From NCBI GenBank assembly GCA_035626435.1, contig DASPNQ010000075.1, positions 124 through 64,123 of the forward strand: a stretch of 64,000 nt of DNA. Direction: 5' to 3'. Under the pieces are notes generated by a model. The model worked only from the letters and a program-made list of their open reading frames with translations. It did no database searches and was not told where the DNA came from. Shown here piece after piece: positions 1 to 64,000 of the stretch. Numbering within the stretch: the stretch's first letter is position 1; the number at the start of each line of letters is the position of its first letter. The DNA comes from Vicinamibacterales bacterium. GTDB lineage: Bacteria; Acidobacteriota; Vicinamibacteria; Vicinamibacterales; UBA2999. The position numbers and the translations under genes were made by a program.

Positions 1-683
1 CCGACATAGACGTTGCCCTGGAAATCGGTCGCGATCGAATGCGGCGTGTTGAACTGCAGGTTCTGGTTGCCGCGGGTGCCGACCGCCTTTACGAACCGCC
101 CGTTCTTGTCGTACTTGACGACGCGCCCGTCGAAGTAGCCGTCCGAAACGAAGATGTTGCCCTGCTGATCGAACGCGACATCGGTCTGCCGGCCGAAGCG
201 GTACTTGGCGTTGCGGCCGTGGAAGCGGCCGCTGCCCGGCATGTTCGCCAGCATGTCGACCGGATCCTCGCGGCGTCCGATCGTCATCAACACGCGGCCC
301 TCCGGGCTGAACTTGATGAGCATGTCGGTGCCCTCGTCCACGGCCCAGATGTTGTCCTGCGCGTCGACGCGGACCGAATGCGCGAAGGAGAAGCCGTAGT
401 TGTTGCGGCCGATCTCGCGGATGAATTGCCCGGCGGAGGAGTACTCGAACAACCGCGTCTCGTAGGCGCGATGGTAGATGTAGATCGTGCCCTTCGAGCT
501 CGTCGCGATGCCCATGTTCTCGCCGGTGTAGATCCCGGGCGGGTTTTTGAAAAATCCGACAACGGCCTCGTGGGGAATGACCGGGACGTTGGTGGCTGTG
601 GCGCGTGTCTGCGCCGGGGCGCGCAGATCAGTCGCGGCGAGTGCGATCACGAGCACCAATCCGCTGATCAGAAGTTTGTGCAT
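1..683 (-). CDS. NHL-repeat secreted protein, 5' portion (gene continues past the left window edge)
   Basis: Absent from the ORF track because no stop lies in the window. My reverse-complement translation from ATG at 683..681 stays open to position 1. It starts with a signal peptide, MHKLLISGLVLVIALAATDLRAPAQ. Repeated NHL-type blades follow: ...KGTIYIYHR...DAQDNIWAVDEGTDMLIKFSPEGRV...FDQQGNIFVSDGYFDGRVVKYDKNGRF...ATDFQGNVYV. Confidence 0.7.
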   Translation of the reverse strand, partial: MHKLLISGLVLVIALAATDLRAPAQTRATATNVPVIPHEAVVGFFKNPPGIYTGENMGIATSSKGTIYIYHRAYETRLFEYSSAGQFIREIGRNNYGFSFAHSVRVDAQDNIWAVDEGTDMLIKFSPEGRVLMTIGRREDPVDMLANMPGSGRFHGRNAKYRFGRQTDVAFDQQGNIFVSDGYFDGRVVKYDKNGRFVKAVGTRGNQNLQFNTPHSIATDFQGNVYV

Positions 684-813
684 CGAGTCCTCCGGGACGG
701 GGGCGAGTGTAGCCGATTTCTGCCTTGCAAGCGGTCAGCGTTCGGCGTAACGTCTGCGCAAAAGTGTCGAGCGGCGGTTTTCCGATTGCAAGTTGCCTTT
801 CTGGAGGGTCGGT

Positions 814-3800
814 ATGCGAAATAGCCGGTGGCTGTTGACTACAGCCCTTGTCGGTCTTGTCATGGCACTGAGCACAGCAGGGGTGGCCTACGGACAGTCG
901 TTCCAAGGCGGCATGCGCGGCGCTGTCAAAGACGCGCAGGGCGTGATCCCTGGGGTGACCGTGACCCTGACCAACGACGCGACCGGGGTGTCGCGCGACA
1001 CCGTGTCGAACGATTCGGGTGAGTACTCGTTCCCGGCTCTCGACCCGTCGACGTATTCCATCAAGGCGTCGGTGCAGGGTTTCAAGACCTTTGAGCGTCG
1101 CGGCATCCGCATCGGCGCGCAGCAGTTCGTGACGCTGGACATCACGCTCGAGGTCGGCACCGTCGCCGAGACGATCACCGTCACCGCGGATGCGCCGCTG
1201 ATCGAAACCTCCAACGCCTCGCACTCGGAAGTCATCGACAGCAAGACGCTCGAGGCGCTGCCCAGTGTGGGGCGCAACGTCTTTTTGATGGCGGTCACGG
1301 TCCCGACGGTGCAGAGCAGCGGCGACACGCATTGGAACCGCATGCAGGACCAGACCGGCGCATCGTCGCTGTCGGTCGGCGGCGGCGGCGTGCGGGCCAA
1401 CAACTACCTGCTCGACGGCTATCCCATCACCGATTTGCAGAACCGCTCGACGACCAATCCAAGCCAGGAAATGGTCGACGACATTCGCGTGCAGGTGCAC
1501 ACCTACGACGCGGAGATGGGCCGCACCGGCGGCGGCGTCTTCAACACCGCGGCGAAGTCGGGTTCGAACCAGTTCCGGGGCGCCGGCTACTACCTGACGC
1601 GGCCGAGCGCGCTGGTGGGCGGCAACTTCTTCAACGAGATCCGCGGCATCAAGACCAACGACCAATACTGGCGGAACGGCGGCGGCGGTTTTGGCGGCCC
1701 GGTGTTCCGCAACAAGACGTTCTTCTTTGTTGCGGGCGAGGCCTACCGTGACGGGCAGTCGCAGAACAACACGCTGCACGTGCCGACGGCGGCGATGCGC
1801 AACGGTGACTTCAGCAACTTCCGCGATGCGCAGGGGCGGATGATTCCGATCTACGACCCGCTGACGACCGACGCCAACGGCAACCGCCAGCCGTTTCCGG
1901 GCAACATCATCCCGGCCAATCGCATCAATCCGGTCGGCCGCGCGCTGGTCAACGCACTACCGCTGCCGACATTACATCCCGAGTACGACGACAACTCGCC
2001 GAACCTGCCGGCACAGAACATCATCGAGTCCAAGGCGCGGCAGGTCTCGTTCAAGCTCGATCATCACTTCACCGACAACATCGGCCTCAACGGCTTGTAT
2101 CTGAATCAGAGCACCTTCGAGCCGGACGCGAACTACTTCCCCGACGCGCCATACGCGGCGCCCGCCTTCCACCTGCAGCGCGACGTCAACATGTTCGTGC
2201 TGAACAACACCTACATCATGGGACCGTCGACGGTAGCGACCTTCCGGGTCGGCATGAACAATTTCAGCGACGACAACGTGCTGCCGTACCCGTTCGACAT
2301 GCGTACCGTGCCTGGCATCAACCCGGCGTTCGCGAACGCGCTGCCGGTGCAGAAGTTCCCATCGCTGACGCTGACCGGCTATGCCGGCACCGGCAACAGC
2401 GGCTTGTCGGACACCAATTACTATTCATGGGGCCTCAACGGATCGGTGACGCGCCTGGCCGGCGGTCACAGCCTTAAGACCGGCGGCGACTATCGGATCA
2501 TCGGTGTCGATTCGCTGAACCACGGACAGTCGGCCGGCAGCTACACCTTCAGCGGCGTGATGACGCGCGCGAATCCGAGCGCGCAGAACGTCAATGCGAT
2601 CGCCGACATCCTGCTCGGCTATCCGGCGTCCGGCACGCTGGCCCTCAACAGCGACTTCAATCAGTTCGTGAAGTATTACGCGTGGTTCGCGCAGGACGAC
2701 TGGCGCGTCAGCGAGCGGCTGACGGTCAATTACGGGGTGCGGCTCGAACACGAAACCGGCCTGGCGGAGAAGGACAACCAGATGGTGGTCGGCTTCGATC
2801 GTGACGCGCTCAGCCCGATCAACATCACCATCCCGGCCGACCCGGTCGCTGGAACGCCGGCCCGCCAAGTGCGCGGCGGCTTGCTATTCGCCGGCCAGAA
2901 CGGCAACAAGACCGAGACCGGCAACGTGCCGCCAGTCAAATTCTCGCCGCGTATCGGCATGGCGTTCTCGCTCAACGACAAGACGGTGGTGCGCGCGGGC
3001 TATGGCTTGTTCTGGGGCCCCTGGCAGTCGGGCGTTCAGAGCACGCCCGGGTACTCGCAGACCAGCACGCTGCAGCAGGACACGCTGACGCCGATCACGT
3101 CGATCAACAACCCGTTCCCGAACGGCCTGACGCCAATCAGCGGCAACTCGCTGGGGATGATGACCGGCGTCAGCAGCGCTGTGACGTTCATCGATCCCGA
3201 TCGCGACGCGCCGCGCGTGCATCAGTACTCCGCGGATATCCAGCGGCAACTGCCCGGCGATATGAGCATCGGCGTGACTTATATGGGCTCGCTCGGCCGT
3301 CACCTGACGTGGGGCGGCACCGCGACGGGGATCGTCAACATCAACCAGGTCGACCCCAAGTACCTCTCGCTCGGGACCCGTCTGCTCGACAACCTCCCGA
3401 ACCCGTTCTTCGGCGTGGCCGGCGCCGGCGGGTTCACCTCGCGCGCGACGCTGCCGCGGAATCAGCTGCTGCGGCCGTTTCCACAGTTCGACAACGTCAA
3501 CATGATCTACAGCACGCTGGCACGCTCGAAGTACGACGCCGGCGTGATCTCGCTGACCAAGCGCGCGACCGGGTGGTTCGGCGGCCGATTGAGCTACACA
3601 TATAGCCGCCTCTACGACAACCAGTTCGCGCAGAGCAACTACTACTCCAGCTCGCCCGGCATCTTGAACCACTACGCGGCGGTGCCATGGTCCGAGTACT
3701 TCAATCCCGACGCCGAGTACGGACGCAGCCTGCTCGACTCGCCCCATAAGCTCGTCGCCAGCCCGATCATCCGCTTGCCGTTCGGGGAAGGGCACAAATG

Positions 3801-4311
3801 GCTCCAGAGCGGCGTCGGCAATCTGCTCGCGGGCGGCTGGACGGTGTCGTTCGTGATTCAAATGCAGAGCGGCTTCCCCATGGGCGTCAGCCAGAACACC
3901 AACAACACCAACCTGCTCGGCGCCGGACAGCGTCCGAACCTCGTGCCTGGCGTCGATCCACGCGTCGCGGGCAGCATTACCGACCGCCTGCGACAGAACC
4001 CCGACGACAATCTCTATCTGAATGCGAGCGCGTTCACGCAGGCGCCGCCGGGAACGTTCGGCAACGCGCCGCGCATTCTCGAGGGCGTGTATTCACCGTG
4101 GCGCAATTCCACGGACATGGCGTTGTCGAAGGATGTCGGCCTGGGCGGGCAGCGCCGCCTCAACGTGCGCGTCGACATGATCAACGTGTTCAACAACCCG
4201 TGGTTCGTGGCGCTCGGCAGCTCGGCGTTCGGCAACGCCAACTTCGGCCGCGTCACCGCGCAGGCCAACTACTCGCGAACGATGCAAGTTACGGGTCGAG
4301 TGTCGTTCTGA
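814..4311 (+). CDS. TonB-dependent outer-membrane receptor with N-terminal carboxypeptidase-regulatory-like domain
   Basis: ORF 793..4311. The ATG at 814 has a GGAGGG Shine-Dalgarno 7 nt upstream. Signal peptide ...AGVAYGQ. A CarboxypepD_reg-like segment (GVIPGVTVTLTNDATGVSRDTVSNDSGEYSFPALDPSTYSIKASVQGF) is followed by a plug and a long beta-barrel ending in a C-terminal F. Confidence 0.85.
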   Translation: MRNSRWLLTTALVGLVMALSTAGVAYGQSFQGGMRGAVKDAQGVIPGVTVTLTNDATGVSRDTVSNDSGEYSFPALDPSTYSIKASVQGFKTFERRGIRIGAQQFVTLDITLEVGTVAETITVTADAPLIETSNASHSEVIDSKTLEALPSVGRNVFLMAVTVPTVQSSGDTHWNRMQDQTGASSLSVGGGGVRANNYLLDGYPITDLQNRSTTNPSQEMVDDIRVQVHTYDAEMGRTGGGVFNTAAKSGSNQFRGAGYYLTRPSALVGGNFFNEIRGIKTNDQYWRNGGGGFGGPVFRNKTFFFVAGEAYRDGQSQNNTLHVPTAAMRNGDFSNFRDAQGRMIPIYDPLTTDANGNRQPFPGNIIPANRINPVGRALVNALPLPTLHPEYDDNSPNLPAQNIIESKARQVSFKLDHHFTDNIGLNGLYLNQSTFEPDANYFPDAPYAAPAFHLQRDVNMFVLNNTYIMGPSTVATFRVGMNNFSDDNVLPYPFDMRTVPGINPAFANALPVQKFPSLTLTGYAGTGNSGLSDTNYYSWGLNGSVTRLAGGHSLKTGGDYRIIGVDSLNHGQSAGSYTFSGVMTRANPSAQNVNAIADILLGYPASGTLALNSDFNQFVKYYAWFAQDDWRVSERLTVNYGVRLEHETGLAEKDNQMVVGFDRDALSPINITIPADPVAGTPARQVRGGLLFAGQNGNKTETGNVPPVKFSPRIGMAFSLNDKTVVRAGYGLFWGPWQSGVQSTPGYSQTSTLQQDTLTPITSINNPFPNGLTPISGNSLGMMTGVSSAVTFIDPDRDAPRVHQYSADIQRQLPGDMSIGVTYMGSLGRHLTWGGTATGIVNINQVDPKYLSLGTRLLDNLPNPFFGVAGAGGFTSRATLPRNQLLRPFPQFDNVNMIYSTLARSKYDAGVISLTKRATGWFGGRLSYTYSRLYDNQFAQSNYYSSSPGILNHYAAVPWSEYFNPDAEYGRSLLDSPHKLVASPIIRLPFGEGHKWLQSGVGNLLAGGWTVSFVIQMQSGFPMGVSQNTNNTNLLGAGQRPNLVPGVDPRVAGSITDRLRQNPDDNLYLNASAFTQAPPGTFGNAPRILEGVYSPWRNSTDMALSKDVGLGGQRRLNVRVDMINVFNNPWFVALGSSAFGNANFGRVTAQANYSRTMQVTGRVSF

Positions 4312-4330
4312 GGCGTTAGAGCGAAAGGCA

Positions 4331-4361
4331 GCAAGGGAGAACCCAGACGGTGCTCCCTTGC
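4331..4361. terminator. Bidirectional hairpin between convergent genes
   Basis: Perfect 9-bp stem, GCAAGGGAG (4331-4339) with CTCCCTTGC (4353-4361), and a 13-nt loop. It sits in the 66-bp gap between two convergent stop codons. Confidence 0.55.
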
Positions 4362-4377
4362 CCGTGTTGTGAACGTG

Positions 4378-7300
4378 TTACTGCTGGCCCGGCCAGCGGC
4401 CGGGTGTATACGGCACGCCGGCCGCTTCCAGTTGCTGTTCGAACTTTCTGATCTCCGTTTCCAGCCCGCGCAGTTCCTTCACGACCGCCGCGAGATCTTC
4501 GTTCGCGATGGCGTAATTGCGCTGCTGCGTGCCCGTCGGCGCGCCGCTCAGCCCGCGCGCGCCCTGCACGGCGGAGTTGACCCGATCCTGCAGGGTCGTG
4601 GGATCGCCGGATTCGGTGCCGCGCAGCGTTTCGTCGCCGCGCATCCGCCGCAGTACCGCCAGCACGCGCGTGTCGAAACGCCGCGCCTCGTCGAGCAGCT
4701 TGACGTCGGCTGGAGAGTCGACGAGCGCGCGCTGAATTGCCTGCGTGCGGGTGCGCATCGAGTTGGCGGCTTCGAGCGTACCGGTGAACGAACGCTGCAG
4801 GCGGTCGACGTTGTTGTGATATTCGGTGTTCGCGGTGCGTTGGGCCGGCGTGAGCGTCAACCCGGGATCGGCCGTCACGGTCAGCGACTGCGGTTCGCCC
4901 AGCGTGACGGTTTCGCCGTTGACTCGCCGCGACAGCGTGACGCGATAGGTGCCCGGCGCGACAAAACTGCCGCCGCCGGTGCTGCCCGGGAAAATCGGCG
5001 GATCCTGATCCTGGCCGCCGCCCCCGCCGAACCCGCCGCCGCCCGTCGTCGGCGCGGTCATCCGCAAGTTCCAGACATAGCGATGCACGCCCCGTCCGCC
5101 AGGAACGGTCATGCGTCGGACGACGCGACCTGCGGCATCGCTCACCGTCAGAAACGTCTGCGGCGGTTCTTCGTCAGCCTCCGCGGTCAGCTCGGCTTGG
5201 GTGGGGTAGCGTGGCGACGCGTTCTTCGCAGCGGCCGCGCGATCCTGGTCCTGACGCCGCTGCCGCAACGTGCGAGGCGTCTCCTTGATCCAGTAGGTGA
5301 GCAGCGCGCCGAAGTAGCGGTTCTCCGACATCCAGAGGTTCTCACCCTGCGAGCCGCGTGACTTGCCCTGTTCCGGCACTTCGACGACCGCCGCTTTGGT
5401 CGGGAAGACATAGCCGTCCCGGTCAAATGTCGCCTGCGACATCTGCCGTAGCGGCGAATAGTCGTCGAGGACGTAGAAGCCGCGGCCAAACGTCGCCAGC
5501 ACCAGATCGTTCTCGCGCTCCTGAATCGCCAGGTCGCGCACGGGAATCGTCGGCAGGTTGTTGCGCAGGCGAATCCATTTCCTGCCGCCATCCACTGTGA
5601 AGTGCAGACCGTGTTCAGTGCCCACGAACAGGAGGTTCGGATTGACATGGTCTTCCGCGAACGACAGCACCGGCGAGTTCGCCGGCAGATCGCCGGCAAT
5701 CGACTCCCACGAGCCGCCGCGGTTGGTGCTCTTGTAGATGTAGGGCTTGAAGTCGCCGTTCTTGGTGTTTTCGTGCAGGGAGTACATCACCTGCTCGTCA
5801 TGCTTCGATGCCGCGACTTCCTGCACGTAGACGCCGTAGTTGCCGTAGTCCGGCAGTCCGGGCGGCCGCTCGCTGCGCCGCCAGTTCGCCCCGCCATCGA
5901 TCGACACCTGCATCAACCCGTCGTCGGTGCCGACAATCATCACGCCGTCGCGCCGCCGCGATTCGCTGACCGTCGAAATGTTGCCCCACGTCGCAGTGGA
6001 TTGGTGCTGCGCGATGGCTTCGGGCGGCCAGATGCGGCCCATCACCGGCAGCGTGTTGCGATCGGTCTGCCGCGTCAAATCGGGGCTGATCGGCTTCCAG
6101 CTGTTGCCGCAATCGTCGCTGCGAAACAGCCGGCTGGCGCCAAAGTAGAGCCGCGACGGACTGTGGGGGCTGATGATGAACGGCGATTCCCAATTGAAGC
6201 GGAGCGCCGGTTCACCGCGATCCTCCACGGGGCGAATGCTGACGCGCTCGCTGGTCCGCTTATCCAGCCGGACGATGCCGCCGTACTGGGACTCGGCGTA
6301 GATGATGTTGGGATCCGTCGGGTCGATGCGGACAACGAAGCCGTCGCCGCCGGTCACGACAAACCAGTCGTTGTTGGTCGAGCCGTTCGGACCTTTCGAT
6401 CGTGACGGGCCACCCAGCGTGCTGTTGTCTTGCGTGCCGCCGTAGATGTTGTAGATCGGCGAGACGTTGTCGACTTCGACGTTGTAGAACTGTGTCACCG
6501 ACAGATTGGCGAAATGCCGCCACAGGCGGCCTGCATCCCACGATTCGTAGAGGCCGCCGTCGCTGCCTTCGAGCAGATGATCGGTATTGTCGGGATCGAC
6601 CCAGATGACATGGTTGTCGACGTGCTTGTTGCGCTCGCCGATTTGGCGGAACGTCCGGCCGCCATCGTCGGAGACGAAGCTCTGCACCGACGGCACGTAG
6701 ATGCGATCGGCATTCTTCGGATCCGGATGGATGTTCTCGTAATACATCGGCTGCGCCTGCACGTTGGCGCGGCGTTCCCACGACTCGCCTCCGTCTTCCG
6801 ACGCATACAACGCGACCGGCCCGTCGGCCGATTCCACCTTGGCATAGACGAGACCACGACGCGCCGGTGAGAAGGCCGGCACGATGCGGCCGAGGTCGCC
6901 GCTGGGGAGGCCGCTGCGGATTCGCCGCCACGTCGCACCCCCATTGGTCGACTTATGCAGCCCGCTCTCGGGCCCGCCGTGGATCAGCGTCCACGTATGA
7001 CGGCGCCGCTGATGCGCCGATGCGATCAGCACGTCTGGATTCGTGGGATCCATGATCACGTCGCTGACGCCGGTGTGCTCGCTGATGTTGAGGATCTTGT
7101 TCCAGGTCGCGCCACCATCGGTGGTCTTATACAAGCCACGATCGCCGCCGGCGCTCCACAACGGGCCGTAGGCCGCGACGTAGAGCACGTTCGAGTCGCG
7201 CGGATCGATGACGATTCGGCCGATGTGCTCCGAGTTCCTCAAGCCGACATTGCGCCACGATCGCCCCGCGTCGTCGCTGCGATAGAGACCATCGCCCCAA

Positions 7301-7695
7301 CCGACGCTGCGCTGGTTGTTGGCTTCGCCGGTACCCACCCAGATCGTGTTCGGGTTCTTCGGATCGATCACGACATGACCGATCGAATAGGAGCCTTCGT
7401 TCTGGAAGATCGGGGTGAAGGTGGTGCCGGCGTTGGTCGTCTTCCACACGCCGCCAGAGGCGACGCCGATGTACCAGGTATGTTTGTCTTCCGGGTGCAC
7501 CGCGACGACATTGATGCGCCCGGACATCAACGCCGGGCCCACGGCGCGCAGCCGGAAGTTGTTGAAGGTGGCGGGCACCCACGGATCGGTGGCCGACGCC
7601 TGCGCCGCCGGCGGAGTGGCGGGCGTGGGGTCTTGAGCCCGGACTCCGAACGTGCAGACGGCGACGACGGCAACTGCGAAGACAAGTTTCTTCAT
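4378..7695 (-). CDS. Secreted BNR/Asp-box (VPS10/sortilin-like) double beta-propeller protein with long C-terminal extension
   Basis: 1105 aa with signal peptide MKKLVFAVAVVAVCTFGVRAQ. About ten Asp-box motifs (SDDAGRSW, TTDGGATW, STNGGATW, SEDGGESW, SDDGGRTF, SWDAGRLW, SDDCGNSW, SIDGGANW, STNRGGSW, TVDGGRKW). Gly-rich linker and a helical C-terminal tail. Confidence 0.8.
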   Translation of the reverse strand: MKKLVFAVAVVAVCTFGVRAQDPTPATPPAAQASATDPWVPATFNNFRLRAVGPALMSGRINVVAVHPEDKHTWYIGVASGGVWKTTNAGTTFTPIFQNEGSYSIGHVVIDPKNPNTIWVGTGEANNQRSVGWGDGLYRSDDAGRSWRNVGLRNSEHIGRIVIDPRDSNVLYVAAYGPLWSAGGDRGLYKTTDGGATWNKILNISEHTGVSDVIMDPTNPDVLIASAHQRRRHTWTLIHGGPESGLHKSTNGGATWRRIRSGLPSGDLGRIVPAFSPARRGLVYAKVESADGPVALYASEDGGESWERRANVQAQPMYYENIHPDPKNADRIYVPSVQSFVSDDGGRTFRQIGERNKHVDNHVIWVDPDNTDHLLEGSDGGLYESWDAGRLWRHFANLSVTQFYNVEVDNVSPIYNIYGGTQDNSTLGGPSRSKGPNGSTNNDWFVVTGGDGFVVRIDPTDPNIIYAESQYGGIVRLDKRTSERVSIRPVEDRGEPALRFNWESPFIISPHSPSRLYFGASRLFRSDDCGNSWKPISPDLTRQTDRNTLPVMGRIWPPEAIAQHQSTATWGNISTVSESRRRDGVMIVGTDDGLMQVSIDGGANWRRSERPPGLPDYGNYGVYVQEVAASKHDEQVMYSLHENTKNGDFKPYIYKSTNRGGSWESIAGDLPANSPVLSFAEDHVNPNLLFVGTEHGLHFTVDGGRKWIRLRNNLPTIPVRDLAIQERENDLVLATFGRGFYVLDDYSPLRQMSQATFDRDGYVFPTKAAVVEVPEQGKSRGSQGENLWMSENRYFGALLTYWIKETPRTLRQRRQDQDRAAAAKNASPRYPTQAELTAEADEEPPQTFLTVSDAAGRVVRRMTVPGGRGVHRYVWNLRMTAPTTGGGGFGGGGGQDQDPPIFPGSTGGGSFVAPGTYRVTLSRRVNGETVTLGEPQSLTVTADPGLTLTPAQRTANTEYHNNVDRLQRSFTGTLEAANSMRTRTQAIQRALVDSPADVKLLDEARRFDTRVLAVLRRMRGDETLRGTESGDPTTLQDRVNSAVQGARGLSGAPTGTQQRNYAIANEDLAAVVKELRGLETEIRKFEQQLEAAGVPYTPGRWPGQQ

Positions 7696-7987
7696 GCGGG
7701 CACAGATTATAGTGGCGCCCCGATCGCGGCGACCGCGGAACCGTCCCTGGTACGACGCCCATGCCGGCTGCCGCTGCCCTCCAATCCGCAGGCCGGACGG
7801 CCGGACGCCGATCGTGCTATACTCTCTTTACTTCTGCGCTCGGCCTCGATTTCCTTCAGGATTTCCGTTCCACTCGAATTCCGATAGCTCAGAGACACAC
7901 ACGCCGTTTGGCGTGATGTCCATAGTTCGTTGTCAGCCTGCGGTATGCGGTGGTCAGGAAACGCTCCAGGCATTTAGGAGTCGTTTC

Positions 7988-9283
7988 ATGTCGTTTTCTA
8001 CCCTAGGGCTGTCGCCCTCGTTGTGTACGCCGCTCGTGCGGCTGGGCTACGAGGCCCCGACGCCCGTGCAATTGCAAGCCATTCCCATCGTGCTGTCCGG
8101 CCGTGATCTGCTCGCTCGCGCGCAGACCGGGACCGGCAAGACGGCAGCGTTCGGCCTGCCGATGATCGATCGCCTCGCGGTGCGAGGCGGGATTCCCTCG
8201 GCGGGCCGGCGCCAGCCGCGTGGCCTGGTACTGGTGCCGACGCGCGAGCTGGCGGCGCAGGTCCACAAATCGCTATCCACCTACGCGGTGCCGGCGAACA
8301 TCCGCGTCTCGATGATCTTCGGTGGCGTCTCGATCGTCCCGCAGAAGCGCGAGCTGCAGCGCGGCACCGACATCATTGTCGCGACGCCGGGCCGGTTGCT
8401 CGATCATATGGAGCAGCGCACCGTCGACCTCTCCGGGATCCGCATCCTGACGCTCGACGAAGCCGACCGCATGCTGGACATGGGGTTCATGCCGTCGCTG
8501 CGCCGCATCCTGCACGCGCTGCCGCGCGAGCGGCAGACGCTGCTGTTCTCGGCCACATTCCCGCAGGAAGTGGTCAAGCTGTCCGCCGACTTCACGCGCG
8601 ACCCGCAGCGGGTCGACGTGTCCAACGGCGAACCGATGGCTGCCCAGGTCACGCACTGCGTGCATCCGGTCTCGGATCAGCGCAAGGGTGACCTGCTGCG
8701 CCACATCATCTCGGCGGATCCGGGCGCGCAGGCGCTGGTGTTCTGCCGCACCAAGCACGGCTCGAATCGTGTCGGGCAGTACCTCGAACGCGCGGGCATC
8801 AATGCCGGCGTGATTCACGGCAACAAGAGCCAGGGCGCGCGCACCAAGGCGCTCGAGGACTTCAAGGCCGGCAAATGCACCGTGCTGGTCGCGACGGATA
8901 TCGCGGCGCGCGGGCTCGACATCGCGGAGCTGCCGCTGGTGATCAACTTCGACCTGCCGATGGTTCCCGAGGATTACATCCATCGCGCCGGCCGCACCGG
9001 ACGGGCCGGCAAGACCGGCCGCGCGGTGTCGCTCGTCTCGAACGACGATCGCGATTTGCTGCGGCGCATCCAGCGGCTGCTGCCGACGCCGATCGAGCAT
9101 GTCGTCGTCGATGCCTTTGCCGCATCTGCCTCGTCAACCGAGGCGTTGCCGGACGCAGGCCGTCGTCATCAGGGAGCTCGCGGCCGCCGCTTCGGTGGCC
9201 AGCGCAGCAGCGCCCGTCCGCCAAAGGCGTTCGGATCCGGCCGTCGGCCCTCGCGGCCGGGCCGTTCGTTCCAGCGCGCCTAG
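7988..9283 (+). CDS. rhlE: DEAD-box ATP-dependent RNA helicase (RhlE-like)
   Basis: ATG at 7988 preceded by TAGGAG. Q-motif region GYEAPTPVQ, Walker A AQTGTGKTAAF, DEAD box (LTLDEADRM), SAT, HRAGRTGRAG, and a basic Arg/Gly-rich tail. The track ORF start at 7652 adds a non-homologous 112 aa and overlaps the neighbouring gene. Confidence 0.9.
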   Translation: MSFSTLGLSPSLCTPLVRLGYEAPTPVQLQAIPIVLSGRDLLARAQTGTGKTAAFGLPMIDRLAVRGGIPSAGRRQPRGLVLVPTRELAAQVHKSLSTYAVPANIRVSMIFGGVSIVPQKRELQRGTDIIVATPGRLLDHMEQRTVDLSGIRILTLDEADRMLDMGFMPSLRRILHALPRERQTLLFSATFPQEVVKLSADFTRDPQRVDVSNGEPMAAQVTHCVHPVSDQRKGDLLRHIISADPGAQALVFCRTKHGSNRVGQYLERAGINAGVIHGNKSQGARTKALEDFKAGKCTVLVATDIAARGLDIAELPLVINFDLPMVPEDYIHRAGRTGRAGKTGRAVSLVSNDDRDLLRRIQRLLPTPIEHVVVDAFAASASSTEALPDAGRRHQGARGRRFGGQRSSARPPKAFGSGRRPSRPGRSFQRA

Positions 9284-10050
9284 CGGCTGGCGAGGGCTTC
9301 TCGAAACTCGCAGTGCACAACGAACCCCAGTGATTCGTAGACACGAATCGCCGGGGCGTTGTCCGCGCGCACATTCAGACCAATCGTGTCGATGCCGCGC
9401 AGTTCATCCAGTACGGCCGCGGTGACCAGCCGCGCCAGGCCGCGGCCTCGCCGATCGCGCCGGACGTAGACGTTGCCAATCGCCGCCGCACGTTCATCGC
9501 GCGCGACGAGATGCGTGCCGGCGACGGCAATCATCTCGTCCGCCTCGTAGATCCCGAAAAACACGCCGTCGGCGACCATCGAGTCGTAGAAGAAATCGGG
9601 TGACTCGCCGGTCGACTCGCCATCGCCGTATAACCGCTTGAGCGCCGAAAGGTCGGCCGCAGTCAGCCGATTCGCGCCACCCTGCTTCGTCGGGCCGGCG
9701 CCGAGAGATGGACCGTTCCACGCCATGCGCAGCATGTGCATCACCCTGGTGACGTTCGCATGGCGCGCGACCTCTTCGAGAGCGTCCGGCTGGACCTGCA
9801 GGTGAACAGGCCAGGTCACGTAGTCGAGTGCCTCACGAATGCTGCCGGTACCGAAGGCGAACAGGATGCTGGTGCCGTAGTCATGAAGCACGAGCGTCAG
9901 ATCTGGCGTAAACCACTGGCACTTGCCGAACATGCGCGGTGTCAAATCGCCTAACGCGTAGACGCACCATCGAGGATCGCGTTGGAGGAGGGTTCGAATC
10001 TGATTCTTGTCGGTGACACGCACGACGTGCTTATGATGACACGGCGACAC
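9280..10050 (-). CDS. GNAT family N-acetyltransferase (two-domain)
   Basis: The C-terminal half carries the acetyl-CoA motif VYVRRDRRGRGLARLVTAAV...RVYESLGF. The 3' end overlaps the helicase stop by 4 bp (convergent genes). Confidence 0.7.
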   Translation of the reverse strand: MSPCHHKHVVRVTDKNQIRTLLQRDPRWCVYALGDLTPRMFGKCQWFTPDLTLVLHDYGTSILFAFGTGSIREALDYVTWPVHLQVQPDALEEVARHANVTRVMHMLRMAWNGPSLGAGPTKQGGANRLTAADLSALKRLYGDGESTGESPDFFYDSMVADGVFFGIYEADEMIAVAGTHLVARDERAAAIGNVYVRRDRRGRGLARLVTAAVLDELRGIDTIGLNVRADNAPAIRVYESLGFVVHCEFREALASR

Positions 10051-10085
10051 CGCCGTCGCGATCGCGGATCAGACCGCGAGCCGCG

Positions 10086-11165
10086 TCACTTGACGTTGCC
10101 GTCGAGGATTTCGTACGCGCGACGCATGGCGTGATTGGGGACGATCCCCGGCGCTTTGATCGTCGGATAGTTCACTGATTGGGCTCGCAGGTCGACCAGT
10201 TTCGCCGCCTCCTCCCACGGCGTCCCGGCCTTGTGAAACCGCTGCGCCTGCGTCCAGAAGTCGCGCAGGTAGGCCTGCCAGTGATCGAGCGATGCCTTCC
10301 CGGTCATGGCTCTACCGTGCCCAGGCAGGATGGTGTCGAACTCCAACTGCTTCAGCCTCTCCATCGTCTCGATCCAGTCCGTAAAGAACGCGTCGCCCAT
10401 GTACGAGGGACCGTTGATGAGCAGATCGCCGGTGGCGACGATGCGCTCTTTCGGCAGGTAGACGACGACGTCGCCGGCGGTGTGGCCGCGTCCGAGGAAC
10501 AGAATGCGGATCTCACGCCCGCCGCGATGCAGCGTCAGCGTGTTGTTGAGCGTCATCGTCGGCGGTGTCGGCTGGACCGCATTCGTCCCTTCGAGATGGT
10601 TGCGCTGGATGGCGAGCTGATCCTCGAGCTGCGCGCGGCTCTTGTCATGGGTCGCGGCCGCGAGACGTCCCTCGAGGTTCTTGACGGTATTGGCGACGCC
10701 GCCGACAAAGAATTCTCGAGCGGGGGAGTCCTGCGACTTGCCGGCGACCATCTGCGCGCGCGTGAAGTCGTGGCCGATGATCTCCACTTCGGGTCCGTAG
10801 ATCTGATTGCCGTGCGAGTGGTCGAAGTGATAATGCGAGTTGACGACCCAGCGAATCGGCTTCGGCGTGACCGCCTTGAGCTCTTCGCGTAGCGCCCACG
10901 CGCCCCCCGGGCTGACGTGGGAGTCGACGACCAGCACGTCGCGATCGCCTTCGATGATCGCGGCGTTCGACATCACCACCAGGTTGCCGGTGCCGATGGC
11001 GTGGTAGACGCCTTCGGCGATTTTCGTGAAGGTAAAGGCCTGTCCCTTGTAGCTCGTTCCGGGCGGTTTCCCGGCAGCCGGCGCCTGCTCAACAAACGTG
11101 GCGGACATGGCCACGGATCCGAGGCCGAGGATCGTGGTGAGAATGAGGAGACGGCTGCGGGTCAT
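10086..11165 (-). CDS. Secreted MBL-fold metallo-hydrolase
   Basis: Signal peptide MTRSRLLILTTILGLGSVAMSA. Metallo-beta-lactamase motif HYHFDHSHGN and a later GHTAGD. Confidence 0.8.
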   Translation of the reverse strand: MTRSRLLILTTILGLGSVAMSATFVEQAPAAGKPPGTSYKGQAFTFTKIAEGVYHAIGTGNLVVMSNAAIIEGDRDVLVVDSHVSPGGAWALREELKAVTPKPIRWVVNSHYHFDHSHGNQIYGPEVEIIGHDFTRAQMVAGKSQDSPAREFFVGGVANTVKNLEGRLAAATHDKSRAQLEDQLAIQRNHLEGTNAVQPTPPTMTLNNTLTLHRGGREIRILFLGRGHTAGDVVVYLPKERIVATGDLLINGPSYMGDAFFTDWIETMERLKQLEFDTILPGHGRAMTGKASLDHWQAYLRDFWTQAQRFHKAGTPWEEAAKLVDLRAQSVNYPTIKAPGIVPNHAMRRAYEILDGNVK

Positions 11166-11188
11166 GGAGCGGGATTATACGCTCCGCC

Positions 11189-11226
11189 AAAAATGAAGAG
11201 GGCGCATCCTCATCGGACGCGCCCTC
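11189..11226 (-). terminator. Intrinsic terminator downstream of the creatininase-like gene
   Basis: 8-bp stem GAGGGCGC/GCGCCCTC (11198-11205 with 11219-11226). On the minus strand it is followed by TTCATTTTT. Confidence 0.55.
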
Positions 11227-11256
11227 TCATTTCTGCGGCGGCCGGCAATGCCGGCG

Positions 11257-12213
11257 TTACTGCTGCGCGGCGCTGGTCGGCTTGCTCTTGGCGGCGATGT
11301 GCTTGTTGATCGCCTCGATCGTCTTGGTCGCGCGGAATTCGACGATTTTCTTCGCCAGCTCCATGTTCTTGGCGCGGTTGCTGATGTCGACGCCGTTGAT
11401 GGTGGCCTTGCCGGCCTTGACACGTTCGTCATAGCGCACCGACTTCGGATCGTCGATGAACATGTTCAGCGTGATGATCGGGTCGTCGTGCATGCCGTCC
11501 GACTTGCCTTCCTTGAGGCCCTGGCCCTCCATGTACTTCGACACGCTGGCGTAGTCGTAGTACTCGCCGATGTGCAGCGCGAGCGCCTTGCCGCCCCACT
11601 TCGCGGTCAGCTTGTCGGCGACGGCCTGCTGGCCCTTCTGATTACCGCCGCTGTCGCCGATGAAGATGATGTTTTTGAAGCCGTGCGCCTGCAGGCTCTC
11701 GGCGATATCGGTCAGCAGCGCCTGATACGTCTCTTCGCGGGCGCTGATCGTGCCCGGCGAGGTCATGTGCCCGCTCTTCGGCTCGATGTTGCCCTCGGGC
11801 ACGAACTTGACGATCGGCGCGCAGAGAGCATTGCCCATCTTGCGGGCGATCGCGTCGCAATTGGCGTGCAGCACGTAATTGTGTTTGCCGGTGACGAGCC
11901 ACACGCCGTTGGGCTCCATGCCGCCGGTCGGCACAATCACGTTGGTCTTGCCGGCCTTGAGCGCGTCCCGCACGTCAATCCAGGTCATCTCCTCGAGCCA
12001 CACCGTGTTTGGCTGCGGCAGAGGATTCGCAACATCGTTGCAGTTATATGGGTTGTCGCGACAATCGCCGCCACCCATCGAGCGGGGATCGGGCTCGCGA
12101 CGCTGGCGCTCCTGTTGCGGCTGTCCGGGAGCGCCGGCGGCACCCGGCTGCTGGGCATACGCGGTACCCGCCAAGACGACCAAGCTGAGAGCGACTAGAG
12201 CAGTGTGTGTCAT
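11257..12213 (-). CDS. Creatininase-family (amidohydrolase-like) secreted protein, divergent
   Basis: ORF 11257..12246. The likely start is MTHTALVALSLVVLAGTAYAQ (ATG at 12213). Motifs VIVPTGGMEPNG and IIFIGDSGGNQ resemble the creatininase-family metal and GHGGN regions but are not canonical. Confidence 0.45.
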   Translation of the reverse strand: MTHTALVALSLVVLAGTAYAQQPGAAGAPGQPQQERQRREPDPRSMGGGDCRDNPYNCNDVANPLPQPNTVWLEEMTWIDVRDALKAGKTNVIVPTGGMEPNGVWLVTGKHNYVLHANCDAIARKMGNALCAPIVKFVPEGNIEPKSGHMTSPGTISAREETYQALLTDIAESLQAHGFKNIIFIGDSGGNQKGQQAVADKLTAKWGGKALALHIGEYYDYASVSKYMEGQGLKEGKSDGMHDDPIITLNMFIDDPKSVRYDERVKAGKATINGVDISNRAKNMELAKKIVEFRATKTIEAINKHIAAKSKPTSAAQQ

Positions 12214-12315
12214 ATGTCCTCGTGATTCGATACGTTCAACTCGCACGGAGCCTCAAAAAACGAAAATCGCCGCGTAAAACGGAACCTCCACGCCTAACGG
12301 GCTCGTCGCGGCATC

Positions 12316-13185
12316 CTAGAATCCGGGCTTGTAGCGGAACGTCCCGTCTTCCATGCGTTCGCGGTACTTGCCGTGGCACGACGCGCACGTCGCGCCGAGC
12401 GGCGCGATCGAGGTCTTGGCGGCTTCCACGTTGTTGAGGCCCAGGTTGACCAGGATCGCCTCCGCGTGATTCTTGCCCTCGGTCGCCCATTTCAACGCTT
12501 CGGCATTGTTCTTGGCCTTGAAGAACGCCTCGATTTCCGTGAATGCCGTCTTGAGTATCGTCGCCTGTTCCTTGCTGGCCGCGACGTCCTTGCTGTCGAG
12601 CGCCTTGCGCACCGCGCCCTGCGCCGGCGGCAGTCGCGTCATGATTTTCTGCAGCGCCAGGTCGTCGGCGGTCATCGGCGGAATCGGCTTCTTCGCGATG
12701 TCGATGCCCGAGTTGTTGATCACGGCGGTGGCCAGCACCACCGGCTTGCCGGCGTATTTCTGGACGTCGGCGGGCGACAGATCGATCTTGTAGTCCTTCA
12801 GCTTTGCCGCGACCTCTTTCTCGTCGAACTTGATCAGCTCACCGATCACGGTGACATAGCCGTTCTGCTCCGCGGGCTGCTGCAGCGACGGCGCCAGCAC
12901 GAGCACCTCTTTCCCGGTGGCCTTGCTCTTGTCCTGATCCACCGAGAACGAAGTTTTCGACAGGTTCGCTTCAACAGCGCCGGTCATCGTGACGAATTCG
13001 CCGATGTAAGGATCCGGGTTGGCGGCAACCGAGCTGGCCGCGACGGGCACGAGCGGCTTCGGCGGTGTGTTCGCGGGCGGGGGCGCCTGTCCGCCCTGCG
13101 TCAGCGTGGTGGCGGTCAATGACGCCAGCATCGCGGTCAGCGCGAGGGCGCCCACGATGGCGGTGGTCTTGGTCGAACGTTGCAT
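12316..13185 (-). CDS. Secreted two-domain protein with C-terminal class II (cytochrome c'-like) heme c site
   Basis: Signal peptide present. A single CxxCH (CASCH) lies about 20 residues from the C-terminus, after a helical region. That placement is typical of four-helix-bundle class II cytochromes c. The N-terminal roughly 160 aa are unrelated. Confidence 0.5.
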   Translation of the reverse strand: MQRSTKTTAIVGALALTAMLASLTATTLTQGGQAPPPANTPPKPLVPVAASSVAANPDPYIGEFVTMTGAVEANLSKTSFSVDQDKSKATGKEVLVLAPSLQQPAEQNGYVTVIGELIKFDEKEVAAKLKDYKIDLSPADVQKYAGKPVVLATAVINNSGIDIAKKPIPPMTADDLALQKIMTRLPPAQGAVRKALDSKDVAASKEQATILKTAFTEIEAFFKAKNNAEALKWATEGKNHAEAILVNLGLNNVEAAKTSIAPLGATCASCHGKYRERMEDGTFRYKPGF

Positions 13186-13298
13186 GAATAACTCCTCAGC
13201 GCCTGCCGTCGCGGCCGGCGGCCGCCGTAGCGAGGTTTCGCGTCGCTCGCTCGATCGCCGGCGAGCGCAGGCGGAAACATTGTAATGGATACGGTAGG

Positions 13299-14264
13299 AT
13301 GGGCGCGGCCGTAACGCCGCACACCGGAGGGTGGATGCTCGCTCGCACGTCTTTGTTTGTAACGGCGTGGCTCATCATTGTCGCATCGCTCTCAGCCGCT
13401 CAGACACTCCCGAAGCCGACTGGCCGCGTCAACGATTTCGCCGACCTCATCGACGCGGCAACCGAGGCAGAGATCGATCGTCGGCTCGCTCAACTCGAAC
13501 AGCAAACGTCATCTGAAATCGCCGTGGCGACGGTGCACTCGCTGGACGGAATGCCCGTTGACGAATACGCCAACCGGCTGTTTCAGGCGTGGAGCGTCGG
13601 CCGGGCGAACGAAGATAACGGCGTGCTCGTCGTCGTTGCGCCGAACGAGCGGGAAATGCGCATCGAGGTCGGCTATGGCCTTGAAGGCGTGCTGCCGGAC
13701 GGCCTCGCCGGCCAGATTATCCGCGAGCAGTTCACGCCGCGGTTTCGCGAGAACGATTATGCGGGCGGCATTCGCGACGGTGTTTATCGCATTGCCGATG
13801 TCGTCGGCAAACAGCAAGTTCTGACGCCCGAACAGATCGCCGCGTTGGACGATCACGCCGGCGATGGCGTCCCCGAGTGGATCCTGATTCCCTTCTTTGG
13901 GTTGTTCGTGACGATCGGTTTCGGCATGGTCGGCCTCGGGGTGCGGACCAAGACCGGCTTTCCTCTGTTGTTCGGCAGTTTCTTCGGCGGCCTGCCGCTA
14001 TTGATGTCGCTGCTGTTCGTGCCCGCTGTCGCAGCGGTGACGCTGGTGCCCTTGGCGTTGTTCATCGCGATCGTCGGATATCGCCTCGGCGGCCGCCCCT
14101 CATGGCGGAACGCATTTCGCGACGGCGGCGGCGGAAAGGGCGGGTCATCCACCGGTTGGACGATGGGCACCTCGGGGTCAGGACGGTCTGGTGGATCGAG
14201 CGGCTCGAGCTCGTCATTTGGTGGTGGTTCGTCGGGCGGCGGCGGGGCGTCGGGCCGATGGTGA
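13299..14264 (+). CDS. TPM-domain (YgcG-like) membrane protein with Gly/Ser-rich tail
   Basis: GRVNDFADLIDAATEAEIDRRLAQLEQQTSSEIAVATVHSL...NGVLVVVAPNEREMRIEVGYGLEG is the TPM fold signature. TM segments and a GGSSG-rich C-terminus follow. The start may instead be the internal Met at 13335. Confidence 0.8.
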   Translation: MGAAVTPHTGGWMLARTSLFVTAWLIIVASLSAAQTLPKPTGRVNDFADLIDAATEAEIDRRLAQLEQQTSSEIAVATVHSLDGMPVDEYANRLFQAWSVGRANEDNGVLVVVAPNEREMRIEVGYGLEGVLPDGLAGQIIREQFTPRFRENDYAGGIRDGVYRIADVVGKQQVLTPEQIAALDDHAGDGVPEWILIPFFGLFVTIGFGMVGLGVRTKTGFPLLFGSFFGGLPLLMSLLFVPAVAAVTLVPLALFIAIVGYRLGGRPSWRNAFRDGGGGKGGSSTGWTMGTSGSGRSGGSSGSSSSFGGGSSGGGGASGRW

Positions 14265-14827
14265 CTCGCGCGGCGGCCGGTGTGTTGGGTTTGTGGGGGA
14301 CCGTCGGCGCAACGTTCGCCGTCGCCGGGTGCTCCTACTTGCCTGCTGCGAAAGAGCGTTCGCGCGCGCACGAACAGATTGGTTCGGTTCCCGGCGTGAT
14401 TATGGTGACGGTTGGATGCGGCAGTCGTGTCTTCGCAAGCAATTCGGTGTGCGCCGATGTGATCATGAAGAACCGCGCGACGCTGCGCTTCGATCGCGTC
14501 GGCGCCCAATCGTTCGGCGCGACGGCCGTCAACATCTTCGTCACCGAGGCCGGCGGACTGGTGCCGCGGCTGGCGTCGTGCACTGCGGTCGACACGCCGA
14601 ACTTCCACCGTTCAGGCCCGCTTGGGCATCACTTTCGCCCGTCGCTGATCGACCTGCCGGAAGCCATCACGAGACATCGCGAACTGCTGACCGAAGTCCA
14701 ATACTGGCCGCGCTGTCCGTTGTTCTGGGAAGTGCAGGATCGACGTGGTGCGCGCTATCGCTACTGCGCGCGCAAGCCTGACGCCGTCGACGAGCCGCCG
14801 AAGCCGGAGGGTTGTGCGGTTCAATGA
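14258..14827 (+). CDS. Hypothetical lipoprotein
   Basis: The ATG at 14258 overlaps the upstream stop (ATGGTGA). Lipobox ...FAVAGC. No recognisable family. Confidence 0.5.
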   Translation: MVTRAAAGVLGLWGTVGATFAVAGCSYLPAAKERSRAHEQIGSVPGVIMVTVGCGSRVFASNSVCADVIMKNRATLRFDRVGAQSFGATAVNIFVTEAGGLVPRLASCTAVDTPNFHRSGPLGHHFRPSLIDLPEAITRHRELLTEVQYWPRCPLFWEVQDRRGARYRYCARKPDAVDEPPKPEGCAVQ

Positions 14828-14875
14828 CGCGGGCATCGTGACGGAGGCGGCGGTCGTCGCCGCGCGCCGATCCGC

Positions 14876-15916
14876 TCAAGTTTCTTGATAGCGGGCAAAC
14901 TGGCCGGGACCGCCCTGTTTGGCGCGGTACATGGCGTGGTCCGCGTGCCGAATCAGCGTGTCCGGATCATCGCCGTGCGCCGGATATTCGCTGATGCCGA
15001 CGCTGCAACTGATGTGAATATCGGGGCAGGTCGGCAGCTCGGTCCAGACCGGCGCGATCGGCCGCGCCACGGCGGCGATGATCTTGCCGGCGACCGCGGC
15101 GACGTCGGCGGTCTTGGCGCCGCACTCGGCGATCACCACGAACTCGTCGCCGCCATAGCGGGCGACCGTATCGGTAATGCGCAGGCAGCCTTTGAGCCGG
15201 TCCGCGGTAAGTCGTAGGACCTCGTCGCCGGCGCGATGGCCATGCGTATCGTTGACGGGTTTGAAGTCGTCCAGGTCGATCAGCAGCACGGCGACAATCT
15301 CGTTGCTGCGCCGCGCGCGGGCCATCGCCTGAAGCAGGCGATCGTGGAGTACCCGGCGGTTGGGCAGGCCGGTCAGCGCGTCATGCTGCGCGAGCAATTG
15401 CGCCGCCCGCTCGCGCTCTTTGAACGCGGTGATGTCGGAGCGCAGCACGACCATGTAGCCATCCGGCATGCGGTGCCGGATCGACTGCACCCATCGGCCG
15501 TTCTTCAGTTGCTGAACGTACGGGACGCCGTCCGCGCGGCGATGAATGGCCATGCGATCGGCAACCCACTTGTCGACATCGCCGCCGTACTCCGGCGGGA
15601 TCGGCTGCCCGTGCTCGATCTGCTTGCGAATGATCGTTTCGACATGGGTGCCGATCAGGGACGTCGCGTTGAGCTGCGTTTCGCCGAACCCCTCCAGCAT
15701 CGACGCGTAGACCTGATTGCAAAGGATGACGCGGTCGTCGGCGTCGAACAGCGCGAAGCCGTCGGTCATGCTGTCGACGGCGCGCATCAGGATGTCGCCG
15801 GCGTTCTCCAGGCGAGGTCGGTTCACGGCCGGTGAGAGTAGCACGCGGCCGAACGGTAGAGCTAATCCGAATGCCGGTGGTGGTACGCTGCAGACGTGGA
15901 GCAGCGCAAGCGGCAC
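14876..15916 (-). CDS. PAS-domain diguanylate cyclase (GGDEF)
   Basis: PAS-like N-terminus (DGFALFDADDRVILCN) and GGDEF domain (RYGGDEFVV). The true start is possibly the internal Met at 15787, which would remove the head-to-head overlap with pssA. Confidence 0.8.
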   Translation of the reverse strand: MPLALLHVCSVPPPAFGLALPFGRVLLSPAVNRPRLENAGDILMRAVDSMTDGFALFDADDRVILCNQVYASMLEGFGETQLNATSLIGTHVETIIRKQIEHGQPIPPEYGGDVDKWVADRMAIHRRADGVPYVQQLKNGRWVQSIRHRMPDGYMVVLRSDITAFKERERAAQLLAQHDALTGLPNRRVLHDRLLQAMARARRSNEIVAVLLIDLDDFKPVNDTHGHRAGDEVLRLTADRLKGCLRITDTVARYGGDEFVVIAECGAKTADVAAVAGKIIAAVARPIAPVWTELPTCPDIHISCSVGISEYPAHGDDPDTLIRHADHAMYRAKQGGPGQFARYQET

Positions 15917-16525
15917 GTGTCGATGATCCGGTCCTATACCTGGGCGGACGTGCTGACGATCGGCAACGCCTCCGCCGGCACCATCGCGATTTTCCTGTGC
16001 CTCGATTATCTCGCTACGGATCGGCCTCGGTATCTATGGACCGCGTTCATCCTGTTGCCGACCGCCTTGGTATGCGACGTCCTGGATGGTTACGTGGCGC
16101 GGCTGAACAAGAAACGGCAGTCCGTGCTCGGCGCGGACCTCGACTCGCTGGCGGATGTCATCTCGTTCGGCGTCGCGCCGGCGGTGCTTGGCTTCACCCT
16201 TGGGTTGCGCGGCGGGTGGGACATTCTGATCCTGACCTACTTCGTCGTCTGCGGCGTCAGCCGTCTGGCCCGCTTCAACGTGACGGCGGCGGCATTAGCG
16301 GACGAGACCACGGGCAAGGTGAAGTACTTCGAAGGGACGCCGATCCCGACGAGCATTCTGATCGTGGTGATGCTCGGCATCGCGCAGTACCTCGGGCATG
16401 TCGGTGACAACGTGTGGTTTGGCGCGGTGCGCATTCAGCCATGGCTGTTGCATCCGCTGTCGCTGGTCTATGCGTTGAGCGGCAGCGCGATGATCAGCGC
16501 GACGCTCAAGATACCAAAGCCCTGA
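15896..16525 (+). CDS. pssA: CDP-diacylglycerol--serine O-phosphatidyltransferase (CDP-alcohol phosphatidyltransferase family)
   Basis: CDP-alcohol motif DVLDGYVARLNKKRQSVLGADLDSLADVISFG in a multi-TM protein. The start is either GTG at 15896 or ATG at 15923. Confidence 0.8.
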   Translation: MEQRKRHVSMIRSYTWADVLTIGNASAGTIAIFLCLDYLATDRPRYLWTAFILLPTALVCDVLDGYVARLNKKRQSVLGADLDSLADVISFGVAPAVLGFTLGLRGGWDILILTYFVVCGVSRLARFNVTAAALADETTGKVKYFEGTPIPTSILIVVMLGIAQYLGHVGDNVWFGAVRIQPWLLHPLSLVYALSGSAMISATLKIPKP

Positions 16526-16590
16526 TTCGCAGCCGCCAAGCGTCGTTGCTGGTTGGCGTGTGACCGTTTCGACGGGCGTATGATGGCGCG

Positions 16591-17313
16591 ATGAGGATGA
16601 GCCTTCGTACCCAGCTTCGAGTCTTGCAGATCTACGCGGCCATCAGCGTCGCCGTGCTCGTGTTTGTGTCGGTATCGGCCTTCAGTCAGCCGGCGGCGCA
16701 GCGCATCGAGGAGCTGACCGTGCAGCGCATCAATGTCGTCGACGCCAACGGCACCCTGCGGATGGTGATCGCCAACAAGGACAAGATGCATCCCGGCGTC
16801 CTCGACGGCGTGGTGATCAACCGGCCGCGGCCGGTGGCGGGGATGTTGTTTTTCAACGACGAAGGTGACGAAGTGGGCGGGCTGACGTTCACGGGCACCG
16901 ACGACAACGGCCGCCGCGCCAACGCCGGCGTGATGTTCGATCAGCTCAAACAGGATCAGACGATCGGCATCAGTTACAGCGAGACTCCCGACGGCAGACG
17001 GCAGGCCGGACTGCAGGTGTGGGATCGATCGGACCAGCCGCTCAGCGATCTGATCAAAGGACTGAACGCGGCAAACGCCTTGCCGGAGGGCCCGCAGCGT
17101 GACGCCGCGGTCAAGGCCGTGCGCGCCAAGGCGCCGCCGGGGCCGGTGCGATTGTTCGCCGGCAAGACGCCCGATCGCGCCGCGCAGGTCGGGTTGTCCG
17201 ACGCCAACGGCAAGCCGCGCCTGGTGATGAAGGTCGCGGCCGACGGTACCGCGTCCATCGACTTCCTCGACGCCGACGGCAAGACGATGCATCGGATTCA
17301 GGCGCCGCAGTAA
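16591..17313 (+). CDS. Hypothetical membrane-anchored or secreted protein
   Basis: N-terminal hydrophobic anchor (IYAAISVAVLVFVSVSAF). Coding-like composition. No family recognised. Confidence 0.5.
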   Translation: MRMSLRTQLRVLQIYAAISVAVLVFVSVSAFSQPAAQRIEELTVQRINVVDANGTLRMVIANKDKMHPGVLDGVVINRPRPVAGMLFFNDEGDEVGGLTFTGTDDNGRRANAGVMFDQLKQDQTIGISYSETPDGRRQAGLQVWDRSDQPLSDLIKGLNAANALPEGPQRDAAVKAVRAKAPPGPVRLFAGKTPDRAAQVGLSDANGKPRLVMKVAADGTASIDFLDADGKTMHRIQAPQ

Positions 17314-17315
17314 CG

Positions 17316-18092
17316 ATGCCGCTTCCCGCCGACGCGCGCATCGGCCGAGTCAGCCTGACGGTCCAGAGCCGCGATCGCTCAATGTCGTTCTATCAGGATG
17401 TGCTCGGCTTTACAGGGGTCGAGGGCGGGCTTGCGCCTCCGGGCGGCCGCCAGCTGATCGAGCTTCATGAACGCCGCGACGCGGTGCCCCGGCCGGCGCG
17501 CCGCGCGGGGTTGTTTCACTTCGCGATTCTGGTGCCGTCGCGCGCTGCGTTGGGCCGATCGTTGCGCCGGCTGGCCGAGATGCGCTGGCCGCTGACCGGC
17601 GCCGCCGATCACCTCGTCAGCGAAGCCGTGTATCTCAACGATCCGGACGGCCTCGGCATCGAGATCTACCGCGATCGCAGCCGCGACACGTGGCGGTATC
17701 ACAACGGCGAACTGACGATGGCGACCGATCCGCTGGATGTGCAGGCGATCGCCGACGAGCCGGGGGCCGATGCGCCATGGATCGGCCTCGACCCGGCGAC
17801 GGTAATCGGGCACGTGCACCTGCACGTGCCGCATCTGCATACCGCGGAAGCGTTCTACTGCGGCGAGATCGGATTTGAAGCCACGGTCCGCCGTTATCCA
17901 GGCGCGTTGTTCGTGGCAGCGGGTGGCTATCATCATCATCTCGGCTTGAATACGTGGGCCGGCGCCGGCGCGCCGCCGCCGCCCGAGAACGCCGTCGGAC
18001 TGCGATCGTTCACGGTTGAATCGGGGCAACTCCAGCCGCGAGCGGTCGACGACGTCGCGACCGGTGTGTTGGTGTCGCTGGTATCGACGTAG
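17316..18092 (+). CDS. VOC-family (glyoxalase / extradiol dioxygenase-like) two-domain protein
   Basis: Two glyoxalase-type modules, beginning GRVSLTVQSRDRSMSFYQDVLGF and IGHVHLHVPHLHTAEAFYCGEIGFE. Confidence 0.7.
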   Translation: MPLPADARIGRVSLTVQSRDRSMSFYQDVLGFTGVEGGLAPPGGRQLIELHERRDAVPRPARRAGLFHFAILVPSRAALGRSLRRLAEMRWPLTGAADHLVSEAVYLNDPDGLGIEIYRDRSRDTWRYHNGELTMATDPLDVQAIADEPGADAPWIGLDPATVIGHVHLHVPHLHTAEAFYCGEIGFEATVRRYPGALFVAAGGYHHHLGLNTWAGAGAPPPPENAVGLRSFTVESGQLQPRAVDDVATGVLVSLVST

Positions 18093-18127
18093 GCCGTGCC
18101 GGTGCGGAATCGTAGAATGTTGGTCCG

Positions 18128-18700
18128 ATGCTGGTCGCGGTAATCGCGGCACTGCTGTTACAGCAGACGCCCGCGGAGCGGGAAATCGAGCGCCTCGCCA
18201 TGGACGGCTGGCGCGCGGCCCGGGCGGTGGCGCCGAAGGGCGGCGCGCTGGAGCTGCTCGGGCCGGTCAACGCGCGTCTCAAAGACCTCGACGCCTTTCC
18301 GCATACCGCCGCCCGCTACGCGGAAATCGCGATTCGCGCCGCTGTGGCCGCCGCACAGGAAGAGCGGGAGGAAATGATGGTCCTGCTCGCGCACGCACGA
18401 GACCTCTCGAAGCAGATGGCGCTGGCCGGTGCCGCGCCACGCTGGCCATTGCCGATCGACGAGATTGAAGGCGAGCTGTGGTTCGAGGTCGATCAGTTCG
18501 CGGAAGCCCGCGACGCGTTCGAGCGCGCGACGCAGGCTTCGCCCACGCCGAATGCGTGGGTCGGATTGGCGCGCGCGGCCGACAAACTCGGTGATGCCGT
18601 GACGGCATGCCGTGCCTATACCAGCGCCCAGGCGACGCCAGGGTTGCCACCATCGGTCGACCTGGAAATTGCCGTCTACCTGTTGAAGTGCAGTGCGTAA
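18128..18700 (+). CDS. Hypothetical helical (TPR-like?) protein
   Basis: 190-aa ORF with coding-like composition and a helical repeat character near the C-terminus. No family recognised. Confidence 0.4.
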   Translation: MLVAVIAALLLQQTPAEREIERLAMDGWRAARAVAPKGGALELLGPVNARLKDLDAFPHTAARYAEIAIRAAVAAAQEEREEMMVLLAHARDLSKQMALAGAAPRWPLPIDEIEGELWFEVDQFAEARDAFERATQASPTPNAWVGLARAADKLGDAVTACRAYTSAQATPGLPPSVDLEIAVYLLKCSA

Positions 18701-18747
18701 CGGGTTTTGCCGGGTGCGGCGGCCGTCCCCGTTACAATGAGCGGTAT

Positions 18748-20697
18748 ATGAGAGGGATGCGCAGGATGGTCCATCCTCTCGTTCGCGATGCTCGCGGCGC
18801 CGCGCTTCGGCCGGCGACGTGGGACGAGGCGCTCGAACGCGTCGCTCGTGGTTTTACCGCGACGCGGGACACGCACGGCGGCCAGGCCTTCGGCCTGTTC
18901 AGCTGCTCGAAAAGCACGAACGAGATGAACTACGCGGCGCAGAAGTTCGCCCGCGTGGTGATGGGCTCCAACAACCTCGACAGCTGCAACCGTACGTGAC
19001 ATGCCCCGAGCGTCGCCGGTCTGGCGACGGCATTCGGCATGGGCGGGGGGACCAGCTCGTACCGCGAGATTGAAGAAACGGATTGCATCCTGCTCTGGGG
19101 ATCGAACGCCAGGGAGACGCATCCGATCTTCTTCCACCACCTGCTCAAGGGCGTGAAGCGCGGGGCGAAGCTCTACGCAATCGATCCACGGCGCACCAGC
19201 TCCGCGGAGTGGGCGGACGTGTGGGCGGGCCTCGACGTCGGTACCGACATCGCGCTGGCCAACACCATGGCGCGCGAGATCATCTGCAGCGGCCTGACCC
19301 ACGACGAATTCATCGAACATGCGACGACCGGCTTCGCCGAATATCGTGACCTGGTCATGCCGTGGACGCTCGACCGGGGCGCGCTGGAAACCGGCGTGCC
19401 CGCGGCGGTGATTCGGGAGATGGCGCATACCTACGCGACCGCGCCACGCGCGATCATCTGCTGGACCCTCGGCATCACCGAGCATCACACCGCCGTGCAC
19501 AACGTGCTCGCGTTGATCAACCTGGCGCTGCTGACCGGTCACGTCGGCCGGTGGGGATCGGGGTTGAATCCGCTGCGCGGTCAGAACAACGTGCAGGGCG
19601 GTGGCGACATGGGCGCGCTGCCGGATCGGCTGCCGGGGTTCCAGCACGTCGAGAACGATGCCGTGCGGGCGAAGTTCGACGCCTTTTACGGCGTCGCGAT
19701 CCCGCCGAAGAAGGGCTGGCATCTGTCGGGGATGTTCGATGCGATGGAACGTGGCGAGCTGAGGGCGCTCTACGTGATCGGCGAGAACCCGTTGCAATCG
19801 GAGGCCGATCAGCATCGCGCGACGCGGCTGATCGAGGGGCTCGAGTTTCTCGTCGTGCAGGACATCTTCCTGACCGAGACCGCGCAACGGGCCGATGTCG
19901 TGTTGCCGGCGGCGGCCGGCGCGTTCGAATCCGAAGGTACCGTCACCAACAGCGAGCGGCGCGTGCAGCGGGTCCGCAGGACGCTCGATCCACCCGGAGA
20001 GGCGCGCGAGGATTTGAAGATCATCGTCGACATCGCGCGCCGCATGGGCCACGACTGGCCGGATGATGCCGAGTCGATGTGGAACGAGGTGCGGCAGCTG
20101 TCGCCCGTGCACGCGGGGATGAGCTACGCGCGGCTGGACGCGTTGGACGGCCTCCGCTGGCCGTGCTACGACGAGGAGCATCCGGGCGAGATGTTCCTGC
20201 ACTCGCGGCTGTGGGAGCGCCCGGTCAAGGGACCGCGCGCGCCGTTTTCGATCGTGCGGCACGCGCTGCCGCTCGACGAGTTGAGCGACGACTTCCCGCT
20301 GCGCCTGACCACCGGCCGCCGCCTCGCCGAATACAACACCGGCGTGCAGACCGGCTCGTATGCCTACCCGACGCGTCGCGGCGAAACGCTCGACGTGTCG
20401 CCGGAAGATGCGGAGCGCCTCGGCCTGTCGGAGGGACAGCGGGTGCGCATCTGCTCGCGCCGCGGCTCGGTCGTAGCGCCGGTGCATCTCGACGAAGCGC
20501 TCCGTCCGGGTTTGACCTTCATGACCTTCCATTTTCCCGACGACGTCTCGACCAACCTGCTGACGAACGACAAGGTCGATCCGCTCGTCGGCACGGCGGA
20601 GTTCAAGGCCACGGCGATTCGCATCGAGAAGCTGGACGCGGCTGCCGTGCACGAGGATCCGGCCGTCGCGGCGGAGGCCTCCCGCTCCGGGCGCTGA
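18748..20697 (+). CDS. fdhA: Formate dehydrogenase catalytic (molybdopterin) polypeptide with in-frame TGA (putative selenocysteine) at 18997..18999; lacks the N-terminal Fe-S domains
   Basis: Track ORFs 18607..18999 and 19039..20697 are in the same frame. Read-through gives MVHPLVRDARGAALRPATWDEALERV...NYAAQKFARVVMGSNNLDSCNRT-[TGA]-HAPSVAGLATAFGMGGG. This aligns, from memory, with the E. coli FdhF segment ...VSWDEAL...[32 protein letters not shown]. The C-terminus has the molybdopterin dinucleotide-binding tail (DPLVGTAEFKATAIRIEKL). The start could be any of ATG 18748, 18757 or 18766. Confidence 0.8.
19006..19037 (+). promoter_or_regulatory. Putative bacterial SECIS stem-loop
   Basis: Perfect 7-bp stem CGTCGCC (19011-19017) with GGCGACG (19023-19029) and loop GGTCT. 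The hairpin starts 11 nt after the TGA. The stem extends through CCGAG (19006-19010) with TTCGG (19033-19037) across a 3-nt bulge. Confidence 0.6.
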
Positions 20698-22469
20698 TGG
20701 ATCTGCACATCGTCGGCGCGGAACCGAGCGAAGCCGAGCGGGCTGCCGTCGATCGACTGCTGGGCCCGCCGGTGAGCGGCTGGGGCGGCGGCGAGCGTGA
20801 TATCGCGCGCGACGGCCGTGCGGCCGTCGGTGGCCGCAGCCTGACCGGCGATCGCGATCGCCTGCTCCCGGCGCTGCATGCGGTCCAGGACGCGATGGGG
20901 TGGATCAGCCGCGGCGCGCTCAATTACATCTGCCGGCGTTTGACGGTACCGCCGGCGGAGGCGTGGGGTGTCGTGACTTTCTATCACCTGCTCGCCACCG
21001 AGCCGCAGTCCGGCAACATCGCGCACGTCTGCGACGACATCGCTTGTCGCCTCCACGGCCTCGACACGCAGATCGCCGACTTGACGAGCCAGGGCTTCAC
21101 GGTGAAACGCTCGCCGTGCCTGGGCCAATGTGATTACGGCGCGGCCGCGCTGATCACGCGCGCCGGCAAAGACCCGCAGCGATTTGTCGTGAAGCCCGCG
21201 GTGGTACCGCACCTCGGCGCCCTGGGCGCCGCGCGCCTGCTCAAGCGCATCGGACGCGTCGATCCCTCCAGCCTCGATGAGTATCGCCGCCACGGCGGGT
21301 ATTCGGCGCTCGCGAAAGCGATCGAGATGGGGCCTGCTCGAGTGATCGCCGAAGTGACGGCGGCCAAGCTGATGGGCCGCGGCGGCGCGGCGTTCCCGAC
21401 CGGCCGCAAGTGGGAGGCGGTCGCACGCGAATCGAGCTATCCGCATTACGTGGTGTGTAATGCCGATGAATCGGAACCGGGCACGTTCAAGGATCGTGTC
21501 GTCATGGAACAGGATCCGTTTGCGGTGATCGAGGCGATGACGATCTGTGGATTCGCGACCGGCGCCGCGCGCGGCTTCATTTACATCCGCGGCGAATATC
21601 CCGAAGCGGAACGCGCGATCGGTCACGCGATCGCGCAGGCGGCCGCGGCCGGCTATCTCGGCCCGGACATCGCGCGATCGGGTTTTGCGTTCGGCATCGA
21701 GATCCGGCGCGGCGGCGGCGCCTATATCTGCGGCGAGGAGACGGCGCTGTTCAATTCGATCGAAGGCAAGCGCGGTGAGCCGCGCTCGAAGCCGCCGTTC
21801 CCGGCCCAGTCCGGGCTGTTCGGCAAGCCGACGGTGGTCAACAACGTCGAAACGCTGGTCAACGTGCTCGACATCGTCAACGAGGGAGGCGAGGCCTGGG
21901 CCAACAGCGGGACGCCTGCGTCGACGGGGTCGCGCCTGTTTTGCCTGTCCGGACATGTCGTCAATCCCGGCCTCTACGAGATCGAGTGCGGACGGACGCT
22001 GCGAGAAGCGATTGAGCTCGCCGGCGGCATCCATCCGGGACGTCGCCTGCAGGCAGTGCTGCTTGGCGGCGCTGCCGGGACGTTCGTCGGGCCGGACGCC
22101 CTCGACATGCCGCTGTCATTCGAGGGCGCGCGCGCGGCCGGGGCGACGCTGGGATCGGGTGTCATCATGGTGTTCGACGACACCGCCGACTTGCACGACA
22201 CCCTGCGCCGCATCGCCGAGTTCTTCAAGCACGAATCGTGCGGCCAGTGCGTGCCGTGCCGCGTCGGAACGGTGAGGCAGCTCGAGATGCTGTCGGCCTC
22301 CGCTGGCGGCGCGCGCGTCGCCGATCGAACCTACGCGGAGCTGGCTCAAGCGATGCGCGATGCGTCAATCTGTGGCCTGGGACAGACGGCGGCGTCAGCC
22401 ATCGAGTCTGCGTTCGCCAATGTGTTGAGACCGAGGCCTGAGGATCCCAACAGCGGAGGACACGTGTGA
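20697..22469 (+). CDS. NuoE-like [2Fe-2S] / NuoF-like (FMN, NAD, [4Fe-4S]) fusion protein, the diaphorase unit of an NAD-linked formate dehydrogenase
   Basis: The ATG at 20697 overlaps the upstream stop (TGATG). The N-terminal part has Cx4C...Cx3C (HVCDDIAC, SPCLGQC). The remainder is the 51-kDa family (GRGGAAFPTGRKW, NADESEPGTFKDR, ESCGQCVPCRVG). Confidence 0.85.
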   Translation: MDLHIVGAEPSEAERAAVDRLLGPPVSGWGGGERDIARDGRAAVGGRSLTGDRDRLLPALHAVQDAMGWISRGALNYICRRLTVPPAEAWGVVTFYHLLATEPQSGNIAHVCDDIACRLHGLDTQIADLTSQGFTVKRSPCLGQCDYGAAALITRAGKDPQRFVVKPAVVPHLGALGAARLLKRIGRVDPSSLDEYRRHGGYSALAKAIEMGPARVIAEVTAAKLMGRGGAAFPTGRKWEAVARESSYPHYVVCNADESEPGTFKDRVVMEQDPFAVIEAMTICGFATGAARGFIYIRGEYPEAERAIGHAIAQAAAAGYLGPDIARSGFAFGIEIRRGGGAYICGEETALFNSIEGKRGEPRSKPPFPAQSGLFGKPTVVNNVETLVNVLDIVNEGGEAWANSGTPASTGSRLFCLSGHVVNPGLYEIECGRTLREAIELAGGIHPGRRLQAVLLGGAAGTFVGPDALDMPLSFEGARAAGATLGSGVIMVFDDTADLHDTLRRIAEFFKHESCGQCVPCRVGTVRQLEMLSASAGGARVADRTYAELAQAMRDASICGLGQTAASAIESAFANVLRPRPEDPNSGGHV

Positions 22470-23365
22470 GCGAGCCGATTTGGTTCACCCTGCCGCCACG
22501 GTCGACGGCCGATCCAAAGCCGCCGGCGCCGGCCGACAAGCCGCTGGTTCGGGTCACGATCGACGGGCGTTCGATCGACGTGCCGCAAGGCACGACGATC
22601 ATCGACGCCTGCAAGATCCTCGGCATCGAGATCCCCACGCTGTGCTATCTGGAGACCCTGACTCCGGTCAACGCCTGCCGGGTCTGCGTCGTCGAAGTCG
22701 AGGGCGCGCGGGTGCTCGCTCCGGCGTGTTCTCGCGCCGTCGAAGCCGGCATGATGATCAAGACCCGATCGCCGCGCGTCGATCTGTCACGCAAGCTCGT
22801 GCTGGAATTGCTCGCTTCGTCCGTCGACCTGTCGACAGCCCCCTCGCTTCAGCCGATGATGCAGGAGTACGGCGCCAATCCGGAGCGGTTTGGCCACGGC
22901 GAAACCGTCGCCCAGCCCGTGAAGGTCGACAACGATCTCTACATCCGCGATTACAGCAAGTGCGTGCTTTGCTACAAATGCGTTGAAGCGTGCGGGCACG
23001 ATGCCCAGAACACGTTTGCGATCGCCGTTGCAGGTCGTGGCTTCGATGCGCACATTTCCACCGAGCTCGATGTCCCGCTTCCCGAGTCCGCGTGCGTCTA
23101 TTGCGGCAACTGCATTGCGGTGTGTCCGACCGGCGCGCTGATGGCGAAGCCCGAATTCGATTTGAGGGAAGCGGGCGAGTGGCGCCCGCAGGAGCAGACC
23201 GCCACCGACACGATTTGTCCGTATTGCGGCGTCGGTTGCACGCTGACCGTTCACGTGCAGGATCGCCAGATCATCAAAGTCACGTCGCCGTTCGACAACG
23301 AGGTGACGCGCGGGAATTTATGCGTCAAGGGGCGGTTTGGCTTCGAGTACGTGAATAACGGGTAG
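22466..23365 (+). CDS. Fe-S polypeptide equivalent to the N-terminal part of an FdsA/NuoG-type formate dehydrogenase alpha chain
   Basis: The GTG at 22466 overlaps the upstream stop (GTGTGA) and GGAGGA lies 6 nt upstream. Contains a 2Fe-2S ferredoxin-type fold (TLCYLETLTPVNACRVCVVEVEG) and two 4Fe-4S motifs (CVLCYKCVEAC, CVYCGNCIAVCP). The molybdopterin-oxidoreductase 4Fe-4S domain CPYCGVGC...LCVKGRFGFEYV comes next and is followed immediately by the stop. Confidence 0.85.
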   Translation: MSEPIWFTLPPRSTADPKPPAPADKPLVRVTIDGRSIDVPQGTTIIDACKILGIEIPTLCYLETLTPVNACRVCVVEVEGARVLAPACSRAVEAGMMIKTRSPRVDLSRKLVLELLASSVDLSTAPSLQPMMQEYGANPERFGHGETVAQPVKVDNDLYIRDYSKCVLCYKCVEACGHDAQNTFAIAVAGRGFDAHISTELDVPLPESACVYCGNCIAVCPTGALMAKPEFDLREAGEWRPQEQTATDTICPYCGVGCTLTVHVQDRQIIKVTSPFDNEVTRGNLCVKGRFGFEYVNNG

Positions 23366-23451
23366 GGCAGACAGGCAGACAGGCAGACAGGCAGACAGGC
23401 AGACAGGCCGACAGGCCGACAGGCAGACAGGCCGACAGGCAGACAGGCAGG
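23366..23451. repeat. Tandem octamer array GGCAGACA (10 units, 3 as GGCCGACA)
   Basis: Read directly from the sequence. The array starts at the base after the TAG stop at 23363-23365. There are 10 consecutive in-phase 8-nt units, then a partial GGCAGG. Confidence 0.95.
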
Positions 23452-23454
23452 CTG

Positions 23455-23486
23455 CTATCAAATTGACACTATTATCAGTTTGATAG
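23455..23486. promoter_or_regulatory. Inverted repeat / candidate PadR operator overlapping a TTGACA -35 box
   Basis: CTATCAAATTGA (23455-23466), then 8 nt, then TCAGTTTGATAG (23475-23486); the arms match at 11 of 12 positions. This is an AT-rich island in GC-rich DNA, with TTGACA at 23463-23468. It lies 13 nt upstream of the padR ATG. Confidence 0.4.
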
Positions 23487-23498
23487 TAGTGTCGCGAC

Positions 23499-23852
23499 AT
23501 GCCTCAGGATCGCGACCGCGTCGATCGTTTTCTTCCCCTCAAGCCGTTCGTGCTCGACGTATTGCTCGAGCTGGCCGAAGGCAAACGTCACGGTTGGGGT
23601 CTGATTCGGCACATTCAGCAACACGACGGCGGCGGCAGGATTCTGCCCGCCAACTTCTACCGCACGCTGCGGGCGCTGCGGGATGACGGGCTGATCGAGG
23701 AAACGGCAGGCGACGCCGAGGCGGATCCTGCCGAACGCCGCCAGTACTTCAGCCTGACAACGCTTGGCGCGAAAGTGGCGCGCGCGGAAGTGAAACGGCT
23801 CGAAGCGCTGGTCGTCGATCCTCGCGCCAGGCGCTTGCTGAGGAGCCGCTAG
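23499..23852 (+). CDS. PadR-family transcriptional regulator
   Basis: Winged-helix PadR signature LKPFVLDVLLELAEGKRHGWGLIRHIQ...FYRTLRALRDDGLIEE. The stop lies 2 nt before the permease start. Confidence 0.85.
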   Translation: MPQDRDRVDRFLPLKPFVLDVLLELAEGKRHGWGLIRHIQQHDGGGRILPANFYRTLRALRDDGLIEETAGDAEADPAERRQYFSLTTLGAKVARAEVKRLEALVVDPRARRLLRSR

Positions 23853-23854
23853 CC

Positions 23855-26512
23855 ATGGCGATCAGCCGGACGTTGTATCGGGTGTTGCTGCGGCTCTGTC
23901 CTCCGGATCTCCGCCGCGAGTTCGGCGCCGAGATGGAGGCCCTGTTTGTCGCCGATCTCGCGCGCGCCCGGGGCCTGGGCCGGCTTGCGGTCTGGGCACG
24001 AGCGCTTGCCGACGTCCTGCGGCATGGATTCGGGGCGCGCAACGATGGTTGGCGTCGCTTCCGCAGGACATCCGCCTACGTCGAATACGAGACCGGGCGA
24101 TGGACGTTCGAGACATGGCGTTATGACGTGCGGCACGCGATCAGGGCGATGGGCCGTCAGCCCGCCACCAGCGCAATCATCGTGCTGACCCTGGCTTTGG
24201 CGATCGGCGCGAACACCGCAGTGTTTTCGGCGGTGCAGGCCGTGTTATTGCGGCCGTTGCCGTATCCGCAGCCCGAACGCCTCGTGCGGGTGTACGAGAA
24301 GCGTCCGAACGAAGGCGTGTTCACGAACCCCGTGTCGCCGGCGGACTTCCTCGACTGGGCCCGGCTCAGCACGACATTCGCCTCGGTGGCGGCACTCAGC
24401 GAGGCCGCCTTCGATCTCACCGGCGCCGGTGACCCCGAACGGGTGCCCGGCGCCATGGTGACGGCGTCGTTGTTCGAGGTGTTCGGCGTCCGCGTAATGC
24501 ACGGCCGCGGCTTCGCGGCGGAGGAAAACCTGGCCGGCCGCAATCGCGTCGCCGTACTGAGTCACGCGTTGTGGCAGCAGCGCTTCGGCAGCGATTCCAG
24601 CGTCGTTGGACGCACCATCATGTTGCAGGGATTGCCGCATCAAGTGATCGGGGTGCTACCGCCGGACGTAGCGTTCCCCGCGGGAGAGACGCGCATCCTG
24701 ACGCCCGCCGTGCTGCAGGCCGGCGCCGAGCCGCCGCAGCGCTCGGCACATTACCTCCAGGTCTACGGCCGGTTGAAGCCCGACGCGACGCTCGAACAGG
24801 CGCGCGCCGAAATGGATCGCATCGGGCGAGACCTGGAGGCGCAATATCCCGACACGAATCGAGGACACGGCTCGCACGTCGAGGCACTGGCCCCCGATAT
24901 GGTCAAGAGCGTGCGCGGGATGCTGCTGATCCTGATGGTGGCGGTCGCGTTCGTCTTGCTGATCGCCTGCATCAACGTCACCAACCTGCTGCTTGCGAAA
25001 GCCGCGGGGCGCCGTCGCGAGATGGCGCTGCGCGCGGCCATCGGCGCCGGACGTGCGCGGCTGCTCAGGCAGATGCTCGTTGAAGCGGTCGTCCTGGCGT
25101 TCGTCGGCGGCGCCGCCGGCCTGCTCGTCGCGGTATGGGGCGTGCAAATGCTCGCCGTTCAGATGCCACCGGCGCTGCGCCTCGATGACTCAGTCGTCTT
25201 CAGCCTCCCCGTACTCGCGTTCACGATCGCGGCGTGTGTGGGAACGGGGCTAGTGGCGGGCATTCTGCCGGCATGGCACTTCCTGCACGGCGATCCCGGC
25301 GAGACCTTGAAAGCCGGCGGCCGCGCGCCGGTGAGCCTGCGCAAGCGGCTGCGCTTCGGCTTGATCGTCGCGGAAATCGCGTTGACGTCGCTGGTGCTCG
25401 TCGGCGCCGGTTTGACGCTGCGCAGCTTTCAGCGCGTGTTGACGGAGCCTTCGGGAATCGACACCGCCGGGCGACTGACGTTCAACGTGCGGTTGCCACG
25501 AGCGCGGTATGCCGACGGCGAGGCGCTGACGCGCTTTTACGCCGAGCTCGAGCGTCGCTTCGCCGCGGATCCGGCAATTCGTCGCGCGGGCGCGACGAGC
25601 GCGCTGCCGCTCACGCCCGCCGATCAGCGCAACGGGATCGTGATTGATGGACTGGAGCGGACCGCGGAGGACGGGCCGACCCGCGCCCACCCGCGCTCGG
25701 TCACGCCCGGATATCTACCCGCCGCCGGAATGCAGGTGATGCAGGGCCGTGGGCTTGTCGACGCCGATCGCACCGGGCCCAGGGTCACGGTCATCAACGA
25801 AACCATGGCGCGGCGCTATTGGCCCGGCCGATCGCCGCTTGGTGCGCGAGTGCGATTCTCCGCGGAGGACGACCGCTGGTACGAGATAGTGGGCATCGTC
25901 GGCGACGTCAAACATTGGGGCCTCGACGCGCCGGCCAATCCCGAAATGTATGTGGCGTTCGAACAGTACCCGCAGGCCAGCATGTCGTTCGTCCTGGAAG
26001 CGGCCGCCAACCCGCTGACGCTGATTCCAAACGTGCACGCGGCTGTGCGGGCAATCGACCCGAACCTGCCGCTGTCAGACGTGCGCACGTTTGACGTCGT
26101 GGCTTCGCGATCGGTCCAACAGCGGCGCTTTACGATGCTGTTGCTGACGTGCTTCGCCGTGCTGGCGCTGGTGCTTGCGGCCGCAGGCATCTACGGCGTG
26201 ATGGCGCACGTCGTCGCGCTGCGAACGGCGGAGATCGGTGTGCGGTTGACGCTCGGTGCGAAACCTTCCGCGGTGATGCGCCAGGTACTTGGCGAGGGTG
26301 CGATGCAGACCGCGATCGGCCTCGCGATTGGTCTCGGCGCGTCGCTCGCGTTGATGCAGGGCTTGCGGACGATCCTGTTCGGGATTGAACCGACGGATCC
26401 GTTCACGCTCGTGTCGGTGGGAGCAGCGCTGATGCTCGTCGCGCTACTCGCCGTGACCGTCCCCGCGCTGCGGGCGATGCGCGTCGATCCGGTCACGGCG
26501 CTGCGACAGTAG
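23855..26512 (+). CDS. Duplicated FtsX/MacB-type ABC permease (ADOP-type orphan permease)
   Basis: 885 aa. The N-terminal cytoplasmic segment is followed by two modules, each TM + MacB-like periplasmic domain + FtsX 3-TM bundle (both halves end ...DPxxALR). No ATPase gene is adjacent. Confidence 0.85.
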   Translation: MAISRTLYRVLLRLCPPDLRREFGAEMEALFVADLARARGLGRLAVWARALADVLRHGFGARNDGWRRFRRTSAYVEYETGRWTFETWRYDVRHAIRAMGRQPATSAIIVLTLALAIGANTAVFSAVQAVLLRPLPYPQPERLVRVYEKRPNEGVFTNPVSPADFLDWARLSTTFASVAALSEAAFDLTGAGDPERVPGAMVTASLFEVFGVRVMHGRGFAAEENLAGRNRVAVLSHALWQQRFGSDSSVVGRTIMLQGLPHQVIGVLPPDVAFPAGETRILTPAVLQAGAEPPQRSAHYLQVYGRLKPDATLEQARAEMDRIGRDLEAQYPDTNRGHGSHVEALAPDMVKSVRGMLLILMVAVAFVLLIACINVTNLLLAKAAGRRREMALRAAIGAGRARLLRQMLVEAVVLAFVGGAAGLLVAVWGVQMLAVQMPPALRLDDSVVFSLPVLAFTIAACVGTGLVAGILPAWHFLHGDPGETLKAGGRAPVSLRKRLRFGLIVAEIALTSLVLVGAGLTLRSFQRVLTEPSGIDTAGRLTFNVRLPRARYADGEALTRFYAELERRFAADPAIRRAGATSALPLTPADQRNGIVIDGLERTAEDGPTRAHPRSVTPGYLPAAGMQVMQGRGLVDADRTGPRVTVINETMARRYWPGRSPLGARVRFSAEDDRWYEIVGIVGDVKHWGLDAPANPEMYVAFEQYPQASMSFVLEAAANPLTLIPNVHAAVRAIDPNLPLSDVRTFDVVASRSVQQRRFTMLLLTCFAVLALVLAAAGIYGVMAHVVALRTAEIGVRLTLGAKPSAVMRQVLGEGAMQTAIGLAIGLGASLALMQGLRTILFGIEPTDPFTLVSVGAALMLVALLAVTVPALRAMRVDPVTALRQ

Positions 26513-26521
26513 CGACCGGGG

Positions 26522-28210
26522 TTATTTTCCGGCGGCGCCGCCGTCCGGCGGACGACGGTCGACGCCGCCTTCCAGCATGTTCTCTTTCTGGTTGAACACG
26601 ATGATCTGGGCGGCGCCCTGGTTGCCGACCTCATTGACGGTGTGGCCCATCGCCTGCAGCGTCTTGATCGCGTCCGCAGAAAATCCGTAGCGCTCGACGT
26701 TGATGCGATCCGGCAGCCACTGATGATGCAGCCGCCCGGCGTCGACGGCCTCCTGTGCGTTCATGCCGAAATCGATCACGTTGAGAATCGTCGTCAGAAC
26801 CGTGTTGATGATGGTGCGGCCGCCTGGCGTGCCGGTCACCATGAACAGCTGGCCGTCCTTCGCCACGATCGTCGGCGCCATGCTCGACAGCATGCGCTTA
26901 CCGGGCCGCGCCAGATTCGGCGAGGTCCCGATCAGTCCGCGCTCGTCGGTCAGGCCTGGGGCGGCGTTGAAGTCGCCCATTTCGTTGTTCAACAGGAAAC
27001 CCGCGCCAGGGACGACGATCCGCGAGCCGTAGCCATACTCGAGCGTGTAAGTCAGCGACACGGCATTGCGTTTCGCATCGACGATCGACAGGTGAGTGGT
27101 CTCGTCGGATTCGTAGGTGAACGTGAACGAGTTCGTCGACGACTTCGACGCCTTGTCGGGATTGATGGTTTTGCGCAGCTGGGCCGCATAATCCTTGGAC
27201 GTCAGCATCGCGATCGGGATGTCCTTTTCGAAGTCGGGATCGCCGAGGTAGCGTGCGCGATCCGCGAACGCGCGGCGCATCGATTCGGCGATCAGGTGCA
27301 GGTTCTTCGCCGAGCCGTAGCCGTTGCTCTTGAGATCGTAGCCTTCGAGGATGTTGAGCATCTGCACCACGGCGGTGCCGCCGGAGCTGGGCGGCGGCAT
27401 GCCGATGATCTCGTAGCCGCGATACGTGCCCTTGATGACGCCGCGCTTCTTGGCCTGATACGCCTTGAGATCCGCCATCGTGATCAGGCCGCCGTTGGCT
27501 TTCATCTCCTTTTCGATCAACGCCGCGGTTTCGCCTTCGTAGAAGCCGGCCGGCCCCTGCTCGGCAATCCGCGTCAGCGTCTTGGCCAAGTCGGGCTGCT
27601 TGAGGATGTCACCGGCTTCGTACGGCTTGCCGTTCTTCGAAAATTGCGCGAGCGACGCGGGGTATTTCTTGAAGTCGTCGAGCTGACCCGCGAGGGACCG
27701 CGCCAGCCCGTGCGACACTTCGAAGCCGTCGCGAGCCAAAGCGATCGCCGGCTGCACCAGCTCCTTCCACGGCTTCGATCCCTGTTCCTTCCACGCCAGG
27801 TGCAGCCCGGCAACGGTGCCCGGTACGCCGACCGACATGTGGCTGTTGTGATGGAGGTCGAAGTCGTATTTCCCGTCTTTCAACCACATCTCCGGCGAGG
27901 AACGCGCCGGGCCGACTTCGCGGAAATCGTAGGAGACCGGCTCACCCGCGGCCGGACGGTAGACGATGAATCCGCCGCCGCCGATGTTGCCGGCGGTCGG
28001 ATGCGTGACGGCCATCGCAAACGCCGTCGCCACCGCGGCGTCGATCGCGTTGCCGCCGCTCTGGATCACCTTGAAACCAATCTGCGAGGCGATGTCGCTC
28101 TGGGTGATGACCATGCCCAGACGAGCCCGATGAGGAGCTGAACCTGCTTCGAGGGTCAGCGAACCAATCGCCAGCGTGGCGATGGCAGCAAGAAAGACAC
28201 GGCGGATCAT
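26522..28210 (-). CDS. ggt: Gamma-glutamyltransferase
   Basis: Signal peptide present. N-terminal GGT signature (NAIDAAVATAFAMAVTHPTAGNIGGGGF). Autoprocessing and catalytic Thr context ...DETTHLSIVD, and a C-terminal GTPGG motif. Confidence 0.9.
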   Translation of the reverse strand: MIRRVFLAAIATLAIGSLTLEAGSAPHRARLGMVITQSDIASQIGFKVIQSGGNAIDAAVATAFAMAVTHPTAGNIGGGGFIVYRPAAGEPVSYDFREVGPARSSPEMWLKDGKYDFDLHHNSHMSVGVPGTVAGLHLAWKEQGSKPWKELVQPAIALARDGFEVSHGLARSLAGQLDDFKKYPASLAQFSKNGKPYEAGDILKQPDLAKTLTRIAEQGPAGFYEGETAALIEKEMKANGGLITMADLKAYQAKKRGVIKGTYRGYEIIGMPPPSSGGTAVVQMLNILEGYDLKSNGYGSAKNLHLIAESMRRAFADRARYLGDPDFEKDIPIAMLTSKDYAAQLRKTINPDKASKSSTNSFTFTYESDETTHLSIVDAKRNAVSLTYTLEYGYGSRIVVPGAGFLLNNEMGDFNAAPGLTDERGLIGTSPNLARPGKRMLSSMAPTIVAKDGQLFMVTGTPGGRTIINTVLTTILNVIDFGMNAQEAVDAGRLHHQWLPDRINVERYGFSADAIKTLQAMGHTVNEVGNQGAAQIIVFNQKENMLEGGVDRRPPDGGAAGK

Positions 28211-28236
28211 GAAAGCCTCCGCCGCGAATTATCTCC

Positions 28237-30630
28237 TCAATCCTGCCGGATCGCCACCACCGGATCGACGCGCGCCGCTCGGCGCGCCGGCAGCACGCAG
28301 GCCGCCGCCGTGACCAGAACAATCGCCAGCGGCAGCAGGATGAACGTCAGCGGATCGTGCGTGGTCACCCCAAACACGAGGCTGCCGAGCACGCGCGACA
28401 GCAGCAGCGCCGCCGGCACGCCCAGGGCCACGCCGGCAATCGCATACACTGCGCCTTGCGCGACGACAGAGGTGGCCATCGACGATGGCGTGGCGCCGAG
28501 CGCGAGACGCACTCCAATCTCACGCTCGCGCTGCCGCACGCGATACGCGACGACGCCGTACACCCCGACCAGCCCCAGTGCGAGCCCGGTCGCCGCAAAA
28601 ACCGTCAGCAGAAAGCCGAGCAAACGAGGGCGGCCTAACGTTCCCGCGATCAGAGTCGTATAGGGCTGCAGCTCCGCGACCGGGACAATCGGATCGACCT
28701 CGAAGGCGATTTGCCGGATCGCCGCGGCCAGTTGCTCCGGCGCGCCCTGCGTGCGCACGACCATCGCCATCGGAAACATGAACGTCTGCGTCAATGGCCT
28801 GAAGATTTCTGGCAGTGGTTCCTTGTCGAGGCTGACATGGCGAACGTCGCCCACGACGCCGACGATCTGCACGGGCTCGTCCTGGCCCGTACGTCCGCTC
28901 CGCACGATCATCGTCTGCCCGACCGCGCGGGACGGCTGGTCGAAGAACCGGCGCGCGAGCGTTTCGTTGACGATGGCCACCGCCGCGGACTGCGTCTGAT
29001 CGCCGTCAGCAAACGTCCGACCGTACCTCAGCGGGATCCTCATCGTCTGGAAGTAGTTGCCGTGCACGAACCGCCAACCAACCGTGGGTGGCTGCTCGCC
29101 GGGCGCGAGCGTCTGATCGATGCGGCGCGCGCCGGTCGTCCACGAGTATCCGCTCATCGGCAAGTGGCCGGCGAATGCGGTGTTGTCGACACCTGGCAGG
29201 GCGGCGACGCGTGCCCGCACCTGCTCGAGATAAGGCAACCCGGTGGTCAGCGCGCGATATTTCGACGTCGTCTGCAATCTGAACGTCAAGACGCCGCGTG
29301 GATCGAAACCTGGATCGACGCGCTGCAGGTTCCAGAGCGATCGCAGCATCAGCATCGAGCCAATTCCGAGGACCACGGCCACGCCGATCTGCACAGCGAC
29401 CAGCGATCCGAGCGCCCGGCGACGGCCGGGCGTGTCGGTCGTCCGCGACTGTCGCAGCAGCGGCTGCATCGTCGGCCGCGCCGCCAGCGCCGCGGGGACG
29501 AGGGCGACGAGCATTGCGACGGAGACGGAGGCGGCGAGGACCGTCGCAAGTACGGTCCAATCGAGCTCGATTCGACCGAGGTGGGGCACTTCCGCCGGAA
29601 TCTGCGCGACCAGAGCCGGCAACAGCGCCCGCGCGACGACCACGCCGGCGAGAGATCCGATAACGGCGAGGACGGCTTGTTCGACGAGGACCTGCTCTAT
29701 GAGCCGCCGCCGCGAGGCGCCGAGCGCGGAACGCAGCGCCATTTCGCCGACGCGCTCGATCGATCGGCCAAGCACCAGCGTCCCGAGATTGATCGCGGCC
29801 AGCATCAAGATCAGTCCGACCGCGCCGAGCAGGATCAACAACGCGGGCCGCACGTCCCCCGTGATCGATTCCTGAAACGACTGTACGCGCATGGTTCGGC
29901 CCCAATCGCTCGGGCGGGCCAGCTCCTTGCGCATCGCCGGAACCAGTTCGCTCAGCTCACGGGTCGCGGTTTGTACAGTGGCTTCGCGGGTCAGGCGGCC
30001 AACCGCGAGTGAGAACGTCGCTTTGAATTGCGGTGTACCTGGCGTCCAGGCCAGCGGCGCCCACAGATCCGTTCCCGGCTCGAAGACCTCAAAGCCGGGC
30101 GGCATCACGCCGACGATGGTGTGTGGTTCCTGATCGAGCTGGATGATGCGGCCAATCACGGCGGGATTGGCGCCGAAGCGACTTCGCCACACGCCGTCGC
30201 TCAACACCACGATACGTTGGGCGTTGGGCGCACTGTCACCGGGTTCAATCACGCGGCCAAGCGCAGCCGTTGCGCCGAGCGTTCGAAACAGGTTGTCCGA
30301 GGTCCGCGCCCCGGTGACCTTGAGGGGCTCGCCGCCGTCGGCGACGAGACCCATCATCCAACCGCCAGACAACGCCGCGATGTGTTCGAAACTGCGTGTT
30401 CGACTCCTCCAGTAATCGACATCCTCGTTGGAGACGAAGACGTTTGGCGCGATCGCCACAAGGCGATCGGGCTCGGGAAAGGGCAACGGCCGCAGCAGCA
30501 CGCCACGAACGACGGAGAACACCGCCGCGTTGGCGCCCGCGCCTAGTGCGAGCAGCGTCAGGGCCACCACGGCAAAACCGGGGCGTCGAAACAGATTCCG
30601 TAAGGCGAGCGACAGGGCAGGGGATCGCAT
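28237..30630 (-). CDS. Duplicated FtsX/MacB-type ABC permease (second ADOP-type orphan permease)
   Basis: 797 aa. Typical N-terminus LRNLFRRPGFAVVALTLLALGAGANAAVFSVVRGVLLRPLPFPEPDRLV. Two FtsX modules. C-terminal ...RVDPVVAIRQD. Confidence 0.85.
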   Translation of the reverse strand: MRSPALSLALRNLFRRPGFAVVALTLLALGAGANAAVFSVVRGVLLRPLPFPEPDRLVAIAPNVFVSNEDVDYWRSRTRSFEHIAALSGGWMMGLVADGGEPLKVTGARTSDNLFRTLGATAALGRVIEPGDSAPNAQRIVVLSDGVWRSRFGANPAVIGRIIQLDQEPHTIVGVMPPGFEVFEPGTDLWAPLAWTPGTPQFKATFSLAVGRLTREATVQTATRELSELVPAMRKELARPSDWGRTMRVQSFQESITGDVRPALLILLGAVGLILMLAAINLGTLVLGRSIERVGEMALRSALGASRRRLIEQVLVEQAVLAVIGSLAGVVVARALLPALVAQIPAEVPHLGRIELDWTVLATVLAASVSVAMLVALVPAALAARPTMQPLLRQSRTTDTPGRRRALGSLVAVQIGVAVVLGIGSMLMLRSLWNLQRVDPGFDPRGVLTFRLQTTSKYRALTTGLPYLEQVRARVAALPGVDNTAFAGHLPMSGYSWTTGARRIDQTLAPGEQPPTVGWRFVHGNYFQTMRIPLRYGRTFADGDQTQSAAVAIVNETLARRFFDQPSRAVGQTMIVRSGRTGQDEPVQIVGVVGDVRHVSLDKEPLPEIFRPLTQTFMFPMAMVVRTQGAPEQLAAAIRQIAFEVDPIVPVAELQPYTTLIAGTLGRPRLLGFLLTVFAATGLALGLVGVYGVVAYRVRQREREIGVRLALGATPSSMATSVVAQGAVYAIAGVALGVPAALLLSRVLGSLVFGVTTHDPLTFILLPLAIVLVTAAACVLPARRAARVDPVVAIRQD

Positions 30631-30723
30631 GCCACGTTAGACGACGGAGGTCAGGATGCGTTAGCTCGGTGCCAGGCGCGAGAAGGCAGAAAGCCGCGGG
30701 AAATGTCAGAATGGCGGGGCGTG

Positions 30724-31881
30724 ATGACGAAGAGTGTTTCCGTAACCTCGAAATTGCCCGACGTCGGGGTGAGCATATTCGCGGTGCAGACGCGGCTCGC
30801 GAACGAGCACAAGGCGATCAATCTCTCGCAGGGATTCCCTGACTTCGACTGCGACCCGGCGCTCGTCGAAGCGGTGGCGAAAGCCATGCGGGACGGGCAC
30901 AACCAGTACGCGCCGATGCCCGGCGTGCCGGCGCTTCGTGAAGCGATCGCCGGCAAGGTTGCGCAGTTGTACGGTCCCGAGTACGACCCGATGACCGAGG
31001 TGGTCGTGACGTCGGGAGCGACCGCAGGATTGTTTGCGACCTTAACGACCTTCGTGCAGCCTGGCGACGAGGTCGTGCTGTTCGAGCCTTGTTACGACTC
31101 CTACGTGCCGGTAATCCGCCTCAGCGGCGGCACGCCGGTGTTCGTCAGTTTGCGTTATCCCGATTACGCGGTGAACTGGGATGAGGTGCGGCTGGCAATC
31201 ACGCCGCGGACCCGCGCCATCCTCGTCAACACGCCGCACAATCCCACCGGAACGACGTGGTCGGCGGACGACATGCGGCAGCTGGCTTCGATCGTCGACG
31301 GCACCAACATCATTCTGATCGGCGACGAGGTCTACGAGCACATCATTTTCGACGGCCGCCGGCACGAGAGTTTGTTGCGCTACCCGGACCTCCGCGCGCG
31401 CGCGGTGGTGATCAGCTCCTTTGGCAAAACGTTCCATACCACCGGATGGAAGGTCGGTTATTGCGTCGGCCCCAAGGAACTGATCGCCGAAGTGATCCGC
31501 GTGCATCAATTCATGACGTTCACGGTGCACACACCCTCGCAGATTGCCTTCGCGGAATTCGTCCGCCGAGATCCGTCTGCAAAAGACCTGTCGCCCTTCT
31601 ATCAGGCGAAGCGCGACTTGTTCCTGCAGTTGACTGCGGCGTCGCGTTTTCGTCCGTTGCCATGCGGCGGCACCTATTTTCAGTTGTTCGACTATTCGGA
31701 CATCGCGAGCACAGACACCGACAAGGCGATCGCGCATCGCCTGCTGGTCGAGCACGGCGTGGCTTCGATTCCGGTGTCGGCGTTTCTCTATAAAGATCCC
31801 GGCGGGCCGGTGCTGCGTTTCTGTTTTGCGAAGAAGGACGAGACCCTCACCGCTGCGGCGGATCGGCTCGTCAAGATTTAG
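30724..31881 (+). CDS. Class I/II pyridoxal-phosphate aminotransferase (YbdL/methionine aminotransferase-like)
   Basis: INLSQGFPDF, NTPHNPTG, and the PLP-lysine context SSFGKTFHTTGWKVGY. The track start at 30703 is also possible. Confidence 0.8.
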   Translation: MTKSVSVTSKLPDVGVSIFAVQTRLANEHKAINLSQGFPDFDCDPALVEAVAKAMRDGHNQYAPMPGVPALREAIAGKVAQLYGPEYDPMTEVVVTSGATAGLFATLTTFVQPGDEVVLFEPCYDSYVPVIRLSGGTPVFVSLRYPDYAVNWDEVRLAITPRTRAILVNTPHNPTGTTWSADDMRQLASIVDGTNIILIGDEVYEHIIFDGRRHESLLRYPDLRARAVVISSFGKTFHTTGWKVGYCVGPKELIAEVIRVHQFMTFTVHTPSQIAFAEFVRRDPSAKDLSPFYQAKRDLFLQLTAASRFRPLPCGGTYFQLFDYSDIASTDTDKAIAHRLLVEHGVASIPVSAFLYKDPGGPVLRFCFAKKDETLTAAADRLVKI

Positions 31882-32687
31882 AGAATCTGCCGCAGGTAGC
31901 CGGCCAGCGGCGTGCTCTGCTGCCACTGCCTCGGATAGCCGAGCGAGACTTCCTCGAACCGAACGCCATCGATGTGGCGGCTCGAGCGCATGTGCAGATG
32001 GCCGTAGATCGCGGTTTCGATGTTGAAGCGGCGATGCCAGTCGCTGGTCCTGGTCGTGCCGCACCAGATCGAAAATCGCGGAATGCGCGGCAGCACCGCG
32101 AGTTCCGCCCGCAGCGGGAAGTGATTCGCGACGATCAGCCTGGTGTCCGGGGACATCTCGGCCAGGCGCTGCTCCGTATATGCGACGCGCGCCGCACACC
32201 ATTCGTCGCAGGTTGCGTACGGATTCGGCGAGAGCAGGTCCTCGTCGGCCGAGCGAACGCCAGTGATCGACGCCCAGGTCACGGCGTTTTCCCGAGTCAC
32301 GGTGGCGGGGCGGAATGAGTAATCGAACAGCGTGAACGTCGGGACGATCGCGCGAGCCGGGCCGTCGCCCGGCCATCGCGCAAATCCGTCTTCGGGCGTC
32401 AGCGCGCGGTACTTGTGACACAACGACACCAGGCGCTGGTAATGAGGCACGCCGCGCTGGGCAGTCGGGAGCGTGCGTGGCGTCCAGAGATCGTGATTGC
32501 CGGGCGTCCAAATCACCTGCGCGAATCGCGGCGTCAGCGTGCGCAGCACGAAGTCCAGATGTGCGGGGGTCTCGCCGGTGTCGCCGGCGATGATCAGCCA
32601 GTCCTCCGGGTAATCGGGCAATGCCTGCACCGCACGCCGGTTTTCCTCGTAGCCGACGTGCAGGTCGCTGATCGCCCACAACTTCAT
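31878..32687 (-). CDS. Metallophosphoesterase
   Basis: MKLWAISDLHVG, IIAGDTGE and TPGNHD motifs. The internal ATG at 32687 fits the 40-bp gap to the upstream gene. The track ORF start at 32855 would overlap that gene. Confidence 0.75.
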   Translation of the reverse strand: MKLWAISDLHVGYEENRRAVQALPDYPEDWLIIAGDTGETPAHLDFVLRTLTPRFAQVIWTPGNHDLWTPRTLPTAQRGVPHYQRLVSLCHKYRALTPEDGFARWPGDGPARAIVPTFTLFDYSFRPATVTRENAVTWASITGVRSADEDLLSPNPYATCDEWCAARVAYTEQRLAEMSPDTRLIVANHFPLRAELAVLPRIPRFSIWCGTTRTSDWHRRFNIETAIYGHLHMRSSRHIDGVRFEEVSLGYPRQWQQSTPLAGYLRQIL

Positions 32688-32727
32688 GCGCCGGCTCGCT
32701 CCAGGCGCCGCTGCATCGTCCCGCCGG

Positions 32728-33456
32728 TCATGCCGGCGGTACCACTTCGCGCAGCCGTACCGGGAGATCGCGGCCTTCGCGCCGCACCGCGAGGGCAAGG
32801 CGATGGTCGGGTGTAATCCAGTCCTGCACGAATTGCCATGAACGCGGGTCGTCATCGAGGGCCGGTTCGAAGGTGATCACCGGCGGGGCCGGCGGATTGA
32901 GCTTGAACGCGAAGTCGGCGAGCGGCAGCGCGAGGCCGAACCCGCGTGCCTTGATATACGACTCCTTGAGCGTCCAGTAATCGAAGAAGACCCGTGCCTG
33001 TTCCTCTGCCGGCAGCTGCTTCAGATCGTGCACCTCCGCCGGCGCAAAGAAGCGCGCGGCGACATCATGTGTGAGGTGGCGTCTGATGTGCTCGACGTCG
33101 ACGCCGACCTCGCGGCCGATCGTGACCGCGCACACGATCACGCCATCGGTATGCGAAATGTTGAAACGCAAATCCGGGGCGCCGGCATGCCGATCGAGAA
33201 TCTCGGGCCGGCCGTGCGCATTGGCGATGAACCGCCAGTCGGCCGGCGCCACCGGCGCGTATCGCGAGAGCGTCGTTCGCACCAGCGCGCGCGTCAACAG
33301 GAAGGCGCGTCGATCGCGATCGAATACAAACCGCTCCATGCGGCGCCGTTCATCGTCGGACAGCAGCGGCTGGTAGGCGTCGAGCCGCGCCAGGGCATCC
33401 GCGTTCGTCGTTCGCACGACGTCGACGTGCACGGCGTGTATCGGCAGTTCGTCCAT
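32728..33456 (-). CDS. 4'-phosphopantetheinyl transferase (Sfp-type)
   Basis: GVDVEHI...FFDYWTLKESYIKARGFG motifs of the PPTase superfamily. Confidence 0.75.
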   Translation of the reverse strand: MDELPIHAVHVDVVRTTNADALARLDAYQPLLSDDERRRMERFVFDRDRRAFLLTRALVRTTLSRYAPVAPADWRFIANAHGRPEILDRHAGAPDLRFNISHTDGVIVCAVTIGREVGVDVEHIRRHLTHDVAARFFAPAEVHDLKQLPAEEQARVFFDYWTLKESYIKARGFGLALPLADFAFKLNPPAPPVITFEPALDDDPRSWQFVQDWITPDHRLALAVRREGRDLPVRLREVVPPA

Positions 33457-33458
33457 GA

Positions 33459-34046
33459 CTATTTCGAGCGTCGTATGCGGATCACGATGATCGCGACGGC
33501 AATCGCCGCGACCGCCAGGCCAATACCGATCTGCGCACCGTACTGCTTCATGTACTCCGCGGCCCGCTCGCCGTACAGCACCGCCAGATAACCCTGCCCG
33601 AAGTAGCGGATGCCGCGGCCGATGACGATCGCCAGACCGAACTTGACTGGTGACACGGCCGCCGCCCCGGCCATCAGGACAAAGACCTTGAACGGCACGG
33701 GGGGTGGAAGCAGCGCCGGCACAATGACCGCGAGCAGCCCGTATTTCTGGTACAGCGCCAGCATCCGGTCGACGTGGCGGCCTTTCAGCCGCTTGCGCAT
33801 GAACACTTCACCGCCGCGGCGGGCGACAACGTACAACGCGAAACAGCCGACGAGAGAGCCGAGTACGGTCATGCCCGCGTAATACGGCATCCGCGCGGGG
33901 TACTTGGTGCTGAGGACGATGATCAGCAGATCGTTGACCTGCGGGAACGACAGAAACGACGAATCGAGCGCGGCGATCACGAACAGGCCGACGCCGCCGA
34001 GTTCGCTGGCCCACTCCTGAATGGTCGAGACGATCGAGCCGATCAT
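33459..34046 (-). CDS. DedA/VTT-domain (YqaA-like) membrane protein
   Basis: 195-aa multi-TM protein. Motifs FLSFPQVNDLLII and ARRGGEVFMRKRL are characteristic of SNARE-associated/DedA-type proteins. Confidence 0.6.
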   Translation of the reverse strand: MIGSIVSTIQEWASELGGVGLFVIAALDSSFLSFPQVNDLLIIVLSTKYPARMPYYAGMTVLGSLVGCFALYVVARRGGEVFMRKRLKGRHVDRMLALYQKYGLLAVIVPALLPPPVPFKVFVLMAGAAAVSPVKFGLAIVIGRGIRYFGQGYLAVLYGERAAEYMKQYGAQIGIGLAVAAIAVAIIVIRIRRSK

Positions 34047-35029
34047 GGCGTCTGCCGCGGCGCCGCGGCGTCGCGAGGATACACGGCCAAACCAAGCGCC
34101 GCGAACAGTAGGCTGCGGAACCGCCGGAACAGCGCCAGGGTGCCGCCACCTGCGAGACCGAGCGCATTCACGACCGCGACATGCGAGGCTTCAAGCGCTC
34201 CGAGGTTGCCTGGTATCGCGCCCCCGGCGACGCTCGCCGATCGCCAGAACGTCTCGACAATCGTGCCGACCCAGAGCGAGATCGGCTGCCCCATCGCCCA
34301 GAACACCAGGAACACCTCGACCGCCATCAGCCAATAGCACGCGATGGCGAGCACGAACAGCAGTTGCATGCGCCGCCGATCGGTCCGCGCCAGTTTCAGA
34401 AACAGATCTTCGACCGCCGTGATCGCGCCCGCGGTCCGGCCGCCGGCCCACTGCCACCGCGTGACGCGGTAGATGCGTTCGATCAGCGGCCCGAAGTAGC
34501 GGCCGCGGCGCGTCAGGAACACCAGGGTGAGGATCAACACGACGCCCGCGCTGATCGCGATGCCGCGGAACAGGCTCTGCCAGGCCGGCGGCAGCATGTC
34601 GGATGAAACGGCGAATGCCGCGAAGATGCCCACGCCGAGCACGCTCATGATGCCCATCGCCGTCCGTTCGAGGACCGTGGCCGCCGCGCTGACGACCGGC
34701 GAGACGTGACCCATCAGCATCACGACGCGCAACGGCTCGCTCGCCACGCCGCGGATCGTGAAATAGCCGACGCCGTCGGCGGCGAGCCGCACGCGAAAGA
34801 TGCGCCAGAAGGCGGGCCGCTGGTCGGCAGGGAAGCAGATGTACCACCCCGCGGCGCGGAGCAAGTGCCAGCCTATGCTCGGCAGCAACACCAGCGGCAG
34901 GGCGCCGCCGAGATTGCGCACCTCGTTCAGCGTCTCCGTGCGGTCGATGCCGAGCATCGTCACGACAAACAGCGCGAGACCGACCAGTATGGCGGCCAAA
35001 GAGATCAGTTGCGGAACCGTGCGGCTCAA
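34043..35029 (-). CDS. Flippase-like membrane protein (lysylphosphatidylglycerol-synthase TM-region / UPF0104 family)
   Basis: 328 aa with about 8 TM segments and the usual N-terminal architecture of the family. 4-bp ATGA overlap with the downstream dedA-like gene. Confidence 0.55.
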   Translation of the reverse strand: MSRTVPQLISLAAILVGLALFVVTMLGIDRTETLNEVRNLGGALPLVLLPSIGWHLLRAAGWYICFPADQRPAFWRIFRVRLAADGVGYFTIRGVASEPLRVVMLMGHVSPVVSAAATVLERTAMGIMSVLGVGIFAAFAVSSDMLPPAWQSLFRGIAISAGVVLILTLVFLTRRGRYFGPLIERIYRVTRWQWAGGRTAGAITAVEDLFLKLARTDRRRMQLLFVLAIACYWLMAVEVFLVFWAMGQPISLWVGTIVETFWRSASVAGGAIPGNLGALEASHVAVVNALGLAGGGTLALFRRFRSLLFAALGLAVYPRDAAAPRQTP

Positions 35030-35120
35030 CGCGGTGTCGCCTCCGCGAGGTCCACGGCCTGCGACGCGCGCGCGGCGCGGCGGCGTGATGAACGGACGAT
35101 CGATGAACTGCTCACGCCGG

Positions 35121-35618
35121 TTATCGGAGGTTCTCAGGAATCAGCCGCTCCACGATCACCACGTCGCGCCAGACCCCGTCGAGCTTGGCGTGCTTCTCGT
35201 AGATGCCGACTTCGCGGAATCCTAGCGACGCCATCAGCTTCCGGCTCGCGGTGTTCTCGATGAAGATGCGCGACACCAGCTTCCAGATCCCGGCCGGGAC
35301 CACCGCGTCGAGCAGCGCGCGCATGGCGACCGTGCCGGCACCGCGGCCGCGCGCGTGGCGTGCGACGTACACAGAGAACTCGGCAATACCGGCGTAGCAG
35401 TCGCGCGTGCGGTAATGCGAGGTCGAGGCGAACGCGATCACGTCGCCGTCGTCTTCGACGACGACAATCGGGTGGACGCCGTCGAACCAGGCGCGAATGT
35501 CGGCCTCGGTGCGAGGGCGGGTTTCGAAGGTTCCGACGCGGTCCTCGATGCCTTCGTTGTAGATTTGGGCGAGGCGCGCCGCGTCATCCGGGGACGCCGG
35601 TCGTGCGGTGAGTGGCAT
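35121..35618 (-). CDS. GNAT N-acetyltransferase, phosphinothricin-acetyltransferase-like
   Basis: RPASPDDAARLAQIYNEGIEDRVGTFETRPRTEADIRAWF and ...VARHARGRGAGTVAMRALL match the PAT/MddA-like subfamily. Confidence 0.7.
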   Translation of the reverse strand: MPLTARPASPDDAARLAQIYNEGIEDRVGTFETRPRTEADIRAWFDGVHPIVVVEDDGDVIAFASTSHYRTRDCYAGIAEFSVYVARHARGRGAGTVAMRALLDAVVPAGIWKLVSRIFIENTASRKLMASLGFREVGIYEKHAKLDGVWRDVVIVERLIPENLR

Positions 35619-35643
35619 CGATTATTTAGAGGATAACAAACAA

Positions 35644-36315
35644 ATGCGTGCGATCGCCGTGAGCGTTGCGTTGGTTCTCGTCGCCGTCGCGTCACTCGAC
35701 GCGCAACGTCGTCATCCGATCAGCGGCCGGCTGCTGGCGCCGGTGATGGGTGTTGGCGGCGCCGGGTGGCTGGAGCGCGTCGAGCGTGAAGATGAAGAGG
35801 CGCCGTCGAAAGCGCTGGCGCTGCTCGATCTGAAACCGGGGATGGTGGTCGCCGACATCGGCGCGGGCTCCGGCTACTACACCGCGCGCATCGCCAAACT
35901 GGTTGGCCCGAGCGGGAAGGTGTTCGCGACAGACATCCAGCCGGGGATGATCCAACTGCTCGATCGCCGGATCAGGCAGGAAGGGTTGACGAACGTGACG
36001 ACCATTCTTGGCGGCCACGACGATCCGCACCTGCCGCCGAATTCGATCGATCTGGCGTTGATGGTCGACGTCTATCACGAGCTGCAGCAGCCGCAGTTCT
36101 TCCTGCAGCAGTTGAAATACGCGTTGAAGCCGAACGGCCGTCTCGTCCTGCTCGAGTTCCGCAAGGAGGATCCCAGCATCCCGATCCTCGAGGTGCACAA
36201 AATGAGCGTTGCCGAGGTGCGCGCCGAGATGGAAGCGGAAGGCTACGAAATCGAGCGCGTCATCGAGGGCCTGCCCTGGCAGCATCTGATCGTGATTCGT
36301 GTCAAACACAAATGA
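35644..36315 (+). CDS. Secreted class I SAM-dependent methyltransferase
   Basis: Signal peptide MRAIAVSVALVLVAVASLDAQ. SAM motif I VVADIGAGSGYYT. Confidence 0.7.
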   Translation: MRAIAVSVALVLVAVASLDAQRRHPISGRLLAPVMGVGGAGWLERVEREDEEAPSKALALLDLKPGMVVADIGAGSGYYTARIAKLVGPSGKVFATDIQPGMIQLLDRRIRQEGLTNVTTILGGHDDPHLPPNSIDLALMVDVYHELQQPQFFLQQLKYALKPNGRLVLLEFRKEDPSIPILEVHKMSVAEVRAEMEAEGYEIERVIEGLPWQHLIVIRVKHK

Positions 36316-36330
36316 CGTTAGAATCCGCGC

Positions 36331-37113
36331 ATGCTTACAGGCACAGCGCGGGAAGCGGTGGCGGAATTCTTCGGGACCTTCATCCTGATCGCGTTCGGCG
36401 TCGGCGTCGTCGCGCAAACCGTCCTCAGCAAGGACGTCAACGGCTCGTTTTTGGCCATCAACATCGGTTGGGGTCTCGCGGTGATGCTCGGCATCTACGT
36501 GTCCGCCGGCGTCTCGGGCGCGCACCTCAATCCGGCGGTGACCGTCGCGCTTGCGGTGCACCGGCAGTTTCCGTGGAGCAAGGTCCTGCCGTACTCGCTG
36601 GCCCAGGTCGCCGGCGCGTTTGCCGCGTCGGCGCTGGTGTATGCGACGTATCGCGAAGCGCTGTCGGCGTTCGACGGTGGGGTGCGCGCGGTTGAAGGCG
36701 CGGCCGCCACGGCGGGCATCTTCGCCACCTATCCGCAGCCGTACCTGTCGCTCGCCGGCGGCTTCGTCGATCAGGTCGTCGGCACGATGCTGCTGATGGC
36801 GGGCGTGCTGGCGGTGACGGATCAAAAGAACGTGGCTCCGCCGGCGTGGCTGACGGCGCCGCTGGTTGGGTTGCTGGTCGTCGCCATCGGCGTGGCGTTT
36901 GGCTTCAACGCCGGCTACGCCATCAACCCGGCGCGCGATTTCGGCCCGCGGCTGTTCACCTTCGTCGCCGGCTGGGGCAGCGGGGTCTTCACGGCCGGCA
37001 ACGGCTGGTGGTGGGTACCCATCGCCGGACCCATCGTCGGCGCGATCCTGGGCGCGTTTCTGTACGACACCTTCATCAACAAGCACCATGTCGCGCCCGA
37101 GGCCAATCGATGA
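36331..37113 (+). CDS. glpF: Aquaglyceroporin (MIP family glycerol facilitator)
   Basis: Two NPA boxes (HLNPAVT, AINPARD) and 6 TM segments. Overlaps glpK through ATGA. Confidence 0.9.
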
Positions 37114-38600
37114 GCAAATACGTCCTCGCCCTCGACCAGGGCACCACGTCCAGCCGCGCGATTGTGTTCGATCGCTCGGGCAAGACGGTGGCCTCGGCGC
37201 AGCAGGAATTTCCGCAACACTTTCCGGGCCCGGGTCATGTCGAGCACGATGCCGAAGACATCTGGTCGACGCAGCTGGCGACGGCGAAAGAAGCGATCGC
37301 TCGCGCCGGCATCAGCGCGGCGGATCTCGCCGCCATTGGCATCACCAACCAGCGCGAAACCACCGTGCTGTGGGACAAGGCCTCCGGCAAGCCGATCGGG
37401 AATGCGATCGTCTGGCAAAGCCGCATCACGGCGCCGATCTGCGATCGCCTCAAGGCGGACGGCCACGAGTCGACCTTTCGCGAGCGCACCGGGCTGGTAG
37501 TCGACGCGTACTTCTCGGGCACCAAGATCAAGCATCTCCTCGACTCGCATGACGGGCTGCGCGACCGCGCGTCGCGAGGCGAGGTGCTGTTCGGCACGAT
37601 CGACACGTTCCTCATCTGGCGGCTCACCGGCGGCAAGTGTCACGTCACCGACGTCAGCAACGCGAGCCGGACGCTGCTGTTCAACATTCATACGATGCAG
37701 TGGGACGACGAGTTGTTGAAGCTGCTCGACGTGCCGCGCGCGATGCTGCCCCAAGTGCGCTCGTCCAGCGAGATCTACGGTCACACCGAGCCGTCGATCC
37801 TCGGCGCGGCGGTTCCCGTCGCCGGCGATGCGGGCGATCAGCAGGCTGCCTTGTTCGGACAGGCCTGCTTCGAGCCAGGGTCGGCGAAGAACACGTACGG
37901 CACGGGCTGTTTCATGCTGCTCAATACCGGAGCGAAGCCGGTGCCTTCGACCAAGGGCCTGTTGACGACGGTGGCCTGGAAAATTGGCGATCAGACGACC
38001 TATGCGCTCGAGGGCTCGGTGTTCGTCGCGGGTGCCGCCGTGCAGTGGCTGCGCGACGGGCTGAAGGCGATCACGGCGTCGCCGGACGTCGAAAAGCTCA
38101 TGGCGGAAGTGCCGGACACGGACGGGGTCTATCTGGTGCCGGCGTTCGTCGGCCTCGGCGCGCCGTACTGGGATCCGCGCGCCCGCGGCGTGATCGTCGG
38201 CCTGACGCGCAACACGCAGATGGCGCATGTGGCCCGCGCCGCCGTCGATGCCATGGCGTATCAGACGCGCGACGTCCTCGAGGCGATGCTATCCGATTCG
38301 CAGCTGCCGTTGACGACCTTGAAGGTGGATGGCGGCGCCGCCGCGAATGCGATGCTGCTGCAATTCCAGGCCGATCTCCTCCAGGTCACCGTCCGTCGTC
38401 CCGTCGTCGCCGAAACGACCGCGCTCGGCGCTGCGTATCTCGCGGGTCTGGCCGTGGGTTATTGGAACGGCCTGGAAGATGTGACGAGAAATTGGGCGCT
38501 CGATCGCGAGTTCCGTCCGGCAATGGATGCGGCGACCCGCGAGAAGCTGTACGCGGGATGGCGGAAAGCGGTCAGCCGATCGCTCGACTGGGAATCGTAG
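37110..38600 (+). CDS. glpK: Glycerol kinase
   Basis: [21 protein letters not shown]..., [12 protein letters not shown] and [15 protein letters not shown] are canonical FGGY/GlpK signatures. The track ORF start at 36846 is an out-of-context extension lying inside glpF. Confidence 0.95.
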
Positions 38601-38624
38601 GTCTCGACGCCGGCCGCGCTGGCG

Positions 38625-39563
38625 TCAGCCTGCGGGAAACAAGATCGCACGTGCCCAGTCGTTCTTCGCGGAGAGGTGATACACCAGCGCTAGCGACAGG
38701 CCCGGCGCGTATGCGGCCGCGGGAACGAATCCATTGAAGATCAGCCCCTGGTCGTCGTCGACACACCACGCGCCGAGTTGATGCGCGTCGGGTTCGACGG
38801 TTTCGCTCGCATTCAACTTCTGCGCGAGCGCTTGGTCCGGTTCCACCGGCAAGGTGAGCCGCATTTGTAATCCGCTGCCGAGGGACGCATGCCGTTCCGA
38901 GGCGTCGAGCTCGAGATGCGACGGCAGGCCGGTCGCGAACTCGAGGTCGGCGGTCAGGCGCAGCATGTCGTTCTGCGCCATGGTCCACGGCCGCGGCTCG
39001 ACGTGGACCAGCTCGGCGATCTCATCAACCGTGAACGGCGAATCGGCCTCGCCCCGCTGTTGGTAAATCTCGAGGATCCCGACCATTTCGTCGGGCCGCT
39101 GGCGCAATCCGCGAATCGGGTGCGGCGTGTCGGCGACCCGCGCTTCGAATGCGGCGGCGAGCTCGTGAGCTTCGGCGAACGCGTCGGCCATCTGCAAAGC
39201 CATCGCGTGCAACGCAATCGATCGCGCCAGCAGGTGGTTATCGGCGGTCAGCGACACCGACGAATGCAGCGACACCGTGCGTGCCGTCTGATCGGCGACA
39301 TACGCGCTCAGTGTCGCGAACCTGTTGACGTTGGCGAGCCGGGCCCACGTCGACATCGTCATCGGCACATCGGCCAGCAGGTCGGTGTGAATGTGCAAGG
39401 TCCGGAGCTCGACGCCTTGACAGTCGCGCGGTTCCGCGACCCAGACGCGCTGCGCCAGCGTGTGCGCCCACCAGGTGAAGGACGTGCGCTCCTGGACGGC
39501 CCATTCGGCCTCGATCTGCATCCGCGCGGTGAGGAACCGCAAGACGTCCTCGACGAACTCCAT
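38625..39563 (-). CDS. Hypothetical cytoplasmic protein
   Basis: 312-aa ORF with coding-like composition, no signal peptide and no recognised family. Confidence 0.5.
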   Translation of the reverse strand: MEFVEDVLRFLTARMQIEAEWAVQERTSFTWWAHTLAQRVWVAEPRDCQGVELRTLHIHTDLLADVPMTMSTWARLANVNRFATLSAYVADQTARTVSLHSSVSLTADNHLLARSIALHAMALQMADAFAEAHELAAAFEARVADTPHPIRGLRQRPDEMVGILEIYQQRGEADSPFTVDEIAELVHVEPRPWTMAQNDMLRLTADLEFATGLPSHLELDASERHASLGSGLQMRLTLPVEPDQALAQKLNASETVEPDAHQLGAWCVDDDQGLIFNGFVPAAAYAPGLSLALVYHLSAKNDWARAILFPAG

Positions 39564-39608
39564 TGGGTTCTAGCTTAATGCGCGGTGCAGCGACGCTCGC
39601 CGGCGCGG

Positions 39609-40403
39609 TTACGCGCGCTTTTCCGCGAAGCAGTGATACATCGCAATCGACGCCGCTGTCGTCACATTCAACGAATCGACGTTCAGCGTCGTCGGTATTC
39701 TGGCGGTCAGGGTCGACGCATCGATCGCCTCGCGAGTCAGGCCGTCGCCCTCCGATCCGACCAGCAAGGCCAGCTTCGGCACCACCCTGACGTCCTCTAA
39801 TGGGGCCGCGGACAGGTGAGGGGTCAGCGCGACAACAGTGAAGCCGTCGGTACGCAGGTCGTGGATGGCACCCGGCCATTGCGGTGCCTGGACGTACGGC
39901 ATGGACAGCGTGGCACCCATCGACGTGCGCACGGCCTTGCGATAGAGCGGGTCACCGCAGTTCGGGCCGAGGACGACCAGGTCGATGCCGAACGCGGCGG
40001 CGCTGCGGAACAGCCCGCCGACGTTGTCGGGATTGTTGACGCCTTCGAGCACGAGCACCCGCGACAACGGGCCGGCCGCGATTCGATCCAGGGTTTCGGT
40101 GATCGGCCGTTTCACCAACGCTAGGCAACCGCGATGGATGTTGAAACCGGCGATGCCGTTCATTACGTTCTGGTCGACGAGATAAATCGGCGCGGCGGTC
40201 TTGTGGAGGACGTCGGCAAGATGATCGGCCGCGGTCTGCGTCAGCAGGATGGATTCGATCGTCCACTGCCGCAGGTCGAGCAGCCGGCGGACCACCAGGC
40301 GGCCTTCAGCGACGAATACTCCAAGCTCGACGAGCCGATCCGGCTCGCCGACCCAACGATACCCTTCGACGCGAGGATCCTCGAGTGAGTCGACTCTAAT
40401 CAC
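39609..40403 (-). CDS. TrmH/SpoU-family RNA 2'-O-methyltransferase
   Basis: LVLEGVNNPDNVGGLFRSAAAFG, LLVGSEGDGL, IPTTLNVDSLNVTTAASIAMYH (SPOUT motifs 1-3). Confidence 0.85.
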   Translation of the reverse strand: MIRVDSLEDPRVEGYRWVGEPDRLVELGVFVAEGRLVVRRLLDLRQWTIESILLTQTAADHLADVLHKTAAPIYLVDQNVMNGIAGFNIHRGCLALVKRPITETLDRIAAGPLSRVLVLEGVNNPDNVGGLFRSAAAFGIDLVVLGPNCGDPLYRKAVRTSMGATLSMPYVQAPQWPGAIHDLRTDGFTVVALTPHLSAAPLEDVRVVPKLALLVGSEGDGLTREAIDASTLTARIPTTLNVDSLNVTTAASIAMYHCFAEKRA

Positions 40404-40526
40404 GCTTCACCATCGGCGCGCGCACCCGGCCGAGACGAGCGCCACGCGGCGTCCTTGCGGTCGTCTCGACATATCCAGCACGCTGGGAAATATTGTGAGC
40501 CATGTCGCCGTTTACGACCAAGCCCT

Positions 40527-40575
40527 CGAAGGCCGAACACTGAAGGCCGAAGGCTGAAGGCTGATAGCTGATCGC
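40527..40575. repeat. Tandem heptamer array (CGAAGGC / TGAAGGC / TGATAGC family, 7 units)
   Basis: Read directly: CGAAGGC CGAACAC TGAAGGC CGAAGGC TGAAGGC TGATAGC TGATCGC. It ends one base before the nadE stop codon on the minus strand. Confidence 0.9.
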
Positions 40576-42447
40576 CTACGTCCACTCGTTCTTCTGAACG
40601 ACCGGCATCTGCAACGCCCGCTCGCGATCGAGATCGAGCGAGCCGACGTGCAGGGATAGCGGCGATTGCACCCATTTGTAGATCGATTGCGAGAACAGCG
40701 TGGTGAACCGCGCCGCCCAGCCGTTCAACGTATCGGCGCGGTAATCGGGAAACAATGCGCGAAGCGCCGCGCCAACATCGTCGGGCGACATTTTTTCCCC
40801 GGCGTAGAGGTGCAGGCAGGCGTCGAGGACTGGAAACGGCATCAGCTCGTCGGCGGCGAGCTGCCGGTCGGCTAGCTCCGGGCCGGGATCGGTCGCCAGC
40901 GTCGCCGCGATGCCGGTGAAGTTGAACCGTTGGTGCAATCGCTCCAGTAAGGCGATGACCACGGTCTTCGGGACGTTGGCGATCACCGAGAGCGATCCTT
41001 CGAGATCGCCGCCGATGGTGGTGTAGCCGACGGCTTTCTCGCTCATGTCGCCGGTCTGCAGGAACAACGCCCCGGACGTGTTTGCCCAGTTCCACATGCG
41101 CTGCCCGCGGATGCGCGCCTGGATATTCTGCCGGGTCAATTCGGTTGGCTGCGCGCCGCCGAGCATGTCAACCGTCGCAGCGATCTCACGCTCGACCGCA
41201 TCGTGGATCGGGATGGTTTGCATGGTGACGCCAAGTTCCTCGGCCAGTACGGCCGCCGCATTTCTGGTGTCGCCGCCCGAATGCTTGCTTGGCATGTAAA
41301 ACGCCGTAATCGACGTCCCGCCCTTGATCAACTGCGCTGCCCGCCACGCGACCAGCAGCGTCAACATCGAGTCGCGCCCGCCCGAGAGCGCGATGCCGAG
41401 CAGCTTGAATGCGCCGGTTTTTTCGTAATAGCTCTTGACGCCCAGCGCGAGCGCCTCGAAGAGATCGTCGAGCGCGCGATCGCGCGGGTCGATCTTCGGC
41501 GCGCCCGTCGCGGGCAAGAAGAAGCTGCCGCCGTCCGGGACCGGGTAGGACAGCGACGACGGATCGGCGGTGCCGCCTTCGACGCGAATCGCCGGCACGA
41601 TCTCGCGCAACAAACGGAACGCTTCGCAATCGCTGCGCCAGGTGGTGTTCTCGAGCCGCAGGCGCCTCGTCCGATCGAGATCGACGACGGCTGACCACCA
41701 CCCTTCGGTGAAGCGCGGCGCTTCAAATACGAGACGGCCGTTCTGAAAGATGAAACCGCCGCCATCGAAGATCAAGCCGTCCTGACCACCAACGGCGTTG
41801 GCATACAGCAACAGCGCCTGATTGTCCGCAGCACGGGTTGCCAGCATTTCGCGGCGGGTCGAATCCACACCCATGCGGTACGGCGAACTCGACACATTGA
41901 CGACGATGTCGGCGCCCGAGTAGCAGCGCCGCCGCATCGGGCCGTCCGGCGACCACGCGTCTTCGCACACTTCGATCGCGACCTCGCCGAAGTCGAACTG
42001 AAAGCGATAGTCGCCGAGCGGCACACCGTCGGCGTCGAGCGCCAGGCCGGGACCGCCGCGCGAGAAGGTGCGCCCTTCGTAGAACACGTTATACGTCGGC
42101 AGTTTTTCCTTGGGGACGAAGCAGATGATGCGGCCGCGATGCACGACGGCGGCGGTGTTGAAGATCTGCCCGCTCGCCGACACGGCGAGACCAATCACGT
42201 ACACGGTCGCGGCGTCACGCGTGTGATCGGCGAAGCGTTGCAGCTCGGCGCGCTGGCCAATCAGGAACCCCGGCCACTGCACCAGATCTTCCGGCGGGTA
42301 GCCGCCGACGACTTGTTCCGGGAACGCGGCGATCGTGACGTGCTCCGCCGCCATCTCCGTCGCGACGGCGATCAGCCGGTCGACATTGGAGCGCACGGCG
42401 CCAACGGTCGGACTGACACTCGCTACCGCGAGTTTGGCAAGCCGCAT
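40576..42447 (-). CDS. nadE: Glutamine-dependent NAD+ synthetase
   Basis: N-terminal CN-hydrolase domain and C-terminal NAD synthase domain with the GIALSGGRDS PP-loop. Confidence 0.9.
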   Translation of the reverse strand: MRLAKLAVASVSPTVGAVRSNVDRLIAVATEMAAEHVTIAAFPEQVVGGYPPEDLVQWPGFLIGQRAELQRFADHTRDAATVYVIGLAVSASGQIFNTAAVVHRGRIICFVPKEKLPTYNVFYEGRTFSRGGPGLALDADGVPLGDYRFQFDFGEVAIEVCEDAWSPDGPMRRRCYSGADIVVNVSSSPYRMGVDSTRREMLATRAADNQALLLYANAVGGQDGLIFDGGGFIFQNGRLVFEAPRFTEGWWSAVVDLDRTRRLRLENTTWRSDCEAFRLLREIVPAIRVEGGTADPSSLSYPVPDGGSFFLPATGAPKIDPRDRALDDLFEALALGVKSYYEKTGAFKLLGIALSGGRDSMLTLLVAWRAAQLIKGGTSITAFYMPSKHSGGDTRNAAAVLAEELGVTMQTIPIHDAVEREIAATVDMLGGAQPTELTRQNIQARIRGQRMWNWANTSGALFLQTGDMSEKAVGYTTIGGDLEGSLSVIANVPKTVVIALLERLHQRFNFTGIAATLATDPGPELADRQLAADELMPFPVLDACLHLYAGEKMSPDDVGAALRALFPDYRADTLNGWAARFTTLFSQSIYKWVQSPLSLHVGSLDLDRERALQMPVVQKNEWT

Positions 42448-42519
42448 ATCTGATCCAGCTTACCAAACGTGCATTGCCGGAACGGCGTGCACAATGTGTG
42501 CAATCTGCGCAAGCGGCGG

Positions 42520-43248
42520 TTATTTAGAAAGCGGCGTTTCGCCCAGCACGCGGCTCGCGCGCGGGACGGTTCTGCGCTTGAGGCCGAAGTGCTCGACCGC
42601 GTGCAGCTCGATGTGGGCCATCGCCTCGGCGACGGAATCCGTGAGCAGCATCAGGTCAAGGTCCGCCGCCGAGATCGTGCCTTCCTCGACCATCGTCTTG
42701 ACCATTGCCATGAACGGCGCCCAGTAATCCTTGCCCATCAGCACGATCGGAAACTGCAGGATCTTCCGCGTCTGAATCAGCGTCAGCGCCTCGGTCAGCT
42801 CGTCGAGCGTCCCGAACCCTCCGGGCATGACGATGAACGCGTACGAATACTTGACCAGCACGACTTTCCGCACCCAGAAATAGCGGGTCGTCACCCACCG
42901 ATCGAGGTACTTGTTGGGCTCCTGTTCGAACGGCAGCTCGATGTTGCAGCCCACCGACAGTCCGCCGGCGTCCCGCGCGCCGCGGTTGGCGGCCTCCATG
43001 ATCCCGGGCCCGCCGCCGGTCATCACTGTGAACCCCACCTTCGCCAGCGCCGCTCCCACCTCGCGTGCCAGCGCGTAATAGCGGTGCTGTTCGTCGAACC
43101 GCGCCGAACCGAACACGGTGACGCAGGGACCAACGAAGTGCATGGCGCGGAACGCGCGGATGAAGTCGCGACCGGCGCGAACCAGCAGCCGCAGTTCCTG
43201 AAAACGCGAGTGGGGTCCTTCGAGCAGGACGCGATCCGGTTCGGACAT
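42520..43248 (-). CDS. LOG-family (TIGR00730) nucleotide 5'-monophosphate nucleosidase
   Basis: GGGPGIMEA and PGGFGTLDE motifs. Confidence 0.85.
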   Translation of the reverse strand: MSEPDRVLLEGPHSRFQELRLLVRAGRDFIRAFRAMHFVGPCVTVFGSARFDEQHRYYALAREVGAALAKVGFTVMTGGGPGIMEAANRGARDAGGLSVGCNIELPFEQEPNKYLDRWVTTRYFWVRKVVLVKYSYAFIVMPGGFGTLDELTEALTLIQTRKILQFPIVLMGKDYWAPFMAMVKTMVEEGTISAADLDLMLLTDSVAEAMAHIELHAVEHFGLKRRTVPRASRVLGETPLSK

Positions 43249-43271
43249 CTCTGTTGTAGAGTCTATTCGTT

Positions 43272-45530
43272 ATGTTTCGACAGTCAGGTCTGATCCTCGT
43301 CGCCGGCGTGGTTTTGGCGTTCGCGACCGCGCCCGCCGTTGCGCAAACCGCCGCGACGCCGTCACTTCAACCCCCGGCGGCGACCACCACCGGCACGGTC
43401 GTCGACATTTCCGGCGCGGTGATTCCTGGCGCCGAGGTGGTAGTGACCTGCCGCGATGGGCGCGAAAGCAAACTGACCACCGACGCCGACGGCACTTTTG
43501 ACGCCCGGGTGATGGCGGCGCGTGTGCGCGTGTCTTCCGAGGGGTTCGAGACGATCGACATGGAGATCACGGGCACCGGTCCCGTGCAAATCGTGCTGCG
43601 TCCGGTCAACTTCGCCGACTCGGTCGTGGTCACTGCGACGCGCGGCGCCGACCGTCTGCCGAGCGCCGCGAGCTCGACGGTGCTGACGTCCGCGGAATTG
43701 GTCAACATGGCGGCCGGCGCCCTCGACGACGCATTGCGATCGACACCAGGCTTCACGCTGTTCCGCCGGTCATCGTCGCGCGTCGCCAATCCGACGACGC
43801 AAGGCGTGACCTTGCGCGGGGTGTCGGGATCAGGCTCGAGCCGCACCCTCGTGCTGGCCGACGGCGTGCCGCTGAACGATCCGTTTGGCAGCTGGGTGTA
43901 TTGGAACCGCATCCCGATGGCGGCCGTCGAAAAGGTCGAAGTCGTACGCGGTGCGACGGGCGATCTCTACGGCGCGGGCGCGCTCGGCGGGGTAGTGCAG
44001 TTGTTGACCGTGCAGCCGAGCCGAACGCGCGCCCGGGCGACGTTCGACGGCGGTTCGCACGATACCTTCCGCGGTTCGTTGTTCCTTGCCGGACAGCGCA
44101 ATGGTTGGAGCGCGAGCGGCGCGTTCGAGGGCGTGCGAACGGATGGCGTCTTCGTGCTGGCATCGGAGCTGCGCGGCGCGGTCGATACGCGGGCGCGCAG
44201 CGACTACAACACAGGCTTCGTCACCGCCGGCCGCCGCGGCGACAACTGGCACGTCACGATCCGGGGTGCCGCGTACGCTGAAGAGCGCAACAACGGCACC
44301 GTCGTCCAGGTGAACGACACCGACTGGCGTCAGTTTTCCGGCGACGCCGGGGCCTACCTTGGCGGCGGCGTCCTTGAACTTCACGGCGGCGGCAGCACCC
44401 AGGACTATCACCAGACGTTTTCAGCGGTGGCCGCCGGGCGCGCCACCGAACGACTGACGTTCGAGCAATTCATCGACACGCGCGCCCGCTTCTTCAACGG
44501 GCAATGGACCCGCCCGTTTGGGCGCGCCACGCTGATTGTCGGCGGCGATTACCGCCACACCAAGGGACTCCAGGACGAAATCCCGTTTGTGCTTGTGTCC
44601 GGCGTCAACACGCAACGGCCGACGCTGGTGTCCGGCGGCACCGAAACACTCTCGGCGGGCTATGGCCGCGCCAATCTCGCGGTCACTGACGCGTTGACGG
44701 TTGAAATTGGCGCTCGCGCCGACACCTGGCGGTCGGACCCGCAGGATCCCGCACTACCGACACAGGAAGTGCAGTACGTGAGCCCGCGGGCGGCGGTTTC
44801 CGCGAGGGTCGGGCGAATGCAACTGCAAGCGTCCACGTATTACGCCAACCGCACGCCCAGCCTCAACGAGTTGTTCCGCCGATTCGCAGTGGGCAATTCC
44901 GAAACCCGCGCGAATCCTCAGTTGAAGCCAGAGAAGCTGACCGGCGTCGAGGGCGGCGTGTTGACCCAGTTCGCGCGCGCGTCGTTCCGCGCCACCGCGT
45001 TCTTGAACAATCTCGAAGGCGCCATTGCCAACGTGACGTTGTCACAGACACCCACGGCGATCATCCGCCAACGCCAGAACTCCGACACGATTCGGGCGGC
45101 CGGTCTCGAGTTGGAAGTGGATACGCGCTTCACCAACACCCTGAGCGCCAGCGGTCAGGTGGTATTTACGTCGAGCCACTTCCGTGGATCGGTGGCGACG
45201 CCGGCGCTGCGCGACAACGACGTGCCGCAGGTGCCGAAGGTGCAGGGTGGCGTCGCCGTGACCTGGGCGAACCCGCGCTGGTTCACGGCCGCCACGCAAG
45301 TGCGGTTCAGCGGCAAACAATTCGACGATGACCTGAATACGCCGGCGTTCGTGCTCGGCGCTTATGGTGTCTGGGACGCGACGGTCAGCCGCGCGCTGCT
45401 GCGCGGAGTTCACGCCTTCGCCGCCGTCGAAAACATTCTCGACACCGAGTACGACACGGCGCGGACCCCGCTGCGCTCGGTCGGCTGGCCACGTACGGTC
45501 CGGGTCGGCGCGCGCGTTACTTGGCAATAA
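43272..45530 (+). CDS. TonB-dependent outer-membrane receptor
   Basis: Signal peptide present. Short carboxypeptidase-regulatory-like segment (GTVVDISGAVIPGAEVVV). Plug domain (VVVTATR...LRGVSGSGSSRTLVLADGVPLND) and a barrel ending ...RVGARVTWQ. Confidence 0.85.
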   Translation: MFRQSGLILVAGVVLAFATAPAVAQTAATPSLQPPAATTTGTVVDISGAVIPGAEVVVTCRDGRESKLTTDADGTFDARVMAARVRVSSEGFETIDMEITGTGPVQIVLRPVNFADSVVVTATRGADRLPSAASSTVLTSAELVNMAAGALDDALRSTPGFTLFRRSSSRVANPTTQGVTLRGVSGSGSSRTLVLADGVPLNDPFGSWVYWNRIPMAAVEKVEVVRGATGDLYGAGALGGVVQLLTVQPSRTRARATFDGGSHDTFRGSLFLAGQRNGWSASGAFEGVRTDGVFVLASELRGAVDTRARSDYNTGFVTAGRRGDNWHVTIRGAAYAEERNNGTVVQVNDTDWRQFSGDAGAYLGGGVLELHGGGSTQDYHQTFSAVAAGRATERLTFEQFIDTRARFFNGQWTRPFGRATLIVGGDYRHTKGLQDEIPFVLVSGVNTQRPTLVSGGTETLSAGYGRANLAVTDALTVEIGARADTWRSDPQDPALPTQEVQYVSPRAAVSARVGRMQLQASTYYANRTPSLNELFRRFAVGNSETRANPQLKPEKLTGVEGGVLTQFARASFRATAFLNNLEGAIANVTLSQTPTAIIRQRQNSDTIRAAGLELEVDTRFTNTLSASGQVVFTSSHFRGSVATPALRDNDVPQVPKVQGGVAVTWANPRWFTAATQVRFSGKQFDDDLNTPAFVLGAYGVWDATVSRALLRGVHAFAAVENILDTEYDTARTPLRSVGWPRTVRVGARVTWQ

Positions 45531-45547
45531 CGTCGGAGTCGCTCAGC

Positions 45548-45668
45548 CGATGGCCGAAGGCTGAACGCTGCTGAAGGCTGAAGGCTGTAGGCCGAAGGCT
45601 GAAGGCTGTAGGCCGAAGGCTGATAGCTGATAGCCGATAGCCGATAGCTGATAGCTGATAGCTGTAAG
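45548..45668. repeat. Tandem heptamer array, about 17 units (YGAAGGC/TGTAGGC block followed by YGATAGC block)
   Basis: Read directly. Units are in phase from 45548, apart from one 3-nt insertion at 45569-45571. The last six full units are T/CGATAGC. The array fills most of the 146-bp spacer between the receptor stop (45530) and the next ATG (45677). Confidence 0.95.
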
Positions 45669-45676
45669 ATCGACCG

Positions 45677-46072
45677 GTGTCCGGCATCATTCTGTTCGAC
45701 GGCACCTGCGCCTTTTGTGAGGGCTGGGTCAAATTTTTTGCGACGCGCGACAACGGCTATTTCCGCTTTGGCGCGTCGCAGTCGCCCGAAGCCGCGGCGC
45801 TGCTCGCGAAATACGGCACCACGCGGGACGCGGCGCGCAGCATCATTCTGATCGAAGACAACCAGGTGTTCCTGCGGTCGACGGCGACCTTGCGCATCAT
45901 GAAGCGGTTGCGCCCGCCATGGTCGTGGCTCGGCGTCCTGCTATGGGTGCCGGTGCCAATCCGGGACGCCGTCTACCGGGTCATTGCAGCGATCCGGCAT
46001 CGCATCGCCGGCCGCTCGAACGCGTGCGAGATTCCGCCGCCGGAGATTCGCGCCCGCCTGATTACGCCTTAG
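45677..46072 (+). CDS. DCC-family thiol-disulfide oxidoreductase (DUF393)
   Basis: N-terminal ILFDGTCAFCEGWVKFF (DxxCxxC) signature. Confidence 0.75.
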   Translation: MSGIILFDGTCAFCEGWVKFFATRDNGYFRFGASQSPEAAALLAKYGTTRDAARSIILIEDNQVFLRSTATLRIMKRLRPPWSWLGVLLWVPVPIRDAVYRVIAAIRHRIAGRSNACEIPPPEIRARLITP

Positions 46073-46448
46073 CGATTTCCTTTTCCAGCACGAAGCGGTG
46101 GCAGTGCACCGCGTCGTCTGCGCAGTGGCAAAGCAACGTGATGTTCTGCCTCGCGCCGAGCGTTTTCAACAAGCGCAGCGTCGATTTCTGGCCGTGATTC
46201 TTGATCGTCCTGCTGCGCTCGTCGATCGGGCCATCGAGGAACAGCTCTTCGCGGTAGCGTCGCGTGAACGTTCTCCAGTCGATTTCGCCGGACTGCACCG
46301 CGCGCAGCAGTGTTTCGCTCGGGCCCAACGCGGGCATCCACACGTCGTACTGCGATACCGGCAGTCCGCGGCCGCGGAACCGCGTGGCGAGAATCCGCAA
46401 CCCGTCGTCCTTCCTGATGTTCGACCAGACGCTGCGAGTCCGGATCAC
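46062..46448 (-). CDS. DUF488-family protein
   Basis: RILATRFRGRGLPVSQYDVWMPALGPS...LLCHCADDAVHCHRFVL resembles DUF488. 4-bp overlap with the upstream gene. Confidence 0.55.
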   Translation of the reverse strand: MIRTRSVWSNIRKDDGLRILATRFRGRGLPVSQYDVWMPALGPSETLLRAVQSGEIDWRTFTRRYREELFLDGPIDERSRTIKNHGQKSTLRLLKTLGARQNITLLCHCADDAVHCHRFVLEKEIAKA

Positions 46449-46930
46449 TGTTGCGCGGGCCGTCTCGCGCGGCCGGAGGTGTGCGAATGACGGATCTTCC
46501 AGCCGGCCGCCGTCTTGATGAGCACGAGCGTTTCGAGGCCTTCGTTGTCCAGCAGACGGTCGCCCATCTTCGCCTTGATGGTGTAACGGGAGACCGCGTA
46601 CGCGGACTCTCCACCCGGGAGCACGGTCACCTTCGTCCCGGCATGCGCGAACTCGAGATTCTCAAACGCCTTGAGCTCCGGACCGAGATGACGATCGCGA
46701 TAATCCGCCCAGCCGTCGTTGACGCCGGCACCTTCGTAGATCGTCACGTCGGGATGGTAGAAGGCGGCGATGCGGTCGAGATCCTTGGATAGAAATGCCG
46801 CGTCATATCCCCTCAACCATGCTTCGATCGCGGCGGCTTCGGTGACCGCGGCAGGTGCCGGGTCGGTCCGCTGCCGCGCGCCGGCGGGAACGGCGATCAT
46901 CAACACGAGTAAGAGAACGCTGCTTTTCAT
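46445..46930 (-). CDS. Secreted SnoaL-like / DUF4440 (NTF2-fold) protein
   Basis: Signal peptide present. About 140 aa with the ...WKIRHSHTS C-terminal pattern typical of the NTF2-like fold. Confidence 0.5.
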   Translation of the reverse strand: MKSSVLLLVLMIAVPAGARQRTDPAPAAVTEAAAIEAWLRGYDAAFLSKDLDRIAAFYHPDVTIYEGAGVNDGWADYRDRHLGPELKAFENLEFAHAGTKVTVLPGGESAYAVSRYTIKAKMGDRLLDNEGLETLVLIKTAAGWKIRHSHTSGRARRPAQQ

Positions 46931-46982
46931 GACTTCTCCCTCTTGTAATCCAGCGCATTACGAAACGTCGCGGTTTGCGACA

Positions 46983-47619
46983 TCAGTGCATCGGTATTCG
47001 CCCAGTCACGTGTCGAAGGACGATGGCGGCTGCCAGCAGCGCGATGGTCGCCCAGAAAGCATAGAACATGGGCGTGCGAACCGGCGGCGCGTCACGTAAT
47101 CGACTTCGAGTGAGCCGCCCAAACGGCGTACGTCCGTCCGGCTTCAGCACGGACAACACGATCGCCACCAGCAACACGAACGCGCCGGCCGCCGCATCGC
47201 CAAGAAGTTGGAGACGTGAATCACGAAGATGTTCGAATTCAACCGAGCCGCTGATCGCCGCGTCCGCGACTGTGCTCATGAGCCGCATGTGCAGCAGCAA
47301 CAGCAGGCTGGCGCCGACGGTGATTAACAGCTTGGCTAATACCCAATAGTGTCGAACGAGGCCCCCACGGTGTGGCGACGGACTGGACGATCCCGGTGGC
47401 GAGAGTCGCGGCGCTCAACGGCACAATTGCGTACCAACCGAGGGCCTCCATCGCGACGTATAGCGCGCGACCGTCTGGGTCGCTGCCGCCGCGAAGACCC
47501 AACACAGCGAGCACGGCAAACCCGACGACGGCGCCAAACCACCCGACGGAGACGGCCACATGGACGATCAAGGTCAGTTTCGGCACCACAGTCGTTCGCA
47601 CTCTACCGCAATGACACAT
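46983..47619 (-). pseudogene. Multi-TM membrane protein gene interrupted by a 1-nt frame change in a C5/G5 tract
   Basis: Track ORFs 47239..47619 and 46983..47300 are two frames of one hydrophobic protein. Frame 1 reads ...GIVQSVATPWG up to 47362. Frame 2 continues LVRHYWVLAKLLITVGASLLLLLHM... from 47360. The junction is the CCCCC run at 47362-47366. Confidence 0.5.
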
Positions 47620-47669
47620 CGTCGCTTAACGATGACTGAACGGTGGTTTTGGTTATACGATGCGCGGGC

Positions 47670-48677
47670 ATGCGCTTCAGCGGGATCGTCGCGGTGGCCA
47701 TCTCAATCACCGCGTGTACCGATGCGCCGGTAAAGATCGCGTCGATGGCGATTGCCGGGCCGACGCCGGCGGTTGCGCCGCCGCCGCTGCCCACCGCGGT
47801 GCCAGGCGTGCTCCAGATTGCGATGCCCGTAGAGCCCGGCGATGCCGCCAGTAACGCGTTTGGCATTACGCCCTTCGGGTATCACGGTGCCGATCATGCG
47901 GAAGACGGACACGCAGGGTGGGATATCGAATATCGCATTGGCGGCGTCGTGCGCGCTGCCGCCGCCGGCACCGTGCAGAGCGTGTCCGCCGATCCGCTGA
48001 GCCCCGGCCGAAGCACCGTGCATGTGGAGCACGTTGTAGGCGCGCACCACTATCGAACCGTGTACACGAACATCACGACCCTGGCACCTGGTATCGTCAC
48101 GTCTGAGCTCGTGAGATCAGGCCAAGCCATCGGTACCGCAGGCACGATGAACACGATCATCGGCACCACGACCCTTTCGTACGCAATGACGCATTTCCAA
48201 CTCGACGACTTCGAGTTCTACCGCGACACTCCTCATCCCAACGCCGTCAGTCCTGAACCGTTTTTGTCCCCAGAGGCGCGCCTGTTGTTCGATGGTTTGT
48301 GGGCGCGCGCGGCCTTCAGTCAGGAGCCGGTCGAGCCGTTCGCGACGAACCCGCGCGCGGTGGTGTTTCCGGTCTCGCGGACCTGGACGCGCGCCGGTGG
48401 CAACGGGCCCGCAGGCATTCGATTTACGCAGCGCACGCCGCGCAGCAGCGGCTACGAGTACGCGCTGCTCGCCGAGTCGGGTACCGCGACTGAGACAGGC
48501 ACCGTCCTGCTGAACGCCGCCGCGCGTCCGAACCCGACAATAGATCTGGTGAGCGCCACATCGCGGCGCGCCGGCATCTACGACATCGTTTCGAACGAAA
48601 TGCGGCTGGCGCTCGCGGAACCCGGCGCGGCGCGGCCGACGAGCCTGGGTGCCGGCGTCTATCGAACGGCGAGATGA
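47670..48677 (+). CDS. Lipoprotein with degenerate M23/LytM-like peptidase domain
   Basis: Lipobox VAISITAC. An HxxxD-like GHAGWDI motif is present. The second His motif is reduced to MTHFQ, so catalytic competence is uncertain. Confidence 0.4.
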   Translation: MRFSGIVAVAISITACTDAPVKIASMAIAGPTPAVAPPPLPTAVPGVLQIAMPVEPGDAASNAFGITPFGYHGADHAEDGHAGWDIEYRIGGVVRAAAAGTVQSVSADPLSPGRSTVHVEHVVGAHHYRTVYTNITTLAPGIVTSELVRSGQAIGTAGTMNTIIGTTTLSYAMTHFQLDDFEFYRDTPHPNAVSPEPFLSPEARLLFDGLWARAAFSQEPVEPFATNPRAVVFPVSRTWTRAGGNGPAGIRFTQRTPRSSGYEYALLAESGTATETGTVLLNAAARPNPTIDLVSATSRRAGIYDIVSNEMRLALAEPGAARPTSLGAGVYRTAR

Positions 48678-50677
48678 CCATGGCACGTTGGTTAGTCGCC
48701 GGCGTCGCGCTCGTGATCGTCACGATTGAGCTGTCGGCGCAGCCGCGAAAGGTCACCGTCGACGATTTGATGGCCCTGCGGACGATCAACGACGTCGAGA
48801 TCTCGCCCGCCGGCGATCGGATTGCCTATTCGGTGTCGACGCCGTCAGTCGAGCGCAACGTCCACGAGCCGGCGCTCTTCGTGATCGCGGTCACCGGCGG
48901 CCGCCCGCTGCGGATTGCGGAGAACTACACAATCTTCACGCCGGCATTGCCGGCGCCAAGGATTCGATGGAGACCGGATGGGCGGCTGTCGGTGCTCGTC
49001 GCCGACAAGACCGGCCCGCAAGTGCTCAGCGTCAACGCCGACAATACTGGCGCGCAGGTCGTCAGCGCCGCGCCGCAGGGAGTCAGCAGCTACGAATGGT
49101 CGCCGGACGGCAAGTACCTCGCTTACGTGACGCGAGACCCGGTGCCGTCGCCGCCGCCGATTGCCAATCGAGTGGGCGCCAGGCCGCCACCGACCCGGCT
49201 GTGGATCCAGCCGCTCGATCCGGCCGGTCCGGCTCGCGCGCTGACGCCGGTGGATCATTACGTCGACAGTTTCTCGTGGTCGCCCGACAGCAAAGAGATC
49301 GCTTACGCGTTTGCCCCGGTGGTCGGCTTCCTTGCCCCGTACCAGACGCGCATTTTCGGCGTGGCGGTCGACGGGAGTGCGCCGCGGCCGATCATCGATC
49401 GCGCCGGCATGAACGTCTCGCCGCAGTTCTCGCCGGATGGCCGCAGCATCGCATTCATCTCCACCAACGAACGCACCGGAATCATGGCGCCACGCGGCCT
49501 CGCGGTTGCGGACGCGTCCGGACGCAATGCCAACGTCCGGTCGTTTCCGATGAACGGCGCGTGGATCGCGGAGCTGCTGTGGACGCCGGACAGCCGCCAC
49601 CTGTACGTGACGATGAACGAGGGGACATTCGCGACGGGGCGCGGCATGTTCGAAATGCCCGCCGTGCGTGTGTCGCTTGCCGACGGTTCGGTGCAGCGCC
49701 TGGGCGACGATCGGCGCGCACTCAACTACAACCTCAGCCTGAGCAGGGACGGCGGCACGCTGGCATTTCGCGAAGTCCGAGCGCGCGACATGGGTGACCT
49801 TGCGGTCATGGACGTCGCCTCGAAACAGACCACGCTGCTGACGACCGTCAATCCGGAGTTGCGGCAACTCGCGCTCGGCGATTTGCGGGCCATCTCGTGG
49901 AAGTCGTTCGACGGCATGGAAATCTGGGGTCTGCTGCTGACACCCGCCGGTTACGACGGCCAATCACGGCTGCCGTTGCTGGTGTATTGCCACGGCGGGC
50001 CGATCGGCGGCGTCACCCTGGGCCTGTTTCCGCAGTTCATGCACGTGCCCGGCCAGATCGATCCGTATCCAACCGAGGCGTTTGCGAGCGCCGGTTTCGC
50101 GGTGCTGTTTCCGATGCCGCGCGGCGGGTCGGGATACGGCGAGGCGGGCCACCGGATGATCATCAACGACTGGGGCGGCCCCGACTACAAGGACATCATG
50201 GCCGGCGTCGATCATCTGATCGCCCAGGGTATTGCCGATGCCGATCGCCTTGGCGTGATGGGTGCGTCGTACGGCGGCTTCATGACCAACTGGATTGTCA
50301 CGCAGACATCGCGTTTCAAGGCGGCCGCGGCCGGGGCGAGCATCGCCGACCTCAGCGATCTCTATTATCTGACCGACGGCGGCGATTTGATGGCCGAGTA
50401 TTACCAGCTGCCATGGGAGAACCCCGAGGGCTATCGACGCAGCTCGCCGCTGACGCATGTCGCCAACGTCAGGACGCCGATTCTGATCTCTCATGGCGAT
50501 CGCGACCCGCGCGTGCCGCTGGCGACCGCGCAGAAGTTCTTCCGTGCGCTGCAGGCGCATGGCAAGACCGCGGAGATGGACATCTATCCCCGCGGCGGTC
50601 ACGTCTTCTACGAGCCGCAGCAGGAGAGGGCAGTCATGACGCGCAACTTCGAGTGGATGTTGCGTTGGGTGAGGTAG
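48674..50677 (+). CDS. S9-family serine peptidase (prolyl oligopeptidase / acylaminoacyl peptidase type)
   Basis: N-terminal beta-propeller with repeated SPDG segments. Catalytic GASYGG, plus HGDRDPRVP and GGHVF. The start overlaps the upstream stop (ATGA). Confidence 0.85.
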   Translation: MTMARWLVAGVALVIVTIELSAQPRKVTVDDLMALRTINDVEISPAGDRIAYSVSTPSVERNVHEPALFVIAVTGGRPLRIAENYTIFTPALPAPRIRWRPDGRLSVLVADKTGPQVLSVNADNTGAQVVSAAPQGVSSYEWSPDGKYLAYVTRDPVPSPPPIANRVGARPPPTRLWIQPLDPAGPARALTPVDHYVDSFSWSPDSKEIAYAFAPVVGFLAPYQTRIFGVAVDGSAPRPIIDRAGMNVSPQFSPDGRSIAFISTNERTGIMAPRGLAVADASGRNANVRSFPMNGAWIAELLWTPDSRHLYVTMNEGTFATGRGMFEMPAVRVSLADGSVQRLGDDRRALNYNLSLSRDGGTLAFREVRARDMGDLAVMDVASKQTTLLTTVNPELRQLALGDLRAISWKSFDGMEIWGLLLTPAGYDGQSRLPLLVYCHGGPIGGVTLGLFPQFMHVPGQIDPYPTEAFASAGFAVLFPMPRGGSGYGEAGHRMIINDWGGPDYKDIMAGVDHLIAQGIADADRLGVMGASYGGFMTNWIVTQTSRFKAAAAGASIADLSDLYYLTDGGDLMAEYYQLPWENPEGYRRSSPLTHVANVRTPILISHGDRDPRVPLATAQKFFRALQAHGKTAEMDIYPRGGHVFYEPQQERAVMTRNFEWMLRWVR

Positions 50678-50745
50678 CCTCGGCCTTCGGCCTTCGGCGG
50701 TTCCTAGTTCCTAGTTCCTAGTTCCTAATTCCTAATTCCTAATTC
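50677..50745. repeat. Composite tandem heptamer array (GCCTTCG units, then CTAGTTC x3 and CTAATTC x3)
   Basis: Read directly, between convergent stops. GCCTTCG is the reverse complement of the CGAAGGC unit seen at 40527 and 45548. The last unit overlaps the amidase stop codon and its final codon. Confidence 0.9.
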
Positions 50746-52649
50746 CTCCGTTCAACCGTCACTCGTTGCCGCTCGATGCCCAGAGGTGATTGCCGGGTGT
50801 AGAGGTGCAGGTACAGACGGCCGGCGGCGAGGTCTTCGCGGTTCCGGCCGCGCAGCGTCGCCGTGCCCGCGCCGCTTCCCTGGTTAGGAGCCATCAGATG
50901 CGCCACGATGGCTCCAGGCTTGTCGCCCTCGCTCCGCTGCAGCGTGATGCCGATGATGCGATCGGTTGTGGGCAGCGTGGTTGCGATTTGGTATTGCAAG
51001 GCACCCGTCGTGCCGTCGTAGGTGAGCTTCACCGTCGCAGCGCCAACCGCGATGACGCGTTCAATCGGCGAGGGAGCCATCCCTTTGACGAGGGGAGGCG
51101 TGCTGAAGGGAGGCCGTCGCAATTTCGACGCCTGCTCCCAGGCAAGTGCGTAGTTCAACAGCTTTGACTCTTCCCACGCACCCGCCAGCAGCTCGAGTCC
51201 AATTGGCAGACCATCAGTGCTAAAACCCGCCGGGATGGAAATGGCCGGCAATCCGGTGGTGGCGCTCAGCTGGCAATTCGTGCCGGCCTGCGGCTCACCG
51301 ATCAACGCGGGCTTTCGCCGCAGCGTCGGATAGGCGAGTGCGTCAACGCGATGTTCTTCGAGCGTCGCCAGGACGGCGGCTCGTGCCGCGCGCCGCTTGA
51401 TCAGCGCCTGCCGGTAGTGCTCGTTGTCGCGTTTCTCGGGTGCATTGCGCAGACGGAAGGTCGTTTCGAGCTCCGCGTGATACAGACCGCGCTCCAGAAT
51501 CTCGCCGAGCGATTTCACGGGCGCCTGCGGGTGCTTCGCAAGATAAGCGGCGAGATCGAACTTGAATTCATCGCCGATCACGCTGCTTTCACGCAGTAGC
51601 TCGTCGAGCCCCGGCACCGCGACCTCGATAATCTCCGCCCCCTGCGCCTTGAAGCCATCGAGCGCCTTGCGCACGATGCCCGCCACTTCCTCGTCTTCGG
51701 GCGCCGTGCCCCACAGCGCGCGCAGCGTACCGATCCGCGCGCCTTTGAGCGCATTCGGTCTCAGCGCGTCACGATACGACCTGGGGATTCGCGATGCGCC
51801 GTCGGCCGTGATCGGGTCATTCGGGTCGGGTCCGACGGTGGCATCGAGCATGATGGCGAGATCGGTCACGGTGCGCGCGAGCGGCCCGGCAATGTCCTGT
51901 GTCGACGACAGCGGCATCACGCCGCTGCGGCTCGACAGTCCATGCGTGCCGCGCAGGCCGACCAGATTCTGGTTGGCCGCCGGAATGCGGATCGACCCAC
52001 AGGTATCGCTGCCCATCCCCGCGGCTGCGAAGCTGGCGCCAACCGCCGCACCGGTGCCGCCGCTCGAGCCACCGGGCACGCGATCGAGGCCGTAGGGATT
52101 GCGGGTCTGCGCCGTGTACGACGAAATGTTGGTAATCCCCGCCGCCAGTTCGTGCATCGTCGTCTTGCCGAGAATAACGGCGCCGGCGTCGCGCAACTTG
52201 CGGACCTGAAAGGCGTCCGCTGCAGGCTGCAGGCCGGCGAGGCCGAGCGCACCGCCGGACGTCGGCATGTCCGACGTGTCGTAATTGTCCTTGATCAATA
52301 CGGGGATGCCATGCAGCGGTCCGCGCACCTTGCTGCCGGCGCGCTCGCGATCCATCGCCTCGGCCTCATCGCGGGCGCGCGGATTGATGAGCACGATCGC
52401 ATTGAGGCGGGGCCCGGCCTGATCGTAGGCCTGGATACGCGCGAGATAGGATTCGACCAGGCCACGCGATGTGACGCGCCCAGCGCGCATCGCCTCCTGT
52501 AACTCGACGATCGAACGTTCGTGCACTTCGAAAAACTCGATCACCGGCGCCGGCTGCGGACGAACCGGTTGCCGCTGCGGGCGCTGCGCCTCAAACGGGG
52601 TGGCAGCCGCGACGGTCAGGACAGCGATCAGCAGAGATCGAAAGCGCAT
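50739..52649 (-). CDS. Secreted amidase (amidase-signature family) with extra C-terminal CHRD-like domain
   Basis: Signal peptide MRFRSLLIAVLTVAAATPFEAQ (ATG at 52649). AS-family GGSSGG region. The final roughly 120 aa lie beyond the amidase core. Confidence 0.8.
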   Translation of the reverse strand: MRFRSLLIAVLTVAAATPFEAQRPQRQPVRPQPAPVIEFFEVHERSIVELQEAMRAGRVTSRGLVESYLARIQAYDQAGPRLNAIVLINPRARDEAEAMDRERAGSKVRGPLHGIPVLIKDNYDTSDMPTSGGALGLAGLQPAADAFQVRKLRDAGAVILGKTTMHELAAGITNISSYTAQTRNPYGLDRVPGGSSGGTGAAVGASFAAAGMGSDTCGSIRIPAANQNLVGLRGTHGLSSRSGVMPLSSTQDIAGPLARTVTDLAIMLDATVGPDPNDPITADGASRIPRSYRDALRPNALKGARIGTLRALWGTAPEDEEVAGIVRKALDGFKAQGAEIIEVAVPGLDELLRESSVIGDEFKFDLAAYLAKHPQAPVKSLGEILERGLYHAELETTFRLRNAPEKRDNEHYRQALIKRRAARAAVLATLEEHRVDALAYPTLRRKPALIGEPQAGTNCQLSATTGLPAISIPAGFSTDGLPIGLELLAGAWEESKLLNYALAWEQASKLRRPPFSTPPLVKGMAPSPIERVIAVGAATVKLTYDGTTGALQYQIATTLPTTDRIIGITLQRSEGDKPGAIVAHLMAPNQGSGAGTATLRGRNREDLAAGRLYLHLYTRQSPLGIERQRVTVERRN

Positions 52650-52745
52650 GGCGCAGATTCTACTCAGGTCGGCGGGGTTTCGGCGTTTTCGCCGTGTTTG
52701 CCGCGTTGACAGCACTTCATCGCGGTGAGACCATTCCGGCACGTT

Positions 52746-53606
52746 ATGACATCGAGGGTTTTCAGGGACATCTCAGTAGCACTCGCAACGTCGGCGATCG
52801 TCGCCGGCGGGTTTTGGTTTGCGGCGCCAGCCGCGTCGCAGACGGCGCGGCCGCCACGTGTGGCCGGCAAGCCGAACCTCAACGGCATCTGGCAGGCACT
52901 CAACACCGCGAACTACAACATCCTGTCGCATCAGGCCAAAGCGGCGCTGGCCATGCGGCCGGGACCGGTCGTGCCCGTGCCGGCGGCGCCGGTGCTCGCA
53001 TTCGGCGCGGTCGGCAGCGTCCCGGCAGGGATCGGCATCGTCGAAGGCGACGAGATCCCATACCTGCCCGACGCGAAGAAGAAGCAACAGGAGAACGAAG
53101 CGAATTGGCTGGATCGCGATCCCGAGATCAAGTGCTACCTCCCCGGCGTGCCGCGAGCCAACTACATGCCGATGCCGTTCCAAATCCTGCATAGCGACAG
53201 GGCGGTGTTCTTTGCCTACGAGTACGCGGGCGCGGTGCGAAACATCTATCTCAAAGATCCGGGCCCCGCTCCCGTCGATTCGTGGATGGGGCAATCCGTC
53301 GGCAAGTGGGATGGGGATACCTTCGTCGTCACCGTCACCGGATTCAACGATCAGACGTGGTTCGATCGCGCCGGCAATCACCACACTGAACGGATGACAG
53401 TCGTCGAGCGCTACACGATGCAGGGCCCCGACCACATGTGGTACGAAGCCACCATCGAGGATCCCGGCACGTTTTCGCGGCCCTGGAAGATGCGTTTTCC
53501 TCTTTACCGGCACATCAATCCCGATGCGCGGCTCAATCAGTTCAAGTGCGTCGAGTTCGTCGAGGAGCTGATGTACGGCAAGTTGCGGAAGACACCGGTT
53601 CAATGA
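52746..53606 (+). CDS. Secreted protein of unknown function (paralog A)
   Basis: Signal peptide present. Shares GKPNLNGIW, SWMGQSVGKWDGDTFVV and later blocks with the next gene. Confidence 0.6.
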   Translation: MTSRVFRDISVALATSAIVAGGFWFAAPAASQTARPPRVAGKPNLNGIWQALNTANYNILSHQAKAALAMRPGPVVPVPAAPVLAFGAVGSVPAGIGIVEGDEIPYLPDAKKKQQENEANWLDRDPEIKCYLPGVPRANYMPMPFQILHSDRAVFFAYEYAGAVRNIYLKDPGPAPVDSWMGQSVGKWDGDTFVVTVTGFNDQTWFDRAGNHHTERMTVVERYTMQGPDHMWYEATIEDPGTFSRPWKMRFPLYRHINPDARLNQFKCVEFVEELMYGKLRKTPVQ

Positions 53607-53660
53607 AGGACAGGCAGACAGGCAGACAGGCAGACAGGCAGACAGGCGGACAGGCGGACT
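53607..53660. repeat. Tandem octamer array GGCAGACA (about 6 units, the last two GGCGGAC-)
   Basis: Read directly. Same unit and orientation as the array at 23366. It occupies the entire spacer from the stop at 53604-53606 to the ATG at 53661. Confidence 0.95.
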
Positions 53661-54692
53661 ATGCGAATAGCGTGGGCAATTGGAGTTGCGGTGATGATGG
53701 GCGGCGGAGCGCTCGCCCAGCAGGCGCCGGCGAGCATTGCCAAGCCATGGACGATGCCGCGGACGCCGGATGGCAAGCCGGATCTGCAAGGTGTCTGGAG
53801 TAATGCGACCATCACGCCCCTGGAACGGCCGCAGGGCGTCACCGATCTCGTATTGAGCGAGGAGGCGGCCGCGCGCATGGAGCGGTCGGTGATCGAACGC
53901 CGCGAGCGGCTGAACGAACCGAGCGATCCAAATCGGCCGGCGCCGCCGCAGGGCGGCGACGGCTCCACGGGAGCCGCGGGCAACGTCGGCGGCTACAACA
54001 ATTTCTGGCTCGATCCGGGCGAGCGTGTCGCCGTGGTCGACGGCCAGCGCCGCAGCTCGCTGATCATCGATCCGCCGGACGGCCGCGTGCCGGCGCTGAC
54101 ACCGGAGGCGCGCGCTCGCCAGCAGGCGCGCGCCAAGGCGATGGCCGGACGCGGGCAGTACGATCATCCGGAATTCCGGCCGCTGGCCGAACGCTGCCTG
54201 TTGTCCTTCGGACCGACGACGCCGCTCGTGCCGAATTACTTCTACAACAACAACGTGCAGATCGTGCAGACGCCCGATCACGTGATGATCCTGATGGAAA
54301 TGGTCCACGACGCCCGCATCGTGCGGATCGGCGGCAGGCACCTGCCGCCGCATATCCGCCCATGGATGGGCGACTCGATCGGCCACTGGGAAGGCGACAC
54401 GCTGGTCGTCGAGACGACGAATTTTCCTCCGCAGCAGAACTTCCGGGGGTCGTCCGAGAATCTGCGCGTCATCGAGCGCTTCCGCCGCGCCGACGCCAAC
54501 ACCATCAATTACCGGTTCACCGTCGACGACCCGACGACGTTTACCGCCCCGTTTACCGGAGAAATTCCGTTTCGGGCGATGGACGAGTTAATCTATGAGT
54601 ACGCGTGCCACGAAGGTAACTACGCTTTGTCGAACGTGCTCAGCGGGGCCCGCAGTGAAGAAAAGCGGCTCGGCACGAAGCAGGAGAAGTAA
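53661..54692 (+). CDS. Secreted protein of unknown function (paralog B)
   Basis: Signal peptide present. GKPDLQGVW, PWMGDSIGHWEGDTLVVETTNF and RVIERF...TVDDPTTFTAPF blocks parallel paralog A. Confidence 0.6.
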   Translation: MRIAWAIGVAVMMGGGALAQQAPASIAKPWTMPRTPDGKPDLQGVWSNATITPLERPQGVTDLVLSEEAAARMERSVIERRERLNEPSDPNRPAPPQGGDGSTGAAGNVGGYNNFWLDPGERVAVVDGQRRSSLIIDPPDGRVPALTPEARARQQARAKAMAGRGQYDHPEFRPLAERCLLSFGPTTPLVPNYFYNNNVQIVQTPDHVMILMEMVHDARIVRIGGRHLPPHIRPWMGDSIGHWEGDTLVVETTNFPPQQNFRGSSENLRVIERFRRADANTINYRFTVDDPTTFTAPFTGEIPFRAMDELIYEYACHEGNYALSNVLSGARSEEKRLGTKQEK

Positions 54693-54696
54693 GAAC

Positions 54697-55146
54697 ATGC
54701 GCAACGTCGTTGGAGCAGTGATTATCGTGGCCGGTGTCGCGCTGGCGGGCCGGACCCTGGTGGCTCATCATGCGTTCGGGGCGGAGTTCGATCCCAACGC
54801 GCCGATTCGGCTCGAAGGCAAGATCGTCCGGCTCGAGTGGGTCAATCCGCACACCTGGATCCACATCGAGGTGATCAAGGACGGCAAACCCGAAATCTGG
54901 ATGGTCGAGGGCGGCACGCCGAACACGCTGCTGCGCCGCGGCATCACCAGGGAAACCGTCGCGATCGGCACGCCGATCATCGTCGACGGCTATCAAACCA
55001 AGGATCATTCGTTGAAGCGGGCCAACGGCCGCGACGTGACGTTCGCCGACGGACGCAAGCTGTTCATGGGGTCATCGGGCACCGGCGCGCCGCGCGATGG
55101 CCGCGATCCGACCGAGCCGCCGGCGCCGAAGAAGCCAGGCAGATAG
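54697..55146 (+). CDS. Small secreted protein, DUF6152-like
   Basis: The ATG at 54697 is preceded by AGGAGAAG. Signal peptide ends ...LVAHHAFGAEFD and is followed by GKIVRLEWVNPHTWIHI. My recollection is that this pattern matches DUF6152. Confidence 0.5.
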   Translation: MRNVVGAVIIVAGVALAGRTLVAHHAFGAEFDPNAPIRLEGKIVRLEWVNPHTWIHIEVIKDGKPEIWMVEGGTPNTLLRRGITRETVAIGTPIIVDGYQTKDHSLKRANGRDVTFADGRKLFMGSSGTGAPRDGRDPTEPPAPKKPGR

Positions 55147-55201
55147 GTCTGGTGATCTGGTGATTTGGTGACCTGATGATCTGACGATCTGGTGATCTAC
55201 G
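55146..55201. repeat. Tandem octamer array GATCTGGT (7 units, degenerate)
   Basis: Read directly: GGTCTGGT GATCTGGT GATTTGGT GACCTGAT GATCTGAC GATCTGGT GATCTACG. It spans the gap between convergent stops and overlaps both stop codons. Confidence 0.9.
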
Positions 55202-55682
55202 AGAAGCCGATCCACCGGCCGGCAGCGGCCACGGTCACCCACGTCGCAATCGACAACGCGCCGACCAGCATCTGGAGGCGCGTTGTGTTGCGTACAGGCG
55301 GGTCGGCGGGCGGCCGCGACGTGATTCGCGCGCGGATGGTGAAGGCGAACAGCAGCGCGATCGCGAGGCCGTTCATCTTCACCCAGAACGACGGACTGTA
55401 ATAGCACTTGATCGGCTCCGACAAAAACAGCGGGATGCCGGTCGCGATCAGGCCGGCCAGCGCGCCGATCATCCACGGCCGGGCGTCGCGCGCCAGGTGC
55501 GCGACGCTGTAATTCTTCAGCCCGAGGCCGAGCAGGCGCAGGTCGACCACCAGGATCGCGCCGCCGAGCACCGACAGCGCCAGCAGGTGCACCGCCTCGA
55601 TCACCGGAAACAGCCACAGCGAGCCGACCACCGCCTGGCCGAGCCACAGCGTTTCACACCATTGAAAAAAGGGCAGCAGCAT
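55197..55682 (-). CDS. Integral membrane protein of unknown function (membrane paralog 2)
   Basis: About 4 TM segments. Blocks FPVIEAVHLLALSVLGGAILVVDLRLLG and GRWIGF parallel the upstream gene. Confidence 0.55.
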   Translation of the reverse strand: MLLPFFQWCETLWLGQAVVGSLWLFPVIEAVHLLALSVLGGAILVVDLRLLGLGLKNYSVAHLARDARPWMIGALAGLIATGIPLFLSEPIKCYYSPSFWVKMNGLAIALLFAFTIRARITSRPPADPPVRNTTRLQMLVGALSIATWVTVAAAGRWIGFS

Positions 55683-55690
55683 CGCGTCCT

Positions 55691-56251
55691 CTAGTGCGGC
55701 GGCACGACGCAGCCGGCGAACCAGTTCACGAACTGCGGCTGCGGCTGAATGTCGCAGTCGAACCAGTTATAGGCGATGAAGCGGCCGAACACGATGATCA
55801 GCGCCCACAGCACCAGTGACGCGAGCCCGGCGCGCCGTACGGCCCACGGCAGGCGCGCGTCGCGGTCCCAGGTCGCGGCGTGCGGCAACACCCGCGCATG
55901 GAAGTACCAGATGTTGAGCATCGCGAGGACCAAGAAGATCAGCTTGCCGCGAAACCACACGCTTTGATACGTGCGCACCGGAATCGCGTAAAACAATGCG
56001 ACGCCGGTGACGATCATGACTGCGAACCCGGCGCGGACCCACGGCAGGACGCGATCGGCCATTTCCGTAACCGGCACCGCGGTCAGCAGCAGTCCCAGCA
56101 ACCGCAGATCCCACACGACGGTCATGCCGACGAACAGCAGCAGGAACAACACGTGCGTGGACTCGACGAGCGGGTACATGAACAGCGACTCGCGGAGCGC
56201 GGTGCTGCCATCCGTGGCGGCAAGCCATTCGCAGAAAGCGAGGAGCGACAC
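55691..56251 (-). CDS. Integral membrane protein of unknown function (membrane paralog 1)
   Basis: About 4 TM segments. YPLVESTHVLFLLLFVGMTVVWDLRLLG and GRFIAYNWF. The gap to the downstream paralog is 8 bp. Confidence 0.55.
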   Translation of the reverse strand: MSLLAFCEWLAATDGSTALRESLFMYPLVESTHVLFLLLFVGMTVVWDLRLLGLLLTAVPVTEMADRVLPWVRAGFAVMIVTGVALFYAIPVRTYQSVWFRGKLIFLVLAMLNIWYFHARVLPHAATWDRDARLPWAVRRAGLASLVLWALIIVFGRFIAYNWFDCDIQPQPQFVNWFAGCVVPPH

Positions 56252-56252
56252 G

Positions 56253-56714
56253 CTATTGGACCGAGGTGATGGCAGGGTCGAACCGCTTGTGGCAGTTCAC
56301 GCAGGAGTCGTAGAGGTCGGCGCCGGTGTCGAAGACGCCGTTCTTGTCCCGCGCTTCGGTGGCCTTGATGACGCGCCGGGCCTGTTCCATCATCGCCGCC
56401 GCGAGCTTGACCCATTCGTCGTTGCCCGACGAGCGCTGCGGCAGCATCAACGAATTACCCGCTTCCGCAATCGTGACCGCCGCGGCCCGCACTGCATCCC
56501 ACTCTTCATCAGAGCCGGGCACCCGCTCGAAGCTACCCTCCGCGGTGATGATCGTGCCGACCGACTCCCAGACGACGTCGGCATTGCGATCGAGGACGTT
56601 CGCCATCAGATCTTTCATCGTCACCGTAGTGTCGAACGGCGGCATGGCCGGCGCGGGCGGCCGCGAACACCCGGCGGCACACAGCAGCAACGCGATCGCT
56701 ACGAGACGCCCCAT
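56253..56714 (-). CDS. Lipoprotein with C-terminal CxxCH (class II / cytochrome c'-like)
   Basis: The internal ATG at 56714 gives MGRLVAIALLLCAAGC (lipobox). Helical body, with CVNCH about 12 residues from the C-terminus. The track ORF start at 56894 would overlap the kinase gene. Confidence 0.5.
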   Translation of the reverse strand: MGRLVAIALLLCAAGCSRPPAPAMPPFDTTVTMKDLMANVLDRNADVVWESVGTIITAEGSFERVPGSDEEWDAVRAAAVTIAEAGNSLMLPQRSSGNDEWVKLAAAMMEQARRVIKATEARDKNGVFDTGADLYDSCVNCHKRFDPAITSVQ

Positions 56715-56730
56715 GGCGGGCCATCTTAAC

Positions 56731-58122
56731 TCATGCCTGCAGAACAGGGAGGTCGGTGGCGGGCGGGCCGGGCCTTGCGATCGTCCACGGCACCGGGCCG
56801 ACATCCGGCACGGTTCGCTCGTAGGCGCCGATCCATTCCTTCGCGAAACGCTCCGCCTCGGTGGCTGGCACTGCGGCCCACACACTGCCGCCAAAGCCCG
56901 CGCCGAAACTGCTTGCCGCGAACGCGCCGAGCTCGCGCGCGAGCCGCGCCATCAAAATGGTCTGGGGAATCTGGTTGCCAAGCAGCTCCGCGGCTTCGCG
57001 CTGGGATGCGTCGGACAGCCGGCCGAGCGCATCGCGATCGCCGTCGCGGAACGCGGCCAGCGCCATCGGCGCGCGCGCCGTTTCACGAATGAAGTGATCG
57101 AGGCGCCGCTGCAGGTCTTCGGCCGTGAACGCGCCATCCGGTGTCGCCGTCAACCAGGAGCGCAGCTGCTCTGCGGCATCCGGCGTGCGCTGGAGGGCGT
57201 CCGCGAGGGACGGCGCCGGCTCGGGTGCATGTTCGTTCCAGATCCGGTGCAGCGCGCGCACGCCGTTCGAGGCGCGGTTGTAGCGGTCCATGACCGACCC
57301 CGCCTTGTCGGCTTGAACGCCGCTTCCGGCGAGCACGAAGATCCAGTCACCTGGCATCCGCGTCTCGGCGAGCGGCGTCACGGGAACAAAGCGATAGAGG
57401 CTCACGTGGTCTGTCTTGCAGGCGAGAATCGCCGTGTGATCCTCGCTGCCGCCGTGCGTGCCCACACCGGCCGACCCGGGCAGGCCGGGAAAATCGAGAC
57501 CGTTCTCGACGCAGCCGAGGTACCACGCCAGGTCCTGAATGCGGCGCAGATGCCGCTGCCATTCATCGCGCTCGCGCAGCCGTGCGCGATCGATGAGCGC
57601 CAACGCGACACCGACGACCAGCGCGCTCGAGCTGCTCAAGCCCGATGCACGGGGCAGGTCGCTGGCGATCGCGATGTTGGCGCCCAGCTCGCAACCGGGA
57701 AAATTGAGAAAGAAGCGATGGGCGACGACGTGGACGTAGCGTTGCAGGCCGCGATAATGCGCCGGCGCTTCCGTCGATGGATCGACTTCGATGACCTGTC
57801 CATCGAAGACATCACCGACCCGCACCACTCCGTCGTCGCGGCGGCGCGCCTCCAGCGCGATGCCACGGGGAACGGCCGCGAGCAAGGAATGACCTCCGGC
57901 GTAGTCGGTGTGCTTGCCGAAGATCTCGATGCGTCCCGGCGTAAAGCGCCGCCACTGCGCGGCGCCCTCGAGAATCGGCGCCGAGCGTGATTCGAGCTGC
58001 TCGAACAAGGCCGCCCGTGACGCCGCATCCGCCGGCGCCATGCCCAGCGCGACGAAGTGGCTGGCGATCTGATCGAAGCGGTCGTGATTCATCTCGGCCT
58101 GCCGGCCGCCGGCGGCGTTCAT
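56731..58122 (-). CDS. Galactokinase-family GHMP sugar kinase
   Basis: Galactokinase signature GRIEIFGKHTDYAGG and GHMP motif LPRASGLSSSSALVVG. ATGA overlap with the upstream gene. Confidence 0.7.
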   Translation of the reverse strand: MNAAGGRQAEMNHDRFDQIASHFVALGMAPADAASRAALFEQLESRSAPILEGAAQWRRFTPGRIEIFGKHTDYAGGHSLLAAVPRGIALEARRRDDGVVRVGDVFDGQVIEVDPSTEAPAHYRGLQRYVHVVAHRFFLNFPGCELGANIAIASDLPRASGLSSSSALVVGVALALIDRARLRERDEWQRHLRRIQDLAWYLGCVENGLDFPGLPGSAGVGTHGGSEDHTAILACKTDHVSLYRFVPVTPLAETRMPGDWIFVLAGSGVQADKAGSVMDRYNRASNGVRALHRIWNEHAPEPAPSLADALQRTPDAAEQLRSWLTATPDGAFTAEDLQRRLDHFIRETARAPMALAAFRDGDRDALGRLSDASQREAAELLGNQIPQTILMARLARELGAFAASSFGAGFGGSVWAAVPATEAERFAKEWIGAYERTVPDVGPVPWTIARPGPPATDLPVLQA

Positions 58123-58934
58123 GGGTTCGCCTCCACGCCGCTCAGTCGCCGGCTCACCATCTCGACGTCGCTGCGCCGAGATAGATCGAGCACCGGCCCC
58201 GCGGCGCGGAAGGTCTTGAACTTGACGCCGGTAGATACCGCGAGCCCGACCGCTTCCGGCAGCTCGTATTCCCCGCGCGCCGAGAGCGGCACGTCACGGC
58301 AGGCGTCGAAAATGCGCTCGTCGAAGCGCCACACGTTCATGCTGATCAACGCACCGGGTCCAGCCGCGTCGTAATACGCCGCTCCGGGTTTCTCGACAAT
58401 GCGAGTCAGATAGCCGTGGGCGTCGACCTCGATCGCCGCGAAGGCCGCCACGCGCTCAGGCGGGAAGCCGCTCTCCTGGACCAGCGATTCACGCTGATAG
58501 GCGGGGAGGCCTGGCTCGCCCAAATCGACGAGCGCTCGCAGTACTGGTGCCGGATACAGATTGTCTGAATTGAGTACGAGAAACGGATCGCGTCCGGCGT
58601 AGGGTTGCGCGCTCATCACCGCGCGTGCCGTGCCGTCGGCGGTCGGCTGCACCGCGAATGCGATGTGAAGACGCCGCGGCCGTCCTTCGCCTTCGTAGTG
58701 GCGGCGGATGACGTCGTGATCGGGAGCGACGACAAAACACACGCTCGTGCAACCGGCGTCAGCGAGCGCGCTCAGCACGTAATCGAGAAACGGCCGCGTC
58801 GCGTGCCCGCCGACTGGCATCATCCCTTTCGCGCCGGCGGCCGCCGCAGCCGCCTGATCGGGTGTCAGCGACGCCGGCTCACCGTCCTGCTTCATGCGAC
58901 TGCCAAGTCCGCGTGCGAGAAGGACCGCCTTCAT
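58119..58934 (-). CDS. Sugar-phosphate nucleotidyltransferase
   Basis: N-terminal MKAVLLARGLGSRM (GxGxR) nucleotidyltransferase motif. 271 aa. Confidence 0.65.
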   Translation of the reverse strand: MKAVLLARGLGSRMKQDGEPASLTPDQAAAAAAGAKGMMPVGGHATRPFLDYVLSALADAGCTSVCFVVAPDHDVIRRHYEGEGRPRRLHIAFAVQPTADGTARAVMSAQPYAGRDPFLVLNSDNLYPAPVLRALVDLGEPGLPAYQRESLVQESGFPPERVAAFAAIEVDAHGYLTRIVEKPGAAYYDAAGPGALISMNVWRFDERIFDACRDVPLSARGEYELPEAVGLAVSTGVKFKTFRAAGPVLDLSRRSDVEMVSRRLSGVEANP

Positions 58935-58973
58935 GAATCAATGCTACAGTGCTCCGCAAAAAAGAGGCGCATC

Positions 58974-60047
58974 ATGAATCGATTACGTTTGACCGCCGGG
59001 CTGGTGACGGCTGTGCTCGTGGCGGCTACGGCCGCGCAAACTCCGCTGCCGCCACCTCGGCCGCAGAACCAGACGCCCGCCAGCGCCGACCCGTACGCGA
59101 ACAATCCGGATGCGGGCAGGACGCCATTTCCGCTCGCCGCACCGGCCGGCCGCGACAGTGGCGCGAAGCAGACGGCGCCACCGGGCGCGATCAATCAGGG
59201 CGCGTTCGATCCGGCAACGTGGAAATACGGGCCAGCCTTCAATGCTCCTGCCGGCGCCAAGATCTGGAATCCGGTCAAGCTCAAGTTGCAGCAGGGCGGC
59301 AAGGTCACCGGTGGCACGCTGTTCTCGGCGACCGACCCGTCGACGTATTGCGCGATGGCCGCAGCAGGATACGACTTCATCTGGACCGAGATGCAGCACG
59401 GCCAGACCGATTGGAATCAGGCGGCGCGGATGTGGCGCACCTGCCCGTGGTCGAAGGCGGTTCCTGGCGTCCGCGTCGCGTACGCCGACGAGCGTGAAAT
59501 TCAACACGCGCTCGATGCCGGCGCGCTGGTGGTGGTGGTGCCGACCGTCGACACCGTCGAGGAAGCGATCGCCGCGCGCAATTGGACGTATTTCCCGCCG
59601 CTCGGACGCCGCAGCAGCGGCGGCGGCCCGGCGTTCGACGCCGCGATGTGGGGCGGCGTGCCCGGGGGCTATCGCGCCACCGCCAACGACAACATCGTCC
59701 TGATCCTGATGATCGAAACGCTGGAAGGCCTGAAAAACGCGGACGCCATCGCCAAGGTGCCTGGCGTCAGTGCGTTATTTGCGGCCAGCGGGGATCTCGG
59801 CAACTTCACCGGCTATCGGCAGGGCTCACCGGATTACGAACGCGCGATCAACATCGTGCATGACGCCGCCGTCAACGCCGGCGTGAAACTCTGCGGGCCA
59901 TTCGCGTGGCGCGATCGACCGGACTTCACCTGCTTTCAGGCCGGCAGCGAGACCGCGGCGATTGCGCGTGGGGTGGCCGCTGAGCTTGGCAGCCTCGCGA
60001 ATACACAGGGTCAACCCGAGGTCGGCCCGTTTGCAAGACGGCAGTAA
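58974..60047 (+). CDS. HpcH/HpaI-family aldolase with N-terminal signal peptide and Pro-rich extension
   Basis: The ATG at 58974 is preceded by AAGAGG. MNRLRLTAGLVTAVLVAATAAQ, then a Pro/Ala-rich region of about 80 aa. Family blocks follow: AMAAAGYDFIWTEMQHG, VVVPTVDTVEEA, LILMIETLEGLKNADAIAKVPGVSALF. Confidence 0.7.
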   Translation: MNRLRLTAGLVTAVLVAATAAQTPLPPPRPQNQTPASADPYANNPDAGRTPFPLAAPAGRDSGAKQTAPPGAINQGAFDPATWKYGPAFNAPAGAKIWNPVKLKLQQGGKVTGGTLFSATDPSTYCAMAAAGYDFIWTEMQHGQTDWNQAARMWRTCPWSKAVPGVRVAYADEREIQHALDAGALVVVVPTVDTVEEAIAARNWTYFPPLGRRSSGGGPAFDAAMWGGVPGGYRATANDNIVLILMIETLEGLKNADAIAKVPGVSALFAASGDLGNFTGYRQGSPDYERAINIVHDAAVNAGVKLCGPFAWRDRPDFTCFQAGSETAAIARGVAAELGSLANTQGQPEVGPFARRQ

Positions 60048-60060
60048 AAAAGACGGGATA

Positions 60061-60103
60061 GGGTCAGACACCACTCTCCCCCGAAGTTTGTGGTGTCTGA
60101 CCC
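60061..60103. terminator. Bidirectional hairpin between convergent genes
   Basis: Perfect 14-bp stem GGGTCAGACACCAC (60061-60074) with GTGGTGTCTGACCC (60090-60103). The loop is 15 nt. Confidence 0.65.
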
Positions 60104-60113
60104 GGGAAAACAC

Positions 60114-60368
60114 CTAGCTGATGCTGCGCCGGCGGTTCTGGTTGCCGTCGCCGCGCAGGTCGTCGTCGCGATCTTCGTCGTCCAACTCTTCCGAATCGTC
60201 GAGGTCAGAGCCCTGATCCTGGTGGGGTGAGCTTGCGCCACCCTGACCCTGATTCGTTCCGCCCACCGAGTCGCTGCGGCTTTCGCGCATCGAATCGCTG
60301 TTCGAGTCCTGGTAGCCCTCACCCTGATTCTGGTTACGATCGCGGTTCTGATCGTCGTTCTGTGACAT
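60114..60368 (-). CDS. Small highly hydrophilic, acidic protein (84 aa)
   Basis: The ATG at 60368 is preceded by GGAGG. MSQNDDQNRDRNQNQGEGYQDSNSDS...DDSEELDDEDRDDDLRGDGNQNRRRSIS, with no hydrophobic core. The long track ORF (to 61175) is an upstream extension overlapping the next gene. Confidence 0.5.
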   Translation of the reverse strand: MSQNDDQNRDRNQNQGEGYQDSNSDSMRESRSDSVGGTNQGQGGASSPHQDQGSDLDDSEELDDEDRDDDLRGDGNQNRRRSIS

Positions 60369-60526
60369 TAGGAGCCTCCACCGGCGAAGCAGCAATTCCG
60401 GGGCCATCACGGTCACGCCGAGCGCACTGGGAATCTTCGATAGACGAGCAGCGACGCGCCGCGATCGGTCGCCATCGAGATGAACAATGTCTGCGCGTGA
60501 GAGGGGTTTTCGCGAAAACGCCGCAC

Positions 60527-61267
60527 TTACCGGACCTGCACCGGCCACCAGAAACGCACGTCCTGGAACGCGCCGAAGTGCAGCTTTGGCGGGTGGGCGA
60601 CCGCGCGCACACCAGCTGCCGCAATCATCGAGTTGTGCTCGATCTGCGCCTCCGCGGGCTGCAGGTTCCACCGCGCGTGAAAAATATCTTCGCGCCAGAT
60701 CCGTGTGCCGTCGGAGGAATACAGCGAATAGCGCTCGGTCAAGAAGTGATCGAGCGTGCCTGGCGCGGCGACCTCGCCCGGTCCCGTCGCGCGATAAGTG
60801 GCCGCGAACGCTGCCGGCGGCCCGGCCACGGGCCACCGCTTGCTTTCGTAGGTGATCAGGCCGTCCGTCGACTTCGACATCCGCATCGTCGCGCGGTAGT
60901 AGGGCAGGTAGACGCCGACCCGCGCGCCAACGACCGCGAGCAGCGACGCGCAATCCAGGCTGAAGAACCAGATGCCCGGCCGGCCGTCGAGCGTCACGTA
61001 GGTGCGGACGTTGAGCTCTTCGAATTCGTTTGCCGTAGGTACCGGCGGTGTGCCGCGCACGCGCACGCCCGTCATGTAAAACGGAATCACGCTGATCCAC
61101 GCATGGCCGTCGAACGTCTCGATTTCGAGCGCGTCGGGAATCAGCGGCCGCAGATCCGAGATGGGGCAGCGCCAATGCGCGAACAACAGGTCATGCCAGC
61201 GCTGCACCATCACCCATGGTCCCGGTGGCGGCTCCGCGGGATGGCGGTCGGCGGGAATCATCGTCAT
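60527..61267 (-). CDS. DUF2071 (YqjF-like) protein
   Basis: WHDLLFAHWRCPISDLRPLIPDALEIETFDGHAWISVIPF is the typical DUF2071 N-terminus. The ATG at 61267 overlaps the upstream stop (ATGA). Confidence 0.7.
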   Translation of the reverse strand: MTMIPADRHPAEPPPGPWVMVQRWHDLLFAHWRCPISDLRPLIPDALEIETFDGHAWISVIPFYMTGVRVRGTPPVPTANEFEELNVRTYVTLDGRPGIWFFSLDCASLLAVVGARVGVYLPYYRATMRMSKSTDGLITYESKRWPVAGPPAAFAATYRATGPGEVAAPGTLDHFLTERYSLYSSDGTRIWREDIFHARWNLQPAEAQIEHNSMIAAAGVRAVAHPPKLHFGAFQDVRFWWPVQVR

Positions 61268-62076
61268 AACCATCCTCGTTGCCGGCGCCGCTCCGCCTCG
61301 CCAAGCCAGGCGGCAAACAGCGCCAGAGCAAACAACATCATCACGACGCCCGCGGGGATCCACATGATCAATCCGCCGAGCTGTTGATCGGCAACCGCGG
61401 CCTCGAGCGTCGCCGACCGCTGCGCGTAGACCTCGTACCACGGGCGTGTCGAGAAGGCGAGCAGCGCGCCGAGGCCGCCGCTATGTAGCGCGGTCGCGAA
61501 TACATAGATGACTGCCGCGCCGTAGCCAAACCGGCCGTAGCGGCCGCGGATCAGGCCCCACCAGAAAATCGCCGCGGTGCCCGCGAAGCAGATGTGTTGG
61601 ACGAGATGAATGCGCTCGTCGAGCACCGCGGCCTCGTACAGCACAGGAAGATGCCAACCCCACAGCGCAACGGCGTGGAGGAGAAACGCGACCGGCGGCG
61701 ACGCGAGTACGGCCAAACCGGCCGCAGCAGCGGACGCGCGCGATGCGGTCCGCCAGCGCCGCGGCAGCGCCCACAGCATCGGCACCAGTGGCCGGCCAAT
61801 CGCGATCAGAGGAGCGGCCACCAGCATCAGCAGCTCGTGCTGCGTCATGTGCACCGAGAACAACCATTCGGAGAACGTGGCAATGGGCGAGAGCAACGCT
61901 GCCGCGAGGGTCAGCCATCCGATCGTGAATGCGGTGATCTCCAAGCCGGGTGGGCGTCCACCGCGGCGCCACATGCGCGCGAGCCCCGCCGCGTAAAACG
62001 CACCCGATAAGGCCAGCAGCGCCATCGCCGCCACATCCGGTTTCCACGTCCACGCGTGTGGGTGCATATCAATCAC
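61264..62076 (-). CDS. ctaG: Cytochrome c oxidase assembly protein, CtaG (caa3-type) family
   Basis: 270-aa multi-TM protein with HMTQHELLMLVAAPL and HLVQH histidine motifs. It sits next to oxidase subunits. Confidence 0.6.
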   Translation of the reverse strand: MIDMHPHAWTWKPDVAAMALLALSGAFYAAGLARMWRRGGRPPGLEITAFTIGWLTLAAALLSPIATFSEWLFSVHMTQHELLMLVAAPLIAIGRPLVPMLWALPRRWRTASRASAAAAGLAVLASPPVAFLLHAVALWGWHLPVLYEAAVLDERIHLVQHICFAGTAAIFWWGLIRGRYGRFGYGAAVIYVFATALHSGGLGALLAFSTRPWYEVYAQRSATLEAAVADQQLGGLIMWIPAGVVMMLFALALFAAWLGEAERRRQRGWL

Positions 62077-62422
62077 ACGGATGCAGAATCATCAGCGGAA
62101 TCGCCGTCGCGACCATCGACACGATCATCAAGGCCGCCATGCCCAACCCGATCCAGCCGAGCAACGGCATCGGCGCGCGATCGCGGGCGAACCGTGCGCG
62201 CCCGCGGTTGACGACGGCGGTGACCGCGATGACCGCTGCCAGCGCCGTGACGATCGGCACAACCACCCAGCTGTTCGAACGATCGTCGCAGGCCTGATAG
62301 GCCAGCGTGTAACCCGTCTGCAGTGCCGCCAGCCAGATCAATGGTGTTCCGACGATGCCGGCAAACACGAGCGCGAGCCGCCCGCGATCAAACGAGCCGT
62401 GGCGCGAGGTAGATGACGGCAT
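62069..62422 (-). CDS. Small membrane protein associated with the oxidase cluster
   Basis: 3 predicted TM segments. The start is uncertain: the ATG at 62422 overlaps the subunit III end by 35 nt. Confidence 0.4.
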   Translation of the reverse strand: MPSSTSRHGSFDRGRLALVFAGIVGTPLIWLAALQTGYTLAYQACDDRSNSWVVVPIVTALAAVIAVTAVVNRGRARFARDRAPMPLLGWIGLGMAALMIVSMVATAIPLMILHPCD

Positions 62423-62993
62423 AAATCGGCAGCCACGAAAACACGACAAAGTAGTAATAGGCGGCATTCTCGCTCGCATCGACAAAACGATGCGCATCCA
62501 GCGGACCCGTAAAGAAAATCGCCGCGATCACGGCGGTGTCGACGACGTCGGTGATGACGTGCGCCGTATGCGCGCCGAGCAGCATCCACACGATCGAGCC
62601 GTAGGCGTTGGTGTCCCACCAGCAGTTCAGCGTGGTGAATTCGAAGGCGCGCAGCACCAGAAACGCGATGGCGAAGCCGAGGCTCACCGCGATCCACAGG
62701 CGTGTCCGACCGACATCGAGTTGTTCCGCGGCCTTTTTCGTGAGGTGGTTCGGAATGCAGCTCGCGAGCACGACGATCGTCGTGAGCGTGCCCCACATCA
62801 GATCAGGCGGGGCAACGCCGGGCGGCCATTCCGGGACGCGCCACTTCAAATAGATGTAGGCCGCGATCATCAGGGCGAACGCGGTCCCCTCGATCGCGAT
62901 CAATCCCAGCGTCGCCCACCACAGGATGCTGCGGTGGCCGAACGCGAAGCTGGGCAAGCGCGACACGTCGACGACCGGTACCGTCGCGCTCAT
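62388..62993 (-). CDS. ctaE: Heme-copper oxidase subunit III (short, about 5-TM form)
   Basis: 201 aa. LLGAHTAHVITDVV corresponds to the subunit III FHGxHV region. ATGA overlap with the subunit I stop. Confidence 0.6.
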   Translation of the reverse strand: MSATVPVVDVSRLPSFAFGHRSILWWATLGLIAIEGTAFALMIAAYIYLKWRVPEWPPGVAPPDLMWGTLTTIVVLASCIPNHLTKKAAEQLDVGRTRLWIAVSLGFAIAFLVLRAFEFTTLNCWWDTNAYGSIVWMLLGAHTAHVITDVVDTAVIAAIFFTGPLDAHRFVDASENAAYYYFVVFSWLPIYAVIYLAPRLV

Positions 62994-64000
62994 GCCGGCC
63001 CCGTTGCCGCTTCGAGCTGCGGCCGCCCTTTCTCAGGCGGATGCGTTTCGTCGTCGATCGACCGGCCGCGCGGCCAGAACCAGAAGATCATCGCAATCGC
63101 CGGCGGGATTGAGCCCCAGACGAGTGCCCACGGCGAGAAGATCGACCAGATCAACATGAACGTGGTCGCCATCGCCGTGACGAACGGCCAGATGCTCGGC
63201 TCGGGCGAGTGATACCGGTGATCCGGCTCGGCGTCGAGCAGGCGTGTCACCAGCACTTCGCGTTTGTCGCTGCGCACGCCGACGACAATCGGCTGGCCCG
63301 GGGGGTCGTCCCACAGCGGATCGCGCGACGCAATCACGCGCTCTGGTGAGAAGTTGTGCGGCGGCGGCGGCGACGACGTCGACCACTCCAGCGTCGACGC
63401 CTGCCACGGGTTGGCGGCCGCGGCTTCGCCGCGGCGCAGCGCGTAGACGGCGTTGACCGTCAAGGTGAGCGCGCCAATCGCCATTGTGATCGCGCCGGCA
63501 GTCGCCGCCAGATTCAGCGTCTCCCAGCCCAGGCCGGGCAAGTAGGTGTAGACGCGCCGCGGCATGCCGATCATGCCGAGCTGATGCATCGGAAAGAACG
63601 TCAGGTTGAATCCGATGAACAGCAGCCAGAAGCTGATCATTCCCAGCCGGCGGTTCGGCATCCGTCCGGTCATTTTCGGAAACCAGTAATAGAGCGCGCC
63701 GAACAGCGGAAACACGGCGCCGCCGATCAGCACGTAATGCAGGTGCGCCACCACGAAATAAGTGTCGTGCAGCTGCAGATCGACCGGCACCGAGGCGACC
63801 ATGATGCCGGTCATGCCGCCGATGATGAAGATGACGAAGTAACCGAGCGCGAACAACATCGGCGGTTCGAGCCGGACCCGGCCGGTCCACATCGTGGCGA
63901 TCCAACAGAAGATCTGCACGCCGCTGGGGATGGCAATCATCATGCTCGCCGCCGTGAAGAAGCTCGAGCCGTTCTGAGGCAAGCCGACGGTGAACATGTG
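62990..64000 (-). CDS. ctaD: Cytochrome c oxidase subunit I, 3' portion (gene continues past the right window edge), with C-terminal 2-TM extension
   Basis: The frame is open to position 64000 (H-MFTVG... is the conserved HHMFTVG region). Later blocks VVAHLHYVL, FPMHQLGMIGMPRR and WQASTLEW. About 110 extra residues follow, including two hydrophobic helices. Confidence 0.85.
   Translation of the reverse strand, partial: HMFTVGLPQNGSSFFTAASMMIAIPSGVQIFCWIATMWTGRVRLEPPMLFALGYFVIFIIGGMTGIMVASVPVDLQLHDTYFVVAHLHYVLIGGAVFPLFGALYYWFPKMTGRMPNRRLGMISFWLLFIGFNLTFFPMHQLGMIGMPRRVYTYLPGLGWETLNLAATAGAITMAIGALTLTVNAVYALRRGEAAAANPWQASTLEWSTSSPPPPHNFSPERVIASRDPLWDDPPGQPIVVGVRSDKREVLVTRLLDAEPDHRYHSPEPSIWPFVTAMATTFMLIWSIFSPWALVWGSIPPAIAMIFWFWPRGRSIDDETHPPEKGRPQLEAATGPA

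Follow-up and report, generated by a model that had tools for sequence, protein, structure and literature searches.

A formate dehydrogenase gene, divided by gene callers, from a soil-type Acidobacteriota genome with a predicted UGA-encoded selenocysteine and SECIS hairpin

Introduction

The DNA analyzed here is a 64-kb stretch (referred to as the window) from the genome of an uncultured soil-type Acidobacteriota bacterium; among other proteins, a cytochrome oxidase is encoded in it. Two of its open reading frames, 18607-18999 and 19039-20697, end and begin on either side of a short gap that contains a TGA codon. An original prediction, made from the sequence letters, had joined the two into a single formate dehydrogenase (FDH) gene with an in-frame selenocysteine (Sec) codon and a SECIS hairpin. 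The locus raises the question of whether this TGA terminates a short gene, marks a decayed or erroneously assembled one, or is read as an amino acid, and if so as which one. We addressed this question by comparison of the locus with its homologs and their genomic neighborhoods.

Results

A single reading frame with one internal TGA

The two open reading frames were confirmed to lie in one frame, with a gap that consists of the TGA at 18997-18999 and 39 nt (13 sense codons). Translation of 18748-20697 revealed this TGA as the only internal stop, reading ...SNNLDSCNRT-stop-HAPSVAGLATAFGMGGG, and reproduced exactly the peptide originally quoted across it; the predicted read-through peptide would include SCNRT-U-HAPSVAGLATAFGMGGGTSSYR. 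The codon is the sole in-frame TGA in the window, on both strands, that is flanked by coding-like GC3, with values of 0.87-0.90 on both sides. The stop codon of the catalytic-subunit gene is the TGA at 20695-20697. The start is uncertain, with ATG 18748, 18757, and 18766 as candidates, of which 18748 or 18757 is favored because homologs begin with M(S/G/R)(R/G)M(T/R)R(I/L)VHPLVRD. The features of the locus are compiled in Table 1.

Table 1. Positions of the predicted selenoprotein gene, its functional elements, and the neighboring subunit genes in the window
Feature	Position	Strand	Details
Complete selenoprotein gene (predicted)	18748..20697	+	Mo/W-bis-PGD catalytic subunit of formate dehydrogenase; 649 residues, Sec = residue 84
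UGA selenocysteine codon, residue 84, metal ligand (predicted)	18997..18999	+	TGA conservation in homologs and alignment to Sec/Cys ligands
Catalytic His85 codon, conserved	19000-19002	+	directly 3' of the UGA
Extended hairpin of the original prediction, lower stem CCGAG/TTCGG	19006..19037	+	present here; not a conserved feature
Conserved SECIS core (predicted)	19012..19028	+	6-bp stem 19012-19017/19023-19028, apical loop GGUCU 19018-19022
Arg277 codon, conserved FDH active-site arginine, in PLRGQNNVQG	19576..19578	+	corresponds to E. coli FdhH Arg333 in PVRGQNNVQG
NuoE-NuoF fusion, 590 aa, diaphorase module	20697..22469	+	Pfam and NCBIfam matches
Fe-S subunit, 299 aa	22466..23365	+	Pfam Fer2_4, Fer4, Molybdop_Fe4S4; TIGR01591 positions 1-50

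As had been anticipated, gene callers split the gene. The public call on the source contig comprises proteins of 77 aa (from ATG 18766) and 552 aa; the expected N-terminal piece of 83 aa corresponds to the first ATG at 18748 and differs in length from the public call. All of the nearest 120 database proteins were N-terminally truncated at the same place (120/120), and among the best 150 matches to the 83-aa piece, almost every one was a short fragment ending at query residue 83.

The TGA codon at the metal-ligand position

A comparison of TGA with TGC/TGT in related FDHs had been proposed together with the original prediction. At the codon for residue 84, TGA was found in 80/80 homologs from species-representative genomes (69-89% identity); these belong to Acidobacteriota, Chloroflexota, Rokubacteria, and Polyangia, and the sequence on either side of the TGA is sense-coding in them. 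In 79 actinobacterial homologs, Cys (TGC/TGT) is encoded at the same position. Residue 84 aligned with the Cys of T. kivui FdhF, the Sec (X) of an F420-FDH, the Cys/Sec of solved FDHs, and U140 (Sec140) of E. coli FdhH in the real K-12 sequence, confirming that the TGA falls into the column of the Mo-ligating Sec or Cys that precedes a conserved His. The E. coli FdhF sequence given for that assignment was correct when compared with K-12 (the residues up to 140, followed by HGPSVAGL). The UGA of E. coli fdhF lies in the same column of the joint pattern ...NN(V/L)D(C/S)C(A/N)R(V/T)-U-H(G/A)PSVAGL. The catalytic motif of FDHs, C/U-H ... RGQ/H (PMC8808070), is present as U84-H85 and R277, matching U140-H141 and R333 of E. 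coli FdhH (phmmer, 446 bits), with which the catalytic His and the arginine of RGQNNVQG are shared.

TGA serves as an ordinary stop elsewhere and ends 15 of the 40 open reading frames in the window, the FDH gene itself included; a genome-wide reassignment of UGA was therefore rejected. A true stop at 18997 would give two products, a peptide of ~80 aa and an N-terminally short oxidoreductase of 552 aa from ATG 19039, in line with the automatic gene calls on the source contig and on all close homologs. The 552-aa product, however, would have neither the metal ligand nor the catalytic His and only an incomplete Mo domain, and the called lengths of the truncated homologs scatter from 494 to 593 aa. 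ATG 19039 is not a conserved restart because the residue it encodes, Met97 in FG-M-GGG, is Ala in Chloroflexota homologs. Moreover, the 13 codons between the TGA and this ATG are strongly conserved at the protein level, and the reading frame of the Cys-type homologs is continuous. Termination at 18997 is accordingly regarded as highly improbable.

A pseudogene with a nonsense mutation, or a sequencing or assembly error, was considered as a further explanation, as recent pseudogenes are usually recognized by a single in-frame stop and one homolog (L037) has a frameshift near the TGA site. However, the identical TGA is present in three independent assemblies of the source organism and in 80/80 species, the gene has no further disruptions, codon bias is undisturbed before and after the TGA, and a synonymous constraint is tied to it (see below). 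The comparative data effectively refute decay or error, for which we see a negligible probability.

Structure and conservation of the downstream hairpin

The perfect 7-bp hairpin that had been described as starting 11 nt past the TGA is present, with the arms CGTCGCC (19011-19017) and GGCGACG (19023-19029) enclosing GGTCT (19018-19022). Its proposed extension by a lower stem (CCGAG, 19006-19010; TTCGG, 19033-19037) does exist in the source genome, but neither this lower stem nor the seventh upper pair, C19011-G19029, which extends the core stem here, is conserved: pairs 18-45 and 21-39 of the underlying alignment (A1) were broken in 30/56 and 27/56 sequences, respectively. In the RNAalifold consensus of the 56 distinct sequences, the 6-bp stem was paired in 336/336 cells, with 21 single-side changes to G-U and one compensatory change. 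A formal covariation test of the originally proposed two-helix structure was not significant and showed the lower helix to be non-conserved; the lack of significance is explained by the almost invariant stem. The functional SECIS core predicted from these alignments is the 6-bp stem with its GGUCU loop.

At the gathering threshold, no Rfam match was obtained in the whole window. The search with Rfam SECIS models that had been suggested for the hairpin gave a sub-threshold hit to SECIS_3 (RF01989) with 19.6 bits versus a gathering cut-off of 63 (E = 0.051 on 251 nt). The alignment spanned the full model (positions 1-59) and placed both the UGA and the loop GUCU in register, whereas by the Rfam criterion the hairpin is not a member of this family.

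The likeness to the minimal E. coli fdhF SECIS that had been put forward was found to be partial. Both hairpins are located on the same Val-Ala-Gly-Leu codons, with the GGUC of the loop covering the same Gly-Leu codons at a distance of 22 nt from the U of the UGA. The E. coli element has a 4-nt GGUC loop and a stem interrupted by a bulged U, whereas the stem found here is perfect over 6-7 bp and closed by the 5-nt loop GGUCU. As it has no bulged U and a 5-nt loop, the source hairpin is not a copy of the E. coli element. The fdhA SECIS of Moorella thermoacetica, represented in SelB co-crystals, presumably shares the GCC-GGUCU-GGC architecture, for which a string search of the literature gave no result.

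Bacterial SECIS elements have been described as 6-8-bp stems in which a G of the loop, at a distance of ~20 nt past the UGA, is conserved (PMC4605307). The hairpin fits this description with a conserved stem of 6 bp (7 bp here) and a GGUCU loop whose G residues are located 19-20 nt past the UGA. The fold z-score of -1.48 identified the hairpin alone as statistically unremarkable, and perfect 7-bp hairpins occurred at 1.1 per kb. The chance of one starting 5-25 nt after a given codon was ~2%, falling to 0.6% when the loop had to contain GU. From the source sequence alone, the hairpin exceeds chance only weakly.

Synonymous constraint on the hairpin codons

Across 77 species, zero synonymous variation was found at only 4 of 234 conserved degenerate codons, and all four are within the hairpin (codons GTC GCC GGT CTG GCG), at +5, +6, +8, and +9 relative to the UGA. 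The mean synonymous variation of the gene was 1.22 bits, and a permutation test gave p < 5e-6 for the frozen hairpin codons. The 79 Cys-type actinobacterial homologs served as a control. The Cys-type operon of Streptomyces and other Actinomycetota has the same three-gene order (75/80 loci) and a catalytic subunit with ~62% identity that is likewise without an Fe4S4 domain and contains the identical HAPSVAGL peptide. In contrast to the TGA-type genes, it has TGC/TGT in place of TGA, no hairpin was found at the corresponding codons of the 79 homologs, and these codons vary freely. The frozen codons in the TGA-type genes and the free variation in the Cys-type genes indicate that the hairpin is under RNA-level selection beyond the needs of the protein.

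The comparative evidence for the TGA together with the hairpin is decisive. The TGA in 80/80 homologs, its position in the ligand column, the frozen synonymous sites, and the split public call support the core of the original prediction, a UGA-encoded Sec with a SECIS hairpin in an FDH gene divided by gene callers. On this comparative basis, the "stop" at 18997 is almost certainly read as Sec within one 649-residue FDH gene.

Genes for selenocysteine insertion

A tRNA scan of the 64-kb window found no tRNA, tRNA-Sec included. Using SelA, SelB, and SelD from Chloroflexota as tblastn queries, no match was obtained in the window or in the Acidobacteriota loci, and Pfam analysis of 30 further window open reading frames identified no sel genes. 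In Chloroflexota relatives, tRNA-Sec, selA, selB, and selD are found directly upstream of the orthologous FDH gene, with tRNA-Sec at a distance of ≤6 kb in 25 Chloroflexota loci. In one Chloroflexota locus (L030), selB, selA, and selD exceeded the NCBIfam cut-offs. Among the related loci, selD was found in 33, selA in 18, and selB in 15. A contig search for sel genes of Acidobacteriota relatives with a Chloroflexota SelA, which used poor peptide patterns, returned only three Chloroflexota loci. The arrangement in the Chloroflexota relatives is like that of the mycobacterial and proteobacterial fdhA-selABC clusters, in which the FDH, often the sole selenoprotein, is linked to selC-selA-selB and selD (PMC1794560, PMC13449736). 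Unlike in these clusters, no linked sel genes were found within 6-19 kb of the FDH gene in the window or in Acidobacteriota relatives.

That no Sec machinery was seen in the source window would suit another decoding of UGA 18997, namely as Cys by a selC*-like tRNA-Cys(UCA) or an allo-tRNA acting as opal suppressor, or else its near-cognate read-through. Decoding of UGA as Cys by tRNA-Sec-like tRNAs is on record, as are suppressor allo-tRNAs from Acidobacteria (PMC5389517), and Cys is functional at the residue-84 position in the actinobacterial homologs. However, selC* has been reported from anaerobic Firmicutes, Thermodesulfobacteria, Nitrospirae, and Proteobacteria, not from Acidobacteria (PMC5389517), and the Chloroflexota genes with the same TGA and hairpin adjoin canonical tRNA-Sec, selA, selB, and selD. 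In addition, the hairpin shows SelB-type features, and a lineage capable of using Cys would be expected to have fixed TGC/TGT, as is the case in Actinomycetota. Decoding of this UGA by a route other than Sec insertion is considered very unlikely.

For decoding as Sec, we infer the following mechanism from the conservation pattern and from knowledge of bacterial Sec decoding. The mRNA just 3' of the UGA would fold into the 6-7-bp stem (19011/12-19028/29) with the GGUCU loop (19018-22). SelB-GTP with bound Sec-tRNA(Sec) would then bind to the hairpin and supply Sec when the UGA occupies the A site, preventing termination by the ribosome.

Catalytic subunit and partner proteins

The catalytic subunit matched Pfam Molybdopterin (PF00384, 229.7 bits) and Molydop_binding (PF01568, 98.9 bits), as well as model positions 52-672 of TIGR01591 (Fdh-alpha) with 622.5 bits (NCBIfam cut-off: 666.25). 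PF04879, the N-terminal 4Fe-4S (FS0) domain, was not found in it by Pfam analysis. This domain is encoded two genes downstream in the 299-aa Fe-S subunit, which matched the initial positions of TIGR01591 with 51.5 bits and comprises a 2Fe-2S domain, two 4Fe-4S ferredoxin motifs, and a C-terminal Molybdop_Fe4S4 (FS0) domain at residues 246-298 with the motif CPYCGVGC...C. Aligned to the same FdsA chains, the 299-aa protein corresponded to residues 7-304 and the Mo subunit to residues 308-952.

The start of the NuoE-NuoF fusion gene overlaps the fdhA stop (TGATG), and this gene adjoins the FDH gene in most related loci. Its product contains 2Fe-2S_thioredx, Complex1_51K (FMN/NAD(H)-binding), and NADH_4Fe-4S domains. 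Residues 52-572 gave a full-length match to the beta subunit of the tungsten FDH from M. extorquens (7e5z_B), and the NuoF-like part also matched the FDH beta subunits 6vw7_B (C. necator) and 6tg9_B (R. capsulatus).

The assignment of the enzyme to the FdhF type could not be upheld, as architecture and partners differ. E. coli FdhH is monomeric, contains an N-terminal 4Fe-4S domain of its own, and has hydrogenase 3 as its partner, whereas this domain is missing from the source protein and the genes that follow are NuoE/F- and NuoG-like. The hydrogenlyase type of E. coli FdhF/FdhH was rejected on these grounds; Pfam analysis of the window open reading frames identified no hydrogenase gene.

The same cofactor modules are found in FdsABG from Rhodobacter capsulatus and Cupriavidus necator and in the tungsten enzyme Fdh1AB from Methylorubrum extorquens, with the NuoF-like part matching FdsB and the NuoE-NuoF fusion matching Fdh1B over its full length. 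Unlike in these enzymes, the alpha subunit of the source organism is split at the FS0/Mo-domain boundary into two genes, of which the Fe-S part comes last, so that the order is permuted. A further difference is the Cys ligand in the FdsA chains versus the predicted Sec in the source protein, and no gene resembling fdsC or fdsD was noticed in the operon. The complex expected from the three gene products would be soluble and NAD(H)-linked, a formate/CO2 oxidoreductase like FdsABG/Fdh1AB but with an alpha subunit split in two. In such a complex, the NuoE-NuoF fusion would carry FMN and the NAD(H) site, and the 299-aa protein would supply the 4Fe-4S cluster beside the metal center together with the rest of the NuoG-like wire. 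Homology suggests Mo or W as the metal, a specificity for NAD(H), and an assembly from three subunits.

Discussion

The best overall explanation of the locus, in which we have high confidence, is that 18748-20697 constitutes a single gene encoding a Mo/W FDH catalytic subunit, in which the metal-ligating residue 84 is predicted to be Sec, encoded by UGA 18997-18999. The TGA codon is real but ordinary, as it belongs to a well-known kind of recoding that is routinely missed by gene callers. Among bacterial selenoproteins, FdhA is the most widespread and is often encoded adjacent to sel genes, and both Acidobacteria and Chloroflexi are known to have selenoproteins (PMC1794560); in principle, the biology is therefore not new. 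As for annotation, public records of the source contig and of hundreds of related proteins show a fragment of ~80 aa and a truncated "YjgC/formate dehydrogenase major subunit" of 530-590 aa. An intact FDH and a dependence on selenium are consequently overlooked when the metabolism of abundant soil Acidobacteriota and Chloroflexota is reconstructed.

The form with predicted Sec and SECIS was found in Acidobacteriota, Chloroflexota, Rokubacteria, and Polyangia, and the Cys form without hairpin in Actinomycetota. We tentatively raise the possibility, to which we give somewhat less than even weight, that these genes represent a soil-wide, biochemically uncharacterized clade of three-subunit NAD(H)-linked FDHs, with the alpha subunit split exactly between FS0 and the Mo/W domain and with switching between Sec plus SECIS and Cys without a hairpin. 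If so, the clade would provide a clean natural system for studying the gain and loss of SECIS elements, and its Sec form, should it operate in aerobes, could be a CO2/formate catalyst that combines high activity with oxygen tolerance. For enzymologists interested in CO2-reducing FDHs, a modest lead lies in the division of the alpha subunit and in the pairing of Sec with Cys lineages.

Identification of the catalytic subunit and its in-frame UGA codon

The ORFs 18607..18999 and 19039..20697 lie in one reading frame, in which the TGA at 18997–18999 is followed by 39 nt (13 codons) up to the ATG at 19039; coordinates and translation thus bear out the original prediction. Translation of the complete gene gave 649 sense codons with one internal stop and the peptide ...SNNLDSCNRT*HAPSVAGLATAFGMGGG. 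No other TGA in the window, on either strand, lay between two open stretches of 40 or more codons with coding-like GC3. The predicted splitting by gene callers was found in the public annotation (ENA ERZ27257312, contig k141_1883055), where the formate dehydrogenase (FDH) gene appears in two pieces of 77 aa and 552 aa. The start chosen for the 552-aa ORF (ATG 19039–19041) is Met97 in a conserved FG(M/A)GGG motif. Chloroflexota homologs have Ala here, which explains why the truncated homologs are called at lengths ranging from 494 to 593 aa.

With Cys in place of the stop, the product showed Molybdopterin and Molydop_binding domains and matched NCBIfam TIGR01591 ("formate dehydrogenase subunit alpha") with 622.5 bits over model positions 52–672; the domain search detected no N-terminal Molybdop_Fe4S4 domain. 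The closest solved structures were FDHs, namely FdhF of the T. kivui HDCR (chain 7qv7_S, 478 bits), an F420-dependent FDH (9t1s_L, 459.1 bits), E. coli FdhH (1aa6, 446 bits), and FdsA proteins (9wxb_B, 435 bits; 6tg9_A from R. capsulatus, 433 bits). Residue 84, encoded by the TGA, aligned with Cys in T. kivui FdhF and with X (Sec) in the F420-dependent enzyme. The E. coli FdhF selenocysteine site given in the original prediction proved correct on the actual K-12 fdhF sequence, with TGA as codon 140. The catalytic Arg333 of E. coli FdhH (PVRGQNNVQG) corresponds to Arg277 (PLRGQNNVQG), and the canonical FDH motif U-H ... RGQ (PMC8808070) is present.

Coordinates of the FDH operon, its hairpin and other features (window positions unless a locus is named)
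Feature	Position	Strand	Remarks
FDH catalytic gene	18748–20697	+	649 residues
Hairpin CGTCGCC/GGTCT/GGCGACG	19011–19029		begins 11 nt past the TGA
Consensus 6-bp stem, loop GGUCU	19012–19017 with 19023–19028
Possible lower stem CCGAG/TTCGG	19006–19010 with 19033–19037
NuoE-NuoF fusion	20697–22469	+	590 aa, identified by Pfam and NCBIfam matches; second gene of operon
Fe-S protein	22466–23365	+	299 aa; 2Fe-2S domain, two 4Fe-4S motifs, C-terminal Fe4S4 domain
PadR-family regulator, then MacB_PCD/FtsX double-permease protein	23499–26512	+	permease 885 aa
Second MacB_PCD/FtsX permease	28237–30630	−	797 aa
CarboxypepD_reg-type TonB-dependent receptors	793–4311; 43272–45530	+
Cytochrome c oxidase subunit I fragment	62990–63997	−
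selB, selA, tRNA-Sec (−), selD (+)	172–4786 of homologous locus L030		directly upstream of orthologous Sec-FDH operon

Conservation of the UGA codon

A scan with one genome per species yielded 80 homologous loci encoding proteins 69–89% identical, from Acidobacteriota, Chloroflexota (Limnocylindria), Bryobacterales, Rokubacteria, Polyangia, and others. The ligand codon was TGA in 80/80, with SNN(I/L/V)DSCNRT before it and HAPSV(A/V)GL after it. The best 120 matches in a set of 5.8 billion proteins were all 494–593 aa long and covered only 76–85% of the query, and are therefore split at the same site. Correspondingly, when the 83-aa N-terminal piece served as query, almost all of the top 150 representatives were fragments of 53–150 aa ending at query residue 83. 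The invariant TGA together with this uniform splitting cannot be accounted for by a nonsense mutation, by an error of assembly, or by a pair of separate genes. UGA has not been reassigned genome-wide, since it ends 15 of the 40 ORFs with good support in the window, the FDH gene included. Decoding of UGA 18997–18999 as selenocysteine is considered very probable.

In the locus of the Acidobacterium sp. Baikal-G1 MAG (L037), the TGA is kept, and an extra G in a G-run (~6040–6050, ~45 nt past the TGA) puts the gene out of frame downstream of it. Probably the assembly has a homopolymer error here and the gene is no pseudogene.

Selenocysteine machinery

The 64-kb window contained no tRNA genes, no Rfam family at gathering threshold (1–64000), and no selA, selB, or selD (tblastn, Pfam). 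Among the homologous loci, selD was found in 33, selA in 18, and selB in 15, and 25 Chloroflexota loci have a tRNA-Sec upstream of the FDH ortholog, at a distance of ≤6 kb. Read-through of the UGA by an allo-tRNA suppressor, or by a Cys tRNA that resembles tRNA-Sec (PMC5389517), is regarded as highly improbable next to selenocysteine insertion. The flanking genes in L030 scored above the curated cut-offs (score/cut-off: selB 267.8/242, selA 437.9/268, selD 338.7/125), and the same upstream grouping occurs in 24 further Limnocylindria-type Chloroflexota loci (e.g. L020, L031, L034, L035). In these Chloroflexota SelD itself has Cys (CGGCAAK), so that FDH could be the chief or even the sole selenoprotein they make. 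Linkage of fdhA to sel genes is a known pattern (PMC1794560; also PMC13449736), and selenoproteins have been on record in Acidobacteria and Chloroflexi since 2006 (PMC1794560).

A conserved hairpin downstream of the UGA codon

The predicted 7-bp hairpin is present as described. Judged from the window sequence by itself, it is only mildly unusual: its MFE z-score was −1.48, perfect hairpins of 7 bp have a density of 1.1 per kb, and the chance of one starting 5–25 nt past a given codon is ~2% (0.6% with GU in the loop). RNAalifold analysis of 56 distinct sequences gave a consensus of a 6-bp stem and a 5-nt loop. This core was paired in 336/336 stem cells, with G-U changes on a single side in 21 cases and a compensatory change in one (C-G to U-A, in locus L009), whereas the seventh pair (19011–19029) was broken in 27/56 sequences and the proposed lower stem was unconserved (middle pair broken in 30/56). 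Covariation statistics for the two-helix model reached no significance. The hairpin had no Rfam match at gathering threshold; a permissive search aligned SECIS_3 full-length and in register, but at 19.6 bits versus a gathering score of 63. The suggested likeness to the E. coli fdhF SECIS holds for the GGUC on the same Gly-Leu codons and the equal distance from the UGA, but not for the stem register: E. coli fdhF has a 4-nt loop and an interrupted stem, the window element a 5-nt loop and a perfect stem. Bacterial SECIS elements have a 6–8-bp stem and a conserved loop G ~20 nt past the UGA (PMC4605307), a description fitted by this element, with loop G residues at 19 and 20 nt.

Since the peptide across the hairpin is itself conserved, synonymous sites were analyzed in a codon alignment of 77 species, using columns with an amino acid of at least four codons conserved in ≥85% of sequences. 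The 234 qualifying columns had a mean codon entropy of 1.22 bits, and only four had zero entropy: codons +5, +6, +8, and +9 past the UGA (GTC, GCC, CTG, GCG; permutation p < 5e-6). At codon +7, 73/77 sequences used GGT (0.29 bits), which is uncommon in a GC-rich genome; outside the four zero-entropy columns, the lowest value in the gene was 0.24 bits. Codons +5 to +9 are exactly the stem and loop.

Homologs with Cys at the ligand codon were reached via a few full-length protein matches (P0140, P0141) and a second genome scan (L084–L163; Streptomyces, Nonomuraea, Nocardiopsis, others; ligand codon at ~4250 in each locus). The 79 Cys-type genes from Streptomyces and other Actinobacteria (TGC 48, TGT 31) likewise encode HAPSVAGL, yet lack the hairpin, and their synonymous sites vary freely (Val GTG 40/GTC 38; Ala GCC 42/GCG 34; Gly GGC 47/GGG 15/GGT 11/GGA 6; Leu CTG 55/CTC 21). 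Constraint on the nucleotides is therefore coupled to the TGA, and this comparison was the decisive control for hairpin function. The Sec-type and Cys-type operons form a natural pair of lineages.

Architecture of the three-gene enzyme

The fdhA stop overlaps the NuoE-NuoF start (TGATG), and the NuoE-NuoF end overlaps the GTG of the third gene (GTGTGA), which points to coupled translation across the three-gene operon. The NuoE-NuoF fusion gave a full-length match to the likewise fused beta subunit of M. extorquens tungsten FDH (7e5z_B); the NuoF-like part of the fusion also matched FDH beta subunits of C. necator and R. capsulatus. FdsA residues 7–304 correspond to the 299-aa protein and residues 308–952 of the same chains to the catalytic subunit; the Fe4S4 domain absent from the latter forms the very end of the former (CPYCGVGC...C). 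From domain content and these alignments, the genes are predicted to encode an FdsABG/Fdh1AB-like NAD(H)-linked FDH with the alpha subunit split at the boundary between the 4Fe-4S (FS0) and Mo domains, its Fe-S half being encoded last, by the second gene after that for the catalytic half. An FdhF/hydrogenlyase enzyme was rejected on the missing Fe4S4 domain and the NuoE-NuoF and Fe-S partner genes, so that of the proposed FdhF-type FDH the enzyme and its ligand column stand, but not the type. The three-gene order was found in most Sec-type and in 75/80 Cys-type actinobacterial loci; this split-alpha architecture is widespread and has been sequenced before, and a literature search found no biochemical description of it.

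Genomic setting and significance

MacB_PCD/FtsX double-permease genes are typical of Acidobacteriota, and those in the window seem unrelated to the FDH operon. The cytochrome c oxidase and TonB-dependent receptor genes point to an aerobic, soil-type Acidobacteriota as host, in which a metal FDH dependent on Sec is noteworthy. Overall, the original observation was confirmed, and its interpretation is supported once hairpin structure and enzyme type are corrected. The gene is a new member of a class that is very well known: among bacterial selenoproteins it is the most common, and its SECIS is of the SelB type. A modest side lead lies in the split alpha subunit and in the sister lineages with Sec and Cys; the value of the finding is chiefly one of annotation, as many genomes of soil Acidobacteriota and Chloroflexota conceal an intact FDH and, with it, a need for selenium.

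Follow-up and report, generated by a model that had tools for sequence, protein, structure and literature searches.

The window, a stretch of 64,000 nucleotides, carries an operon that, as read from its sequence, encodes a predicted NAD-linked formate dehydrogenase (FDH) with its alpha chain split and the two halves encoded in rotated order. Most probably, the product is a heterotrimeric, soluble, cytoplasmic, NAD(H)-linked, metal-dependent (Mo or W) selenocysteine (Sec) formate dehydrogenase whose alpha chain was split once and whose gene order was rotated by duplication and trimming. The initial annotation had placed the Mo body gene first and the Fe-S part last, with the halves around a NuoE-NuoF fusion, and Pfam domains together with the alignment to FdsA of R. 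capsulatus bear this order out; its further claim, that the proximal [4Fe-4S] domain is separated from the Mo-bisPGD body onto another chain, agrees with Pfam, FdsA and TIGR01591 alike. The features concerned are these:

18748..20697, + strand: gene 1 (alpha-C, predicted catalytic Mo/W-bisPGD subunit), 649 codons including Sec84; Pfam, TIGR01591 and FdsA matches
18997..18999, + strand: in-frame UGA read as selenocysteine at the Mo-ligand position; translation and TGA/Cys alternation in orthologues
19011..19029, + strand: SECIS apical hairpin CGUCGCC-GGUCU-GGCGACG; comparative conservation and a weak Rfam match
20695..20699, + strand: TGATG stop/start overlap of genes 1 and 2; sequence
20697..22469, + strand: gene 2 (NuoE-NuoF fusion, diaphorase, beta-gamma); Pfam and 7e5z_B matches
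22466..22469, + strand: GTGA start/stop overlap of genes 2 and 3; sequence
22466..23365, + strand: gene 3 (alpha-N, predicted Fe-S subunit, 299 aa); Pfam and FdsA matches

Gene layout and the break in the alpha chain

Overlapping stop and start codons are present at both junctions, as had been claimed, and the co-translation proposed for the three linked genes is upheld: they appear to form a working, translationally coupled operon. A promoter/terminator scan returned nothing above shuffle expectation. In the gene 1 product, Pfam detects the Molybdopterin profile over positions 1-352 of 353 (E 7e-68) and Molydop_binding (E 2e-28), and finds no Molybdop_Fe4S4 domain. Residues 6-644 match 308-950 of R. 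capsulatus FdsA (6tg9_A), and the top-scoring family is TIGR01591 (Fdh-alpha), matched over profile positions 52-672; the next, NasC, reaches 410 bits. The best-scoring solved structures for the Mo body are those of E. coli FdhF and HDCR (E 1e-132 to 1e-142). Alignments of relatives to gene 1 mostly begin at residue 6, and translation may start at the ATG at 18757 or at 18766. The translation contains the active-site motifs SCNRT-U-HAPS and LRGQNNVQG; the Sec/Cys-His pair and the active-site Arg (C/U-H ... RGQ) are thus both present, a combination that defines "class I" FDHs (PMC8808070).

The gene 3 product shows Fer2_4, two Fer4 motifs and a Molybdop_Fe4S4 domain (profile 3-55 of 55) that ends at its C-terminus; the domain contains a conserved Lys288, and the stop codon follows 11 residues later. 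Residues 14-297 match FdsA 12-304 (6tg9_A), and TIGR01591 is matched over profile positions 1-50. The two alpha pieces therefore abut at about residue 305 of R. capsulatus FdsA, at the boundary of domains I and II, and the earlier observation that the Fe-S gene ends where the homology of the Mo gene resumes proved accurate by either measure (FdsA 304 versus 308; TIGR01591 50 versus 52). Neither piece reaches the TIGR01591 cut-off of 666.25 bits (622.5 bits for gene 1, 51.5 bits for gene 3), which only their sum exceeds; each single polypeptide scores below the cut-off because the alpha chain is split. We likewise found no NCBIfam model that the split alpha pieces pass.

The proximal [4Fe-4S] domain is absent from the bisPGD chain and complete on gene 3. 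A relaxed tblastn with the 61-residue Fe4S4 segment revealed no second copy in the window, only the gene 3 copy being matched, and in several split relatives just 3-16 codons separate the homology start of the Mo gene from an in-frame stop upstream. Together, these results rule out an Fe4S4 domain hidden upstream of gene 1 in another frame. The initial annotation had named such a domain upstream of 18748 as the finding that would overturn the split; there is none there, nor at the loci of the split family.

From its motifs, gene 3 is predicted to carry a [2Fe-2S] cluster, two ferredoxin-type [4Fe-4S] clusters and the proximal [4Fe-4S] cluster. All 16 of its Cys ligands (clusters A1, A2, A3 and A5) are invariant in the family alignment, and its homologues, proteins of ~300 aa that are 79-88% identical to it, fall into more than 120 clusters. 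The domain scan placed the expected domains as foreseen, with one exception: the loss of its His/Cys ligands from gene 3 leaves NADH-G_4Fe-4S_3 undetected by Pfam. In the alignment, the ligands of the corresponding cluster, A4, are absent from the window and from every split-family locus. In the R. capsulatus enzyme (RcFDH), A4 lies off the path from Mo to FMN (PMC7171172), and by analogy the missing cluster would be dispensable for that route.

The fusion of NuoE-like and NuoF-like modules in a single gene is confirmed by the Pfam domains of gene 2, which are 2Fe-2S_thioredx (E 9e-19), Complex1_51K (E 1e-47), SLBB and NADH_4Fe-4S (E 2e-20), and by its sole full-length PDB match, M. extorquens Fdh1B (7e5z_B; residues 52-572 versus 48-555). 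The translation contains the Cys motifs Cx4C...Cx3C and CGQCVPC...C, and the product is predicted to hold a [2Fe-2S] domain, an FMN/NAD(H) site and a [4Fe-4S] cluster. The top PDB matches of gene 2 are bifurcating proteins of the Bfu/HydABC type. Electron bifurcation needs the extra Fe-S clusters of those proteins; we did not adopt this assignment, since Pfam shows no further Fe-S domain and the last one, NADH_4Fe-4S, ends at residue 574 of 590.

The selenocysteine codon

The initial annotation took gene 1 as an uninterrupted ORF and so missed the in-frame TGA at 18997-18999, which is a selenocysteine codon. It aligns with Cys386 of RcFdsA. The same column holds TGA in the 40 split-family loci other than the Actinomycete Cys forms, and TGC or TGT in 13 Actinomycete loci. 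The UGA would be decoded as Sec via the SECIS hairpin, whose loop begins 21 nt past the U of the UGA; the GGUCU loop of the E. coli fdhF SECIS, we presume, stands at an equal distance. Across 37 TGA loci, this hairpin is invariant at its synonymous sites and shows one compensatory pair; it has decayed in the 13 Cys loci (GGT is kept in 37/37 TGA loci versus 1/13). It is this comparative analysis, and not Rfam or folding, that settles the SECIS question: the Rfam SECIS_3 match (18994-19052, anchored on the UGA) scores 19.6 bits, far below the gathering score, and single-sequence folding of the 59-nt stretch is unremarkable (z = -0.87). Based on the UGA and the SECIS hairpin, the Mo piece is predicted to be a selenoprotein. 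Other Rfam matches in the window, mir-341 (on an octamer repeat) and radC, are due to chance.

Read as a true stop, the TGA would divide the Mo body again, into proteins of 83 and 565 aa; gene callers do annotate two proteins at this point, and the unremarkable fold z-score and weak Rfam score are compatible with such a reading. We consider it extremely improbable, however, given that the codon falls exactly at the metal-ligand position, where 13 orthologues have Cys, that the GGUCU-loop hairpin is fixed in the TGA loci and decays in the Cys loci, and that the first in-frame ATG after the TGA lies 39 nt downstream, at 19039. The 64-kb window contains no tRNA, including tRNA-Sec, and no sel domain was found among its 40 other ORFs scanned; for this reason, the case for Sec decoding in this organism is carried by the SECIS evidence.

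Conservation, origin and neighbourhood of the operon

A synteny search, which the initial annotation had proposed, recovered the same gene order in 55 other loci; counting the window, the order and the break are the same in 56/56 loci that hold all three genes at at least 55% FeS identity. These loci span at least eight phyla (Acidobacteriota, Gemmatimonadota, Verrucomicrobiota, Planctomycetota, Chloroflexota, Actinomycetota, Armatimonadota and "delta proteobacteria") and include cultured Streptomyces and Amycolatopsis as well as the chromosome-level assemblies L008, L016 and L023. The architecture, which had been called unusual, is indeed unlike that of every characterised enzyme compared, yet it is common in nature. 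An assembly rearrangement, the other finding named in advance as fatal to the gene order, is refuted by its recurrence in independent assemblies, chromosome-level ones among them.

The values of dN/dS against loci L001 and L002 are 0.10-0.18 for all three genes, which are under purifying selection. These results bear on the reading of the locus as an assembly error or as a recent rearrangement that broke fdsA into pseudogene fragments. The window is a single unverified sequence, and public gene callers return fragmented ORFs at the locus (80-83 aa plus 472-534 aa); on the other hand, the extra fragmentation arises from the Sec UGA, the break and order recur across the 55 other loci, cultured strains included, and the genes combine low dN/dS with intact ligands for all cofactors. 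We therefore rejected the artefact or pseudogene, to which we assign next to no probability, on the conservation of the layout and on dN/dS.

Among the loci sampled, all relatives at or below 52% identity have a fused alpha chain. In a neighbour-joining tree, 51 near-full-length Mo bodies form one clade, with 0/12 fused ones inside; within this sample, the alpha chain appears to have been cut once, in the common ancestor of that clade. Relative to the canonical EF, FeS·Mo, the genes here (Mo, EF, FeS) are cyclically rotated, most likely because the operon was duplicated in tandem and its outer parts were then lost. FeS-based and Mo-based comparisons disagree on which fused relatives are nearest, and therefore neither the sister group nor the ancestral order is firmly established.

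The neighbourhood of the operon varies. An fdhD gene lies directly downstream in 22/56 relatives and is not found there in the window; a major facilitator (MFS) transporter gene lies upstream in 12 loci, and formate-THF ligase (FTHFS) is nearby in 5. Among the 40 other window ORFs scanned, we found no fdhD, mob or moa domain; no FdsD gene appeared among the window ORFs scanned, and neighbour clustering of ORFs of at least 90 aa gave no recurrent FdsD-like ORF. The earlier statement that fdhD, fdsC and fdsD are missing beside the operon consequently holds in the scan of the window, but the fdhD gap is local to this lineage. In S. scabiei, raw reads (X23, X24) cover all three genes on the sense strand at a low level (depth about 1-3). 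Runs X1 and X3, although labelled RNA-seq, were discounted as expression evidence: they yield contigs of 30-44 kb and so contain DNA. S. coelicolor SCO6559-6561 may be this same operon.

The constancy of the layout also weighs on the question of whether the three genes encode one enzyme or two, that is, a Mo body acting alone or with an unlinked partner, beside a NuoEF and Fe-S protein that serves as an independent NAD(H) diaphorase or ferredoxin reductase. Physical association is here deduced from the genes, unrelated genes are inserted between the parts in loci L004, L017, L022 and L078, and stand-alone NuoG-like Fe-S and NuoF modules exist (e.g., 9mqx). We know of no role for a Molybdop_Fe4S4 domain away from a bisPGD body, and electrons could not leave a Mo body devoid of Fe-S clusters. 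Moreover, the three genes are adjacent in constant order across at least eight phyla, and the Fe-S protein retains Molybdop_Fe4S4 together with the Lys that, according to PMC12176258, sits in RcFDH near the Mo cofactor as well as the proximal [4Fe-4S] cluster. Two separate enzymes are thus a poor prospect.

The proposed enzyme, its relatives and its annotation

In the single heterotrimeric enzyme that we propose, alpha-C would hold the bisPGD cofactor with selenocysteine 84, His85 and the RGQ arginine; alpha-N would hold the proximal cluster A1 (RcFDH nomenclature) with the conserved Lys, the [4Fe-4S] clusters A2 and A3, and the [2Fe-2S] cluster A5; and the NuoE-NuoF fusion would supply FMN and the NAD(H) site, together with one [4Fe-4S] and a side [2Fe-2S] cluster. 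In formate oxidation, electrons would leave Mo for A1 across a non-covalent subunit interface and reach FMN and NAD+ by way of A2, A3, A5 and the NuoF cluster; CO2 reduction would run the same route backwards.

The same build could serve another physiology, as a CO2 reductase or with another substrate, or with NADP(H) or another acceptor. Substrate and direction are unreadable from sequence, the family signature DSCNRT(U/C)HAPSV departs from the canonical DHCAR(L/I/T)(U/C)H, and gene 1 is matched by NasC and NasA profiles as well. Nevertheless, we regard this as unlikely: Fdh-alpha is by far the best profile (622 versus 410 bits for NasC), the U/C-His and RGQ residues are as in FDHs, 22 loci have next to them fdhD, a gene specific to the sulfuration of FDH, and 5 have formate-THF ligase nearby.

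The closest parallels are the FdsABG(D) enzymes of R. capsulatus and Cupriavidus necator (PDB 6tg9/6tga, 9wxb), which are made of the same modules (NuoG-like Fe-S, Fe4S4, bisPGD, NuoF-like and NuoE-like), align end to end with the window pieces over FdsA 12-304 and 308-950, and share the active-site His and Arg and the conserved Lys beside A1. They differ in that the window alpha chain is cut at ~305 with its halves rotated around the diaphorase gene, in that beta and gamma are fused in the window, in possessing A4 (His117, Cys121/124/130, at the dimer interface), which the window lacks, in FdsD, for which no gene was seen in the window, and in the metal ligand, which is Cys there and Sec here. 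The W-FDH Fdh1AB of Methylorubrum extorquens (PDB 7e5z, 7vw6) has a beta subunit that, like gene 2, is a single NuoE-NuoF fusion, and an alpha subunit that matches both window pieces; Fdh1A, however, is one unsplit chain of 989-995 residues, and the window Mo piece has Sec. FdhF (E. coli FDH-H and hydrogen-dependent CO2 reductase; PDB 1aa6, 7qv7) shares with gene 1 the Sec-His pair and the RGQNNVQG motif but, unlike the window enzyme, carries an Fe4S4 domain (residues 1-60) within the catalytic chain itself, lacks a NuoG-like extension and has other electron partners. A precedent for dividing an FDH-type bisPGD protein into separate polypeptides is formylmethanofuran dehydrogenase FwdB/FwdD (PDB 5t5i); in that enzyme it is the C-terminal cap (domain IV) that is severed, with Fe4S4 kept on the catalytic chain, while in the window the N-terminal Fe4S4 is severed.

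In every characterised relative compared (PDB matches of the alpha pieces), one chain bears both the proximal [4Fe-4S] cluster and the Mo/W cofactor. Metal-dependent FDHs attract study as catalysts of CO2 reduction, and a natural, widespread enzyme with cluster and cofactor on separate chains would mean that the Mo/[4Fe-4S] junction can be non-covalent; engineering and maturation studies would gain from it a catalytic head that is already modular and an electron-wire module apart from it. The operon is also a clean case of cyclic permutation together with gene fission. A more speculative reading, which we consider doubtful, is that the split is a selected design and no neutral accident: the Sec/bisPGD body, translated first, would be matured separately (Sec insertion, and FdhD-dependent cofactor sulfuration and insertion) and would then dock on a pre-assembled Fe-S/flavin "wire" of alpha-N plus NuoEF, the operon having arisen from duplication and trimming as a circular permutation at the operon level. 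If so, nature would supply a modular Mo/W catalytic head that plugs into its partners, with electrons passing between subunits from Mo to [4Fe-4S], and a large mis-annotated pool of selenoprotein FDHs in apparently aerobic soil bacteria.

Full-text literature searching turned up no account of an FDH alpha chain that is split or permuted; as far as we found, then, a layout widespread in soil bacteria of at least eight phyla is apparently undescribed. Public gene calls render the alpha chain as ORFs of ~83 aa, ~535-565 aa and ~300 aa, under the product labels "YjgC-like" or "2Fe-2S cluster-binding protein"; none of the three passes the curated FDH model. With the alpha chain broken up and labelled in this way, the capacity of Acidobacteriota, Chloroflexota, Planctomycetota and other soil phyla to oxidise formate, and their use of selenium, are probably underestimated. 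Sec-FDHs are usually regarded as oxygen-sensitive (PMC7171172). The window also encodes an assembly factor for a caa3-type cytochrome oxidase, which suggests that the host is aerobic.

Domain content and break point of the alpha chain

Three genes on one strand span 18748-23365 and encode the Mo/W-bisPGD body (alpha-C, gene 1), a NuoE-NuoF fusion (NuoEF, gene 2) and the Fe-S subunit (alpha-N, gene 3).

Pfam domains of the three products
18748-20697, plus strand: gene 1, Molybdopterin (from profile position 1) and Molydop_binding
20697-22469, plus strand: gene 2, NuoE-type thioredoxin-like [2Fe-2S] domain joined to a NuoF-type FMN/NAD(H) domain and [4Fe-4S] region
22466-23365, plus strand: gene 3, Fer2_4, two ferredoxin-type 4Fe-4S motifs and a complete Molybdop_Fe4S4 (profile 3-55 of 55)

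Molybdop_Fe4S4 is absent from the Pfam scan of the gene 1 product, and gene 3 stops 11 residues past the conserved Lys of that domain. The overlaps are TGATG between genes 1 and 2 and GTGA between genes 2 and 3. Alignment to solved structures places residues 12-304 of Rhodobacter capsulatus FdsA on gene 3 residues 14-297, and FdsA 308-950 on gene 1 residues 6-644. The curated Fdh-alpha model TIGR01591 is covered by gene 3 at profile 1-50 (51.5 bits) and by gene 1 at profile 52-672 (622.5 bits); each score singly is below the 666.25-bit cut-off, which their sum exceeds. No NCBIfam model scored above its own cut-off for any of the three products. Based on the domain scans, the junction overlaps and the coverage of FdsA and TIGR01591, the genes, domains and break described in the initial annotation, an alpha chain cut in two with its halves permuted around NuoEF, are accurate give or take a few residues; this confirms the observation, and its interpretation is supported and extended by a selenocysteine codon, a wide spread and fdhD neighbors. 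We consider it quite likely that the three genes encode a functional split formate dehydrogenase complex.

An octamer tandem array (GGCAGACA, 10.6 copies, 23366-23450) starts at the first base past the gene 3 stop, and its unit recurs at 53609-53659. Other arrays with periods of 7, 8 or 14 nt lie at 45552-45664, 50700-50747, 55148-55198 and 40528-40571, so that short-period intergenic repeats look like a genome-wide habit. An Rfam mir-341 match sits on the octamer array and was dismissed as chance. A PadR-family regulator gene is closely preceded by an 8-bp inverted repeat (CTATCAAA/TTTGATAG, arms 16 nt apart, 23455-23486), a possible PadR operator.

Other features of the window
23499-23852: PadR-family regulator gene
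23855-26512: 885-aa ORF, next after the PadR gene
28237-30636, minus strand: 799-aa MacB_PCD/FtsX permease
61264-62088, minus strand: caa3-type cytochrome oxidase assembly factor (CtaG)
751-4311 and 43260-45530, plus strand: two large TonB-dependent/CarboxypepD_reg outer-membrane proteins

The genes that follow PadR in the related locus L001 encode MacB_PCD and FtsX domains. An aerobic host from the Acidobacteriota would be in keeping with CtaG, the outer-membrane proteins and the Vicinamibacterales labels of the nearest homologues.

Distribution and gene neighborhood

The best 120 protein-search clusters are stand-alone Fe-S proteins of ~300 aa at 79-88% identity, the NCBI-named ones being Vicinamibacterales, and two long contigs (1.17 Mb and 177 kb) have a gene order identical to that of the window. 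A genome scan (one genome per species, queried with an alignment of split Fe-S proteins) gave at least 80 loci, all of which were then searched by tblastn for the three proteins of the window. Every listed locus with all three genes and at least 55% Fe-S identity, at least 56 including the window, has them in the order Mo, NuoEF, FeS; this count is a lower bound. Their labels include Acidobacteriota (Vicinamibacterales, Bryobacterales, Thermoanaerobaculia, Acidiferrum), Gemmatimonadota, Verrucomicrobiota, Planctomycetota, Chloroflexota, Armatimonadota, "delta proteobacteria" and Actinomycetota, among the last Streptomyces scabiei ATCC 49173, S. parvulus JCM 4068 and Amycolatopsis azurea DSM 43854. 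In all of these loci the Fe-S ORF ends 0-25 codons past the Fe4S4 domain, and in several an in-frame stop lies only 3-16 codons upstream of where the Mo-body homology starts. A search for a second Fe4S4 domain gave none in the split-family loci or the window, including the stretch upstream of gene 1, where a hidden copy would, by the initial annotation, have refuted its reading. Because the gene order recurs so widely, the split layout is not an artefact; it is common.

A fused alpha, with the Fe-S part straight onto the Mo body and NuoEF before or after, occurs in the listed relatives at 52% identity or below. In a neighbor-joining tree of Mo bodies from the loci listed, the 51 near-full-length split members form one clade, and all 12 fused sequences fall outside it; distances are 0.05-0.44 within this clade and 0.57-0.71 between the split and fused groups. 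Against the two closest relatives among those listed, dN/dS is 0.10-0.18 for all three genes. L018 (DATLRQ010000161.1), a bacterial-type operon at 58-68% identity, is binned as "Candidatus Micrarchaeaceae archaeon" and pairs with a Verrucomicrobiia locus in the tree; the archaeal label is probably a mis-binning.

Some operons hold insertions. Two Chloroflexota-type loci have a DUF5946 gene between the Mo and NuoEF genes (L017:5517-5948, Chloroflexia; L022:4289-4786, Limnocylindrales), and L022:3507-3893 is a 128-aa minus-strand ORF, possibly a PIN/VapC-type toxin. A gene for a 368-aa hydrophobic, probably membrane, protein is inserted at L078:3679-4785, and a 449-aa gene on the opposite strand lies between NuoEF and FeS at L004:6515-7864.

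Neighboring ORFs were clustered over the at least 56 loci and representatives scanned against Pfam. The commonest neighbor is FdhD (PF02634, E 2e-69), in at least 22 loci and, among the loci listed, directly downstream of the Fe-S gene in 20 of 24 cases.

Loci bearing fdhD
L004, L017, L021, L022, L025, L026, L031, L036, L037, L039, L041, L044-L046, L048, L050, L051, L053, L055, L057, L067, L075

An MFS transporter lies upstream in at least 12 loci and formate-tetrahydrofolate ligase nearby in at least 5; this context supports formate as the predicted substrate. Neither of these two genes, as seen in relatives, is present in the window. Scans of 40 further window ORFs gave no fdhD, mob, moa or sel domain, and the window yielded no tRNA either. 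The earlier remark that accessory genes are missing thus holds for the window lineage but not for the family.

Raw sense-strand RNA-seq reads of S. scabiei cover all three genes of its operon at a depth of ~1-3, and the gene downstream is far more strongly expressed. Two older runs, X1 and X3, labelled TRANSCRIPTOMIC RNA-Seq, yielded contigs of up to 30-44 kb across the locus L050:3700-9400; they evidently contain genomic DNA and were discounted as expression evidence.

In chemistry and modules the system matches NAD-dependent formate dehydrogenases; the novelty lies in the subunit architecture, with the proximal cluster in trans and a rotated operon, combined with selenocysteine, in a widespread, poorly annotated clade. 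A full-text literature search of partial coverage found no description of a formate dehydrogenase alpha chain with this break point or this gene order, although an earlier one is possible. The nearest precedent for a divided protein of this type is FwdB/FwdD, which is cut at the opposite protein end.

The in-frame TGA codon and its hairpin

Gene 1 contains an in-frame TGA (18997-18999, within SCNRT-U-HAPSVAGL) at the Mo/W ligand position, overlooked by the initial annotation, and 3' of it a 7-bp hairpin with loop GGUCU (19011-19029). The Rfam SECIS_3 match on this hairpin is anchored exactly at the UGA and reaches 19.6 bits, far under the gathering score; the comparative evidence for selenocysteine is much stronger. 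Among the loci listed, the ligand column is TGA in at least 40 split-family members, all except the Actinomycete Cys forms, and TGC or TGT in at least 13 Actinomycete loci (Streptomyces, Nonomuraea, Amycolatopsis, Sphaerisporangium). Over at least 37 TGA loci compared, the hairpin nucleotides are essentially invariant, synonymous third positions included, with a single compensatory swap (G-C to C-G) in L032; in the Cys loci the same codons have drifted and the hairpin is gone. The loop Gly codon is GGT in 37 of 37 listed TGA loci versus 1 of 13 Cys loci. This pattern is what typically marks a selenoprotein gene in bacteria. The Cys forms are a nested Actinomycete subclade in the Mo-body tree, which suggests Sec-to-Cys conversion in that lineage.

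Public gene calls cut at the UGA and list the Mo gene as two ORFs, of 80-83 and 472-534 aa (L001:4269-6083, L002:4280-6175), and the Fe-S piece appears in source annotations as "YjgC-like oxidoreductase" or "2Fe-2S cluster-binding protein".

Cofactors, proposed electron path and possible origin of the gene order

The four Cys ligands of each of four clusters, the [2Fe-2S] (A5), two ferredoxin-type (A2, A3) and proximal [4Fe-4S] (A1) clusters, are all present, and no split Fe-S protein down to 50% identity departs from them; the translation of gene 2 retains the NuoE Cx4C...Cx3C and NuoF CxxCxxC...C motifs. The His/Cys3 ligands of A4 are gone (HPLDCxxCxxxGxCxLQ replaced by SSVDLSTAPSLQ). Cryo-EM of the R. 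capsulatus enzyme places A4 at the dimer interface, off the Mo-to-FMN pathway (PMC7171172); its loss should thus leave the electron wire uninterrupted but predicts an altered quaternary structure. In the same enzyme, a Lys adjoins both the Mo cofactor and the proximal cluster (PMC12176258). By alignment this residue is Lys295 of FdsA and corresponds to Lys288 of the Fe-S subunit, and it therefore lies on the other chain from the Mo cofactor. Electrons from formate would enter at Mo(Sec84) on alpha-C, cross the subunit interface to A1 on alpha-N, pass through A2 and A3 to the [2Fe-2S] cluster and continue via the NuoF [4Fe-4S] cluster and FMN to NAD+, a path that would be reversible in principle.

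Bifurcating NuoF homologues typically need extra clusters. A bifurcating reading of gene 2 was not adopted, because its sole PDB match over both modules is Methylorubrum extorquens Fdh1B and Pfam found no further Fe-S domain in it, the last matched domain ending at residue 574 of 590. Many Fe-S subunits (for example L017, L022, L031, L047, L053, L012) have, after the lost A4 region and before the first ferredoxin motif, a His-rich insertion of ~25 residues (…GERD…GHHH…P.G…), at gene 3 residues ~140-150; the window and Streptomyces subunits are without it. Metal binding is a possible role of the insertion.

Fused relatives have the order EF, FeS·Mo (for example L062, L068, L071-L073) or FeS·Mo, EF (L079, L083), and these and Mo, EF, FeS are one cyclic order. 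We infer that an EF-alpha operon may have been duplicated in tandem and then trimmed of its first EF-FeS part and its last Mo part, which would give fission and rotation together in one step. Among the loci listed, the fused relatives closest by their Fe-S part are L062, L068 and L071-L073 (43-52% identity, mostly Anaerolineales), whereas the Mo-based tree picks out no matching sister group. In these five, NuoEF is already a fusion and lies upstream, and A4 is already missing, so both traits probably predate the split. One of them, L072 (2857-7659, Anaerolineales), has a tandem pair of alpha paralogues: one, placed first, is fused to a NuoG-like part, and the other consists of the Fe4S4 domain and Mo body only.
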